Of a stretch of 64,000 bases of DNA, positions 1 through 64,000 are shown piece after piece. Numbering within the stretch: position 1 is the stretch's first letter; each line of letters begins with the position of its first letter. Under the pieces are notes generated by a model. That model was given only the letters and a program-made list of their open reading frames with translations. It ran no database searches and was not told where the DNA came from. A program made the position numbers and the translations under genes. Origin of the DNA: Octopus vulgaris (lineage: Eukaryota); assembly GCA_951406725.2 (NCBI GenBank), contig OX597826.1, forward strand, positions 57,784,001-57,848,000, read 5' to 3'.

Positions 1-1384
1 ATGTGATTTGAGGGAGATTTTTGGCTACTGCTTTTAGCAGAATGAATGACTGTTTTCCACAGAAGGGTTTAGAACATAAAAAAATTCAGCTATTCATAAC
101 TAGAAAATTCTCAAATTTCCAACATAACTTTAATGAAGCATTATTGTAATTTTATAAAAAAAAAAAAAAAAAAGGGAAAAAGAAACGTTATTTTACTTAG
201 TAATATTTCTATAACTTCAACAGGAAAGAGCCTCATTGAAAATATTAACTTTGTTTCCTTTTACAGTCCACTAATAAACATTTTCCCTGTTTTTATTTTG
301 TATCTAATTTATGCCAAAATAAAAGCTATTGTACCACTGAGGAGTTCAGAATAAGATCAAAACATATCAACAATTTTTTTCTCTTGTCAGAAAAATGAAA
401 ATATTAGTCACTGACAATTTTTTTTCTCTAAAGCATATTTATTTTTACTTCATGCATTATTAACTCTTTAAATTCCTGTAGTATTTACTTTATATAAATC
501 ACCCAGTCCTAATGCTGGTAGTCCAGCATAAAAATCATAAAAATATAACAATTATATGAAACTTGTAGACATGATATGATGATCATTGGTATACATTGTG
601 AATGTGATCTTTACCTGTTAACATATCACTTGTCCAAGTAGGCTGAATACAGATAAGTTGATTACAGGTAGATATTTTTACACATATGTCCAAGATAACA
701 ATTGCTGAACATAGATTTGCTGTAGCAGAGTTTTGGTTGTCTCTGTAACATAGAAGCTGCACAGCTCTGTTAGAAAAGCATTCATCTCATCCATTGATAT
801 GATGAAGGTGGAGTTGCCCCATTGATACACCCCTCTTGTATCAATGCCTTAATGCTCATCGTGATAAAAATTATTTCAGCAAGTTGGTAGAAAAATACTC
901 AATGGGATTTTCTTCTAAATTCAAATGTTTTTACTGCCCATATCACTGGCAAAAACATTAATGCATTGACCAACAACATGATCAGAATCAATAAATCTTG
1001 ATATCATTTAGTTCACTGGTATGTACAGTTGGCACTGAAATATCACTAATCATTTTCTTGAAATCCAAGCTCTGTCTAATTAAATTATTAATTAACAAAT
1101 AAAATAAATAAATAAATCAATAATAAATAATATCATCAAATTCTAACTCATACTTGAAATATTAACTTCTATGATGCTCCTGCATTGTAATTTTCATGGA
1201 GAGATGAGGCAGTGAAGATGTCTGCAGAAATTGTTTTAGCCATTCTGAAATTGCTTAAACTACATACAACTCAAAGAGTAGTAATTTTATCCACAGTATT
1301 AAGCCAATTCTTTGTGTTGATAAACAAATGATTCAGTTTTAGTACTTCCCACCCACCGAGACAAAATTGATATCCTAGAACCAA

Positions 1385-1592
1385 AGTGCCATGTAAAAAG
1401 CACTGGTATGGGTGCTGGTGCCACATAAAAAGCACCCAGTACACTCTGTAAAGTGGTTGGCATTAGGACGGACATCCAGCTGTAGAAACCAAGCCAAAAC
1501 AGACTATCAAACCTGGTGTGGTCTCTGACCTTCCCAGTTCTTGTCAAGCTGTCCAACTCATGCCAGAATAGAAAACAGACTGATGATGATGA
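1385..1592 (+). mobile_element. SINE fragment with RTE-type 3' tail and (GAT)n end (family C here), decayed
   Basis: ...gcacccagtacactctgtaaagtggttggcattaggacggacatccagctgtagaaacc...gtccaactcatgccagaatagaaaacagac(tga)n. Reverse-complement homologous to the copies at 7663, 26405 and 33446. Confidence 0.7.
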
Positions 1593-4500
1593 TATATTAA
1601 ACATATCAATAAGTATTGAAAACATAGCAATCTTACTATCACCTCATTCCAAAGTTACCAATCTGCAATATTGAAGCTTAACTCCAATAAAATAGAATAG
1701 GAAGCTGATCTCATGAGAGAACTTTCAGGAGCTTGTCTTTAACAGTGGCTTTCCATGCTGAGCACATGAAGAAAGTCAAACTTTTTCCCTTCATACTGTC
1801 ACATTAGTCATACTAGCAACACTAACAATAAAATGAGATCTATAAAAATAATCACATTGAGTATAAAGGTATAATTGATAATTTTCCTCCAGAACTTCTA
1901 AATATAGCATGTGACTCTCATTAATGGTAAAAATATAGTGAAAGAACTTCCTCCAATTTCAGTCATAATCCTCAAATGCCATCTTTACAACTAATGGCTT
2001 TAATTTAAGAGTAATTATGGCAATTGGTTCTAATTAGGGCGCTATTGCAGATTGTGATAACTATTAGAACTGCATGAATGGAGAAAGTTTGTTCAATCTC
2101 TGTTGGCAGATTTTTATGCTCAAAACACATCACCAAAAATTAATTCATAATTGTAAGGTAAGTTTGAAAACAACTTTCTCTTGATTAAAATTAAACTTAA
2201 CTAAACTCTGCCTATGTTTCTCTCTCTCACATAGCTACAACATTATATGTATTTTGCTACCAAATACGCTATTGACATTTGAGGGATACATGCCAATCCT
2301 CTAAAAGGTACATAGCTATATATTTGACTCCTCTATAACTACTTAGTCAGTTGAGCTAATACTGTATTTGGTATTATTCCAAATTGTCACAATGTCCTGG
2401 AGTAAAACAAAAAAAGAATTGAGAACTTTGAATTATTTTGTGTTTAAACACCTGCAAAGGATTTGTAGCTTGTTAGCACTGTTCAATGCCAACATTGAGT
2501 GTAATAAAGTAAATCGTGTTAGCATTTCTTTTATAGTATCAACATAGCATGCTACTTCTTGTTTGACCACCTCAGCTTTGCATCTTGATGATTTTCACAA
2601 CTAGCACTCAAAAATACCAGTTTCTGTTAGATAATCTAATTTTAAACAGTAGAATCTTTGACTAGTTCAAAGAGAAAAGTCCATTAAAAAAAGAAGAAAA
2701 AAAAATTCATCAGAATATAATAGCCATACACTGTAGCTGCTAAACTTCACTGGTCTGGACAAGCAATGTAATATCATAGCTCTAAATGATGCTAGGTCAA
2801 TTATATTTATATTTCCCATGAAACTTCCCAATACAATGTGAAGCTAGCTTAATTGGAAACTATGAAAGTTCTCACAAATATGATGTACAATACATATCTT
2901 ATTGCTTCAATGAAGTTCAGCTTCCTATCATGTTCTTCCTTCAGGTATATATGGCAAGATTACTCTCACCTTGCTTGTTAGATTCCTAATAGGAATTTAA
3001 ACTTTTCAAAACTCAAATCAATAAGCTGACGATAGGTGGCATAATTATCAGTTAAGCCTTAGGCTACAGTTCACCAATCTACCACAAAGCATCATTTTCT
3101 ATGTATAAGAATTATTTAATTTTCTCACACATTACTTGATTTTAGAAAGGCAATGGTAGATAAGATCTAAGACATTTTAAAATATCTTTTATTCTTAAGC
3201 AGACAATTTCTTTTATGTCCACACACATAGCCTTAATATTCCCTGCAAGTGTAAGGAGACAGAATTAATCAAAACAAAAATAACAAGCTATCAGTTACTA
3301 CTAATATTGATAAATTTCATTGTAAAACAGCAAGAAATATCTCAAAGAAACATAGTTATGGAAACACCAATGTATATATGTGAGTGTAACTGCATGCGGT
3401 TAAGTGTTTATTGCTATGCAAATATTTAAGACATCAATTAAGTTTTCTGTAGTGTATTCCCAAACAGATATAGGGTTTCATTTTGAAATCAACTTAACTA
3501 AACATATAACTTAGTTTGCATACCAACCACTAGTGGGAAAGGGAATTGTTAATTTAGAAACCAAATGTGAAGCCTTAGGCAATGGTCTTACAATTTCCAT
3601 TACAAATTTACATTAGAAAATGGCAAGACAAAATTTGTCTTCAGCCCCAATCCATGCAGTACTTTGATTATATCACCATGGAAACACAAGTTATACCATC
3701 TTTGATCCCTTCCTGAAGACATGTAACTCTTTCTATCATTAGTCAGAAGGAAAATAAACATAAAGCAAATGCCATTAGTTATAATGAAATATGTAAATAC
3801 AAGTATGATTCTTTTTCCTTTTAAAAATGTTTCGAATTAATAAACCAGTTTTATCACACATAAAAATGAAAATTAAAACTGAAAGAAAATTAGAAAAAGG
3901 TGAATAAGTACAGTGATTTTGGTGTTGTGACATGCTAATTGCTATAATCAGCCATTAGTAATCTCTGAGGATATAAAGTGCTTCAAGATACTGATAACAT
4001 TGGATAAACTGTTCGTTTAAGTAATGACCTTCTGCTTACCAAAGAATTTTGTCCAAATGACTATCTAATGGCATTTATTTTAATCTCTCCTACAGATTTA
4101 TCAACTTTGCTCCTATTTCATAAATGCCATTATCATACCATACATGCCACTGTTAATCTAGAGATGATAATAATCAGTCCATAGAATTAAAACCAACCCT
4201 ATTAGGAGCACAATCCTGCAGCAAAACTAACAAGTTAAATATGAGACAACAGCTGAATTTTAACTGGGAGCCTCCCCGCGCCCCCAACATCACCACCACA
4301 CAGATATACAAATTGTGTTTCAACTGAATTATTGAAACAGCAGCACATAATTAATGCACATTAACATAAGTACATTAAAATTAATAATTACTGTGGGGCA
4401 TCTTAAATACTGTATGTCAATCCTATTCCATTCATACAGTATCAGAATTGGTTGCAAAAGAGCCTTCAGTACATAATTTTCATAGAATCTAAATGCTATG

Positions 4501-5622
4501 AAAGTGACGCGTGTTTATACAAATCATAACAACATATAACTTACAATATTTTTATATGAATAAACTTTGATATATAGCTTCATTTTATGCAAAAATTATC
4601 TCAATTTATTCAGCAAAACTATATATTTCAAATTCTATTTGTTTATCCAAAGAGAGTTTACTAATGGAACTACAAATTAGAGGAAAAGGATGTGGTGAAA
4701 ATACTGGCAAGGGTAATAGATAAATAAGAATTACAGAAAGTTTAACATTTTTGGATATTTCGGGGCAGAGATTTGAGTGTAGAGAGCCTTGTGAGGAAAA
4801 ATAAAACTGAAGATACTGAGAAAAAGTAGGAAAGGAACTTAGAGAAGTTCATAAGTTTGGAAAAGTTTATGTGTTGTGAGGAGCCTAACATTTCTGTTTT
4901 TTTTATCTTTCCTTGTCTGAGAAAGACAAAACAAAAACAAAAAGGAATTGTTCAACTGAAAAGATAAAGAGATAGCTCACGAATGTAGATTGTTTTTTCC
5001 CCATGACATACCAAATTATCCAAGCTTTCACAAACTTCACTGCATAAATTTTACTGATGCTCATCAGTTTTGTCAAAAACTGCTTTTAAATTGGAAACCT
5101 AAGCTGGGTATATTTGTTACATATTTTACTTATATGCTGATTAAAATTGTTAAAGTAGTTACACGAGTTCAAACACTGCCTAAGAAAGAAGATAATACAG
5201 GAGAGAGAGGAGAGAGGGTAGGAGAAAGGGGAGAGAAAAATAAGAGAGAGGAGAGGAGATAGTAGAAAGAAGAGAAGAGAGAGTGAGAGAGAGAAGTTTT
5301 TCTTTTAAGTATGTTACGTTAAAGAAAAACTGGTTAAAAAAACTCGTCACTTAGGTTGACGAGAGAGGGATGACCTCCCTTTGCAAATACCATAAGGGCA
5401 CAGAAAGTGTGCCTAAAGCCAGCTGGAGACGATGATCTCCTGGGGCTACAAGCAACAGTAACACCCACCCTTAGTGGTTAGCCATATTGAGATGGCTGGT
5501 ATACTTTACGTTGTCGAGCAGTTACTGTTTACATCTCATTCAGAGATTTATTATTGTTTGTTTAAATAATGTCCTTCATTAAACTTTTTTCCTATTACTT
5601 AATGACTGTTTTATATTTTAAC

Positions 5623-5993
5623 TCTTTTACTTGCTTCAGTGATTTGACTTTAGCCATGCTGGAACACTGCCTTGAAAAGTTTTAGGACTTATTATTTTAA
5701 GCTTAGTACTTATTCTGTCTGAACCGCCAATGGTACGGGGACATAAACACACTAACATTGGTTGTCAAGCAGTGACAGGGGGACAAACACTGACACAAAG
5801 ACAGACAAACAAACAGACAAACACACACACAATAGGCTTCTTTAAGTTTTCGTCTACCAAATCCACTCACAAGGCTTTGGTTGGCCTGAGGCTATAGTAG
5901 AAGACACTTGCCCAAGGTGCCATGTGGTGGGACTGAACTTGGAACCATGTGGTTGGGAAGACAGCTTCTTACAACACAGCTATGCCTGCCCCT
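5623..5993 (-). mobile_element. tRNA-derived SINE (family A), CpG-decayed copy
   Basis: Colinear reverse-complement match to the intact copies at 29770, 54503 and 58531 (ccaaatccactcacaaggc, gaagacacttgcccaagg, ggaaccatgtggttgg), with many CG>TG/CA changes. Confidence 0.85.
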
Positions 5994-6379
5994 ATATTAA
6001 GGTTTTATAACCTTCTCATCATAATTCTCTGAATGATATGATGATAGTTACTGTACTCTATAGTAGGCAGCAAGGAATCAAGGAACTGATGAAATTGATG
6101 TGTTAAATACAAAACTGATACAATTGTCATTGATGGAGTTAAAATTATTTAACACTTAACTTCTGATAACATTCATAGTTTATTTCCCATAAGCATTAGC
6201 CATGTGATGGCTTTTGCTTGACCATCCATTTACAACAAAGAGCTATAAAAGCTGATTACAATACAAAAAAAAATATGTATGTAATATATTAAAACTTATA
6301 TAAGACAAAGTATATCTAGTGTTACCCTAAACCAATTTCAGATGGAAGCATACCCCCATGGAAACATGTCTGGCTCTGG

Positions 6380-6580
6380 GGAGATATTATTTAACTTGGA
6401 AAGAAGTGACAGTTGGTGATAGGAAGGGTATCTAGCCATAATAAATCTGCCTCAACAAATTCTGTCTGGCCACAGTGAGTGTGGAAAAGTGGACATTAAG
6501 AATCAAAGTTAAAATGGATGACGATGATGACGACAACAATGATGATGATGACGACAACAGTGATGACGATGACAACAATG
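6380..6580 (+). mobile_element. Decayed SINE 3' part with (GAT/GAC)n tail
   Basis: ggtgataggaagggtatctagccata...ggaaaagtggacattaag followed by gatgacgatgat repeats. Tail resembles family C. Confidence 0.5.
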
Positions 6581-7475
6581 AGGAATTCCCCAGTAAATAA
6601 TGAGAATAAACAAGGTCAAAACAGTAATCCTCAGACATGCAGGTTTTCTTAAAGTTGTAACCTCAGAATTACTTCAGAGCAAACTTTAAAATTTTTTTTA
6701 TATTATCTGTTAATTTAATGGTGTATGGGATCTTAGGAAAGAGAAGGAGAGATAGAGAGTATGTGTGAGAGAGAATAAAGCTCTTAGAAAATGATAAAAA
6801 AACACAGACCAATCATTTCTCACTACAGAAATACAAACTGGCGGTTTAATAGAATTTTCAAATTCTAGCAGTAACTCTCCTAATAGATTCGTATGTGTAA
6901 TCTTGAATCTGATTTTTGCATCAACAGAGTTTTGAAAAGAGAAAATCTATTTACATTAAATAATGATTAATGATGTTAATAACAACAACAACAACCACAC
7001 CAACATTTTGACCACCGAGGTAATATAAATAGACTTATTTCTTATGTCTTATAATCAGTTAAGAAATACTATTCAATGATATGCAAATGAGAACAAAAAT
7101 GAAAATTGTGTAAAACTTCAAGAAGAATTTTTAGTCTATTATTAACAGCTATATTGACCATACTTAAGGTCAGACAAAAATGCGTGCTGTTTACAATTCA
7201 TAGCCAGAATGACATTTATGTCAAATAAACCTGCCATGCTTGCATGTGTTGAATATACATTGAGCACTATAGCCTATGATCAGCCAATCGTTGTGCTTCT
7301 TTGCCTAGAATTCTGTCAAATAAACATTCAGTTATATCATACATTCAGTCATCTGATCCTAAATTATAACTTACTGAATGCAAGGAAAATAAAATGCTTC
7401 TCGAGCAAAGACGAAATTTCGATCATAAGTAGTATATACAACAACAGGCAGTGCCTGTATCATTTATAAACCATT

Positions 7476-7534
<59 letters not shown>

Positions 7535-7662
7535 TACTACTACTACTGTGTGGAATAGGTGGTAAATGAAGATAAACAATTGAGCATGTGTCGCAATTTA
7601 CAAGCATTGGACGAAGATTGTTATGACTCTAATAGTAACATGCAAATGGATTATATGATAAA

Positions 7663-7995
7663 TCATCATCATCATCATTTAACCATTTAACGTCTGTTTT
7701 CCATGCTGGCATAGGTTAGATGGCTTAACAGGAGCTGGCATGGTCAGGGGCTGCACCATGTTCAATTGTCTGTTTTTGGTGGTTTCTACAGCTAGATACC
7801 CTTCCTAATGCCAGCCACTTTATAAAGTATATTGGGTGCTTTTCACATGACACCATCACCAGTGCTCTTTTCATATGGCACCATCATCAGTGCTTTCTAC
7901 ATGGTACCAGCAGCAGTGCTTTTTAGATAGTGCTATCACCAGTACCTTTTATGTGGCACCAGTGTTTCTTATGTGGTACCAACACCAGTGCTTTT
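7663..7995 (-). mobile_element. Family C SINE with internal degenerate ~26-bp tandem array
   Basis: (cat)n-tttaacgtctgttttccatgctggcat...gatacccttcctaatgcca..., then about 6 degenerate units of gtgctttt.a..tggcaccagcacca (7836-7995). Confidence 0.7.
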
Positions 7996-9872
7996 GATCA
8001 AGTTCGATTAAATAATTTGATAAATGATAATAAAATTCTAACTTAAGTCAAAAATGAAATAAGTTTTTTAAAAAAAATCTAAGATTATAGTCAATTAGGA
8101 AATCTCAAAATTATTGCTTACTCTGCTCAAACTAGCATCCAACTGTCCCTCTAAGAGGAAACATTAGATAATGTAGTCCTAGATACACCATACCCAAATA
8201 AAAATTTAGTAATGCTTAAACAAAGAAAAGTCTACTTCTTCAGTTTTATACAACCAGAAGTGTATTATAAACATCTCTATATAAACGCATTTTAGTTATC
8301 CAAAAAATAAGATTTATTATAAATGGTTAGTTTAGAATAGCTGTTTATTTCTCCAACAACAAATATAAATTTTGAAAACAAATTGATATTGCAAAAGCAA
8401 CCTATTACTCTAATACAAAACCTTGGTAATAAATAATTTTGGAAAGAAGATATTCTGAAAGACAATTATAGTAATTCTAATACCAATTAGAATGAAGTTG
8501 TTAGCAGTATTTTTAATGTCCCTATTATTATTAATTTAAACAAATTTTGTGAACAAATTCTCAATAATAACATTCCATTTTGCCAAAGCAGTTCTTTTCA
8601 TTAGTCATGTTAGAACAACCAAATGGGTAAAATAATAGACTTTGGTAAACAAGACAGAAATAAGCTTTAACTGACTAATACATTTCACTAATTTATAACT
8701 ATAGACATTAAGAAAATGTAAAGCCAAATTTTACAAATGATTCTTTAACAAGGTTATATTTGTTCACAATTATGTATGTCTGTGTGTATTTGAATACAAA
8801 TATATTCATTAATATATGTGTATATGCATAAATGTATGTGTGTGTATCTATATGTATGTAGATGAATGTATGAAAATTAGGGAAGAAAAGAAGGCAATGG
8901 AAGAAGAAAATGAAAAGGATGGTTGTGAAAAAGACATTAAAGAGAAAATTGTAACTGCTCAAGCAGACATGGAAGAGAAATCTGTTCCCTAATTTCTCCC
9001 AGTGTTGTTTAGTTCCTAACCATTTCCTCTAGCTTTAATCTGAACTTACTTTCAGCCTGATTTACTTTGTATCAAATTTTCTGTAAAAGTGTAATTTCAA
9101 GTTCATAGATGTTTGTAAGTTCAAGCCAAAGTGATGGGGACATTTGCCCATCTCCACACACACACACACACACACATTTCTACCTCATATTAAACTGAGT
9201 TTGATAATTTAGTTTCTGCTGTAATGGCAAGGGAAGAAAAGAAATTTAAAAAAAAATACATAAATAATCATCTAAACAAAGTAGACAGCAGATTGCAGCA
9301 TCATTAACACGCATCTAACTTCGTTGTCTTGTTTTTGCCCTCCGACATTAGATAAACATGCATTGTTCTGTCCAGAACTTTAAGACTAACCAGTATAGCC
9401 AGACAGGATGACAAGAATACAAAGACAGCATTACAGAAAATAAAAATGGAGAAGTTTGAGAAAGACAGAGAAAGGTATAATTCAATTTGTTGAATAGCAC
9501 TTTGAACAAAAAGTAGAAAGGATCTGTAGAGCAAAACAGAAACTTCACAAGTGCATGATCAAAAGAAATTAAAAGAATATTAGTTTAACATCAAGGCTTG
9601 ACTACAGGAAACACAAGTTAAAATGAATTTCAAATACATCAAGTAAATGAAAAGGCTTTAATTGAATTTCGAGAATTAAACATTAACAAAAGCAGTAAAG
9701 AGTAATGAATGCTGGGTAATCAGAAAAGGAAGATAATCATGTAAGTAAGGAACGAGATTTTCTTTGTATAATGTTCAGTGAATATAAAAGAAAAGAAAAT
9801 GAAGAATGTCTCCAAGAAAAATACGTGTGTGTGTGTATGATGTATGAGCAAGAGTCATTCTCTCTCTCTCTT

Positions 9873-9874
<2 letters not shown>

Positions 9875-9922
<48 letters not shown>

Positions 9923-10075
9923 CACACAACACACATACACACACATGCATGCACACCTACAAATACACATATACACATCTGCACACACATACGTACACAC
10001 AATCACACACACACACACATGCATGCACACCTACAAATACACACATCTGCACACGCATACGTACATACATGCACG

Positions 10076-10106
<31 letters not shown>

Positions 10107-10128
10107 ACATACACGCACACACACACAA
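9875..10128. repeat. Compound (TA)n/(CA)n microsatellite with internal ~30-bp duplication
   Basis: (TA)n, then a CA-rich tract in which cacacatgcatgcacacctacaaatacaca occurs twice. Confidence 0.9.
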
Positions 10129-10399
10129 TTACCACTACCACTAATCATAAATAACACAAGAGCCCAGGTTTGGAAATAATCAGTATGGATTTCTTTAGAC
10201 AAGTGACAAAGCTAATTGTTTTGTTGTGAAGACAGTGACATAGCATGGAAGGGATGGTGCTGGCTGTGTGTACCAGACAAGATGGTCACTTTATTTATGT
10301 GTGTTTGCTGTGGTCAAAGGTTTAAGGATCAGGGTGGTCAATTTGTTTACCACACATGATGGCCAAAACCCATGCTGCACCACAATATGGAGAAGTGTA

Positions 10400-11760
10400 G
10401 TGAATGGGAAAATTTGAACTCTGGTGGTTGACAGCCATATGGTGGCAAAAGCAGTTGAAGGCAAGGGAAGCAGCTGGACCATCAGGGATATTCACTAAGA
10501 TGCTGAAACTATTTGGCAAAATAATACACAGTAGTCCTTCATATAGTCAATCGAGTTGTAAAGGAAAGTGCCATCCTCAGTGACTGGCATTGCAGTGTTT
10601 CTTTATTAACTACAACAAGAGTAAAGAAAATGCTCCAGAATTACAGAAAAGTTAACTTAATTTAATGAAGATAACAGAGAGTTATAACTCTACTATTTTG
10701 GGAGAGAATTAGCTTAGATGCAAGAGTATCACTTATGCTTTTTTCTTAGTGAGGCAACATTGATATAGAGAAGGCCAGTTAGTGGCCACAAAGAAAATTT
10801 GATGTAGATGAATGGCTGGTGAGAGTTGTGCAAGTCATATACAAAGTCATATATAGTAAGGTGGGAATTATCAATGAGTTTAGTAAGGGACTTAGCATAC
10901 AGGTAGGTGTCCAAGATTTGGTTGTCAGTCCCTTCTAGTTTATGTAGTTTGGCAATCCATAATAAAGAATTTCAAAATTGTACCTGTTGGTACTGCTGTA
11001 TGTTGCTGATCTAGCTCTTAAAACAAAATTAAAAAAAAATTTTAGAGGAAATGCTCCAAACATGGAAGCAGAGCCTAGAAGCAGGAAGTCTAAAACTCTG
11101 TTGCTATTTGGATAGTAGCCAGGCTTGATATGACTAAAAAGGGTGTAGACTATAGGCACACAAGTGATGCAGTAGGATTACAGCAGGCTGGCATAGAAGA
11201 ATGACTTTAACAAATGCACTAGTATTTAGCAGCATTATCACCCATTAATTGAATGTCCTCAAATGTGTTGTAGGCTAGCAAAAAGTAAGCTTCTGTTACT
11301 TAGGGGCCTATTCAATTTTGAAAGGAGGGTGTTCTGAAAATATAACCAGTGTATGAACGGATGGAAAAGATTTAGGGATGTATAACTTCTGCTGGTAACA
11401 AAGGAATTGTCTTTCCAAGTGAATAACAGATTGTATAACGTTTGAATATGAAATACAATATTGATTAATAGATGACTACTGAATGTACTAGGATGTGCAA
11501 GAGGAAGAAAGCATATTGGACGTGTTCTGCTATACATCTAGCATTAGTTTGCATCAATGATGGAGAACAAAGGAGCTGAAAGAAAACCTGGGAATAGTTG
11601 TGTTCATACAAATATGTGAAGCATAAGGATGAGTGTTGGGTTAAGTAGCACCAAGCAATTCAAGCAAAAGGAACTGCTGAAGAGAAAGTAGCTCATGAAA
11701 GTGATGATAAGGCGTCACAATATGCAACAGGATACTGTGCTGAAGAAGACCTGTCTAACT
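10400..11760 (+). mobile_element. Heavily degraded RTE-clade LINE reverse-transcriptase fragment
   Basis: Manual translation gives remnants of RT motifs in the correct order: AAGPSGI (~10469), IxSDW (~10572), ERISLD (~10702), QVGVQDxVVSPF (VGVHQGSVLSP-like, ~10900), LLYVADLAL (YADD-like, ~10993), WKQSLEA (~11063), WKRFR...LLVTKELS (~11362). Many stops and frameshifts. Confidence 0.8.
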
Positions 11761-13338
11761 CATGAAAACATGAATATATAACTTGTGTAAAATACTGATG
11801 TTAAGAGGAGGAATGAAAATTAAATTTGTCCAATGTTTAACAATTTCTTTTAACAGATTTCTCTACCAACAATTGCAGTGATTTCAAACATAGATTTTAG
11901 GTGCCAGATTTTGAACAGGTGGCAGTAACGTTATTCATCTACTACTTATTTAATCAAATACAGATTCATCAATCACAGAAGGATGAAAAGCAATGTTGAC
12001 TGCAGTAGGATTTGAACTCGGAATATAAAGGGAAATAACTAAATATCACAAGGCACAATAATAGCAATAATAATGACAACAATAACAAAGAAGTACTTTT
12101 AATTAATGATGCTGTATAAATTGGATGTTTCCAAAAATTTTTAGTGATATGGTTACTAATGATACACAAGAATTGCTAATATTAAAATAGATTAACAATA
12201 TATATTCTATGCAAAGCTTTAATCTGAATTTGCAGATATGTTCAGCAAAAGAAAATGTTCTACTCCAAAAGAGAGAGCAGAGAGATTTTTTTAAAAAAAG
12301 TATTCATAAACACATCTGCAATGAAAATGGTAATCTCAAATAAAATGAAAATCTGCTGAATAATAATAAACAAACCTCTAAAACAAGGCTACATGTCATT
12401 AGATTTATGCATGCTCATGTACAACTCAAATTAAAATTTCAATCTATAATAATTAATAAATGCAAGACTAATTAGTGATATCTATCTCCCACCAAAAATT
12501 TATCCTGAGGTTACATGAAAAAGAAGCCTGACAAATAAATTACTTGAAAAATATTGAGATATAAAATTTAAGAAATATATTTATTTATTTAGAGTTCAAG
12601 AGACTTAAATTGAGACCATGTGTATTGAAACTGCTAAGTTAGTCATTTATGTCTTAAGTAGCATAGTACTGTATATCAAGCAGGTACATGGAACTACATA
12701 GACTCCATATATAATTGTAAAATCAAAAAGAAAAAAAAGAAAGATTAGCATGATTATAAGCTAATGAATGATAGGTTGAGAATTATGAAAGCTGATATGG
12801 GATAAATATCCATCATTGGTTGAACTAGTTGACACAACATTGATAAGTCAGTTGCTGCAAGGAACCTTAGTAAATTAATTATCTTCTAGTTGGAGTTTCT
12901 CACCTGCTCCGTAAGTGTTTTGCTAGTGAAGAAGATTGGCAGATGTAAAATTAGTAATGCCAATAGTGGAAAGGTAACTTTGGAGTGTGTGTGTTGACAG
13001 AGCAATCAACACATTGATGCAAGCAAGCAGACAGACAGACAGAGATAGAGGTTTGACAAACCTGCAAGATGTATATGATGTTTCAATGGTAACAATGGCA
13101 ATTATTATGGTCAAAAGCAATTTAATTACAGTCAAATGAAGCAGGTAGGAAAAAAAAACAAAACAATTTTTTAAGCTAGTAAATAACGTAATTAAACATC
13201 AAATATGATAAAACAGTTTTCACAGAATGATGATGGTGACGATGGTGGTGGTGGTGATGATGATGGTGATGATGATAAATAGATGCATTAGACTAACCTC
13301 ACTAATTTGTTTCATTATTGATCAACAAAACATTTTTG

Positions 13339-13386
<48 letters not shown>

Positions 13387-13780
13387 TATACTACAAAACT
13401 TATTTCAATGTAATTTTACAATTCTATAAAATACAGAAGAAACTTTCTGTTTAATAATGGATGTGATTAAATCTGCGAATTAGGTTTTTGGAGTAGGCTT
13501 TGAATAAGCTGCCTTGTTGATGTTGTTGTCATTCTTCTTGTTATGTGTTATGTTGTTGATGTTGAACTTGTTTACTCAAATTATTTGCCTCTATTTTGAT
13601 TGGCAAGCTGTGTTGTTCTTAATTAAAGAATTAATTCATTTTCTCTGCCTGTATTCCTGTCTCTCCCTCTTCCCAGAAATGACGATTATTGATTTGAACA
13701 AACTCTGGTTAGAAACAGTAGCAAGGATACTGACCATGGTTCAATACTAGGAGCAGGAAAATATTTTAAACAATATTTGG

Positions 13781-13811
<31 letters not shown>

Positions 13812-14028
13812 AATATCAAAGGGTAATCAGAAATATTAGAAATTTCCATTACCAATAGCCTAGCTTGTAAAAATTTAGTCAATAGACTATATATTATTCA
13901 TATAAATACAGTGTACATTTAAACACATAAGAAGCATCCATCATAGGACTCCTTGCACGCTAGAGAGAACAGTTAAATTCCAAACCACTATTAGGGATAA
14001 AATTTCGAAGGGAATGAAAAATACAAAA

Positions 14029-14112
14029 AGTGAGATATCAGTACAGCCATCGGAAACAAGCTGATTAGTTCTATGTCAAGTAATAGTGATGATAATGCTG
14101 ATGATGAAGATA
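14029..14112 (+). repeat. 84-bp direct repeat, copy 1 (copy 2 at 16444-16527)
   Basis: agtgagatatcagtacagccatc(g/a)gaaacaagctgattagttctatgtcaagtaatagtgatgataat... with 3 mismatches between copies. Confidence 0.9.
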
Positions 14113-14172
14113 TATAAATATATGTGAGTGTGTATTTGTGTGTGTATATGTGCTTCTCTTTCTCTTTTTTTC

Positions 14173-14565
14173 TCTTTTTACTTGTTTCAGTCATTTTGAC
14201 TGCGGCCATGCTGGTGCACCGCCTTTAATCAAGCAACTCGACCCCAGGACTTATTCTTTGTAAGCCCAGTACTTATTCTATCGGTCTCTTTTGCCGAACC
14301 GCTAAGTGACGGGGACATAAACACACCAGCATCGGTTGTCAAGCAATGCTAGAGGGACAAACACAGACACACAAACATACATGCACATACATATATGTAC
14401 ATATATATGACAGGCTTCTTTCAGTTTCCGTCTACCAAATCCACTCACAAGGCATTGGTCGGCCCGGGGCTTTAGTAGAAGACACTTGCCCAAGGTGCCA
14501 CGCAATTGGACTGAACCCAGGACCATGTGCTTGGTAAACAAGCTACTTACCACACAGCCACTCCT
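14173..14565 (-). mobile_element. tRNA-derived SINE (family A)
   Basis: Near full-length reverse-complement match to 58531-58946, including the internal (CA)/(TA) tract and the tail ccagcatggccgcagtcaaaatgactgaaacaag. Confidence 0.9.
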
Positions 14566-14607
14566 CTGCTTGTGTATATAAGCTTCCACGAAAGGCGCCG
14601 GATCCGT

Positions 14608-14747
14608 TGTTATAAGAGTCGGAACTTTTAGTTCAGCGTATGCGGCTGGCCTCGCATCGAAAGGGAATATATATTTATAGAACTCAACACAGGTTCTTTG
14701 TTGAATAAAAACATTGTGAGAATAGGAAGCTTCAGTGTCTCACAACA
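14608..14747 (+). mobile_element. Possible small solo LTR
   Basis: Termini tgttataaga...tctcacaaca (TG...CA, imperfect inverted ends), with an internal TATA-like atatttatag and AATAAA. TSD is only imperfect (tccgt/accat). Confidence 0.3.
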
Positions 14748-14883
14748 ACCATTGGTTTCGTATTGAGAAGGGAGGTTTTAAACTACGAAATGGTACTGAA
14801 ATCTTCAAAACCTCATATTTTAAAGATTTTAGTACCAAACAGTAGCCACTGATGATCATCATTGTCAGTATTGTCATGGTATT

Positions 14884-15247
14884 TATAAATCATCATCATC
14901 ATTGTTCGACCGTGGTCGAGACAATGGAATTTACCATGCTGCGCCAGACTTCACGGTCCATCATGGCATTACGGAGGTCCTGTTGCTGGATGCCTGTATC
15001 CCTGGAGATTACATCAGGGTAGGAGAGTGTGCACCCTCTGGTATTGTGAGTAGAGGGCGCACACTATCCTACCCTGATGTAATCTCCAGGGATACAGGCA
15101 TCCAGCAACAGGACTTCTGTAATGTCATGATGGACCGTGAAGTCTGGCATAGCATGGTATGACGTGATGATTCCATCGTGACTAATCTCAAAATATGAGG
15201 TTTGAGATTTCAGTACCACGGTCAAACAATGATGATGATGATTTATA
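14884..15247. repeat. Long fold-back: two inverted copies of an RTE-like LINE 3' end with (GAT)n tail
   Basis: Arms 14884-15039 and 15052-15247 are reverse complements around a 12-nt loop (ggtattgtgagt). The right arm translates RGRTLSYPDVISRDTGIQQQDFCNVMMDREVWHSMV, typical of an RTE ORF2 C-terminus. Confidence 0.9.
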
Positions 15248-15695
15248 GGAAATATTTGCACATGTGAGAGCCAAAAGAAATGAATTTTCTGTGTGATCAT
15301 TCAATGGTTTTTTTTTTTTAACTTACTACTCAAGGACTTGCAGCTTTTCTTGTACAAATTGAAGCGTTATCTGATCGTTTGATATTTGGGTTGTTGTCTT
15401 TAAAAAAAACTGTTACTTGTTTTGCTTCAGATTTTCTTTGCAACATCCTAAAATGCACAATTATATTGATAGTTTCCATTTCTGAACTAATTAGCAGTCA
15501 TTCCTGTATAATCAGTGAAGGTAGTTTAATAGACTATATGCCACATTATCTGATAAGCCATGTGAGGGCGAAACTAATAGTTGTGATGTGAAGACAATAA
15601 CCCAGCTATTAATTAAAATATGTAATACTCTACTAATTAGCATTGAATTCTCTTTCGCTTAATATTGCTTTTAATTGACACACACAATGAGATTG

Positions 15696-16103
<408 letters not shown>

Positions 16104-16443
16104 AAGAGAGTAACACTGTTTATAATACTACTTGTACTATTAGGCCACTGCTGCTGTAGTTGTGGTTGCTGTTGTCACAACATCAATAGATATATGTACT
16201 TAGATGATCAAGTAAAAAAAAAAATGTAAACAAAAAAGACAAAATAAGAAAGAAAAAAAAAACAAGAAGTTATAAGAAAAGTAAAGATGAACGAAAGAAA
16301 GAAAGAAAGAAAATTAATCATTGATTGCTTTTCTAAGATCTTAGAATCTCTAGTAACAAAGAGCAACAGGATGAACGGGCAAGCTGGGTGATTTACAGAC
16401 ATTAATATAGCAACCACTTGTGAATGGGCAATAAATGCCTGAT

Positions 16444-16527
16444 AGTGAGATATCAGTACAGCCATCAGAAACAAGCTGATTAGTTCTATGTCAAGTAATA
16501 GTGATGATAATACTGATGATGAGGATA
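16444..16527 (+). repeat. 84-bp direct repeat, copy 2
   Basis: Matches 14029-14112 and runs into a (GAT/GGT/AAT)n tract. Confidence 0.9.
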
Positions 16528-17147
16528 GTGGTGGTGGTGGCGGTAATAATAATAATGATGATGCTGATAGTGATAAAGATGATGATAGTGATGGTGATGA
16601 TGACAGGTATTGTTTTCTTTTTTCATTGGTTTGTGTTTTGTTATCTATTTATTTACTTATTTTTTTGTTTTTTTACTTTTCTTTTTCTTTTACATGCTGG
16701 AATATGAGAAGGTGGATGCAAGATTACTTCTACTAGCTAATTAGTCAGTCTTAAGTAGCTAGCAAACTAGTGTCGATACTCATATTACTTAAGTCTTCAG
16801 AAATAGCAAAGGGAATTAAAATGAAGCAACCTTCTCCCCGACCCCCGCACCCACCTACCTTCATGTCACCTTGCCTGCTTTCTCTTAGACAACAGTAATT
16901 GTGAGGTGAAGTGTATTCTTCAAAATTAGAAACTACATTATCAACAACAGCAACAACAACAACAACAATAATAATAATAATTATTATTATTATTATTATA
17001 TTGAACAGCATCAGCAATATCAGAGGCATGATTAGAATCAACAGGAGTATGTTTTAAAAGAAAAAAAAAATTGTAGGAGAAATGGTTCCGGATTAAGAAT
17101 TATTAAAGTCATTCTGTCACAGCATATAAACACACACACACACACAC

Positions 17148-17178
<31 letters not shown>

Positions 17179-17887
17179 TGCACGCATACATACCAAGACA
17201 TAATATGCTTACAGTAAAGGCAAAAAGAAAGATAAATATAGCATAGCACAAGATTGTTTTGGATAAGGAAGATTTCCCAAGAGTGGTTTTGTTAATTACA
17301 GCAACATTGCTATAATATTCACAGAGGGACCTTCAACTTTAAAAGACTTCCTTGAAGGAGTCAATAGAAAGCCAACTTATCTCTCTCTCGAAAGAAATAA
17401 AAGCGGCAGAAAAAAGCATACAGAAAGTAAATTCTTCAACAGCCACTAAAAAAGATGGAAAATAAGGTACACAGAATATAAAATAAATTACCTTTTCAGT
17501 GCAGCTAGCATTCATGTATGATAACAAAGCTGTTCCTTAAATACACACATACACACACACACACACACACACATGCACCAAAACCATTTGAAAACACATA
17601 TGCACATATGTGCACAAATTTTGCATTTTAGGGTGTTATATAAAAAGATAAGTACAATTGATAAGCTTTTTCCACATCTAAAATTACCAAAATGGCTTCC
17701 TGAATTTCTATTATCACAGGACAATAGTCAGAGAAACACTATCAGTGAAAAACCCTACAGCCATAACATGTGAATTAATTCTATGAAAACTTAGAAATTT
17801 TACCTGGTTAAAAAATAAATAAATAAATAAATGAATAAATAAATAATAAGAAACAAACAAAAGATGAAAGCAAATCTTGAGAAGAGG

Positions 17888-17964
17888 ACTTACCACTCAA
17901 CATCTAATTCAACTCAGAAGATACTTACCTAAAAAGAAAAAGAAAATATAAAAAAAAATTAGTG
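17888..17964 (-). promoter_or_regulatory. Candidate recursive splice site (ratchet point) with 35-nt poison RS-exon
   Basis: Minus strand: branch-like CACTAAT (17964-17958), AG-free U-rich tract, TAG|GTAAGT at 17929/17928, 35-nt segment 17928-17894, then a second donor GTG|GTAAGT (17893-17888). Confidence 0.6.
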
Positions 17965-19602
17965 AGAAATAAAGGAACTTTAAGAAGGGAAAAAAATTTT
18001 TTTAAAAGGCAGAGAGAGAAAGAGAGAAAGAGATGAAATATGAAAGACATAATATATTAATAGAACTGGTTGAGAAAATAGCAACTAAGTAGATAGGTCA
18101 CCTCAGTTGAACAACTTGAATACACGGAGGCTCCGAGTTCAAATTATTCATGACTTTGTCGACCAATAAAGAAACAGGGAATTTAGTAATGCTGAATAAT
18201 GAATGGGAAACCCAGTTGGTTGCTAAGTGATAGAGAGGTTCTATCAGCTTTGGAAATAAAACAAAAAAAAAAAAGAATAAGAAAAACCATCCCCTCATGA
18301 TTGGACAACCTTATCAGCCACCTTGTGGACCATGCAACATATTGTGTGGCAGTAATTTTACAGAAACTAAGTGGCGTGTTAATATAGAATTTTTAGAGAA
18401 AAAAAAGAAAAAGCTAGAGAAAATTTAAACCCAATAGCAGGAAGCAACAAAAATGTCATTCTCTAAACACAGAAGCAGAAGAAATGACTATTTCTGAATA
18501 TTAACAAGCTACTAGTGTCTTATCTTTTTTTTTACCAAATTATCCCTTGTTCTTAGCACATTGCAAGTTTTTTTTTTTATTTTGACAGAAAAAAAAATGT
18601 TGAAGAGGATGATAATATGCAGTTGTGACATTGTACGTGCCATAAGTGGTATCTACTCTAAGCCTAACAAGGTACTGGAGTGATAGACAATTGGGTGTAA
18701 GTAACCAGTAGATGAGTCAATAATTCTTGTCACTTTTTTTTAGCATTAAGGGTCTATAGTCTATGCAAGCCTTCCAATATTGATAAGATCTCAATGGCTG
18801 ATGTTCCATCTGAATATCTATAAATTGACACATATATGAGAACTGTTGACAGGGAAAGAATTACAGGTGGTTGATATCCTGGAGGGGGTGGTTTGGGAAA
18901 AATGTAGTTTTGAGCAATCAATACGGAAAGATAAGGTAAGGTACATAAACTAAATGTACATTAAATTGGTAAATTATTATCCTGAACTGCAACATATGCT
19001 CTTTTTCCAGGATTGCATTAGGCTGAATGGCATCCTGATGTAGAAGTTAGTACTTTTAATGAATACACAAGCAATGGATTCTGCTCAGCTTCCATCTTTT
19101 TTTATCCCAAACAGTCACATACACATTATTTCAGAACTACAATTAATGATATTAAAAAAAAACAAAAAACTAAGTAACTACATATGCTTGTGCTGCCATT
19201 CCAAACCATTTTCTGTAAAAGCAATTAAGACAGTTCTGTGACATTTTTCATGAGTAGTACTATATGAAATTTTAAAAAATTGTAAATTTATTACTATACC
19301 ACATGATATAGATACTTCTATGTGATCACTCAACCTGTTTAGCACAGGCCCTTAGAAATTCCGAGCCAGTGTCTTGCATACTGGAAGACCACTAAGAGTG
19401 AGGCATTCCTTAGCTTCAAATCCAGGCTATGTCTGCTCTGATAGTTGGCAGTGACTTGGTCAGCAAATCCTCTGCAATGGTCAACAATCAATGGCTAGAC
19501 AAGCTGTTATGGATCACACTATCCCAAAGTGTGTATGCATGAGACCAGGAACCATGTGTGAAATTGTATTCCCACCAAAACACCAAACATGACTCATTTG
19601 TT

Positions 19603-19845
19603 GGAACCAGCTCAACTTACGGAAGCCAGCTCAACCTACGGGAGCCAGCTCAACCTACGGGAGCCAGCTCAACCTACGGGAGCCAGCTCAACTTACGGGA
19701 GCCAGCTCAACCTACGGGAGCCAGCTCAACCTACAGGAGCCAGCTCAACTTACGGGAGCCAGCTCAACCTACGGGAGCCAACTCAACTCACTGGATCTGG
19801 CTCAACCCATCAGAGCTGGTTCAGCCCACTGGAACTGGCTCAATC
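19603..19845. repeat. 19-bp minisatellite (gggagccagctcaacctac)n
   Basis: About 9 near-perfect units followed by degenerate units. No spacers. Explains the overlapping ORFs 19558 and 19589. Confidence 0.95.
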
Positions 19846-20556
19846 CACCCTGACCACTTACAAGTAAGTACTCCACTTGTCAGATATGGCGGCCAAATCA
19901 CCCTCTAATCCTACCTTGCCATTTGGTAAATAAAATCAGAATATGCATGAAATTTTACAGTCCTACTTATACTATGCCTAAAACAAAATACAAATGGTAA
20001 ATGTCTGTTTACTTAGCCTGATATGGGGTGAAGCAAGATTAGCCTCAAGTTTGAGAAAAAAATAATCATGTCAGATGCCCTTTAGCACAAGTTTTCAAAT
20101 CAACATAAGTAAGAAAAAAGTAATTCTGTTATTTTAGAAGTGAAATTACTGTAATACTCTTAATATTTCTAACTTAATTTGAAATATTTACCACAAAACA
20201 GTTTACCAGAAAGAAAACTGTTCAGGTATTCCTTGATCAATAAGTTGCTCTATTGATTTTTGTCACAAAAGTGAAAATGCCAGGCAAAAGGTAACCTCCC
20301 CATCCCCATTACACATCTACTAGAGAGGGTGTAGAATGGCAGAAATGAAGAGCAAACAGTGTAAAGGATTAATGGGGGAAAATGTCAGTGAAATGATTGA
20401 TTAACAAGTAGACCTTTTCAGATGAAATCTGGTTCACTGAAGTCTAACATATACACTACTCCACCACACACACACTTTCGTATAAGCTTTAGACATCTTA
20501 AAATCATCAGATTGTCTCACCTTAACCGAGTTTGCTAAATAGAGTTGGAGAGTTGA

Positions 20557-20597
<41 letters not shown>

Positions 20598-21818
20598 GTG
20601 AGGGAGAGAGTAGAGAGAGAAAAAGTGCCAAATACAGAAGAGAAAGGAATTAACTCTTTGCAAAAGAAAAGACAAAGGGGAGAAAAGCCAAAAGTGAAAG
20701 TAGAAAAAGTGGAAAAAGGTGAGAAAATAAATTTAGAAAAAGCAGGAGAGAGAGAGAGAGAAATACAGCTAAAAACAGAAAGACAGAGAGAGAGTGTGCG
20801 AGAGAGAGAGAGAGAGAGAGAGAGTGAAAGTGTGTGTCCATGTGTGTGCCGGTGGGTGTGTGTGTGTGTGCACAACATGTATGGCTATGTAATTGAAAGA
20901 AATTATGGATATATGCTAATATATGTGCTGAGAAAGCTGGTTTGGGAATTTGTAGCTTAATATATTCAGAAACTGTAAATATGTCTGTGAAGATTGTGCA
21001 TACATGTGCATGCGTGCATGTGTGAAACATGTTATATTAAAGACAGAACTATGTTCAAGTCTGCTCCTTTTTATTGAGGATTTTTATATCTCCTTATTAG
21101 TCCTTTGCTTAGTTTGGAAAAGTAGTGTTCCTTAAATCCATTTGTTCATCAATGTTTCATGATCTTGGCCTCATCATCAGAATGAAATAATGGCAATAAT
21201 GGCGTATTGTTTGCATGCCTTGAAGTAGGTCACAAAGAATCATGGGAATACTGTTACAAAGGATAAAATTGCACATGTCAGATGTAAAAATCATGCAATA
21301 ATAAAGTCCAAGAGAGTCAAGACTATTGAAAAGGTTGCAAGACGCAACGAAAATTTTAGGAAAATAAAAATAAGAAATAAGTGGAAATTTTACCGGTGAG
21401 TGTGTTAAATAATAAGGCACTAAAAGAGAATGACTTTCCCCAGACACAAAAGACCAAGTAGATTTCATGATTTGCTTTACATGTAACATATCTGTGTACC
21501 CATTTTTGGTTAGTATTCAGCTATTAATGAAGCTTAGGGGTTACTCAATTTTTTTGTGGAAATTTACATTATGTATTGCTGTCAACTAATTATTTTTCAA
21601 TGTAATTTTATTTCATGTAAAGTATTAATTATAATGAGTTGAAGTGAATGGCTCTTTGTATAGAAATGGTTAGCCTACAATGAAACGCAGTACTTGTGTG
21701 TGGTACAACAGAATCTGCATATTACACTGGTCATCTGAAGTGCATTCTGAGATTTGCTAATTTGTGGTTTCATGTTAATGAAGAAATATTTATTTTGATA
21801 TTCTAGTAATATATTATA

Positions 21819-22010
21819 TAAGGTGGTGAGCTGGCAGAATTGTTAGCACACTGGACAAAATGCTCAGCAGTATATTGCCCATTGCTACGTTCTGAGTTCA
21901 AATTCTGCCAAGGTCAACTTTGCCTTTCATCCTTTTGGGGTCGATAAATTAAGTCGATGTAATCAACTAGTCCCCTCCCACCAAAATTTAATGCTTTGTA
22001 CTTTTAGTAG
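21819..22010 (+). mobile_element. SINE family B (tRNA head plus Deu/Nin-like core), CpG-decayed
   Basis: ggtggtgagctggcagaattgttagcacactggacaaaatgc...ggtcaactttgcctttcatccttttggggtcgataaa. Same family as 44125 but with CG>TG/CA changes. Confidence 0.85.
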
Positions 22011-22424
22011 ACAGGCTTATAGTATTCTAATTAGGTGTTTGTGGTTAGGTGTGATACATGTGTCTTGTTTTAATAACATATTTATCTATTTTATAATCAG
22101 AGTGTATTTACTTCTCATAGTGTACAATAAGTGCAGTTTATGTATTTTTGTGCATGCTGTATCTGTTGTACATAAATTTCTTCTTGGCCTTGACTCCATG
22201 GCCTTGCCTATCAATAAATAAAGGTACCCATTATTATCTAATATTTGTTTTGCACATAAGATTTCCATATTTAAAGCTTCTTAATGGATGAAAACTTAAA
22301 CTGTTACATCAGACATAAATGTATGACATTTTCTCATCAATTGACAATGCATTTACAAGGAGCCACTGCAACTCATAATATACTACATGAAATAAAATTT
22401 GACAGAAAAACATTAGTCTTATAT

Positions 22425-22456
<32 letters not shown>

Positions 22457-22578
22457 ATTTTACAAATGATGAGAGGCTTTACTTTGCAGATAGCAAAATA
22501 CAAACACAGAAGCAACCAAACCTTCCTGAAACTTCAGTCAAGTAAGACAAAACAGAATAATAACCACAAACGTCTGTC

Positions 22579-22695
<117 letters not shown>

Positions 22696-22789
22696 CAAAT
22701 AGCGGAATAGAGACAGAGAATGATAGACACATAAAAAGAATGACAGAAAGAAGACTGATAATGATGATAGTAGCAGTCCATTTGATTGA

Positions 22790-23001
22790 TTCTAGTTTCA
22801 GCTCACGAGCTGTGGCCATGCTGGGGCACTGCCATTTTAAACGAATTAAGTCGATTACATCGACCCCAGTGCGTAACTGGTACTTAATTTATCGACCCCG
22901 AAAGGATGAAAGGCAAAGTCTACCTCGGCGGAATTTGAACTCAGAACGTTAGGGCTACACATTTCGCCCGGTGTGCTAACGGTTCTGCCAGCTCGCCGCC
23001 T
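22790..23001 (-). mobile_element. SINE family B with family-A-type 3' tail
   Basis: Reverse complement of aggcggcgagctggcagaacc...cctttcatcctttcggggtcgataaattaagtaccag..., ending ggcagtgccccagcatggccacagctcgtgagctgaaactaga. Confidence 0.85.
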
Positions 23002-23585
23002 GTGTAATATTAAACTTTACACATTTGTGTAATATTAAACTTTGTTTTTCTTCCCCCTTCAGTCTTTCTTTCAATTTTTCTGTCTTTCTTGGTTTCTCAG
23101 TATCTCTCTAGAATATTGGAATAAAGAGTGACAAAGACTGAGAAACACACATATAAAGAGAGTGACAGAGAACAAGAAGAGTGATAGTGAAGATGCTAGA
23201 AGTTTGAATCTTATACACAAATTGTGGCAAAATCCTTCTTGAGAACTTGTGATATAATTTACATTGGATCTAACTTCAGAATGAGTGTAGTGTGGATTTC
23301 ATTTCAAAGTGCCTCCTTTGACTTTAATTTCCTAACAACAAGTATTTCCAGGAATTACAATGGATTAAAATTCAGAAGGATAGCTCAGATATCTGCCACC
23401 ATACTCTTGTTCCTCTCCAACCACACATCCTGGTTATTCCTCTGTCATTGCTCTATTTCATTGGTCACAGTGCCTTCTGTAATAGTTGTAACCACTTGGT
23501 CATGCTGCCTTGAATGTACATACATGTCATAGAGTACTAAGTATCACTATCACTTGTACTTGTATCAAACATCTTTCTTACCACC

Positions 23586-23616
<31 letters not shown>

Positions 23617-23781
23617 CAAATAAGAAAATGGAGGAACAAATCCATTTCAGTCATCAATTTACAGATGTTACCATTTCATATTATTTATTAACTATATAAA
23701 TAGGAACATCCAAATCGAACAAAACAATAAACATCAATATGCAAGATAATAATACCATAAGAATAATACACATAAAATGCT

Positions 23782-23905
23782 CCTTACAGCTGTTTCAGCC
23801 TGTAGATAAAAGTATCTCATTCTGCCTATATTAGTCAGATGTATTGAGGTAATATGCAGTTAAAAATGAGGTACTTATATATATATCCCAAGGCCTCGTC
23901 AGAGA
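23782..23905 (-). ncRNA. Type I hammerhead ribozyme motif (Penelope-like, long stem II)
   Basis: Minus strand: CUGACGA (23902-23896), stem II GGCCU...AGGCU extendable to ~12 bp and closing ~75 nt, GAAAC-AGCU-GUA (23796-23785) with a palindromic tetraloop. Stem I is only 3 bp. Flanked by (TA)n. Confidence 0.6.
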
Positions 23906-24184
23906 TTATAAAGTACAATTATAAAAATGTAAATATAAATATGAAACAAAATACACATACATTTGGATATATATATATACGTATATATCCATACATATAT
24001 ATACATATAAATGCATACATTTAAATATATATATTATATATATATACATATATATACATGCATATATATATATATATAAAAACATATATATATTTATAAA
24101 TTATCATCATCATTTACATACACATACATACATATCCACATATATACACACACATATATACACACACAAATATAAATATGCATA

Positions 24185-24217
<33 letters not shown>

Positions 24218-24223
<6 letters not shown>

Positions 24224-24420
24224 AAATCCAAGAAAAGAAGAACAAACAACGCGAGGACATGGTACATGTAAAGTATTAGCAGATGATTAGTGGAGGAAAG
24301 TAAGACTTTAATGTTTCGAGTAACGCTCTTCTTCAGAAACAGAGGGAAGTCCAATAGAATGGAAGACGGTGAAGAAAATCACCAATGATTCACATGTGGT
24401 TATATTTTGAAATGACCAGA
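24218..24420 (-). mobile_element. Penelope-like non-autonomous repeat carrying a decayed minimal hammerhead (24306-24340)
   Basis: Reverse complement gtttCTGAAGAaGAGcgttaCTCGAAAcaTTaaag. The whole segment is homologous to 63430-63633 and is embedded in (TA)n. Confidence 0.65.
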
Positions 24421-24445
24421 AAGGAATGGGTGATATATATACGTA

Positions 24446-24476
<31 letters not shown>

Positions 24477-24635
24477 GCATATATGTATATTTATATACAT
24501 ATATGCATATATGTATATTTATATACATATATAAATACATATTTTCACATGCATATATATATTTTATATGCTCACATAAATATTTCGTAAGCACATATAT
24601 TTATATTTGATATGCATATAAATATGTTTCATATA

Positions 24636-24682
<47 letters not shown>

Positions 24683-26029
24683 GCATGTATGCCCATACAC
24701 ACACACACTCACACACATAGATATATATATATTTATATGCGTGTGTGTGTATTTACATATACACTAAAAACATCTAGATTGAGATTTATAGAAAGCAAAG
24801 ACACTTGCTAAGTCATTTCTCAAAAGGGACAAGAGAAAATTGTCAAGAACCACTTAAAAACTTTTTGCAACTGGGACAGTTTCTTATGGTTGCAGTTAGA
24901 ACTGCTTAGCAAACAAATGAATATTCTAAGACTGTTTCTTGTACAGAGAAATTTATAAGAAAAGCTTCATTGAAGCTTTGACAACAGCAAAATCACTTCA
25001 ATGCCCATCCATCATGTTTCATAGATGAACTGCCCACTACCATCCACCCTTCTAAGTCAAGACAATTGGGATTACATACTGTAGAATGAATGGAGATAGA
25101 TTCTTGCATAAACATGGAAAATAGTTTTTAAGTAAATACTTTCACTCTGCTAAGCCAAAGCATATTTCATTACAGCTACAGAACCAGGGAGAGAATTTCT
25201 TATGTAATAATACAATAGCATTGTCATTATATGAATATGTGAGAGACAGATGGTGGGGGTAGAAGATACAGGCAAAATAGATATGGGGTGGCATAAGTAG
25301 AAAGATAAGATGAGAAGGGATGGAGAAGGAAGAAAGAGATGGAGAACATGAAGAGAGAGTGTGGGATTGAAAGAAAAAGAGAAGAGAAGAGAATAAAAAG
25401 AGAGATGAGACAGAGGAAGAAAAATGAATTGAAAAGATAACAAAGGAGAGGAATAGGAGAAAAATTAGAAAAATATATGAAAGACAGAGAAAGAAGAAAG
25501 GAAAGCAAGATGGAGAGAGAAGTAGGAAAAGAAAGAGAGAAAGAAAAAGAGAGAGGAAGTGAAAGGAAGAAGACTGAGGAAGAGATAAACTAAAAATGAG
25601 AGAGAGAAGAAGGGAGACAAGAGGAAAGAAACGGAGTACCAAAGAAATGAGAAGAGAGTGCAAGGGAGATGGCAGGGGAGAATGGAAGAGAGAAATAGCA
25701 AGATTTGTTCGTGTCACATGTCAAAAAAGAGAAAAAATGACAGCAAGTGTAATAATTTGCATGTGAGGAAGAGTATAAAAGAAAGACTGTGAGATTGTAC
25801 AGCAGGCAGAAACAATAGGGTGTCTGATTTTAGTTATATTTACAAATACATCTGAAACAATTAATAGTCCTAACAGCAGGGAAAAGGTTAGCAGGAAAAC
25901 ATGACCTAGATGAAGAGTACAATGAACGACATTGCAAAAATTGAAGATTTCTTTTGTTTCAGCAAGAATCAGAGCAGAAATCAAGCCATATATATATAAA
26001 TACACACATTCATGGAGGATAGATATATT

Positions 26030-26220
26030 TCTTTACTACCCACAAGAGGCTAAACACAGATGGACAGAGAAATGGATTAAGTCGATTACATCGACCCCAG
26101 TGTGTAACTGGTACTTAATTTATCGACCCCGAAAGGATGAAAGGCAAAGTCGACCTTGGCGGAATTTGAACCCAGAACGTAATGGCAGACGAAATATGTG
26201 CTAACGTTTCTGCCAGCTCG
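26030..26220 (-). mobile_element. SINE family B with internal deletions
   Basis: gtcgattacatcgaccccagtg...atcgaccccgaaaggatgaaaggcaaagtcgacc...tctgccagctcg. Confidence 0.85.
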
Positions 26221-26222
26221 AG

Positions 26223-26256
<34 letters not shown>

Positions 26257-26257
26257 C

Positions 26258-26942
26258 ACAGGCATGGCAGTGTGGTAAGAAACTTGCCTCCTGACCACAT
26301 GGTTCTTGATTCAGTCCCACTGTGTGACACCTTGGACAAAGGTCTTCTACCATAGTTTCAGGCCAACCAAAGCTTTGGTAAATGAAAATTGAAAGAAGCC
26401 TGTTGTCATCATCATCATCCTCATCATCGTTTAGCGTCCGCTTTCCATGCAAGCATGGGTTGGACGGTTCAACTGGGGTCTGGGAAGCCAGAAGGCTGCA
26501 CCAGGCCCAGTCTGATCTGGCAATGTTTCTACGGCTGGATGCCCTTCCTAACGTTGTCATCATCATCATCGTTTAACGTCCGTTCTCCATGCTAGCATGG
26601 GTTGGACGGTTCGACCGGGGATCTGGGAAGCCAAGAGGCTGCACCAGGCCCAGTCTGATCTGGCAATGTTTCTACGGCTGGATGCCCTTCCTAACGTTGT
26701 GTATATAAATATATGTGTGCGTGTGTGTGTGTCTATGTTTGTCCCCCGGTACTGCTTGACAGCCAGTGTTGGTGTGTTTACATCCCCATAACTTAGCAGC
26801 TTGGCAAAAGAGACTGATAAAATAAGTACCAAGCTTAACAAAAGGATAAGTACTGTGGTCAATTCATTTGACTAAAAGTTCTTCAAGGCAGTATTCTAGC
26901 ATGGCTGCAATCTAATGACTGAAACACGTAAAAGATAAAAGA
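26258..26942 (+). mobile_element. Family A SINE interrupted by a tandem pair of family C SINE fragments (26405-26700)
   Basis: Family A head 26258-26404 and body 26701-26942. Between them are two ~145-bp minus-strand family C units ending at the identical point ccttcctaacgttgt. Confidence 0.85.
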
Positions 26943-26994
26943 CAGATAGGTAAGAGTTGTGAGTGTGTGTTTATGTGATCAAAACAGACATAGT

Positions 26995-27590
26995 TTACAA
27001 TAGTTAAGAAGTTCACCATAGCAACCAATTTTCCCTCAAATAATATCCCACCATCTTATAAAAGAAAAAGACTTGGTACAAAAGATAAGGTAATCCTAGA
27101 TACACAGACTGAATGCAATATGAGATGATCATGGTTAGAATGCATTTTGATAACAAGTCTGCTTGATTAGGATTAACCCAGGATTAACCAACCATAACTT
27201 AGTCTATAAAAAATCCAAGTTAGATTAGGTTAGTTGTTATTGCTTACAGACAGATTTATGATTAAAGGTATTCCTGCCATGATCATTTATCTGTTTGTCT
27301 GTTTTGGAGTATCTTAGATTACACTTCATTTTTACTGACCGAAGGTAAATTCAAGGTAGATTTAGTTGTTATTTCTAAAGGATCAAACGACTGCAAAGAG
27401 GCTCCCTCATTAGCTCTAATTAATTTAGTCTAGTCTGGTGGTTTTTCTCATAGGTCATGGCATCTTTCTAGAGTTATCCAAGACTACATGTCTAATGTAT
27501 CCTTTTCACTGGCAGTAAGGTGTCATTTGAGTAAGATTAGGCTGCTATTTCTAACAAGTTGAATGACTGCACCAAGGCTTTCCCTTTCAC
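26995..27590. repeat. Cluster of decayed copies of an unclassified interspersed repeat in both orientations
   Basis: Motifs ccaattttccctcaaat...aatcctagatacac...ttttgataacaagtctgc (~27023-27190) and their reverse complement (27230-27420, 27470-27590). Related remnants at 1-60, 8140-8195, 19870-20050, 31270-31470, 52350-52500 and 62530-62710. Confidence 0.55.
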
Positions 27591-28139
27591 TCAAATCAAG
27601 TTGTCTTAATTTAACAGCTGTTCTTACTCTAAGTTTATCCAACTTGAGTCCGCATCCTCTTTATAATCTTGTTAAATGAAGTTCTAAAATCACAAAAAAA
27701 GTATTCTCTTTAATTCTGATAAAATTACTGCACATTCCAGTATTCCACTATACAGATTTGTCCAAAAACCATTATTTTAATTTTACTGGCAAATTCACAG
27801 GTGATTGATATATGCTATGAGAATAAGGTTACTAAGAATATGTGACTCCATAAATTGAAAGTAAATGCATGTATTGAATAGATAAGTTATAAAATTTGCA
27901 AGGCTTTGTTCAACAGTTCAAATTCTGACTTGAGTATGGCGAAAAAAACTTAGTCACTTGCATGATACCTCAATTAATTACTAATGAACACATCATTACA
28001 ACATCCATTTTACTTAGAGACAAATCCAATAAACAATGAGTAATAAGTTACTAAGTTAGTTGCTGTTCAACCATGGGTTAACCTCAAGCAGTTCTATGAA
28101 ACAGCCTTTGTATTAAATCCCTACAGAGACTAAGCATAA

Positions 28140-28560
28140 CTGATCTCTCTCTCTATCCGCTCAGTCGAAGTCGACACTCGGTCAGTTCTATCCTGGGCTG
28201 TTTCCTTCAGACTAGCCTTGTCCAGTCCGGTATCACTCCTGATGGTGTCAAGCCAGTGGGTTCTTGGTCGGCCTCTTCCTCTCTTGCCGCTGACCATTCC
28301 GAGCATGATGTCCTTCTCCAGGGATTCTCTCAGCATAATATGACCGAAATATGCCAATCTACGCTTGGTGATCCCAGCTTCTAGCGACATTTTAGGCCTT
28401 ATCTGCTTAAGAACTTCTCCATTGGTGAGCCTCGCTGTCCATGGAATCCACAAAAGCCTTCTCCAACACCAAAGCTTGAATGCATTAATTCTCTTCTGGT
28501 CAGCTTTCTTTAGTGTCTAGGTCTCGCATCCATATAACTGATAGTGACCACCAATTACAA
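28140..28560 (-). mobile_element. RTE/BovB-like LINE 3' fragment
   Basis: Translates YGCET*TLKKADQKRINAFKLWCWRRLLWIPWTAR...RRLAYFGHIM...LEKDIMLGMVSGKRGRGRPRTHWLD, a diagnostic RTE ORF2 C-terminus. 5'-truncated. Confidence 0.92.
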
Positions 28561-29769
28561 ACTTTTCCCTGTCTAGCTAATATCAACACTGTGTATTCCC
28601 ATTCCCATCATTTGAGAAATAATCTGTGTAGATACCATTTGAGCAACATTGCCTTTGAACAGTTTAAGAACCAAGCCATTCTGCTCAGCAATTGTTGCTT
28701 GGGTAAAACTAAATTTACCAGTGCTTCTAAAGTTAATGAAAGCTGCATTGATCAATGGTTAATTACAGCATTAATGAGTGCCCCAGACAAAAGATGTTCC
28801 AATGAAACATAAGAAATCTAATATGCTGGAGATTGGTTTATCTAGTTTATAATATTGTCCTAACTATTTAATACTTGATTTACATACCTGATGCTTTTCT
28901 CCTCACACTTGTGATATATAACAGATTTTCTACTGCCATATCTGTATACTCTCAATAAAAAAAATTAAAGAATAAAAACTTTTGTAGCATTTACAAAGCT
29001 ACTGAGATGATATACTCTAGCATTCTTTAGTACTAAAACCAAGACTCTAGCTTGTGAAACTGCTGCTTCTAAATCTAGTGTCTTATTCTTGAGTAATCTC
29101 TGTCTTATTTCTTTAATATTATCTCAAGAATGAATTAAAAAAAAACCCATAATTGAATTTTTGTATATAGTTCTGATAATGCTACCAAAAGTTACATGCT
29201 TATGCCAACAGTTTCAAGGCTTAAAGTAATTGATCCAAGCATTCATTTGGTGGTTGTTTGCAAGTACTGAGCTGCTGTCTAGCAAAAATCTTATTCACGA
29301 GTTTAAAATGTACATGCCCTTTAGGTAATTTGTCATGTTTTCATAATTTTTACAATCAGTGATGAATTAGAATACTTTGGAGATAAAGAATTTATGAGAA
29401 CGTACAGTCTATCAGTATCAAGAATGCTTACAAGAATATTTTCCAACATATGTAATTAGTGTTTGAATTCTGAAATGGCAGATGGAAGTCTTTCAGAACA
29501 CAGAATCTTGTTTGTATTGGAGTTATTGAATAAACTGATGTAAGAAGTAATAATACTATAAGGTCTTTATACTAAAGACTGTTCAACAACAAATAAGATA
29601 GCTTTACTTGCAGCTTAATTTAGAAAATGAAATGTCCATATTATGAAATATTAATTGCTAAAGGGTGTTGTATCGCAATATTATTAAACCAAAGTTACTG
29701 AAAATGCACACTGCCATAATTTGAAAGTCAATTTGAACATTGAACAATGGAATATAAAAGTAACACACA

Positions 29770-30160
29770 CGAGTGGCTGTGTGGTAAGTAGCTTGCTAAC
29801 CAACCACATGGTTCCGGGTTCAGTCCCACTGCATGGCATCTTGGGCAAGTGTCTTCTACTATAGCCCCGGGCCGACCAATGCCTTGTGAGTGGATTTGGT
29901 AGACGGAAACTGAAAGAAGCCTGTCGTATATATGTATATATATGTATGTATGTATGTTTCTGTGTCTGTGTTTGTCCCCCTAGCATTGCTTGACAACTGA
30001 TGCTGGTGTGTTTACGTCCCCGTCACTTAGCGATTCAGCAAAAAGAGACCGATAGAATAAGTACTGGGCTTACAAAGAATAAATCCCGGGGTCGATTTGG
30101 TCGACTAAAGGCGGTGCTCCAGCATGGCCGCAGTCAAATGACTGAAACAAGTAAAAAAGA
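29770..30160 (+). mobile_element. tRNA-derived SINE (family A)
   Basis: gagtggctgtgtggtaagtagcttgc (A-box-like), ggttccgggttcagtccc (B-box-like), cttgggcaagtgtctt core, A-rich tail. Confidence 0.92.
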
Positions 30161-30388
30161 AAAAGAAAGAATATCCTTATGCATGTACATATATAAAATG
30201 CTCATTTGTTTCTTGGAGTATTCATGTATTTACTATTATGTTCACATTTACATTCAGTATATACACGTAGTTAGGTGTATGAAAATGACTAGTTAGTTGG
30301 AGAATTGCTAGTTTGTTGATGGAATAGCAGTTTGTGGAGCAGTTGTTGGTATAACACTTTCTCTTGAAATATTGGTTTCAAATTTTGG

Positions 30389-30757
30389 CACAAGATCAGC
30401 AATTCTGGGTGGGGGTAGGGGAGTAAGACAATTACATCAGCCCCAAAAGAATGGATTGCAAAGTTGACCTCAGCAGAATTTGAACTCAGAATGTACAGAC
30501 AGACAAACAGACAAAATGCCACTAAGCATTTTGCCTGGAAAGTTAATGATTCTACCTGTTCACCACCCTAGTTTTCACAAGATCAGCAATTCTGGGTGGG
30601 GGAGTAAGTCAATTACATCAGCCCCAAAAGAATGGATTGCAAAGCTGACCTCAGCTGAATTTGAACTCAGAATGTACTGACAGACAGACAGACAAAATAC
30701 CACTATGCATTTTGCCTGGAAAGTTAATGATTCTACCTGTTCGCCACCCTAGTTTTC
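30389..30757. repeat. Tandem duplication (~187-bp period) of a decayed minus-strand family B SINE piece
   Basis: cacaagatcagcaattctgggtggggg...gattctacctgttc.ccaccctagtttt at 30389 and again at 30576. Confidence 0.9.
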
Positions 30758-31627
30758 ATTGAAATATTAAAAAGAGAAAAAAAATCTCTTCCTGAACGGC
30801 TGATACTCATGGAGAAGTGATGGGAATGATTCCTGGAACTAAGGTCCTAAGGGCTGAGATAGTTATTAGATGCTACAAGCCTCTCCCCATCTTCTTGAAC
30901 TCTTTCCCTGTGTACCCCACACCAACCATTTTCATCGGTAGGTAACTGAGAAAAGAAGAGTAGTGACAATAATTCTGTGTATGTGCATGCACAAATTACC
31001 TGTCTCTCATCCTCTAGTCATCCTCTGTGTGTCTCCCCTACCTGATCCTGCACTAAATAATTTACCTAGTCTTTTCTGTACAGCACAGTAACCTTTAGAA
31101 TAATCTTGCCCTCCCACACTTTACCTGCAAACACTGACCTATAAATGTTTAAGTTGAACATTAACCACATCAATCTGAGTGTGCATGAATTCCTCCTCCT
31201 CTGATTAACATATAATAGACACATGCACAAATAATAGTTGTTTGCATCAATTTGTATGAATTTTTTTCCACCTGTTGTTGTTTAACCCTCGGTTAACCTT
31301 CACTGAACATACTTATGATCAAAAGCACTCCAACAAGGAATATCCTGCCGTTTCATTATCCATTATCTACGGTGACCTTCACGTCTCAGTAGAACAAGAC
31401 TTGGATGGAATAATTTGAGGAAGATTTAGTTGCTAATTGCATTAAGATATGTGACTACATAGAGACCTGGCTTTAGATTGCAGGTGTATGCAGAGATGCC
31501 TCCATCTCACCCTTTTTTTTTATACACTTATTTTCTCTCTCTTCATGCACACTAACAGTTTCTTTTTACATTTCACTTGTCTCATGAGAGAATTGATTTT
31601 TTTCCTGTCTTATTTTTATTATTATTA

Positions 31628-31663
31628 TTAATAATAATAATTATAACAATGATAATAATGATG

Positions 31664-31736
<73 letters not shown>
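31628..31736. repeat. (AAT)n microsatellite
   Basis: Direct inspection. Confidence 0.95.
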
Positions 31737-31737
<1 letters not shown>

Positions 31738-33445
31738 TGTTATTTTCTAACAACCAATGTTTGGTTGATGACCTACACAACACGCTATAATGATATATAG
31801 TGAGAGGAAAAAAAGAGTGTTGAGAAAGTTTCAGATGGCAAAAAGCCAACAAGTAATCATTTAGCTTGTTTTTTTTTTTTCTCCTCTTCATCTTCGTATT
31901 CTTAAATTTTCCCTTAGAATTTATTAATTGATTATGCACCCTGCAATCATTCTCTTTCTTACCATGCAGTTTGTCCATTATCTCTTCTTTTGACAATTGT
32001 CCAAATTTGCAAAATTCATCCATTCAATAAAAATTATTTATCCAAGATAATCTAAACTATTTTTCCCTTTTCTGTTTTTTTTTTTCGATATATTTTCTTA
32101 TTCATTTTTGTTAAACTGTTATCTTTACTAGTTCTAAATTAGACTGACAAGTTTTATCACATTCTTAAATCTAAGATTCATAGCGCTTTTGACCTTATGC
32201 AGCAAACAATTTACTCTATGTGGTTTTAATTTAAAGAAAATTAATAGCTCATAATATAATAAGCAAATCAATTTCATTATTAATGTTTATAGACACACTC
32301 ACACACACACACACACACATACAAATACATTTTATTCTCTTTGTTTTGTTTAATTTACATATTTTTTGCGTTTTGTCTTAAGTGGTTTCATAATTTTTTT
32401 TTTATTGTGTATTAAGAAACTGTTTTGCATTCAAATTAACTATATAACATGGTTCATTAATTTTTCTTCTCTTATGAAAGACTGAAAATTAATTCAATCA
32501 GAGATCATTAGAGTACAATTATCTTTAGAAATAAAGCTCTAAATGAATTTTTTTCATACCAGACCATGACATTTATGATTTAGCTTCCCTCCCTTGTCTG
32601 CTGAAGTGTGTGTGTGTGTGGGGGGGGGGGGGGTCCGTGTGTGTGTGTGTGTGTGTGCGTGCATGTGTGTGTGGTGAATTAGCTATGTTATTTGAATGAT
32701 AAATATAGATAGAATGCCTTACAAAATTTGCTCAGGGTCTCTGTGCTCTGGGTTCAAATCCTGATGAGGTCAACTTTACCTTCCACTCTTTTGGGATCAA
32801 TAAATCAGTACCATTTCAGAATAGTGGATTATCAGGTTTGCTATAGCATTGACCTAAGATAACTCGCGGAATCTGTTTCAGCTGTTCACATTCTGAGTTG
32901 AAATCTCAAGCAGGGATTGAAACCCCACCATTGGACATACCATCATTCTCTACATGCTGGAAGAATCAAGATTCGACCATGACACACTGTAGCACTGATT
33001 TCTCTCTGCAATTTGAGAGTAATGATTGAACTTGTTACCCATTCTTCATAATAACGGAACTCACAAGTGAACAGTGCCAAGATTCAGAAACCTAGGATAT
33101 ATCTTTGACAATCAGGAAATACAATTGGCCCAATCCACATTCTTTTTCTTTGTCCATTTTCCTTCCTTATTCCTTTTTATCAAAGAATATATGCTCGAAA
33201 TGTCAAAGACTTTTCCAATTTTCCAGAGCATCAAACTCATACATGTTGTTAGTTGTTCCTTCACCTTTCTCTGGCTTGAGGGTTTTGTAACTTTGCACCA
33301 TATATTATATATATATACACACACACACATGCTCTCGTTTCTCATTTTGTTCACGTTTTTTATGTCCTGTACCCATATACGCATGTACATATACATATGT
33401 ATATAGGTATGTACATATATGTATGTATATATGCATATATATATA

Positions 33446-33632
33446 TCATCATCATCATCATTTAGCGTCTGTTTTCCATGCTAGCATGGGTTGGACAGTT
33501 CAACTGGGGTCTGTGAAGCTGGAAGGCTTCATCAGGCCCAGTCAGATCTGGCAGTGTTTCTACGGCTGGATGCCCTTCCTAATGCCAACCACTCCGTGAG
33601 TGTAGTGGGTGCTTTTTACGTGCCACCCGCAC
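33446..33632 (-). mobile_element. Family C SINE fragment
   Basis: (cat)n-ttagcgtctgttttccatgctagcatgggttggacagttc...ctacggctggatgcccttcctaatgccaaccac...gctttttacgtgccacc. Confidence 0.85.
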
Positions 33633-33658
33633 AGGTAAAATATATATATTATTTATAT

Positions 33659-33731
<73 letters not shown>

Positions 33732-34921
33732 CACAGAAACACACATACACAAATGAATACACCATAGAATAGTGAGGACTTTTCACTCCCTACAATGCAA
33801 CATCACTAGTGTTTTTTCTTCACTACAATCAACATAGTACACTCTCTAGAGGTTTTGGAACTAGGAAAACCATCTAGCTTCGAAACGAAGCCAAAAATGA
33901 AATGTGTAACCTCTGAACAATTTAGGGAGGCAGTATATCCAAATAAGGTCTGACTTGGATGGTTACAACTCATGCTAGCATGAAGACACACAAGCATGGA
34001 AAGCAGACATAAAATAATGTTGACCATGATGATGATGATGATGATGATGATGATTCATGCCTTTGCCTGATGTAAATAATCTATATTTTACTTTGTTCTT
34101 AGCATTTCCTTCTTTCTTTTCATCTATTCTCGGCCTTACTTTTCTTCTGAAGAGCTTAAGCTTGAAACATCAAAGACATCTCTATTACTGTTTCACAAGC
34201 ACCAACTTAATATAACTTCTTCACTTCTTCCCTGTTTTTTTTCTTCTTCTTTTCCTTTGTTATCAGTTTTGTACCTACATGTAAAAGTACCAGTTGTATC
34301 TGGTTCTATGTTTGTATTGTTCATATAAAATGCTTGTAATATAACCCACATTTTCTTGCCATTTTATGGCAATTGGAGGATAATAACATTGCTGGCATCT
34401 GAGAATGTTATAATTGTTTTACATATTTTAATAAAGCAATTGCTTTCTTATCAACTGGAAGAGACAAATAGACAGATAGATGTACTCACATATATACAGA
34501 TGACTAGGTGTACATATATACAGATGGACAGAGCAACTAAATGAGAGTGTTACAGAGAATGCATTTTATAGTGTGAGCTTGAAGGACAATGTATGTGAAT
34601 AAGAAAGAGAGAGAATGGCAGAGAGGGTGAGTGATGATAAGTGTGATTGATGAAGTGCTTGAGTGACAAAATGCACATGTGACAAATCTCAGGAGTAAGA
34701 AATGAAAAGAAAGTAAGGGCAGAGACGACACAGTGTTGTGTGTTCTTATAAAATGCATAAATGTTCTGTAATCCAGCAGTTTTATTGCTGCCAAAGACAT
34801 GATATAGGAATGAAAGAAGGAGAAAAGGAGCTGAAAAGTTCGCTTTTTATCATCACCTGAATTACAGGGGGGAAAAGGGGATAACATTTTTACCTTACAG
34901 ATGGACAGAGGAGAGAAAAGG

Positions 34922-35112
<191 letters not shown>

Positions 35113-37777
35113 GTAGAGTAAAAGAACTATCTAGATCAAATTTCATAGTTTTACTTGTCCTTGAAAATATGAGACATTTATGGATATCCAACTCCTCTCT
35201 TTTTCTTTCTCTCCTCCCCCTCTCTCTTCAAAAGTCTAATATGGTTCCTTTAAAGACATAAATAAGACTTGATAAATATAGTGGTGATAGTAGCGGTGGT
35301 GGTTGTTGTTATGAAGCTAGTAGAGGTTGTGTTGGAGTAGAATAAGGAAACTAAATGAATACAGGGCAAGATATTAATATCAGATGACAAAAGTATAGAA
35401 ACAAAGAAATTAAAAATTAAATACAAAAATTAACCTGAAGAAAGAAAGAGATGAAAAAGTAAATGGCAATAAAGGCAGTAACATAAGTTTAGGAGCATAA
35501 GGAGAAATATAAATGGTAATGTGTAGATGACATAAAGTTAGTGATGAATAAGGTGAAATATAAGGGTAATATATATATATATATGGCTAAATGTAGTGTT
35601 GATAGATAAGGGGAATGGATGTAATTGGGGAGAGTTGTCATCAACGACAAGAAGGAATAGTGTGAGGAATAGAGAGATTAGTGGGATGAAGTGGAAGGAG
35701 AGAAAGGAGAGTGAGATAAGAATGTGAGACTGGAGGAGAGGAATAGGTACAAACACTTGAGAGGAGGAGTAGGGTTACAAGAATTGGTGGTGGGGGGTTC
35801 AGCTAGAGAGGCTGGAGGGGTGGAATAAAGTGGATAGGCTGGAGGGGAGGGGCATAATCGACAGGATGGTGGGGGAAGGGTAGAGTAGATAGAATGTCGA
35901 GGAAAGAGTAGGGTAGAGGGACTAGTAGGAGGAGCAGTGTAAAAAGGCTCAGGAGGAATAGTGTAGAAAGACTTGTGGGAGGAGCAGAATAGAAACTGGT
36001 GGGAATGAGCTGGGTAGAGGAACCAGAAGGAGGGGCAGAACAGTTAGTAAGACTGCCAAGAGAAACAGGGTAGAAAGACTGGGGGTGGAGCAAAGTTGAA
36101 AGAACAGAGAGAAGTAAGGTTGGAAGATTGGAGTGGATGATTGAAAGACTGGGGGAAGTAGGGTAGAAAAACTGGTGGAATAAGTGGGGTGGAAAGACTA
36201 GGAGAGTAGTGTAGAGAGACAAGAGCAAAGAAATGACCGGTAAGAGGAACAGGAAAGATTGGAGTTACTAGTGAGGGTGTGTGAAAGTTTTAAAGGTGGG
36301 AAGAAAGAGAAGGAGGTAGAGGGATGTTAAACGAAGCTAGAGATGGTAGGATAGAATTTTAGTATGCTTAATTATGAACATTATTTTCTAAATGTGTGTA
36401 TGCATGCATGTGCATGTGCATGCATGTGTGAAAACATTCAGACGAAAGTATAATAAACTTTTCTAAAGCACCTCTTAGTCTGGAGGAGTAATTATTCAAG
36501 AAAACGTTTTAACAGAGAGGAAATATCAATGAGGAATTTTGCATTGGATGTATTCTGCCTTTTTATCTTTCGAAACCAAAACAAAATCATTTTGGGAAAT
36601 AAAAATGTATTACAATAGCAAATGTAGCAACTTCATTAAAACAAGTTTTCATGATGGTTTGCAGACTAATTTCTTCCCTAATTAGTTTCTCTTTTAACAA
36701 GGAAGTGTAACAGAAAATAAACAGTGGATGTTAGAGAGAAAGATTACAAAATTAAATTATCCAGATGAAAATTTCATGGGTTATGGGGTTTTACTTATCC
36801 TTATTCTATGGAATACTTTATATCATATGTGGCATAATGTTAGTGGGTACCAAGATACTTTCTCAATAAACAATATATGCAATCCTATTTTGAATTGCAG
36901 TTTAAGAAAAGGAAAGAAAAAGCACTTCTACATCTCTAATGCTCTTAGAGAAGTAGTTTGATCATCTAATCCCATTTTTGTCCTCCTGCTTAATAAATCT
37001 GAGGTGTCATATAGAGAACAATTGCATTAATGGTCTGAAATATTGATGTTTATGGCTTTCAGTCAAACATTCTAGCTTTCTACAACAATGCTGAATTATT
37101 TTTACTCTGATGTTAGTAGCTTCTGATAATCAGATTCAGTGTAAGATTGACTTCCAGTGTCCCCTATAGTTTTATAATAAACTAGAAATAGGAAAATAAA
37201 TGTATTTTAAGTCCTAAAGGAACCCTGAAAGTCAGTGTTTACCTTTGATTTCCTAGCATGAAGTGAATAAAATATAGATTTGCCCCTTAGCCTCTGGATA
37301 AGGTATCAGTCTATAAAAGGTAACATTACCTGATTATACTGTACTTATTCCTGAATAAATATATCCAACACCACAAAAATAAAAAGGAAAATAATAAAAA
37401 AAAAACAACATTGAATTCGAATACATTTTCATCATCACTGTTTGGATTGGAGGATGAAGATAATTTCATAAATAGTGAATAAATATTTTACTTGACAAAA
37501 GAAAAGTGACTCTTCTTGTAACTGATTCCAACTTGTTGATCATTTTAAAAATATAAAATTTTGGTGTAGTTGAAGCTAGCTTAATATGTAAAATTATAAA
37601 AAACAAATTTTTAAAGAAAATAAAAAAGTGAAGTTCAACTACAGTTGTAATTCAAATTTATTTATAAACTCGTTAATTCTATTCCAACTACATGATGGAT
37701 ATATAAAAAAAAGACTAAAAATAACATTTGGTTTTTGATAAAGTCACTGACTACCATTAATTTCACACATACACAAA

Positions 37778-37812
<35 letters not shown>

Positions 37813-38572
37813 CACAGAGGTACATTTATATATTAATTTATTTTATTTATTTGTTTGAATTAACCATTATCAAAATGAAGCAAACATAAAAAAAATGAAA
37901 ATGCCGTTAGGTATTTCCTCTATCAACAAGTCAAACCCATATAACAAACCTAACTTTAGAAAATATCACTAATTAAACTAGAAAACATTTAATGAAGTCA
38001 GAGGGGAAAAAAAAGAAGAGCCAAACAAAAACAGTGGTTTGTGTGAGATGGAGGTAAGAGAAATAAGGTTTAAAAACAAAATCACCTCAAATAACAAGTA
38101 CCACAAATTATTCTAAAAGCAAGATGATGATGATGACAACAACAACCACAACAACAGCAACAGTAATAATAATAATGATAATAATAATAATTGTGGTACA
38201 AAGAGCTTATTAAATAAGTGAATAGATTTTGAGTGTAAATAAGTAAATAGCTTTTGAGTGAAATTAGGACTCCATTTCAAAAATGTTATATACATGTATG
38301 TGATTATTGATGGTTATTATACATATATTAAGCTAAGTCTTTTGAACCAATGGGGGAAAAAAAAAAAAAAAAGAAAATTACAGAAAATGCCACTCCTTTC
38401 TAGCAGATTTTTATTTATAGGATGCTTGAAGCAAAAATATAAAATATAAAATATAAAAAATAATAAAGAGCAGGTTGGTGAGATGGTAAACCAAACATGT
38501 TTAGTGTATATCTGTAGCTTAGCATAAACACCACCATTACAAAAATGTTTTCAAAACCTACAAACATGACTG

Positions 38573-38633
<61 letters not shown>

Positions 38634-39418
38634 TTTTTGGTATCAGTCCAGAATGTGGTATGTGGAGATGATGAAGAGAGTATACCAATGAAAACAAGAG
38701 TAAATATAAAATTGAAGAAAGAAGAGAATGAGGATACTTGAAGTTGACCAAGTACAAATATTTCGTTATTTTATACTAAAACGAAAAGGAAAGAAAAAAC
38801 CCCTTATTTATTGAAAATATCAGAAATGAAGACGTAAACAATATGACAATGATTATGAGAGGAAATGATTCACGAGGATTTCGATATTTGGCCACTGATT
38901 GGTGAAACAAAATGATACAGTAGTTTCTAACAAGCTAATATATTGAAGAATAAGAACCTTATGAAGGTAATAAGAAGTAAAATGTTATTATGATGATGGT
39001 GTCATGGTGGTGGTGGTGGTGGTGGTGGTGGTGGTGAGTGGAATCAGATATATTTGATTCAGACAAGGGTTTCAGAAAGACACTCTCTTGTCAAGAAAAG
39101 GGGAAATGAGTAATGTAACCAAACTTGAAGAAACACCAGGATGCGTTCATGAAATATGTTGTTTAAACGAACATTTGGAGCATCCGGCACTAACCCTCTT
39201 GAACCTTGTGATCAAACAATGCCGTGTTGACTACGCTACAAACAAACAAGACATTATTGAAGAAAAAGGGACCAAACTGACAATATTATGAGTCACTGTA
39301 CCAATTTCTATAGGGTCCAATGCTTTCGAGGGAACTAGGTATGGCAGAGATAGTGGCAACTAATTGAAAAAGCCTGTTTTGACAATGGTTGTTAGATGAT
39401 GGATTTTGTGGCTGAATT

Positions 39419-39471
<53 letters not shown>

Positions 39472-39618
39472 TAGACAGACAAAGAGAAGAGGTAGACAGA
39501 CTGAAAGGAGTTGTTCATAAGTAGTTTGGTAAACCAATAGTTGCATTCAGTAAACTTAATTTCCCTTAAGCATCACTACTGGCAGATTTTAATGAAGCCA
39601 AGTAGCCTAGTAATTATA

Positions 39619-39673
<55 letters not shown>

Positions 39674-39845
39674 CATCTTATTTCTTTCCTTGTGTATGTA
39701 TGTGTGTGTATATATATATATATATATATGATAGATATTTACACAGATAACAGATACATAGATAGACAGATATGTAGATATGTATGTGCAGAGAGATGAA
39801 GTCAGACAGCAGGAGAAAGAAAGAGGGAAAGATATGAACAGATGA

Positions 39846-39886
<41 letters not shown>

Positions 39887-39981
39887 CGTGTGCGTGCGTG
39901 TGTGTTAGAAACAGTCAATGATTCATTTGCTACTCAGAGTTTCCTCATCATGTGCAGTCATTCAGGCAGCAAAGGAGAGAT

Positions 39982-40051
<70 letters not shown>

Positions 40052-40325
40052 AAGAGGTGATGAAATTTAGATAGGGAATTTAGATAGAAATTAGATAGAT
40101 GAAATTTAGATAGAAAAGATAGAAACCAGAGAATGAGAATTTGAAGAGAGAGGAGAGAAAGGACAGAAGTGGAAGAAGGAGATAGGAGAGAAAGAAGGTG
40201 GGAAGAGAGAGAAACTTAAGGAGAGGGAATTGCTGACTGATGAGAAAAGTAGTGGGGGTTTTAAAGCGAGAAGAGAATAACGGAACCTTTCCATGTTTCA
40301 TTACCACTTCCCTTCGTTTATTTCA

Positions 40326-40369
<44 letters not shown>

Positions 40370-40598
40370 ATTTCCAGAACTATACAGACACGCATGTACT
40401 GACAACAACACATATACATACACACACACACACAAACTTCATTTCCTGAGTTGTTCATTAACAACAAAAGATTTGGTTCCATCCCACACTACCATTCACT
40501 TATTCAGCAAACAGCGCCCTAACACCACACCACTCCACACCACTCCACACTGCACTCATATATATGCATACACTGTCCAGGCTTGCATTCTAGCTCAC

Positions 40599-40744
40599 AT
40601 CAGTTAGATCCCCAGATCTTAGCAATTGCAAACATTTCCCTAGCAGTGAAGTGATGGCTGTGGCGACTAGAAACCAAGTCTTCTGCTGGACCCTAATTAC
40701 TAGAGAAATGCAAAATGTACAGCAAATCCAATCGTATTTGCCAC

Positions 40745-40792
<48 letters not shown>

Positions 40793-40814
40793 TCTCATTC
40801 TTGTAAGCATCCAT
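40599..40814 (-). CDS. Candidate first coding exon of an unidentified large minus-strand gene (poly-Asn followed by a hydrophobic, Cys-containing segment)
   Basis: ATG at 40814, open frame MDAYKNEM(N)nDNDSGKYDWICCTFCISLVIRVQQKTWFLVATAITSLLGKCLQLLRSGDLTD, ending at phase-0 donor GAT|GTGAGC. Lies near the CpG-rich/CpG-poor boundary, with a GC box at ~41294. No homolog recognised. Confidence 0.35.
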
Positions 40815-40881
40815 TTATGCTAAAGCGGATTGTCATGTACTTACTTCTTCATAACCTTTCAATGAGAGACGCGTAGCAATT

Positions 40882-40923
<42 letters not shown>

Positions 40924-41099
40924 TTATTTATTTGTCTTTTTTTTTTTTTTTTTTTTTTTTTTTACATTAAATTAAGATTCTTGCTAAATCTCATGAGGTC
41001 ACCGCCTCTCTCTCTCTTTTTTTCAGGTTGAAGGGAAGTGTTGATCAGGAGAAGTTAATTGTTTAGCTAGCAAACACGAGACAAGTTCTTGACTAACAA

Positions 41100-41180
41100 A
41101 GACTCGCACCAGCCAAAGCGCTAACTGCAAACCAATTTATTATGATAATGAGGAGAATTTTTCCTGACACTGGTACATAA

Positions 41181-41244
<64 letters not shown>

Positions 41245-41500
41245 TGGTCGCAGAGAGAAGCAAAGAAAGGTAGAGCAAGAGGGGAAAAAAAACGGGGCGG
41301 GAAGGAGGGGTGATAAATCGAAAAAAAAAACGGTTTCTTCTATTTGTTTGACAAATCTTTTTTAGCTCCTTCTGCTGACAGAATTACAATTTCTTTATAT
41401 TCTGAAGAATACTTACAACATTGAAAAGTCCACATCACTAGAGAATGTATATATATATTTAAATATCAATGAAAACGCGCGCGCACACTTGCATACGTAT
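41100..41500 (-). promoter_or_regulatory. Possible promoter/5' region
   Basis: GGGGCGGG box (~41294), GA-rich tracts, cgcgcgcgc at ~41476, and a local rise in CpG upstream of the candidate exon. Confidence 0.3.
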
Positions 41501-41513
41501 ATTTGTTACATAC

Positions 41514-41559
<46 letters not shown>

Positions 41560-42364
41560 AAAACCAATTTATTTTCAATGTTATGAAAACAATAATATCA
41601 AAATTGTTTTCAAATTCTTGAATGAAATTCAAATTCCTAGAGCAGAAAATAAATTAGAAAATATTTAATCATTTTAACCCAAAACTATTAACTACTGTTT
41701 AGTAGTTCAATTGATTCCAAAGATTTTTCCATTGCATACTATCAAATACAATTTAATCTATTCCCTTTTTTCGCTAACGAGGTTAATTATTTCATTGTTA
41801 TCGCAGATTTCTTCAAAATTCAGGTAAATGACTCATCGTTGAAGTAATTTAATAAGATGCCAATGAAATAGTGTTAGAGAAAGAAAGAGAAATAGATAAA
41901 TACAGAGAAAAATAAACAAAAACGTGAATTATATTAGGGAAAGATTTGTTAAAAAGGAAACACATTTGAAACCGATTTTCAAAAGAGATTTATTTGTCTG
42001 TCTGTTGCTTTGCTATAATACACACACACACACACACACACGCATGTATGTGTTTGTGTGTGCGAGAGAGTGAGAGAATGAGAGAAAGAAGAAGAAGGAG
42101 AAGAGAGAGAAAGAAGAAGAAGAAGAAGAAGAAGAAGAAGAAGAAGAGAGAGAGAGAGCGTGCGTGTATTACTTATTTTGCAGAGTCGAAGTTATGTCAA
42201 TAATTGGTTTGTACAGGTATTCCATAGCGATGTCAGGATTACCAAGCTATTCGCCACAGCAAACGGTGAGCGAAAACCGATTCGACATCTCTCTCTCTCT
42301 CTCTCCCTCACTCTCTCTCTTTCTCTTGTGTCTCTCACACACCCTACACACATACAGTAAATAC

Positions 42365-42430
42365 ACTCACCTAAATATAGAATAAATAATGAAGATGCAG
42401 AGTAAAAAGAAAGTATGGTACATTAGAAAT
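42365..42430 (-). promoter_or_regulatory. Second candidate recursive splice site (AG|GTGAGT)
   Basis: Minus strand: TTCTAAT branch-like motif, ~50-nt AG-free pyrimidine-rich tract, ttTAG|GTGAGT at 42371/42370. Confidence 0.45.
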
Positions 42431-43003
42431 GGAAGCAATTACTTTGTCATACGTCGTCTGCACGATACAAAACTAACAAGAAAATAGAATCAAGGAATGC
42501 TAACTGAAAATATTAAAAGGAAAAATGGAAAACAACAAAAACAAAGAAAAAAAAAAGAATGTCGACAATAATTTTGATGTGTCCTTCCTTAGTCAGAGAA
42601 GTTGATGGACTCTAAGGCAAAGAAGGCAGTTTGAGGATTTTCATTTGTAGTTGAACGTTCTTTATTCTTTACTTATGGGTTTGTTTTGGATCTATAGAGA
42701 CATGATGAAGTTATAATATCTGCGATGACTCATGACAGATTTCAACCCTAGGTCATAAGGAGCTAAATCACACAAAGATTACACGTACACACTTATAAAC
42801 ACACACACAGCTGAATTAATTAAGAGTGTAAAGTGATATTTCCATTACCAACTGGACTGAGCCCAGTTTTTAGTGAGAACTTAGTCACGCGAATAATATA
42901 TGATAAGAACCAAAAAAAAAAAAAATAATAAATAGTTCACCAAAAGTTTATGGTTAAGGATTCTCATCTGTCTTGCAGGCATCTTTGTGTTGTTAGGAAG
43001 CTC

Positions 43004-43209
43004 GCACGGCAACCCCTTGATTCTGGGTTCGAGCCTACTGCGTGGCATCATGGGCAAATGGCTTCTACTACAGACTAAGTTTGGTTAATAATTTGAGAAT
43101 GGAATGGCACGGCAACCCCTTGATTCTGGGTTCGAACCTACTGCGTGGCATCATGGGCAAATGGCTTCTACTACAGACTAAGTTTGGTTAATAATTTGAG
43201 AATGGAATG
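43004..43209 (+). repeat. 103-bp tandem duplication of a decayed family A SINE head
   Basis: gcacggcaaccccttgattctgggttcga(g/a)cctactgcgtggcatc...gagaatggaatg twice, with 1 mismatch. Confidence 0.93.
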
Positions 43210-43410
43210 GAATATGCATGCGTATGTATGTAAGCAGACACGATTGTGATACACAAAGAGAAGAAAAACCCGACAGCATGTGTATTTTTAATACCCCACT
43301 TCTAGATCCAACGATCTAAATAAGAATATAATGTGACCATGCATAATTTTGGCATTTTTGACTGATGTCTTTCTATTCAAGCACAAAGCCACAAAGGTAT
43401 AGAAAAATAT

Positions 43411-43642
43411 AAGGCGGCGAGCGGGCAGAAACGTTAGCACGCTGGGCGAAATGCGTAGCCGTATTTCGTCTGCCGTTACGTTCTGAATTCAAATTCCGCC
43501 GAGGTCGACTTTGCCTTTCATCCTCTCGGGGTCGGTAAATAAAGTACCAGTTACGCACTGGGGTCAATGTAATCGACTTAATACCTATGTCTGTCCTTGT
43601 TTGTTCCCTCTATGTTTAGCCCCTCGTGGGTAATAAAGAAAT
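43411..43642 (+). mobile_element. SINE family B, full length, 16-bp TSD
   Basis: TSD aggtatagaaaaatat at 43395-43410 and 43643-43658. tRNA-like head and gcctttcatcct..cggggtcg core. Confidence 0.93.
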
Positions 43643-44124
43643 AGGTATAGAAAAATATTGGCCACAATTGGATATAGATGAAAACCGGGCGAGCGAAAAG
43701 CAAAGACAACGCAAGTCTGATTCGAATTTCGAACGCAAATGGATGAGACCAAATATTGTTACGAATTTATCTAGCAAGTCATAATTCCCTCTGTTATTAG
43801 AATAACCATTTCTTACATCAGCACAAGGTCACAAATTCAGAGAAAAAGGAACTAGTATATCGATAGTAACTTTTTTATTATATTTCAGCCAGGCCGCCAA
43901 TGCTGTATTCTCCAACGGGTTTAAATGCAAGGGCAACAAACAATATTGGAGCTTCAATGCAACTTGTTCCTCTTTAGTCTCGCTTGACGATATCCTCATT
44001 AAAAGGTACCTTTTAATGCCTTTTCTCTGCTGGAGCGTAGCAAAAAAAGTTGGGCAACTAACACTGGAGTTGTTTCCCTTGTTTCCATGTCCTAGTCGGC
44101 GCAACATAGGATAACGTTATCAAG

Positions 44125-44357
44125 AAGGCGGCGAGCTGGCAGAAACGTTAGCACGCCGGGCGAAATGCTTTGCGGTATTTCGTCCGCCACTTCGTTCTGA
44201 GTTCAAATTCCGCTGAGGTCGACTTTGCCTTTCATCCTTTCGGGGTCGATAAATTAAGTACCAGTTACGCACTGGGGTCGATGTAATCGACTTAATCAGT
44301 TTGTCTGTTCTTGTTTGTCCCCTCTGTGTTTAGCCCCTTGTGGGTAATAAAGAAATA
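44125..44357 (+). mobile_element. SINE family B, full length, 9-bp TSD
   Basis: TSD gttatcaag at 44116-44124 and 44358-44366. Confidence 0.93.
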
Positions 44358-45287
44358 GTTATCAAGTAGGTTTACAAATTACACCGATCCACCACTCTTA
44401 ATTAAAATGCAGTAAAACTAAAATAAAGCAAATTTAGTATGGTTTGTAAAAGGAAAGAAGCAATGCCGGGAGTTATTATATTCGCATGAAGGTATTTGCT
44501 CAACTTCTTAGCCAAATTATTTTGTGTCATAATGTAAACTTCCGGACTTTTGGATTAAATATTTAACTTTACGTTGCTGATCGCCCGAGATATTACGTCG
44601 TAATCGACAAGGCAGCTTTGACAATAATTGCAGCCTAACACCATATATCTTACTTCTGTACTAGAGTAAATCATCTCTAGTACTTTATAATAATTAAGCA
44701 GGGCTCCCATCACCACCACCGCCGCCATTAACCACCTCCACGCTCTTCTGGCAAGCAATATTTAAAATCCTAATGAGCTGAAGCTGAAATAGTCTGCAGG
44801 TACATTAAGGTAATTAATTAGATCGAGATTTAAAAGCTCATTTCAACCAAACGAAACAGTTCGCCAACAGATACAACTACCACCCCCACCTACCATCCCT
44901 ATCATCACCCCTCCCCCTTCTTCCATACGTCATAATTCATCTTAAAGTTCCAATTACCAATCCTCGCAATGAAAACATCAGTTTTAATCTGTCATTTGAC
45001 AGTGTTTAGTTTGTATAAGCATAACCGATAGCCGCCATACAACTCAGGTAGCATAATGAAAACAAACAAGAACTCACTCATTCACTTATAGTGCTTGCTA
45101 ACCCTGAAAACGTTTTTCGTTTTCCCTTTATAGAATATCTATATATTTCTCTTTCGTCGGCTGCTGTCGCTTGCTAACAGCAACCATACATATCACATAT
45201 ACGCACATGAATATGTATCTGTATGCACATACACTCACACACACAGATACACAACAGACCCTCTCAGTTACCTTAACTCTCTATACT

Positions 45288-45562
45288 CTTTTAATCGAGC
45301 AAATCGACCCCGGAACTTATTCTTTTGCCGAACCGCTAAGTAACGGGGACATAAACACATCAGCATCGGTTGTCAAGCAATACTAGGGGGACAAACACAG
45401 ACACACAAACACACTCATGCATATATATACATACATATATACGACGGGCTTCTTTTCAGTTTCCGTCTCCCAAATCCACACACAAATCCACGCAGTGGGA
45501 CTGAACCCGGAACCATGTGGTTGGTAAACAAGCTACTTACCACACAGCCACTCCTGCGCCTA
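45288..45562 (-). mobile_element. Family A SINE with internal deletions
   Basis: aatcgaccccggaacttattc...gggactgaacccggaaccatgtggttgg...cagccactcctgcgcct. Confidence 0.88.
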
Positions 45563-46051
45563 TGTAATAATTATAACTAAGAGTAACTTTAAGCTAAATT
45601 AGCAGGGAATCTCTCAAAACTTTAGTATCACCACTAAAGATACAGTGCAAATAATGCATGTAAACACACGGTACACTCAATGTTTAGTGTGGTCGCGTTG
45701 TGAACTAGACTGGCGGCTACAAGAATTTCAAATTCCCCTTCGTAATTTAAAGGCGCCGGACTATCAGTTGACAGAAAATCAGTGGCGCGCGCGTGTGCAA
45801 AACACGCACACATATTTATAGAAGCGCATACATAACATAAAAATCATCGCACACGTAGATAATTTAATAAACTAGGTAAGATAGCATATACACTACAGGA
45901 AGAAGTGGAGAAATAGTGGGGCACGCAACAACAAATTGGATAGAATGGGTAAATTCAAGGATATGCAGTTTCTCAGGCAAACAAAGCTTGCAATTGTGTA
46001 TACTCTAAAGGGGTTCTGCAAGTTGATTTCTAAGCTTCTAAATGTAACGAT

Positions 46052-46337
46052 GTGAAGACGCGTGGTTTAGCGGTTAGAGTATTCGGCTCATGATCCTAAC
46101 ATAGTGAGTTCGATTCCTGGCGACGCATTGTGTCATTGAGCAAGACACATTATTTCACGTTGCTCGTGTTTGCTCAGTTGGCAAAATGAGTAATTAAGTA
46201 CTCATCAGGTACTTAATTTATCGACGACGAAAGGCAAAGTCGACCTCGGCGGAATTTGAACTCAGAACATAGCGGCAGGCGAAATACATCTAAGCATTTC
46301 GCCAAACGTGCTAACGATTCTGCCAGCTCGCTGCCTT
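46052..46337. mobile_element. tRNA-like SINE head (+, 46052-46190) abutting a family B SINE (-, 46190-46337)
   Basis: gacgcgtggtttagcggttagag...gagttcgattcctgg...gtgtcattgagcaagacac, followed by the reverse complement of the family B head and core. Confidence 0.7.
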
Positions 46338-46810
46338 ACCTTTGTAAGCGACAGAATGCCTGCAAAATGTAACGAGATTTCCCTGTCTTTTGGATACCAT
46401 TTAGCCAGTGACGACTCGTAGATGAAATTAGTGCGGGTGTTGCTTCAGAAAATGTTTAGCCGTTGTTTTAATATTGTGTAAAAGGAAACAAACATATAAA
46501 AAGAAAATTTATACATAAACTTGATCTGTTCGCGTTTTAGCCACTGCCAGGTGTAAATGTGTCCTATTTTTCAAAAATTTATTGAGGGTTAAACAATTTT
46601 TATATAAACAAAATTCGCTTCGCGGACTGACAGACGTCAGTTTTGTATCCCGTTTATGAATAAAAATTACATTTGTCTATCTTTAAACACCTAACGTTAC
46701 CCCCATTCAACTTCGTTCTGAACTGTTTTGATACTTCTTGTTCACCAAAAGAAGCAGCTTTGCGAGGTCGCTTTTGTGCACTACTGGTAACATATAATCC
46801 AGTGTACGGT

Positions 46811-47186
46811 GTGGAAGCACTCCGTCGGTTACGACGATGAGGGTTCCGGTTGATCCGAATCAACGGAACAGCCTGCTCGTGAAATTAACGTGTAAGTGGC
46901 TGAGCACTCCACAGACACGTGCACCCTTAACGTAGTTCTCGGGGATATTCAGCGTGACACAGAGAGTGACAAGGCCGGCCCCTTGAAATACAGGTACAAC
47001 AGAAACAGGAAGTAAGAGCGAGAGAAAGTTGTGGTGAAAGAGTACAGCAGGGATCACCACCATCCCCTGCCGGAGCCTCGTGGAGCTTTAGGTGTTTTCG
47101 CTCAATAAACACTCACCTGGGAATCGAAACCGCGATCCTATGACCGCGAGTCCGCTGCCCTAACCACTGGGCCATTGCGCCTCCAC
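46811..47186 (-). mobile_element. tRNA-headed SINE (family D), intact, 10-11-bp TSD
   Basis: Minus-strand head GGCGCAATGGCCCAGTGGTTAGG...GGTTTCGATTCCC (A/B boxes). TSD agtgtacggt at 46801-46810 and 47187-47196. Confidence 0.9.
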
Positions 47187-47334
47187 AGTGTACGGTACCA
47201 CTACTAGGGTCGAGTCATCAACGATGAAATTGATATCTTCACTTGGCTGCTCTGGTGTAGAGGGTTGCAAAAGGTCTAACAGAACAAAGTCAAGAACAGC
47301 CAAGCTGCTCTCCCATTTACTTTTGTATCTCGAC

Positions 47335-47494
47335 CACTAGCGTAGCAAGAGTTTGTACTGCCCGAGGCGGCCCTTCTGTTTGCCAACCCCGGACTCCACA
47401 AAAAAACACATATTGCCCATAACAATAGCCTACAAGAGGATGAAAAGAGCCACCCAGGGCAGACCCACCCCACTCCACCCCAGCTACGCTAGTG
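47335..47494. mobile_element. hAT-like MITE (160 bp)
   Basis: Perfect 12-bp TIR cactagcgtagc/gctacgctagtg and perfect 8-bp TSD atctcgac (47327-47334, 47495-47502). Confidence 0.9.
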
Positions 47495-47747
47495 ATCTCG
47501 ACTGTATATTTCTTGCCAGAACATTTATCTAAAAGTAGAGTAGCTAGGGTCCCTTAACCGTGGTGAAGGTGACTTATTTGCGCCAACCTGCTACTTTGTG
47601 ACTAAAAAAAACAAAGATTAGTGGAATAAACTCGGAGGAAAATGAGCTGTGACAGCTTAAAGGGTGGTTTCAGAGACTGGATTTCTGGCAGCTGGAAAGA
47701 GGGACGACTTGGTTTGGTCACAGTAAAGATAGTGATGATACTAAGAA

Positions 47748-47980
47748 AGGCGGCGAGCTGGCAGAAACGTTAGCACGCCGGGCGAAATGCGTAGTCGTAT
47801 TTCGTCTGCCGTTACGTTCTGAGTTCACATTCCGCCGAGGTCTACTTTGCCTTTCATCCTTTCGGGGTCGATAAATAAAGTACCAGTTTCGCACTGGGGT
47901 CGATGTGATCGACTTAATCCGTTCGTCTGTCCTTGTTTGTCCCCTCTATGTTTAGCCCCTTTGTGGGCAATAAAGAAACA
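47748..47980 (+). mobile_element. SINE family B, full length, ~11-12-bp TSD
   Basis: TSD gatactaagaa(a) at 47737 and 47981. Confidence 0.93.
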
Positions 47981-48285
47981 GATACTAAGAAATGTGCATC
48001 CACAACACCATTATAAAATTTTATTGCTCCTAAATCTGAAGCGCTTGTTGTTGCCGTTGCAGCTGCCAGGGCCACATGCGCGTTTATGATGGTAAAATTC
48101 TTCCATTTACATAAATTCTTCGCTCATTAGCATAAACAATAAGTATAATATAGGCACTAACAATGGCAACAATTCTCTGGTCACCTCTATCTTATGTTGC
48201 TGTTGCTCTTTTAAAAAAATAACCATCGAAGATCTACGACTGAAAGAAATCTAGCGAATCAAATGATCCACAGTTGAAGGAAAGG

Positions 48286-48340
48286 ATAGCTATTATCGAA
48301 TTCCGAAAATTCAGAATTTTCGGAATTCGATAATAGCTAT
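48286..48340. repeat. Perfect palindrome, 27-bp arms, 1-nt spacer
   Basis: atagctattatcgaattccgaaaattc-a-gaattttcggaattcgataatagctat. Confidence 0.97.
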
Positions 48341-48666
48341 ACACATGCACACCTTTTCCTATTTAAATTCAGAAAACATCCTACTGGAATATATATTCAT
48401 TTTGATTTTGTGGGATTTAAAAAAAAATTAAAATAAATGCCGCATTTTCATTCAAGCGAGAAATTATATTTTTTACATCTAAAATGGTAATGCAGTTTCA
48501 AAAAAATAAATTCACAAAATAAAAAAATCAGCAAAATAAAGTATTTAGCTTTTTCATCAAGATAGATTTTAATTTCCAAATCATGAACAAATTCTATAGA
48601 GTTAATATTGATAAGTTCAAAGAGGGAAAATTAAACTCCAGCAAAAATAATGATTGGTCCTGCAAT

Positions 48667-48701
48667 ATCTAGGATATCATTACGCTAATGATATCCTAGA
48701 T
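48667..48701. repeat. Perfect inverted repeat, 16-bp arms, 3-nt loop
   Basis: atctaggatatcatta-cgc-taatgatatcctagat. Confidence 0.95.
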
Positions 48702-49140
48702 TCAGCAAGACAGACTATTAGTTTTTCCTGTAATTAAATGTATCAATTTCAAAGTGTGATACGTAGCTAAAAAGGTTCGGTTCCACTACGCGATGGGTAC
48801 CTTGGGTAAGTGATGACTACTATTGACTCGATTTAACCAAAATCGTGTAAAATTTGGTAGAGAGCAACTGTGCAGACACACAGATGTGTGTGCACTTGTC
48901 TGTATCAGCGAGGAATAGCAGAGTCGGTGAGTCGAACAAAAATACCATATGATATTTAGTTACGTTCTATTCTGTAAGGTTAACCTTCCCAATTGTACTT
49001 CCCAGACGAAGTACAGGAATCGATATAACTGTCTAAAATCCGCCTAAGCGGTGCCCCAGCATGGCCATCTTTCAGTGACAGAATCCAGCAAAAGAAAAAA
49101 GTTCATAAGTAGTAGAATTCACTCAATAATTTAAGGAAGT

Positions 49141-49530
49141 AGGCGGCGAGCTGGTGGATACGTTAGCACGCCGGGCGAAATGCTTAGCAGTATTTCGTCT
49201 GTCATAACGTTCTGAGTTCAAATTCCGCTGAGGTCGACTTTGCCTTTCATCCTTTCGAGGTCGATTAAATAAGTACCAGTTACGCACTGGGGTCGATATA
49301 ATCGACTTAATTCGTTTGTCTGTCCTTGTTTGTCCCCTCTATGTTTAGCCCCTTGTAGGAAGTAAATAAAGTGGTATTTCATCTGTTTTTAGAGTTCAAA
49401 TTCCAACAAGGTCGACTTTGCCTTTCATCCTTTCGGGTTCGATAAATTAAGTACCAGTTGCGTACTGGTACCGATCTAATCGACTGTCCCACATCCCGCA
49501 AAATTTCGGACCTTGTGCCTAGAGTAAGAA
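49141..49530 (+). mobile_element. Two head-to-tail family B SINEs with different tails
   Basis: Full copy 49141-49370 (tail ...tttagccccttg...aaataaa), then a 5'-truncated copy 49371-49530 (tail ...aaaatttcggaccttgtgcctagag). Confidence 0.85.
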
Positions 49531-49897
49531 AAAAAAAAGAATAATTCGTTACTTCTAAAGCTTTAACAAACTATCCCATTTCCGATAAATTGAACACTCT
49601 TTCTCTACGGCTTTTCCACATTCAGCATGTACTCTTCAGTAGGTTTAACTGCAAGAACTGTATACCAGAGCTTCAACTCTACTCATGTTTTTCCTTGGTC
49701 TCGCTGCACGATGGTTCCCATTGGCAGTATCAAGCACCTGTTATACCCTTTCTTTTCTTTGTAGGAGAGTTGCACAGATCGCATATTTCCCCTGACTGTA
49801 TGTTCTTGTCAACGCAACACGACTTCCTCTCAACACTGAATTTTTCGCTTTCTCTAAAAACTTTCTTCTCACAATCCCATAATTCTCTTTTCTTTCT

Positions 49898-49961
<64 letters not shown>

Positions 49962-49964
<3 letters not shown>

Positions 49965-51229
49965 GGTTGGCAAGAAAGTAATTTCGGTTTTTTAGTGTGA
50001 AACAAAAGTCATTTTGTTTTTCATACAAAGAATGAACTGTAATCGGTTACATATTTTCCACTTGGTTCAATGACCTTTTGCCATCTTTCTGGCAACTTCA
50101 TGATTCCGGGCTTATAGAACTTCCTGTCCTTATCAGTCAAAGACTGAAGCAAATGCGATTTCAAGTCATCATCATTATTGAAAGTCTTACCATTCAAAGA
50201 ATTTTGCAAACTTCGAAATAAATGACAATCTGATGGTGCAAGGTCAAGACTATACGGTGGATGTGACATTACTTCCCAACCAAGCTCCGATAATTTTTTA
50301 CGAGTTAGCGTTGTCATGGTGGAACACGATCCCTTTACGATTGCCAATTCTGACCGTTTTTCTATGATTGCTTCCTCCAGTTTTATTAGTTGTTGACAAT
50401 AAACATCTGAATTGAACGTCGTCTGGTTCCTTGGAAGCAGCTTAAAATACACAATACCTTTGTAATCTCACCAAATTGACAGCACGGCCTTTTTTTTTTT
50501 ATACAATTCAGCTTTCGATGTGGTTTATGCTGGTTCATTATGCTTGGACCATCATCGTTTTCGATTGATATCATTGTAAACAATCCATCTTTTCATCACC
50601 AGTGACGATTCGTTTCACGAATAGGTCGACTTCATTGCGCTTAAGATGCATATCGCTAATTTTGATTCGTTGTGTCAAGTGAATCTCTTTCAATTTATGT
50701 GGAACCCAAATATCGAGCTTCTTAACCAGTTCAATACATTTTAAGTGATTTTTAATTGTTGAGTGTGATACATTTAACCTCTCTGCAATCTCGCTCAGTT
50801 ATATGACAATCAGATTCAGTTATGGTTTTAAGTCGGTCGTTATCAACTTTAGTAAGTCGACCAGAACGTTGGTCATCTTTGAGTGAAAAAATCTCCAGAA
50901 CTGAATTTTTAAAACCATTTCTGCCATGTGCGTTCTGTTAAGCAATCAACACCATAAGCTTCACATATTTCTTTGTGAGCCTCAGCAGCTTTCTTGCCTT
51001 CACGGAAAGAAAAAAATGCAAAATATGGCGAAAATGTTCGTTTTTGCACTCCATGTTAAAAATGACACTGAACTAACAGCTGTAAACAAAATTACGCGCA
51101 ATTTGCTTCTAACTTAAGCTAAAAGTAACTGCTATTGAATGTCAAAAGAAAAATATCATAACATTAAGAAAAGTTATTAAAAAATCGTAACTATTTGCGA
51201 AAAACGAAATTACTTTCTTGCCAACCCAA
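49962..51229 (-). mobile_element. Full-length defective mariner transposon (~1.27 kb; TIR resembles the cecropia/Hsmar1 type)
   Basis: TIRs tgggttggcaagaaagtaatttcg at 49963 and its reverse complement at ~51205-51228, with TA on the right flank. Confidence 0.95.
50030..51054 (-). pseudogene. mariner DD34D transposase pseudogene
   Basis: ATG at 51054 MECKNEHFRHIL..., WF*KFSSGDFSLKDDQRSGR, WVPHKL, IVTGDEK, HPPYSLDLAPSDCHLFRSLQNSL, GIMKLPERWQKVIE. Several frameshifts and stops. Confidence 0.93.
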
Positions 51230-54224
51230 TATATATATAAGCAATATCTTATTATTCCAGTTCTCTTTCTGAAGATTCGAAAGAAGAAACTGTAGCAATA
51301 TTATCATTTGTTTGTACATAGTACAATTTTTGTTATATTTGATACCAAATTTGTAACTGACGATTCCCAAAAGTTTATACCTGCCATAAATATACCCTGT
51401 TCTGGAAAATTCATTATTCTATTCTCGTATAGATATTTCTTATTTGTGTTCATTTGATACACACACACACACACACACCATAACTTTGTTTTTTAAGCAT
51501 ATCGCTTGTACTAGAAACTTACGAGGCGCTTGACAAATATAAAAAAAAAAAACCCAGTTTATTTTTTAGTAAATCGTTAAGCAGTTCACTTCTGATTAAT
51601 TAATGGAATTTAAACTGTCTTAGTGAAGAAAATAATATGTTTACATATTTGATTGGACAAAGTGCCTAAGCTGAAATCTGCTCAATCATGATTGGTGACA
51701 AAAAAAGTTTTAAAATGTTTGCCATATATTAATGTCGACGAATCAGTAATATGAAGACGTAGATGAACTTGGCCACTGGCGCATGTCTATTTACAGGCCA
51801 ATATTGTTTTTAATTACTATTGTAAAAATATACGACACGGAAAGACCTTAGCTAAAAAACAATTAGTTAAAAATTAAAATAGCAGTCTTGCACTTGAAAT
51901 ATTGTTTTTGTAATGGAACATTCGAATATTTCCGATAAATTACTTTTCAACACTTGTTAATTTAGTAGCGAAAATTCATTTTTTTAATATCCTTTTTTTT
52001 TTTCTTCAATCGTTCGGGTGCGTAAAAAGTGAGTCTCTTGGGTACATTTATCAAGGTTTCAAATTAGTAAGATGAAACTTAATGACGTGCGCTTTAAGAA
52101 ATAAGCCTTCTCCCTTTGCTACCTCAGAGACTGAACGAAGTCGGCCGACTACGTCAGAACTCGTGCGGGGTGGGAGCTTAAAATAACAGGAAAATGGGCA
52201 CACGTGTAAAAGAGATTTCTCCTATGTAAACACAATCTTCATTGGTTCTTGACGAGTGTGATTTGTACAATACGGAAAATAATGGCTCTCATATTTATTA
52301 ATGTGCAGGTGAGGAAACACTGACTCGAGTTTGATTACAACGAGCCAACGAGGAAACCTCTGCACGACTACTCGATCTGCTAGAAATAGCAATAAAAAAT
52401 CTTCAAATTACACCCTGCAGTCATTAAAAGAAAAGGGATACATTAAACAATGCAATGCCTGATATATAAGAAAAGGAAAGACAAGATCATCATAGTTGGA
52501 TTGTCTTTATTTTTTCGAAACAATAACTCCTTTTACTTCTCTGCTGCTTCACAACTCGGTGTGATGTACAGAGACAGCTAAACTTACAATTACATGAAAG
52601 AACATGTCTTATATGTCTTGCAAACAACCTGCACATGCAAGTGCTACCAGTCAAAAGCTCCGAATACCGGAACCCAGCAAGTGTATGGGGTCATCAGGAG
52701 AAAATGCGCGCCGTTTCGGGGCCTACCTCTCGACGGCATCAATGCGCACCGGCCCCCCCTCACTGATATGAGGCCCCGCTTGCTAGATCAGCTTATTTCA
52801 ATTTTTAAGATGAATGCTTCACAAATACTGAAAAGGACAGGTAATAACTGAGTTGATTGTTTGAGAATAAACGAAGCAACTGTGGTAGGAAAGACTAGGG
52901 AGGTGAAATTCCATAATTTAAGAGAATTCAGGCAAAAAGTTGAGATATCCAACTTTTTTTGAACGGTCTAACGTGGGATGGTCAAACAACCTTAACCTAG
53001 AATCGAAACAAAAATCGCATATTTGGTCCGCGTCAACATACAACAACGATTTGTAAGAGACAAAAATAGCATCTTAGTCTACTTAGGCATTGGTATTGCC
53101 GCAATACAAATTCTTAAGCCATGGTTAACAGAGATTATATGTTAGAGAGAAAGAGAGATAGAGAGAAGATGTCTGCATTCATACGTGAGCTGAAGTCTGT
53201 GTATTTACAAGAATGGTTTAATGCTGAGCAAGCAGATCCTTGAATAATGGTGTATGTGTGAGTGTATGTGTAATCCATTCCCTTGAAAACAAACTTGATG
53301 TTTGCGTTTTGGGAGATATTCGGTGTGTGTGTGTGTGTATACGTGCCCATATGTATATGTGTTAGACTCACACACCAAGCACAGCATGTATTCTTCGCTG
53401 CTCGATATCAAATATCAAAAATATTGTCTTTTGGATTATATTATCGGATTTATTGTGGAAATACTTGGTAAAAGTAGTTTACTTTTGCTTCGCCCCAGAA
53501 AAACAAAGAACAAGAACAGGCAACAATATAGTTTCAACATAGTACGGTTTCTGTGGTAAATTATTTTAAGACCTGATTTAACGAAAAAAAACAAAACAAA
53601 AAAAAAAAAAAACGAAAGAAAAAAAAAGAGCAAAAATAGTCCGACACAGACTCAGTATAAAAAAAAGCAGGCAGGATGCCATCACATTTTGAACAAATAA
53701 AGAAAGTGTTTGCTAAAATGGTTAGCTAAGGAAGAAGCCACAAACAGAATTGTTGTTGCAAGCACTAAACTGTTATTTAAAATTTTCTGAAGTACCGAGT
53801 AAAAAGGAGAGGAGAGGAAATAGTTAAACAGCGTATTCAATTTTTCAATGTTTTTCTACTCTTCTATTACAATTTTTATTCCATTTATCTATTTTCAAAA
53901 CCACTCCGAATTATTAAAACAAACAAAACAAGATACTCCTTTACATCCAACCAGCTAATTTCAAAATAGAAATAATTAAGTTGTGCGTGTAATAATACAT
54001 TTCTCCACATACATAGGGGTTTGTTTTGTAGATCGAACAAAACCATAGTTGACTGGTAACTCGTACTTATTTTACAGGCCTTGGGTGGATGAAAATCAAA
54101 ATTGACAGTCGCAATCTGGACTTAAGAAGCAAAACTGGTAAAAGAAAGTCTTAATATACAGAATTCTTCACAACATTTTTCTCTCCCTTCTACAGTTTCT
54201 GTCCCTAAATAAAATAATTCTTTC

Positions 54225-54441
54225 TGTTACAGGCACAAGGGACGAATATTTTTTTTCTTCTGTGGTGAGATACTGTCAATAACATCGACCCAAGTACCCA
54301 AATGGTACTTAATTTATCGACCTCGAAAGGATAAAAGACAAAGTCGAATTCGGAGTCATTTGAACTCAGAACGAAAAACTGGAAGAAATGCCGCTAAGCA
54401 TTTAGTCCATCACGGTATCAATTCAGCCAGCTCGCTGCCTT
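54225..54441 (-). mobile_element. Family B SINE, diverged
   Basis: ggtacttaatttatcgacctcgaaaggataaaagacaaagtcga...tttgaactcagaacg...gccagctcgctgcct. Confidence 0.8.
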
Positions 54442-54502
54442 ATCCCTAAATTAATAATCACGAAATGTACAACGAAACTTGAACACTTTATATTTCAATA
54501 AT

Positions 54503-54892
54503 TGGCGTAGGAGTATCCGTGTGGTAAGTAGCTTGCTTACCAACCACATGGTTCCGGGTTCAATCCCACTGCGTGGCATTTTGGGCAAGTGTCTTCTACT
54601 ATAGCCTCGGGCCGACCAAAGCCTTGTGAGATTTGGTAGATGGAAACTGAAAGAAGCCCGTCGTATATATGTATATATATATATGTGTGTTTGTGTGTGT
54701 GTGTTTGTTCCCCTAGCATTGCTTGACAACCGATGCTGGTGTGTTTAAGTCCCCGTTACTTAGCGGTTCGGCAAAAAGAGACCGATAGAATAAGTACTAG
54801 GCTTACAAAGAATAAGTTCCGGGGTCGATTTGCTCGACCAAAGGCGGTGCTCCAGTATGGCCGCAGTCAAATGACTGAAACAACTAAAAGAA
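54503..54892 (+). mobile_element. tRNA-derived SINE (family A)
   Basis: Colinear with the 29770 and 58531 copies. Confidence 0.92.
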
Positions 54893-56617
54893 AGTAATAA
54901 TATTAAGAAATAATGCAAGATTGAATATGGCGGTATATGCGTGTTTTAAAAGACTCTTCTTCCGTGAAGTAATTGTCTCAGTTTCAACATACATTATTGT
55001 TATTACGACTCTTCCATGATGTAATTGTTTCAGTTTTAACGCATTGTCTCATATTAAGTCACTTAGCAAACATGTACAACTCCGAAATAAATGAATAATA
55101 TTCATATGAAATAATTATAAGAGGTTGGTTACCTCAGTTGTTTTCTTTATTCATAGAACATTTATAGAATAATGTTGTAAATGTATCCATAATGCCGAAG
55201 TTAATTAGGGACTCTGTGGACTGGCAATAAATTATGAATGATAGGGGTTCAGTTAAGAACAACCTCTACAGAAGATGATTACTTTATCTCATATCACTTA
55301 CATCACTGATAGCTTTGAGAACGGCATGAACGTCACACAATCTAATTTCATGCATATGCTTGTAACGAATATTCTTTTGGGGGAAAGTAATGTGTCATAG
55401 CGCTAAACTTTCGAACAAAATATGCGACCAGCTTTCGATTCCCATTTGTAGCCATTTCACATCGTTTACATGTCTAATGTCCCCGAGAAAGATATGAACA
55501 TCATATAACTTTATTTCTTCTCCCCTATAAATCTGAAGTCTTCTATTTATTGTGTAAGAAATCAATATTATTATCAAGACGGCCTCTATGGAATATAACC
55601 AGCTGCTTGTGATCTTCTATCGGTTCTCTGCTGATTACAATCTGTACTGTGTATATTTTGTAATCTTGGGAAATAAATATTTTATCTTTTACAATCTCAA
55701 GAGAAACCAAACACCTAAATGACGAAATATCAGCTGCGTGCTGCGAGTGAAAGTAGTTTGCCAATTCAGGGTTTGACACCACTAAAGGATTAGTTTGGGG
55801 ACTTCCTGCAATTCAGGTTCCTGAAGAAGCAGAGATACCGAATGAAATCACTAACAGAAGTAGAAAAACAATAATAAATCATAAGAGCAGACTGAAATTT
55901 TTTCTTCCTTCCTTCCTTTCTTCTTTCTCTCTTGTAATGTGAAGGAAAAGTGTAAATTGTTCCAAATTAAAAAGAGAATGAAATCGAACCTAAGACTTGC
56001 AAGAGCTCAGCATTTATTTAATGAAGCATACTGAAGCCGGTCATTAATTATTTATTCCAACCAAAAAGCCACACACACACACAGATCAAAACAAGGCCAC
56101 AGGAAGAAAACTTTAGTCCCTGTTCGACTCTAATTTGATTAGAAGTTAATCCGGCTAAATCCTTGGATAAGATTGCATGACTATCCTATCATTTTGACAG
56201 TTTGCAATTTCAATGACTTAAGAAGTGATGATATAAAAAACGAAAGAAACAGGGAAAGGTTAGAAAAAAAGATACACACACACACACACACACACACACG
56301 CATCAGTAGTATGTAGCGAATGACACCGACTACAAACACCCCGCCTTTCTAACCGCTTCAAATATATCATTTCGAAAAAGACCTCAGGGGTTAATGGATG
56401 CTGTTGTGATTGACATTTCTATATTTACTGCTCCTGCTTTACAAATGCTCCATGTTTTCTTTCCACCAAACATTTGGCAGCTATCTCTGCCCAGTCCCCA
56501 CTCCATCCAACTTATCCCCTTTTCTACTGTTCCTTACAAAAGTAAACTTTAAAAAATATCATCGATACGTTACAAAATAACCGAACTTGATTAGGTTGAT
56601 AAATACGCGCACGCACA

Positions 56618-56680
<63 letters not shown>

Positions 56681-56795
56681 TACAGATGCAATGTGCATGC
56701 ATATTCATGTCATGATACGCTATGAACACATACACAGATTTCAATAAAGTTTAGACATCCATAAAAACCATAAAGACTCGCATATATATAAATAC

Positions 56796-56876
<81 letters not shown>

Positions 56877-58530
56877 TATATATAAAAACGTGAACACACA
56901 CGCTCCCTCATATATTACACATGCAAGTAAACACATAAAAAAATTTAAACAGAAATAAGACAATGTTTAAAAAACAGAAGCATCTCTCTCTTTCTCATTC
57001 TCACTGTCCCTTTTTCTCTCTCACACATACACACATACTTTCCTATTCTCTCTCTCCCCTAAATTAAAATTAAAAATTTAAGCAAAGTCCAAGCATTGCT
57101 AAAGGATACTCTCAAGAGTCCTAATTTGGAAGGGATTTTAACCTTTTTAAAATTTGGGTCATAATTAGAGGACATTTTTGGCATTCTAGACTAACAAATA
57201 TTAATTTATTCTCTCCCTCTCTCTCTCTCTCTCTCCCTCTCTCTCTCTCTAAATTGTTATTTCCTAAAATGTTTAAAATTTAAAATAAGTTGTCTTTCGG
57301 TTATTCCCAATGTTCAGATGGAGACTTAGCCATGACAGCAAGCCAGGGGACACACAGAAATACACAGACAAAGGGAAAGGGCAACTGTCAGACGAGCATA
57401 GGCAATGTGGAATATTTGACAAACATTTTTTATTCATAAATTTAAAAACCAAAAAAAAAAAAAAAAAAAAAAAAAATTACTTCATTTAATTTAACTATCC
57501 ATGGGTCACAAATAAAGGAATCCACTGGGCACTGGGTAGAAAAACTGAATGTAAAATATTTTAATTATATAATGAAACTTGAGATGACACAAGGGTTGAA
57601 TAGGAAGATGAAGAAACGAGAGAATAAATAAAACATAGTGAATGGGAAAACGGTAATGAAAAGAAATGAAAAAAGAAATAATGGAATACTAAATGATATT
57701 GTTGAATTAAAATTTCAAATATTGAAGAATATGCGAGATGAAAATGAATTTTATAAGCCAGAAGAATGTTGGACTAACAGCGAAAATTATGAGCGATTAA
57801 TCACCAGTTTTAGCCTCAAGAGTCGCAGGTGACTGACATGGTAAGGTCAACTTACCAAACAGTCAATGGTTCGTGTTCTGCCAACAGTACCGTGGTATGC
57901 TATGTCCCTTTTTATTTTTTTCCTGAACCCTAAGATTCATAAGGCGGACTACTCGGTTTCCATGACGTATAAGTAATCGAGATTATAGCATCCCTGCCTT
58001 CAAGAGATGCCGGCCCGTTGCAGTGTTCAAGGCTAGCAATTCTGAGAGAGGGGACAAGCCGATTGACCCCTAGTACTTGCTTGGTACTCTGAAAGGATGA
58101 AAGGCAAATTTTTTCTTCTACAAGATTTAAACACAAAATGGAAAAAGAACTGCGGGTCTACCTCATTACCTGGGGTAGCAGTATGTTCTGTCTTTAGACA
58201 TTTTTTAAAGCTGTTACTTATTTTGACATTTGCAACATTTACACGTTGCGAGACGACTATCTCAAGATTAGTAACTAAGTTTTCGCTACTACAGTGTTGA
58301 TAGTACCAACATAAAGAAGTAATAAACAACAACATCATTATGTTTGATTATGCTTCTATTTAGTTTTTAGTTTTTATAGAATTAGTTTTCACACAAGGAA
58401 AAGGATAGCGGGTTTTCTGTTATACCGGGAAATGAATAATGCGTTGTAAGAGAGAGGTGCAAAATGGCCCAAGCAACTAACCAGTAAAATCATATAAACA
58501 AATAAATGACTAAATAATTAATCGGAGAAT

Positions 58531-58697
58531 AGGCGCAGGAGTGGCTATGTGGTAAGTTAGCTTGCTAACCAACCACATGGTTCCGGGTTCGGTCCCACTG
58601 CGTGGCATCTTGGGCAAGTGTCTTCTGCTATAGCCCCGGGCCGACCAATGCCTTGTGAGTGGATTTGGTAGACGGAAACAGAAAGAAGCCCGTCGTA

Positions 58698-58748
<51 letters not shown>

Positions 58749-58946
58749 TTGTGTGTCTGTGTTTGTCCCCCTAGCATTGCTTGACAACCGATGCTGGTGT
58801 GTTTACGTCCCCGTCACTTAGCGGTTCGGCAAAAGAGACCGATAGAATAAGTACTGGGCTTACAAAGAATAAGTCCCGGGGTCGATTTGCTCGACTAAAG
58901 GGGGTGCTCCAGCATGGCCGCAGTCAAATGACCGAAACAAGTAAAG
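58531..58946 (+). mobile_element. tRNA-derived SINE (family A), near-consensus copy
   Basis: aggcgcaggagtggctatgtggtaag...ggttccgggttcggtccc...internal (TA)(TG) tract...ccagcatggccgcagtcaaatgaccgaaacaagtaaag. CpGs intact. Confidence 0.93.
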
Positions 58947-59428
58947 GAGTAAAAGGTAAAGAATATAATCAAGGATTGAACTCGCTAATTTAGTAAAAGA
59001 TCCTTAGAAGGTCATTGTGACATCGCTTCGAGAATATTCATTACAAACAAATCTTTAAAGACTTTTCCCCCTTTTTTTAAATTAAATAAATTCCACAAGA
59101 CAGGAAGAAGGAGAAGAAAAGGAAAATAAAGAACTTTTAATGCTGAAATCGCAAAATAAATAAAATAAAATATAAAAAAATCTGAAGAGATAATGGCAGG
59201 TGAGTGGAGGGGGGGAGAGAAAGAAGCCAAAATGATGCCTATACTATAGCTTATACTTCACAGGTAGACGGAATTAGATTGAGTTGTTGACAGTGTTACT
59301 TAAACCTTGGAGCACACCTTTGGGCAGAGAGACACGAAAAAGTAATGAAGGATATTGGTGGCGGAGATAATCCAAGGGTTAACTAAAATAGAAGTTTTAT
59401 TTTTCTCCCTTGAATTTTCTATTTTCGC

Positions 59429-59429
<1 letters not shown>

Positions 59430-59482
<53 letters not shown>

Positions 59483-59634
59483 CATTATTATTATTAATTT
59501 TATTATTATTATTATTATATTATTATTATTATTATTATCAATTTTATTATTATTATTATTATTATTATCAATTTTATTATTATTATTTTTATTATTATTA
59601 TTATCAATTTTATTATTATTATTATTATTATCAA

Positions 59635-59679
<45 letters not shown>

Positions 59680-59720
59680 CAATTTTATTATTATTTCTAT
59701 TATTATTAATATTAACATTA

Positions 59721-59753
<33 letters not shown>
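59430..59753. repeat. (ATT)n array with higher-order unit attatcaattttatt
   Basis: The variant atcaatttt recurs five times at ~27-50-bp spacing. Confidence 0.93.
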
Positions 59754-59754
<1 letters not shown>

Positions 59755-59852
59755 GTTCTTTCTATTTGTTTACACTTCATTTGAAAACTGTCCTGGCAAC
59801 AAGCAAAACACCGAAAAATGAATTCAATGATAATAATAATAACAATAATAAC

Positions 59853-59898
<46 letters not shown>

Positions 59899-60413
59899 TA
59901 AAAGAAAAAAAAGAAACGGAGGTAGGGTTTTAAGATTGATGTGTGTATGTGTGTGAGTATGGGTGATGATCAGTGTTTACATAACTTCTCTAGCTTCATT
60001 ACCCTTGGCAATAATACGAAAGAAACATCAAGAAGTCCTAACCACAGATGTCTATTGCGAAGGCAAAGGGAAAAAAAAAACACAAAAACAAATAAATGTG
60101 TAGAGTGAGATTATGTGGTAAGCTATACAGGATAAAAAAAATTAAAGGAAAGCTATAGTATGAAAGAGGAAAGGAACAGCATTGAAAACTCTCAAGGTGT
60201 GTGTGTGTGTGTGTACAGACACACACATTGTGAATGTGTATAAGTGTATGTGTGTGTGTGTATACATACACATACATATAAAGATGTATGCATTTACATA
60301 TATATTTATATATACATACATCTGTATATGCATGTATATATAGACATTTATATATTCATATAGATATAAACATATATCTATATATATATATGCATATACG
60401 TGTGCGTGTGTGA

Positions 60414-60416
<3 letters not shown>

Positions 60417-60446
<30 letters not shown>

Positions 60447-60640
60447 TGTATGTATGTATGTATGTATGTGTGTATGTGTGTATGTGTGTATGTATGTGTG
60501 TGTATGTATGTATGTATGTATGTATGTATGTATGTATGTATGTATGTATGTATGTATGTGTATGTGTGTATGTATGTATGTATGTATGTATGTATGTATG
60601 TATGTATGTATGTATGTATGTATGTTTGTATGTATGTATA
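60417..60640. repeat. (TATG)n microsatellite
   Basis: Direct inspection. Confidence 0.95.
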
Positions 60641-60850
60641 CGCACATACACACACGTGTGTAGACCTGCCTTTCAACAAAACACAAATATATAACCGAAA
60701 ACTAAAGATGCGAAATACATGACAACTTGCTTCTGGCAAAATTTTCTCACTCAAGTTGAATATTTTATATTTTCTACATTTTATTTTATTATTATCCATC
60801 CGATTGTGCTTATATTTCTAAAATCACTGAGCAATAGTATTGAGCAACAA

Positions 60851-60883
<33 letters not shown>

Positions 60884-61528
60884 GAGAAAAGAGAGAGAGA
60901 GAGAGAGAACGTGCGTATGTGCGTGTATATCTGAGGGAGAGGAGAGTGTGTCTGTGTGTTTTCGATTGAAACTTTCTGACGTTACTTGAAGTTTCACGAA
61001 TATTCGATCATTATATACATATTGACCCATAATGCAAAAATACCTTTATTCAAGATGGTGTATAGTTTAAATATATCCACAATTAGTGTTAGGATCGTCT
61101 TTGTACTTAATTAATATGCACTTCTCCCGCTTCACATAAAGAATAAAAGGAGAAAAAGTCAACCCCAGAAAAAATGGATCTTATAACAAAACTGCAAGCC
61201 AACGTTAACAACGTACAAATTAAATAATAGCTAACTGGCTGCATCACAAGAACGAAAGAGAAAAATACTTTTAGTTATACTTCCGTTCAAAAAAACTACA
61301 AAATTCAGGCCTTCAAATATATTCCTGTACACGTGAATTTTGAATTGCAAACTGGTTGAGCCAATCAAACGACACATGAGGGAACAAAAAAATTTATCTC
61401 CGGTCTAGGATATAAACATGTTTTATATTAGATCGAGATGGTCATCGAGTGGTCGAATTTTATTCATGAAAATTTAAGTAACGATTGAAGAGAGCAGACA
61501 AATATAATTCATTTTGTATTGAGTACTT

Positions 61529-61949
61529 GGATCTTTTCGGTTTGAACGGCAGTTTTTTCTAGCGGTGTCATATGAAATTGTCACCCATAATTATGACCCT
61601 AGTATCGATCTATTGCATTTCAATCTGTTTTAGGGTTAGGGTGAGGGGTGGGGGGAAGGGTATCTTTTTTTCTTCAGAAATGCAAATAAACCCAATCTGT
61701 TTCTTAAACGAGGGACGTATTCATACGGCACAGAATGTTTTCACCTCAATAGACGTCATTGATTGGTTGAAATTTCAGAAATTGAAGAAAAAAAAAACGA
61801 AAAATATCTTACAAACTATGGAATTTTTCTCAATAAAGCCAAGAGAAAAAGATGTTTTATAAACACATTCTACCCAGTATACGAAGTTTAAAAGTGTTTA
61901 GTTACGTGGAAATTATTTTCAAAAACTGCCGTTCAAACCGAAAAGATCC
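61529..61949. mobile_element. MITE with 29-bp GG...CC TIRs and 8-bp TSD (Merlin-like)
   Basis: Perfect TIR ggatcttttcggtttgaacggcagttttt (61529-61557 / 61921-61949). Flanks gagtactt / gaatactt (7/8). Confidence 0.88.
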
Positions 61950-62724
61950 GAATACTTTTTCTCTCTCACTTTTACACACACACTCACACAATGATACATG
62001 GTTTGGCTATTATCTTCGGTGAGACACATGTAAGATGGCGTTATTAAACATAATTTATTTGTTTAACCGACTTTGAGTTTTGTTTACACACACATATGCA
62101 TATACGTCTATCTCTCTCTTCCTCTCTTTCTTGTTAACTATTTATCATGAGATAAGTTATGGCTATGAGAAAGAAAAGGTAAATTTCAGTTGGTTCAAAC
62201 TGTTAAACTACTTATGCAACAAATGTTATTTCTCAAAGAACTATATATGTAATCAAAAGGCTATCAAGAGATTTGAAACAGATAAATATCATGTCAGTTC
62301 GATACACGTTGACAGCAACAATTGTCTTTCTTCAACAATTACATTTCCTGTCAGTAGAATATTGTTGTAAGACACTTATTAATCAATATTTATTTATTCA
62401 GATATGCAAATATGCAAATTAATTTACTGATCCTTGATAAACAACTGCATGGATCTGCATGAAATCACTCTTCTTTTCCTTTTTATTGACGTTCATCGAT
62501 AAACGTAAAATAGAAAACCTTTATGCGATTGCAAAATCGCTAGAAATAGAAGCCAGATCTCACTAAAATCACACACTTCCACCTTTAAAAAACACAATGG
62601 ATGGTTTAGTCTTAAAATAGCTATATTTGAGAAAAAAAGGTAACGGACAAAATTCGAAGGTTTTAAATAATATATACATGTTCATTCAATTTTAGGGTTA
62701 ATCTAGGTCTAAACAGCAACTCCC

Positions 62725-62761
<37 letters not shown>

Positions 62762-62850
62762 CCACACACACACCATATTTGATGGCATAAAAGACACACA
62801 GATATATCAGACGTACAGGTATATTAGACGTATCCAAATTTTAGCAGTGA

Positions 62851-63078
62851 ATAGCCTTTTAGCATTCAGGTTACTCTGTCAAATGGAACACTTAATTATT
62901 AACATTGTTTCTAATGAATCGTGCATTATCTCATAGCTTTGAGATTTTGGAGACGTGATTGTATATTTTTAGAAGGATGTTGAAGGTTGGCTGTGAGAAG
63001 TCAGATCTGACCGGTTCGAACATAAAACAAGGAGAATATTTGGGCCGGATATAGTCTATTTAGATGCTAAAGAATTAA
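62851..63078. mobile_element. Decayed piggyBac-like MITE
   Basis: Ends atagccttttagcattca...agatgctaaagaattaa resemble degenerate TTAA-CCCTTTAGCAT inverted termini. Confidence 0.45.
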
Positions 63079-63395
63079 AACTTATATAGAAGGCCCACTT
63101 TTGCATTTAGGATCCGGTGTGGGGGGTTTTTTTGTGTGTTTTGCACACTTTTGTAGGAAAAAAAGTGTCTTATACGCCATCAAATTCGGTTATAAACACG
63201 TACTTACTGCGCTAGCACGCGCGCACACACATACAGAGCCGGCGACCCGGGCAAGCTGAACTTCGGCTTGTACAAGCTGATGGTCGTGGAAATTTCCTTG
63301 TCCTTGTCACTCCCACCTTGGCGTCCCCTAGCATATGGCGCCCCGGGCGACTGTCCAAGTTGCCAGTACCTTGAATCGGTTCTCTCTCTATCTCG

Positions 63396-63429
<34 letters not shown>

Positions 63430-63431
<2 letters not shown>

Positions 63432-63628
63432 AAATGTGACCGCGTGTGTACCGTTGGCGATTTTTTCCTCCGTCTTCCCTTCTTTGGATCTTTCCTTTTC
63501 CTCTGTTTCTGACGAAGAGCTCCGCTCGAAACGTTAAACCCTCCTTCTTTCCTGAGCATCCAATAATACTATACTTGTTCCACGTCCTCGCGTTGTTGTG
63601 CTTTCTCTTTGTGTTTTCATGTTTGGAT

Positions 63629-63633
<5 letters not shown>
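63430..63633 (+). mobile_element. Penelope-like non-autonomous repeat inserted in (TA)n
   Basis: Flanked on both sides by (TA)n, homologous to 24218-24420 (-), and contains the hammerhead motif. Confidence 0.7.
63505..63539 (+). ncRNA. Minimal (dimer-type) hammerhead ribozyme motif
   Basis: Stem I guuu/aaac, core CUGACGA plus an extra A, stem II GAGC-ucc-GCUC, GAAA-CG-UU with palindromic AACGUU replacing stem III. Predicted cleavage after 63535. Confidence 0.65.
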
Positions 63634-63668
<35 letters not shown>

Positions 63669-64000
63669 CACACACACACACACACACATTTAATAATCCC
63701 TTGTCAGAAATTCCTAAATCTGATAACTTCCAAATTCTGATTTATTTTTCCAAAGGACAGGCCCCACAAAAGCAAAAATTCCAGAAAGCGCTTAGAAGAT
63801 TATCTGAAAATTAGCCCGACGAGTTGTCAGCCGTCGTAAGTGACGTGATCTGCCCTGGGTTGAGTGAAAACGTAATACACGGATTTGTTTTCGATTAAAC
63901 ATGAAATGTTTTATAAGTAAAATTGTTATAAATGTAAAACTTGACAAGTGTCAAATTTATATAAAACTACCTCCACGTTCTATGGATGGACTCTTTTATG

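What the first reader, a model, noticed from the sequence alone, without database searches (positions are those of the whole stretch)
17888..17964. Complete recursive-splicing module with a poison RS-exon in a giant intron
Seen (minus strand): branch consensus CACTAAT 30 nt upstream, an AG-free tract ttttttttttatattttctttttctttt, and TAG immediately followed by a perfect donor GTAAGT. A second perfect donor GTG|GTAAGT lies 35 nt later. The 35-nt segment (GTAAGTATCTTCTGAGTTGAATTAGATGTTGAGTG) is not a multiple of 3 and has a stop in all three frames (TGA, TAA, TGA). Established: AG|GURAGU ratchet points followed by a cryptic RS-exon define recursive splicing in long Drosophila and vertebrate introns, and RS-exon inclusion typically triggers NMD. 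Inference: this intron is removed stepwise. I am not aware of this being described in cephalopods, but cannot check.
Basis: partly seen in the sequence, partly recalled or inferred. Interest (0 to 1): 0.82.

Follow-up and report, generated by a model that had tools for sequence, protein, structure and literature searches.

The report
Ratchet splice sites in octopus ephrin
This signal is one of nine evenly spaced, same-strand fused "intron end / intron start" signals inside a predicted 1.4-million-base first intron of an octopus ephrin (nerve-wiring) gene, so the intron is likely removed in steps as in flies, although no RNA junction was found to prove it.

Summary
The motif is real: branch motif, pyrimidine tract, TAG|GTAAGT at 17930/17928, second donor 35 nt on. 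The host gene is ephrin, on the minus strand. A conserved coding first exon lies 1,402,923 nt upstream of exon 2; a cuttlefish-cluster protein has it joined to exon 2. In that inferred intron, 9 strong acceptors carry a perfect GTAAGT on the sense strand and 0 on the antisense (0.23 expected), spaced 60-263 kb, more evenly than chance. Genome-wide, a strict pattern has 154 hits, about 118 above controls. They cluster on one strand and are followed by a second donor (21 of 64 vs 6% background; median 56 nt), like Drosophila RS-exons. Inclusion after exon 1 would give an immediate stop. Not shown: four RNA-like contig sets gave no junction (inconclusive), conservation was untestable, and no octopus protein of the distal isoform was found. 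Against the fly rule, the RS-exon donor scores above the regenerated one at 7-8 of 9 sites. Six literature searches found no mollusc report. The scan noted similar candidates in other genomes, none here.

The parts
17958..17964 (-). branch-point-like motif CACTAAT; predicted branch A at 17959
   Evidence: sequence; branch motif at -45..-18 in 27 of 64 genome-wide hits vs 14% background and 7 of 30 controls
17931..17958 (-). AG-free polypyrimidine tract
   Evidence: sequence; 16 of 18 pyrimidines
17921..17930 (-). ratchet point AG|GTAAGTAT: 3' splice site at 17929/17928 fused to a donor complementary to this genome's U1 5' end over +1..+8
   Evidence: U1 5' end read from the genome
17894..17928 (-). 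predicted 35-nt cryptic RS-exon; inclusion after ephrin exon 1a would give a stop at codon 75
17888..17896 (-). RS-exon donor GTG|GTAAGT (G at 17893)
   Evidence: second donors enriched at +20..+100
17798..17806 (-). possible weaker alternative RS-exon donor CAG|GTAAAA at +125
   Evidence: not tested further
42363..42423 (-). TAG|GTGAGT at 42372/42370: either a weaker ratchet point or the donor of a 53-nt ATG-initiated phase-2 mini first exon at the edge of a CpG-rich zone; unresolved
1..64000 (-). the whole window (G000:C13:57,784,001-57,848,000) lies inside the inferred 1,402,923-nt first intron of the distal ephrin isoform (C13:58,019,852-56,616,930). Parts outside the window, all minus strand, C13 coordinates: distal coding exon 1a 58,020,073-58,019,853; proximal coding exon 1b 56,937,319-56,937,165; shared exons 2-6 within 56,616,929-56,584,302; eight sister ratchet points at 57,659,019, 57,565,431, 57,416,525, 57,257,077, 57,147,977, 57,028,644, 56,765,948, 56,677,067
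   Evidence: T>A skew on the sense strand in 14 of 14 full 100-kb bins

Best explanation
The site is likely a recursive-splicing ratchet point with a cryptic 35-nt RS-exon, the first of nine such signals inside a predicted 1.40-Mb first intron of the octopus ephrin gene. Shown in the sequence: the module, the nine-site same-strand series, its even spacing, the two phase-matched first exons, and a genome-wide excess of such sites with downstream donors. Inferred steps: (1) transcription from the distal promoter runs through the window on the minus strand; (2) the acceptor is recognised by exon definition with the donor at +35, and exon 1a is spliced to 17928, removing about 218 kb (or 24 kb if 42372 is used first); (3) this regenerates AAT|GTAAGTAT, which splices to the next ratchet 143 kb on, and so on to exon 2, leaving no trace in mRNA; (4) if the +35 donor wins, the exon is kept, ATG-TAA truncates the protein just after exon 1, and the RNA would go to NMD. 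Because exon 1 ends in AAT rather than CAG, the regenerated donor lacks the -1 G. The +7 A at all nine sites would compensate by extending U1 pairing.
For: (1) Intron: 9 of 1440 sense acceptors vs 0 of 962 antisense are followed by GTAAGT (0.23 expected, P 4e-12). The single perfect hexamer (9) outnumbers all one-mismatch variants together (7). Gaps are 218, 143, 94, 149, 159, 109, 119, 263, 89 and 60 kb; CV P 0.004, minimum-gap P 0.006. (2) The nine sites are not copies of each other: RS-exon body similarity equals that of random sets, P 0.24. (3) Genome: Y12-N-YAG|GTAAGT has 154 hits vs 43 reversed. The +5 control gives 164 vs 196 and the -1 control 351 vs 427; odds ratios are about 4.3, P<1e-13, excess about 118 sites. 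(4) A second donor lies at +20..+100 in 21 of 64 non-repeat hits (6.1% background, P 9e-11) and 7 of 9 ephrin sites, vs 3 of 30 controls. It peaks at 40-60 nt, median 56, and 23 of 29 lengths are not multiples of 3; fly RS-exons are about 50 nt (PMC8605326). (5) Neighbouring hits within 300 kb are same-strand 10:0 without the ephrin locus, vs 3:1 for controls. (6) Host: PF00812 hits only this locus. P0011 joins an exon-1a-like N-terminus (63% identical, E 2e-21) to exon 2, and genome-wide that N-terminus matches only C13:58.02 Mb. Exon 1a plus exon 2 is in frame. (7) +7 is A in 9 of 9 vs 148 of 350 intron GTAAGT (P 4e-4) and 16 of 64 genome hits (P 2e-5); +7/+8 is AT in 6 of 9 (noticed post hoc).
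Against: No direct RNA evidence supports use of the site. No octopus protein with exon 1a was found; the exon 1a-exon 2 join rests on one unnamed protein in a cuttlefish cluster (6 contigs of at most 1437 nt). With exon 1 ending AAT, the RS-exon donor scores above the regenerated donor here (U1 duplex -9.1 vs -7.3 kcal/mol; matrix 5.9 vs 3.5), and at 8 of 9 (duplex) or 7 of 9 (matrix) sites. In flies the ratchet donor is usually the stronger (PMC8605326; hth is an exception there). Both scores are crude. 6 of 70 genome hits examined are repeat copies. 4 of the 10 co-oriented pairs come from one cluster whose sites may be paralogous; without it the count is 6:0, P 0.016. Only 3 of 9 ephrin sites pass the strict branch-motif test. 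One site (56,677,067) has no good second donor.
Confidence: 0.8

Rival explanations
1. It is a ratchet point, but of a different transcript. An internal promoter in the CpG-rich zone at window 36-76 kb (a mini first exon ending at 42371, or a long non-coding RNA) supplies the upstream exon instead of ephrin exon 1a.
For: CpG observed/expected is 0.73-0.78 at C13:57.82-57.86 Mb vs 0.25-0.34 in the flanks, like the zones around both known first exons. A 53-nt ATG-initiated hydrophobic phase-2 frame ends at the donor 42370. No perfect ratchet lies in the first 218 kb of the intron. An exon ending TAG would regenerate a donor (6.65) stronger than the RS-exon donor (5.9).
Against: The hydrophobic frame may simply reflect a T-rich tract. 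No ephrin-type first-exon motif was found in that zone. Sense-strand T skew is continuous from 58.02 Mb. Exon 1a is conserved and has no other ephrin body to join.
Confidence: 0.08
2. The 35-nt segment is a poison or decoy cassette exon: it is spliced in as a unit to dampen the long ephrin isoform, and the GTAAGT at its start is not re-used as a donor.
For: The downstream donor is predicted stronger than the regenerated one at 7-8 of 9 sites. Inclusion would give an immediate stop.
Against: This does not explain why all nine begin with a perfect GTAAGT plus +7 A, why +5 G is enriched genome-wide, or the even spacing. Nine poison exons in series would leave little productive mRNA.
Confidence: 0.07
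3. It is a chance or repeat-derived motif in an AT-rich, microsatellite-rich intron, with no function.
For: About 36 of the 154 strict genome hits are expected from background. 6 of 70 examined hits belong to repeat families. T-rich tracts are more common on the sense strand (1440 vs 962 acceptors).
Against: 0.23 were expected and 9 observed in this intron after allowing for the acceptor count. The site is single-copy in the genome apart from short tract matches. It has the branch motif and a second donor as well.
Confidence: 0.03
4. The sites are U1/U2AF landing pads that keep a megabase transcript from ending early, or act as splicing decoys, without catalysis at the site.
For: Even spacing and full U1 complementarity over +1..+8. 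U1 protection of long transcripts is recalled knowledge, not from a call.
Against: U1 binding alone would not need an AG placed exactly before GT, a branch motif, or a second donor 35-95 nt on.
Confidence: 0.02

Closest known systems
Drosophila intronic ratchet points with cryptic RS-exons (Ubx, kuz, Bx, luna; Duff et al. preprint 10.1101/006163, part 1 of 2 read; Joseph et al. PMC8605326, part 1 of 6 and passages read)
   Same: Pyrimidine tract plus YAG|GTAAGT, branch about -30, short mostly out-of-frame cryptic exon of about 50 nt, several evenly spaced sites per intron, sense-strand only, developmental or neural host gene.
   Different: Scale: 1.40-Mb intron, nine sites, segments 60-263 kb, against fly introns of 11-133 kb, at most six sites, segments 2.6-63.6 kb (mean 18 kb). 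The RS-exon donor is predicted stronger than the regenerated one at most sites. There is a gene-wide +7 A. No RNA proof here.
Mammalian RS-sites and the 'binary splicing switch' (Sibley 2015, seen only as described in review PMC5126111 passages and PMC8605326)
   Same: Competition between the regenerated donor and the RS-exon donor; an included RS-exon carries a premature stop.
   Different: Only about nine fully suppressed intronic sites were noted in mammals (PMC8605326), whereas this genome has about 118 excess hits under a strict pattern alone.
Computational RP-site enrichment in large introns of fly, mosquito, bee, beetle and sea urchin (Shepard 2009, PMC2773006, parts 1-2 of 5 read)
   Same: Sense-over-antisense excess. 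The density here, 0.64 per 100 kb, resembles their 0.48-0.81 for bee, sea urchin and beetle (different scoring).
   Different: No mollusc is among their 13 species, and the parts read contain no RS-exon or spacing analysis.
Ephrin family (PF00812); octopus efn is expressed in a gradient in the optic lobe (PMC9815951, passages read)
   Same: The exons are 92-100% identical to a protein named from Octopus (P0005).
   Different: All the octopod entries retrieved start with exon 1b or a predicted alternative. None has exon 1a, 1.08 Mb further upstream.

Membership tests
Recursive splice site (ratchet point with RS-exon) | Full 3' splice site fused to a consensus 5' splice site (YAG|GURAGU) | tested here: met
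Recursive splice site (ratchet point with RS-exon) | Lies on the sense strand inside a long intron | tested here: met
   1,402,923-nt intron inferred from exon homology, phase and uniqueness; the join itself was seen only in a cuttlefish-cluster protein
Recursive splice site (ratchet point with RS-exon) | Enrichment over the complementary strand and over matched controls | tested here: met
   9 vs 0; genome 154 vs controls
Recursive splice site (ratchet point with RS-exon) | Short cryptic exon bounded by a downstream donor | tested here: met
   +35 here; 7 of 9 and 21 of 64 vs 3 of 30 controls
Recursive splice site (ratchet point with RS-exon) | Split reads from the upstream exon to the ratchet point | tested here: inconclusive
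   none in 4 of 4 contig sets at depth about 3-13; contigs drop rare forms, and the RNA status of the runs is a guess
Recursive splice site (ratchet point with RS-exon) | Saw-tooth read density and internal lariats | not testable with these tools
   only contigs were offered for the listed runs
Recursive splice site (ratchet point with RS-exon) | Motif conserved above the flanking intron | tested here: inconclusive
   one contig of a second organism keeps AG|GTAAGT and the second donor, but the whole piece has only 2 substitutions in 385 nt; no distant genome was available
Recursive splice site (ratchet point with RS-exon) | Regenerated donor generally stronger than the RS-exon donor (a tendency with known exceptions) | tested here: not met
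   weaker at 8 of 9 by U1 duplex and 7 of 9 by a matrix that ignores +7/+8; crude scores
Poison exon (NMD-coupled) | Inclusion creates a premature stop upstream of later junctions | tested here: met
   stop at codon 75 for 8 of 8 RS-exons tested
Poison exon (NMD-coupled) | Included isoform exists and is stabilised by NMD inhibition | not testable with these tools
   needs an experiment
Ephrin (PF00812) host gene | Ephrin domain across the spliced exons | tested here: met

The most novel reading that the evidence does not exclude
Octopus uses recursive splicing genome-wide (more than 100 sites) as its way of handling megabase introns. In ephrin, a hidden, conserved distal promoter drives an isoform with a different leader through a 1.4-Mb intron cut in ten steps. 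Because exon 1 ends in AAT, every ratchet is tuned at +7/+8 and still faces a stronger poison donor. The nine sites would then form a serial, regulatable go/no-go filter that sets the timing and amount of the long ephrin isoform in neural patterning.
Probability: 0.3. Interest if true: 0.82.

Novelty: new member of a known kind. Interest (0 to 1): 0.63.

Why it matters
Recursive splicing has been shown in flies and mammals and inferred in other insects and sea urchin; my searches found no report for molluscs. A fly-type ratchet system in a 2.8-Gb cephalopod genome, with segments about eight times longer than in flies, would suggest the mechanism is ancestral in bilaterians and scales with intron size. 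It yields nine exact junctions and a genome-wide list that existing total or single-nucleus RNA reads can test at once. It also exposes a 1.4-Mb ephrin isoform absent from the octopod proteins retrieved, in a gene graded across the optic lobe.

Tried and rejected
RNA: no listed holder was on record as RNA. Four RNA-guess contig sets (X1, X3, X6, X14) were laid on 16330-19530. There was no joint or loose end at 17928/17929 that reflects splicing: the depth spike and loose ends at 17931-17961 look like foreign T-tract matches. One X3 contig reads unspliced through the site. An X1 contig stops at 17890, which is not a splice boundary. All of this is inconclusive.

Host-gene search: ORF and exon scans of C13:56.98-58.05 Mb found no convincing internal coding exon. 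One 78-nt candidate at 57,570,612 was not followed up. The ORF ending at 40599 gave only sub-threshold low-complexity Pfam hits and was rejected as the upstream exon. Searches with exon 1a alone found no homologue and one tandem-repeat junk hit.

+7/+8 signature: shared +7/+8 letters as a general property of neighbouring sites was rejected (0 of 8 other close pairs share both). The five GTAAGTAC sites of the second cluster were not counted as independent support, because their bodies resemble each other. Stops in three frames were rejected as evidence.

Literature: 'recursive splicing'+octopus 0 papers; +cephalopod 1, reference list only; +mollusc 0; +lophotrochozoa 0; recursive+squid+long intron+splice site 1 unrelated listing; the 'ratchet point' search was swamped, and none of the 10 listed papers held the term. 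Subscription journals are not covered and no supplements were read. This scan had no notes on this genome.

Full report
OBSERVATION. On the minus strand the window reads CACTAAT (17964-17958), an AG-free pyrimidine tract, AG at 17930-17929, GTAAGTAT from 17928, and GTG|GTAAGT 35 nt later. It is the only YAG|GTAAGT in the window and is single-copy in the 2.8-Gb genome apart from short tract matches. The 35-mer has stops in all three frames, but so do 58 of 350 comparable 35-mers.

HOST GENE. The window is G000:C13:57,784,001-57,848,000. I assembled 1.464 Mb around it. No convincing coding exon was found for about 850 kb downstream. Ephrin exons then appear at 56.58-56.62 Mb on the same strand, the only PF00812 locus found in the genome (counts are lower bounds). 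They are 92-100% identical to a protein named from Octopus (P0005). A motif scan found two candidate coding first exons, both ending in AAT|GTAAGT in phase 2. Exon 1b (56.937 Mb) is the one in the octopod proteins P0001, P0002, P0005 and P0006. Exon 1a (58.020 Mb) matches the N-terminus of P0011, an unnamed protein in a cluster with Sepia EFNB, where it is joined directly to exon 2 (63% identity, E 2e-21). Genome-wide, that N-terminus matches only exon 1a, and exon 1a plus exon 2 is an open frame. The window therefore lies in an inferred 1,402,923-nt first intron, with T>A skew on the sense strand in 14 of 14 full 100-kb bins. No octopus protein carrying exon 1a was retrieved, so the join is inferred for this species.

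THE SERIES. In this intron, acceptors with at least 14 of 18 pyrimidines and no AG in 16 nt are followed by GTAAGT 9 times of 1440 on the sense strand and 0 of 962 on the antisense; 0.23 were expected (P 4e-12). Thresholds 13-16 give 10, 9, 7 and 7 against 0. The threshold was chosen after seeing the data. The window's site is the first of the nine. Gaps are 218, 143, 94, 149, 159, 109, 119, 263, 89 and 60 kb, more even than random (CV P 0.004), and the 263-kb gap contains exon 1b. The sites are not paralogous. Seven of nine have a good second donor at +20..+100 (3.3% background). All nine have A at +7 and six have AT at +7/+8 (background 148 and 42 of 350), completing pairing with the U1 5' end read from this genome. 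Among 64 other genome hits only 16 have +7 A. My inference, post hoc, is compensation for exon 1 ending in AAT, which leaves the regenerated donor without -1 G.

GENOME-WIDE CLASS. The strict pattern Y12-N-YAG|GTAAGT has 154 hits against 43 for the reversed pattern. Changing +5 gives 164 vs 196, and changing the acceptor G gives 351 vs 427, inflated by a repeat. Both put the excess at about 118. I examined the first 70 of the 154 hits and dropped 6 as repeat-family copies. Of the other 64, 21 have a second donor at +20..+100 (6.1% background; controls 3 of 30; Fisher P 0.003 with the ephrin sites), 27 have a branch motif (14% background; controls 7 of 30), and 46 have T-rich sense flanks (controls 13 of 30). 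The implied exons peak at 40-60 nt, median 56, and 6 of 29 are multiples of three. Among the first 100 listed hits, neighbours within 300 kb are same-strand 12:0, or 10:0 without the ephrin locus, or 6:0 without the second C13 cluster as well; controls give 3:1.

MECHANISM (inferred). Exon definition across the 35-nt RS-exon lets exon 1a splice to 17928. The regenerated AAT|GTAAGTAT then splices to the next ratchet, and so on to exon 2. If the RS-exon donor is used instead, the phase-2 exon end plus GTAA reads ATG-TAA, a stop at codon 75 for all 8 RS-exons tested, which by the established junction rule would trigger NMD.

RESULTS AGAINST. Contigs of four RNA-guess runs show no junction at the site; they were shallow and drop rare forms, so this is inconclusive. 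Conservation could not be tested beyond a near-identical relative. The RS-exon donor scores above the regenerated donor at this site (-9.1 vs -7.3 kcal/mol; 5.9 vs 3.5 bits) and at 7-8 of 9 sites. That is the reverse of the usual fly pattern, though hth skips its exon despite a weaker ratchet donor (PMC8605326 passages). The matrix was recalled and ignores +7/+8. A CpG-rich zone at window 36-76 kb and a 53-nt phase-2 mini-frame ending at 42371 leave room for an internal promoter.

COMPARISON. It works like Drosophila ratchet points with cryptic RS-exons (10.1101/006163 part 1 of 2; PMC8605326 part 1 of 6 and passages). There, introns are 11-133 kb with up to six sites and segments average 18 kb; here the intron is 1.40 Mb with nine sites and segments average 140 kb. 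Shepard 2009 (parts 1-2 of 5) found sense-strand enrichment in four insects and sea urchin and studied no mollusc. The competition and degradation model is from passages of PMC5126111. Octopus efn is graded in the optic lobe (PMC9815951 passages). Sequence-level membership criteria are met, RNA-level ones are untested or inconclusive, and one tendency is not met. Searches found no mollusc report; subscription journals and supplements were not seen. Earlier scan notes describe similar unproven candidates in other genomes; they were not tested here.

VERDICT. A real feature and probably a functional ratchet point (0.8). It is a new member of a known kind, in a new phylum and at an unusual scale, with a directly testable list of junctions. 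Interest 0.63.

Noticed in passing
G000:C13:58,020,073-58,019,853 (L043:1853-2073, minus): Conserved distal coding first exon of ephrin, absent from all octopod ephrin proteins retrieved; it gives an alternative leader and first domain strand, 1.08 Mb upstream of the annotated first exon.
   Followed up: yes
G000:C13:4.47-4.81 Mb (L248-L252, plus): Five co-oriented sites, all GTAAGTAC, each with a strong second donor at +45..+55. Their bodies are more alike than random sets (0 of 2000), so they may be ancient duplicates. A DUF7044 (PF23071) exon lies 51 kb downstream on the same strand (L258:402-543), in CpG-rich DNA.
   Followed up: partly
window 42370-42423, minus: TAG|GTGAGT that is either a weaker ratchet point or the donor of a 53-nt ATG-initiated hydrophobic phase-2 exon compatible with ephrin exon 2.
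   Followed up: partly
window about 36000-64000 and on to C13:57.86 Mb: CpG-rich zone (observed/expected about 0.75 vs 0.3) inside the CpG-poor intron, like the zones at the two ephrin first exons; possible promoter or enhancer domain.
   Followed up: partly
L053, L055, L073, L233: A dispersed repeat family (72-81% identical) carries a ready-made pyrimidine tract plus TAG|GTAAGTAT, a possible source of new ratchet points.
   Followed up: no
G000:C13:57,570,612-57,570,535, minus: 78-nt exon-like stretch with good splice sites and an open frame, 5 kb upstream of a ratchet point; unassigned.
   Followed up: no
G000:C13:57,028,948 and 57,028,644, minus: Two AG|GTAAGT sites 304 nt apart, the upstream one with a weaker tract.
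   Followed up: no
window 50021-51055 (minus), 28130-28516 (minus), 19603-19848; G000:C13:57.216-57.218 Mb: Decayed mariner-like transposase, a LINE fragment, a short tandem repeat and a longer LINE reverse-transcriptase remnant (labels recalled from the translations, not searched).
   Followed up: no
G000:C18:48.97-49.21 Mb: Cluster of more than 20 U1 snRNA genes.
   Followed up: no
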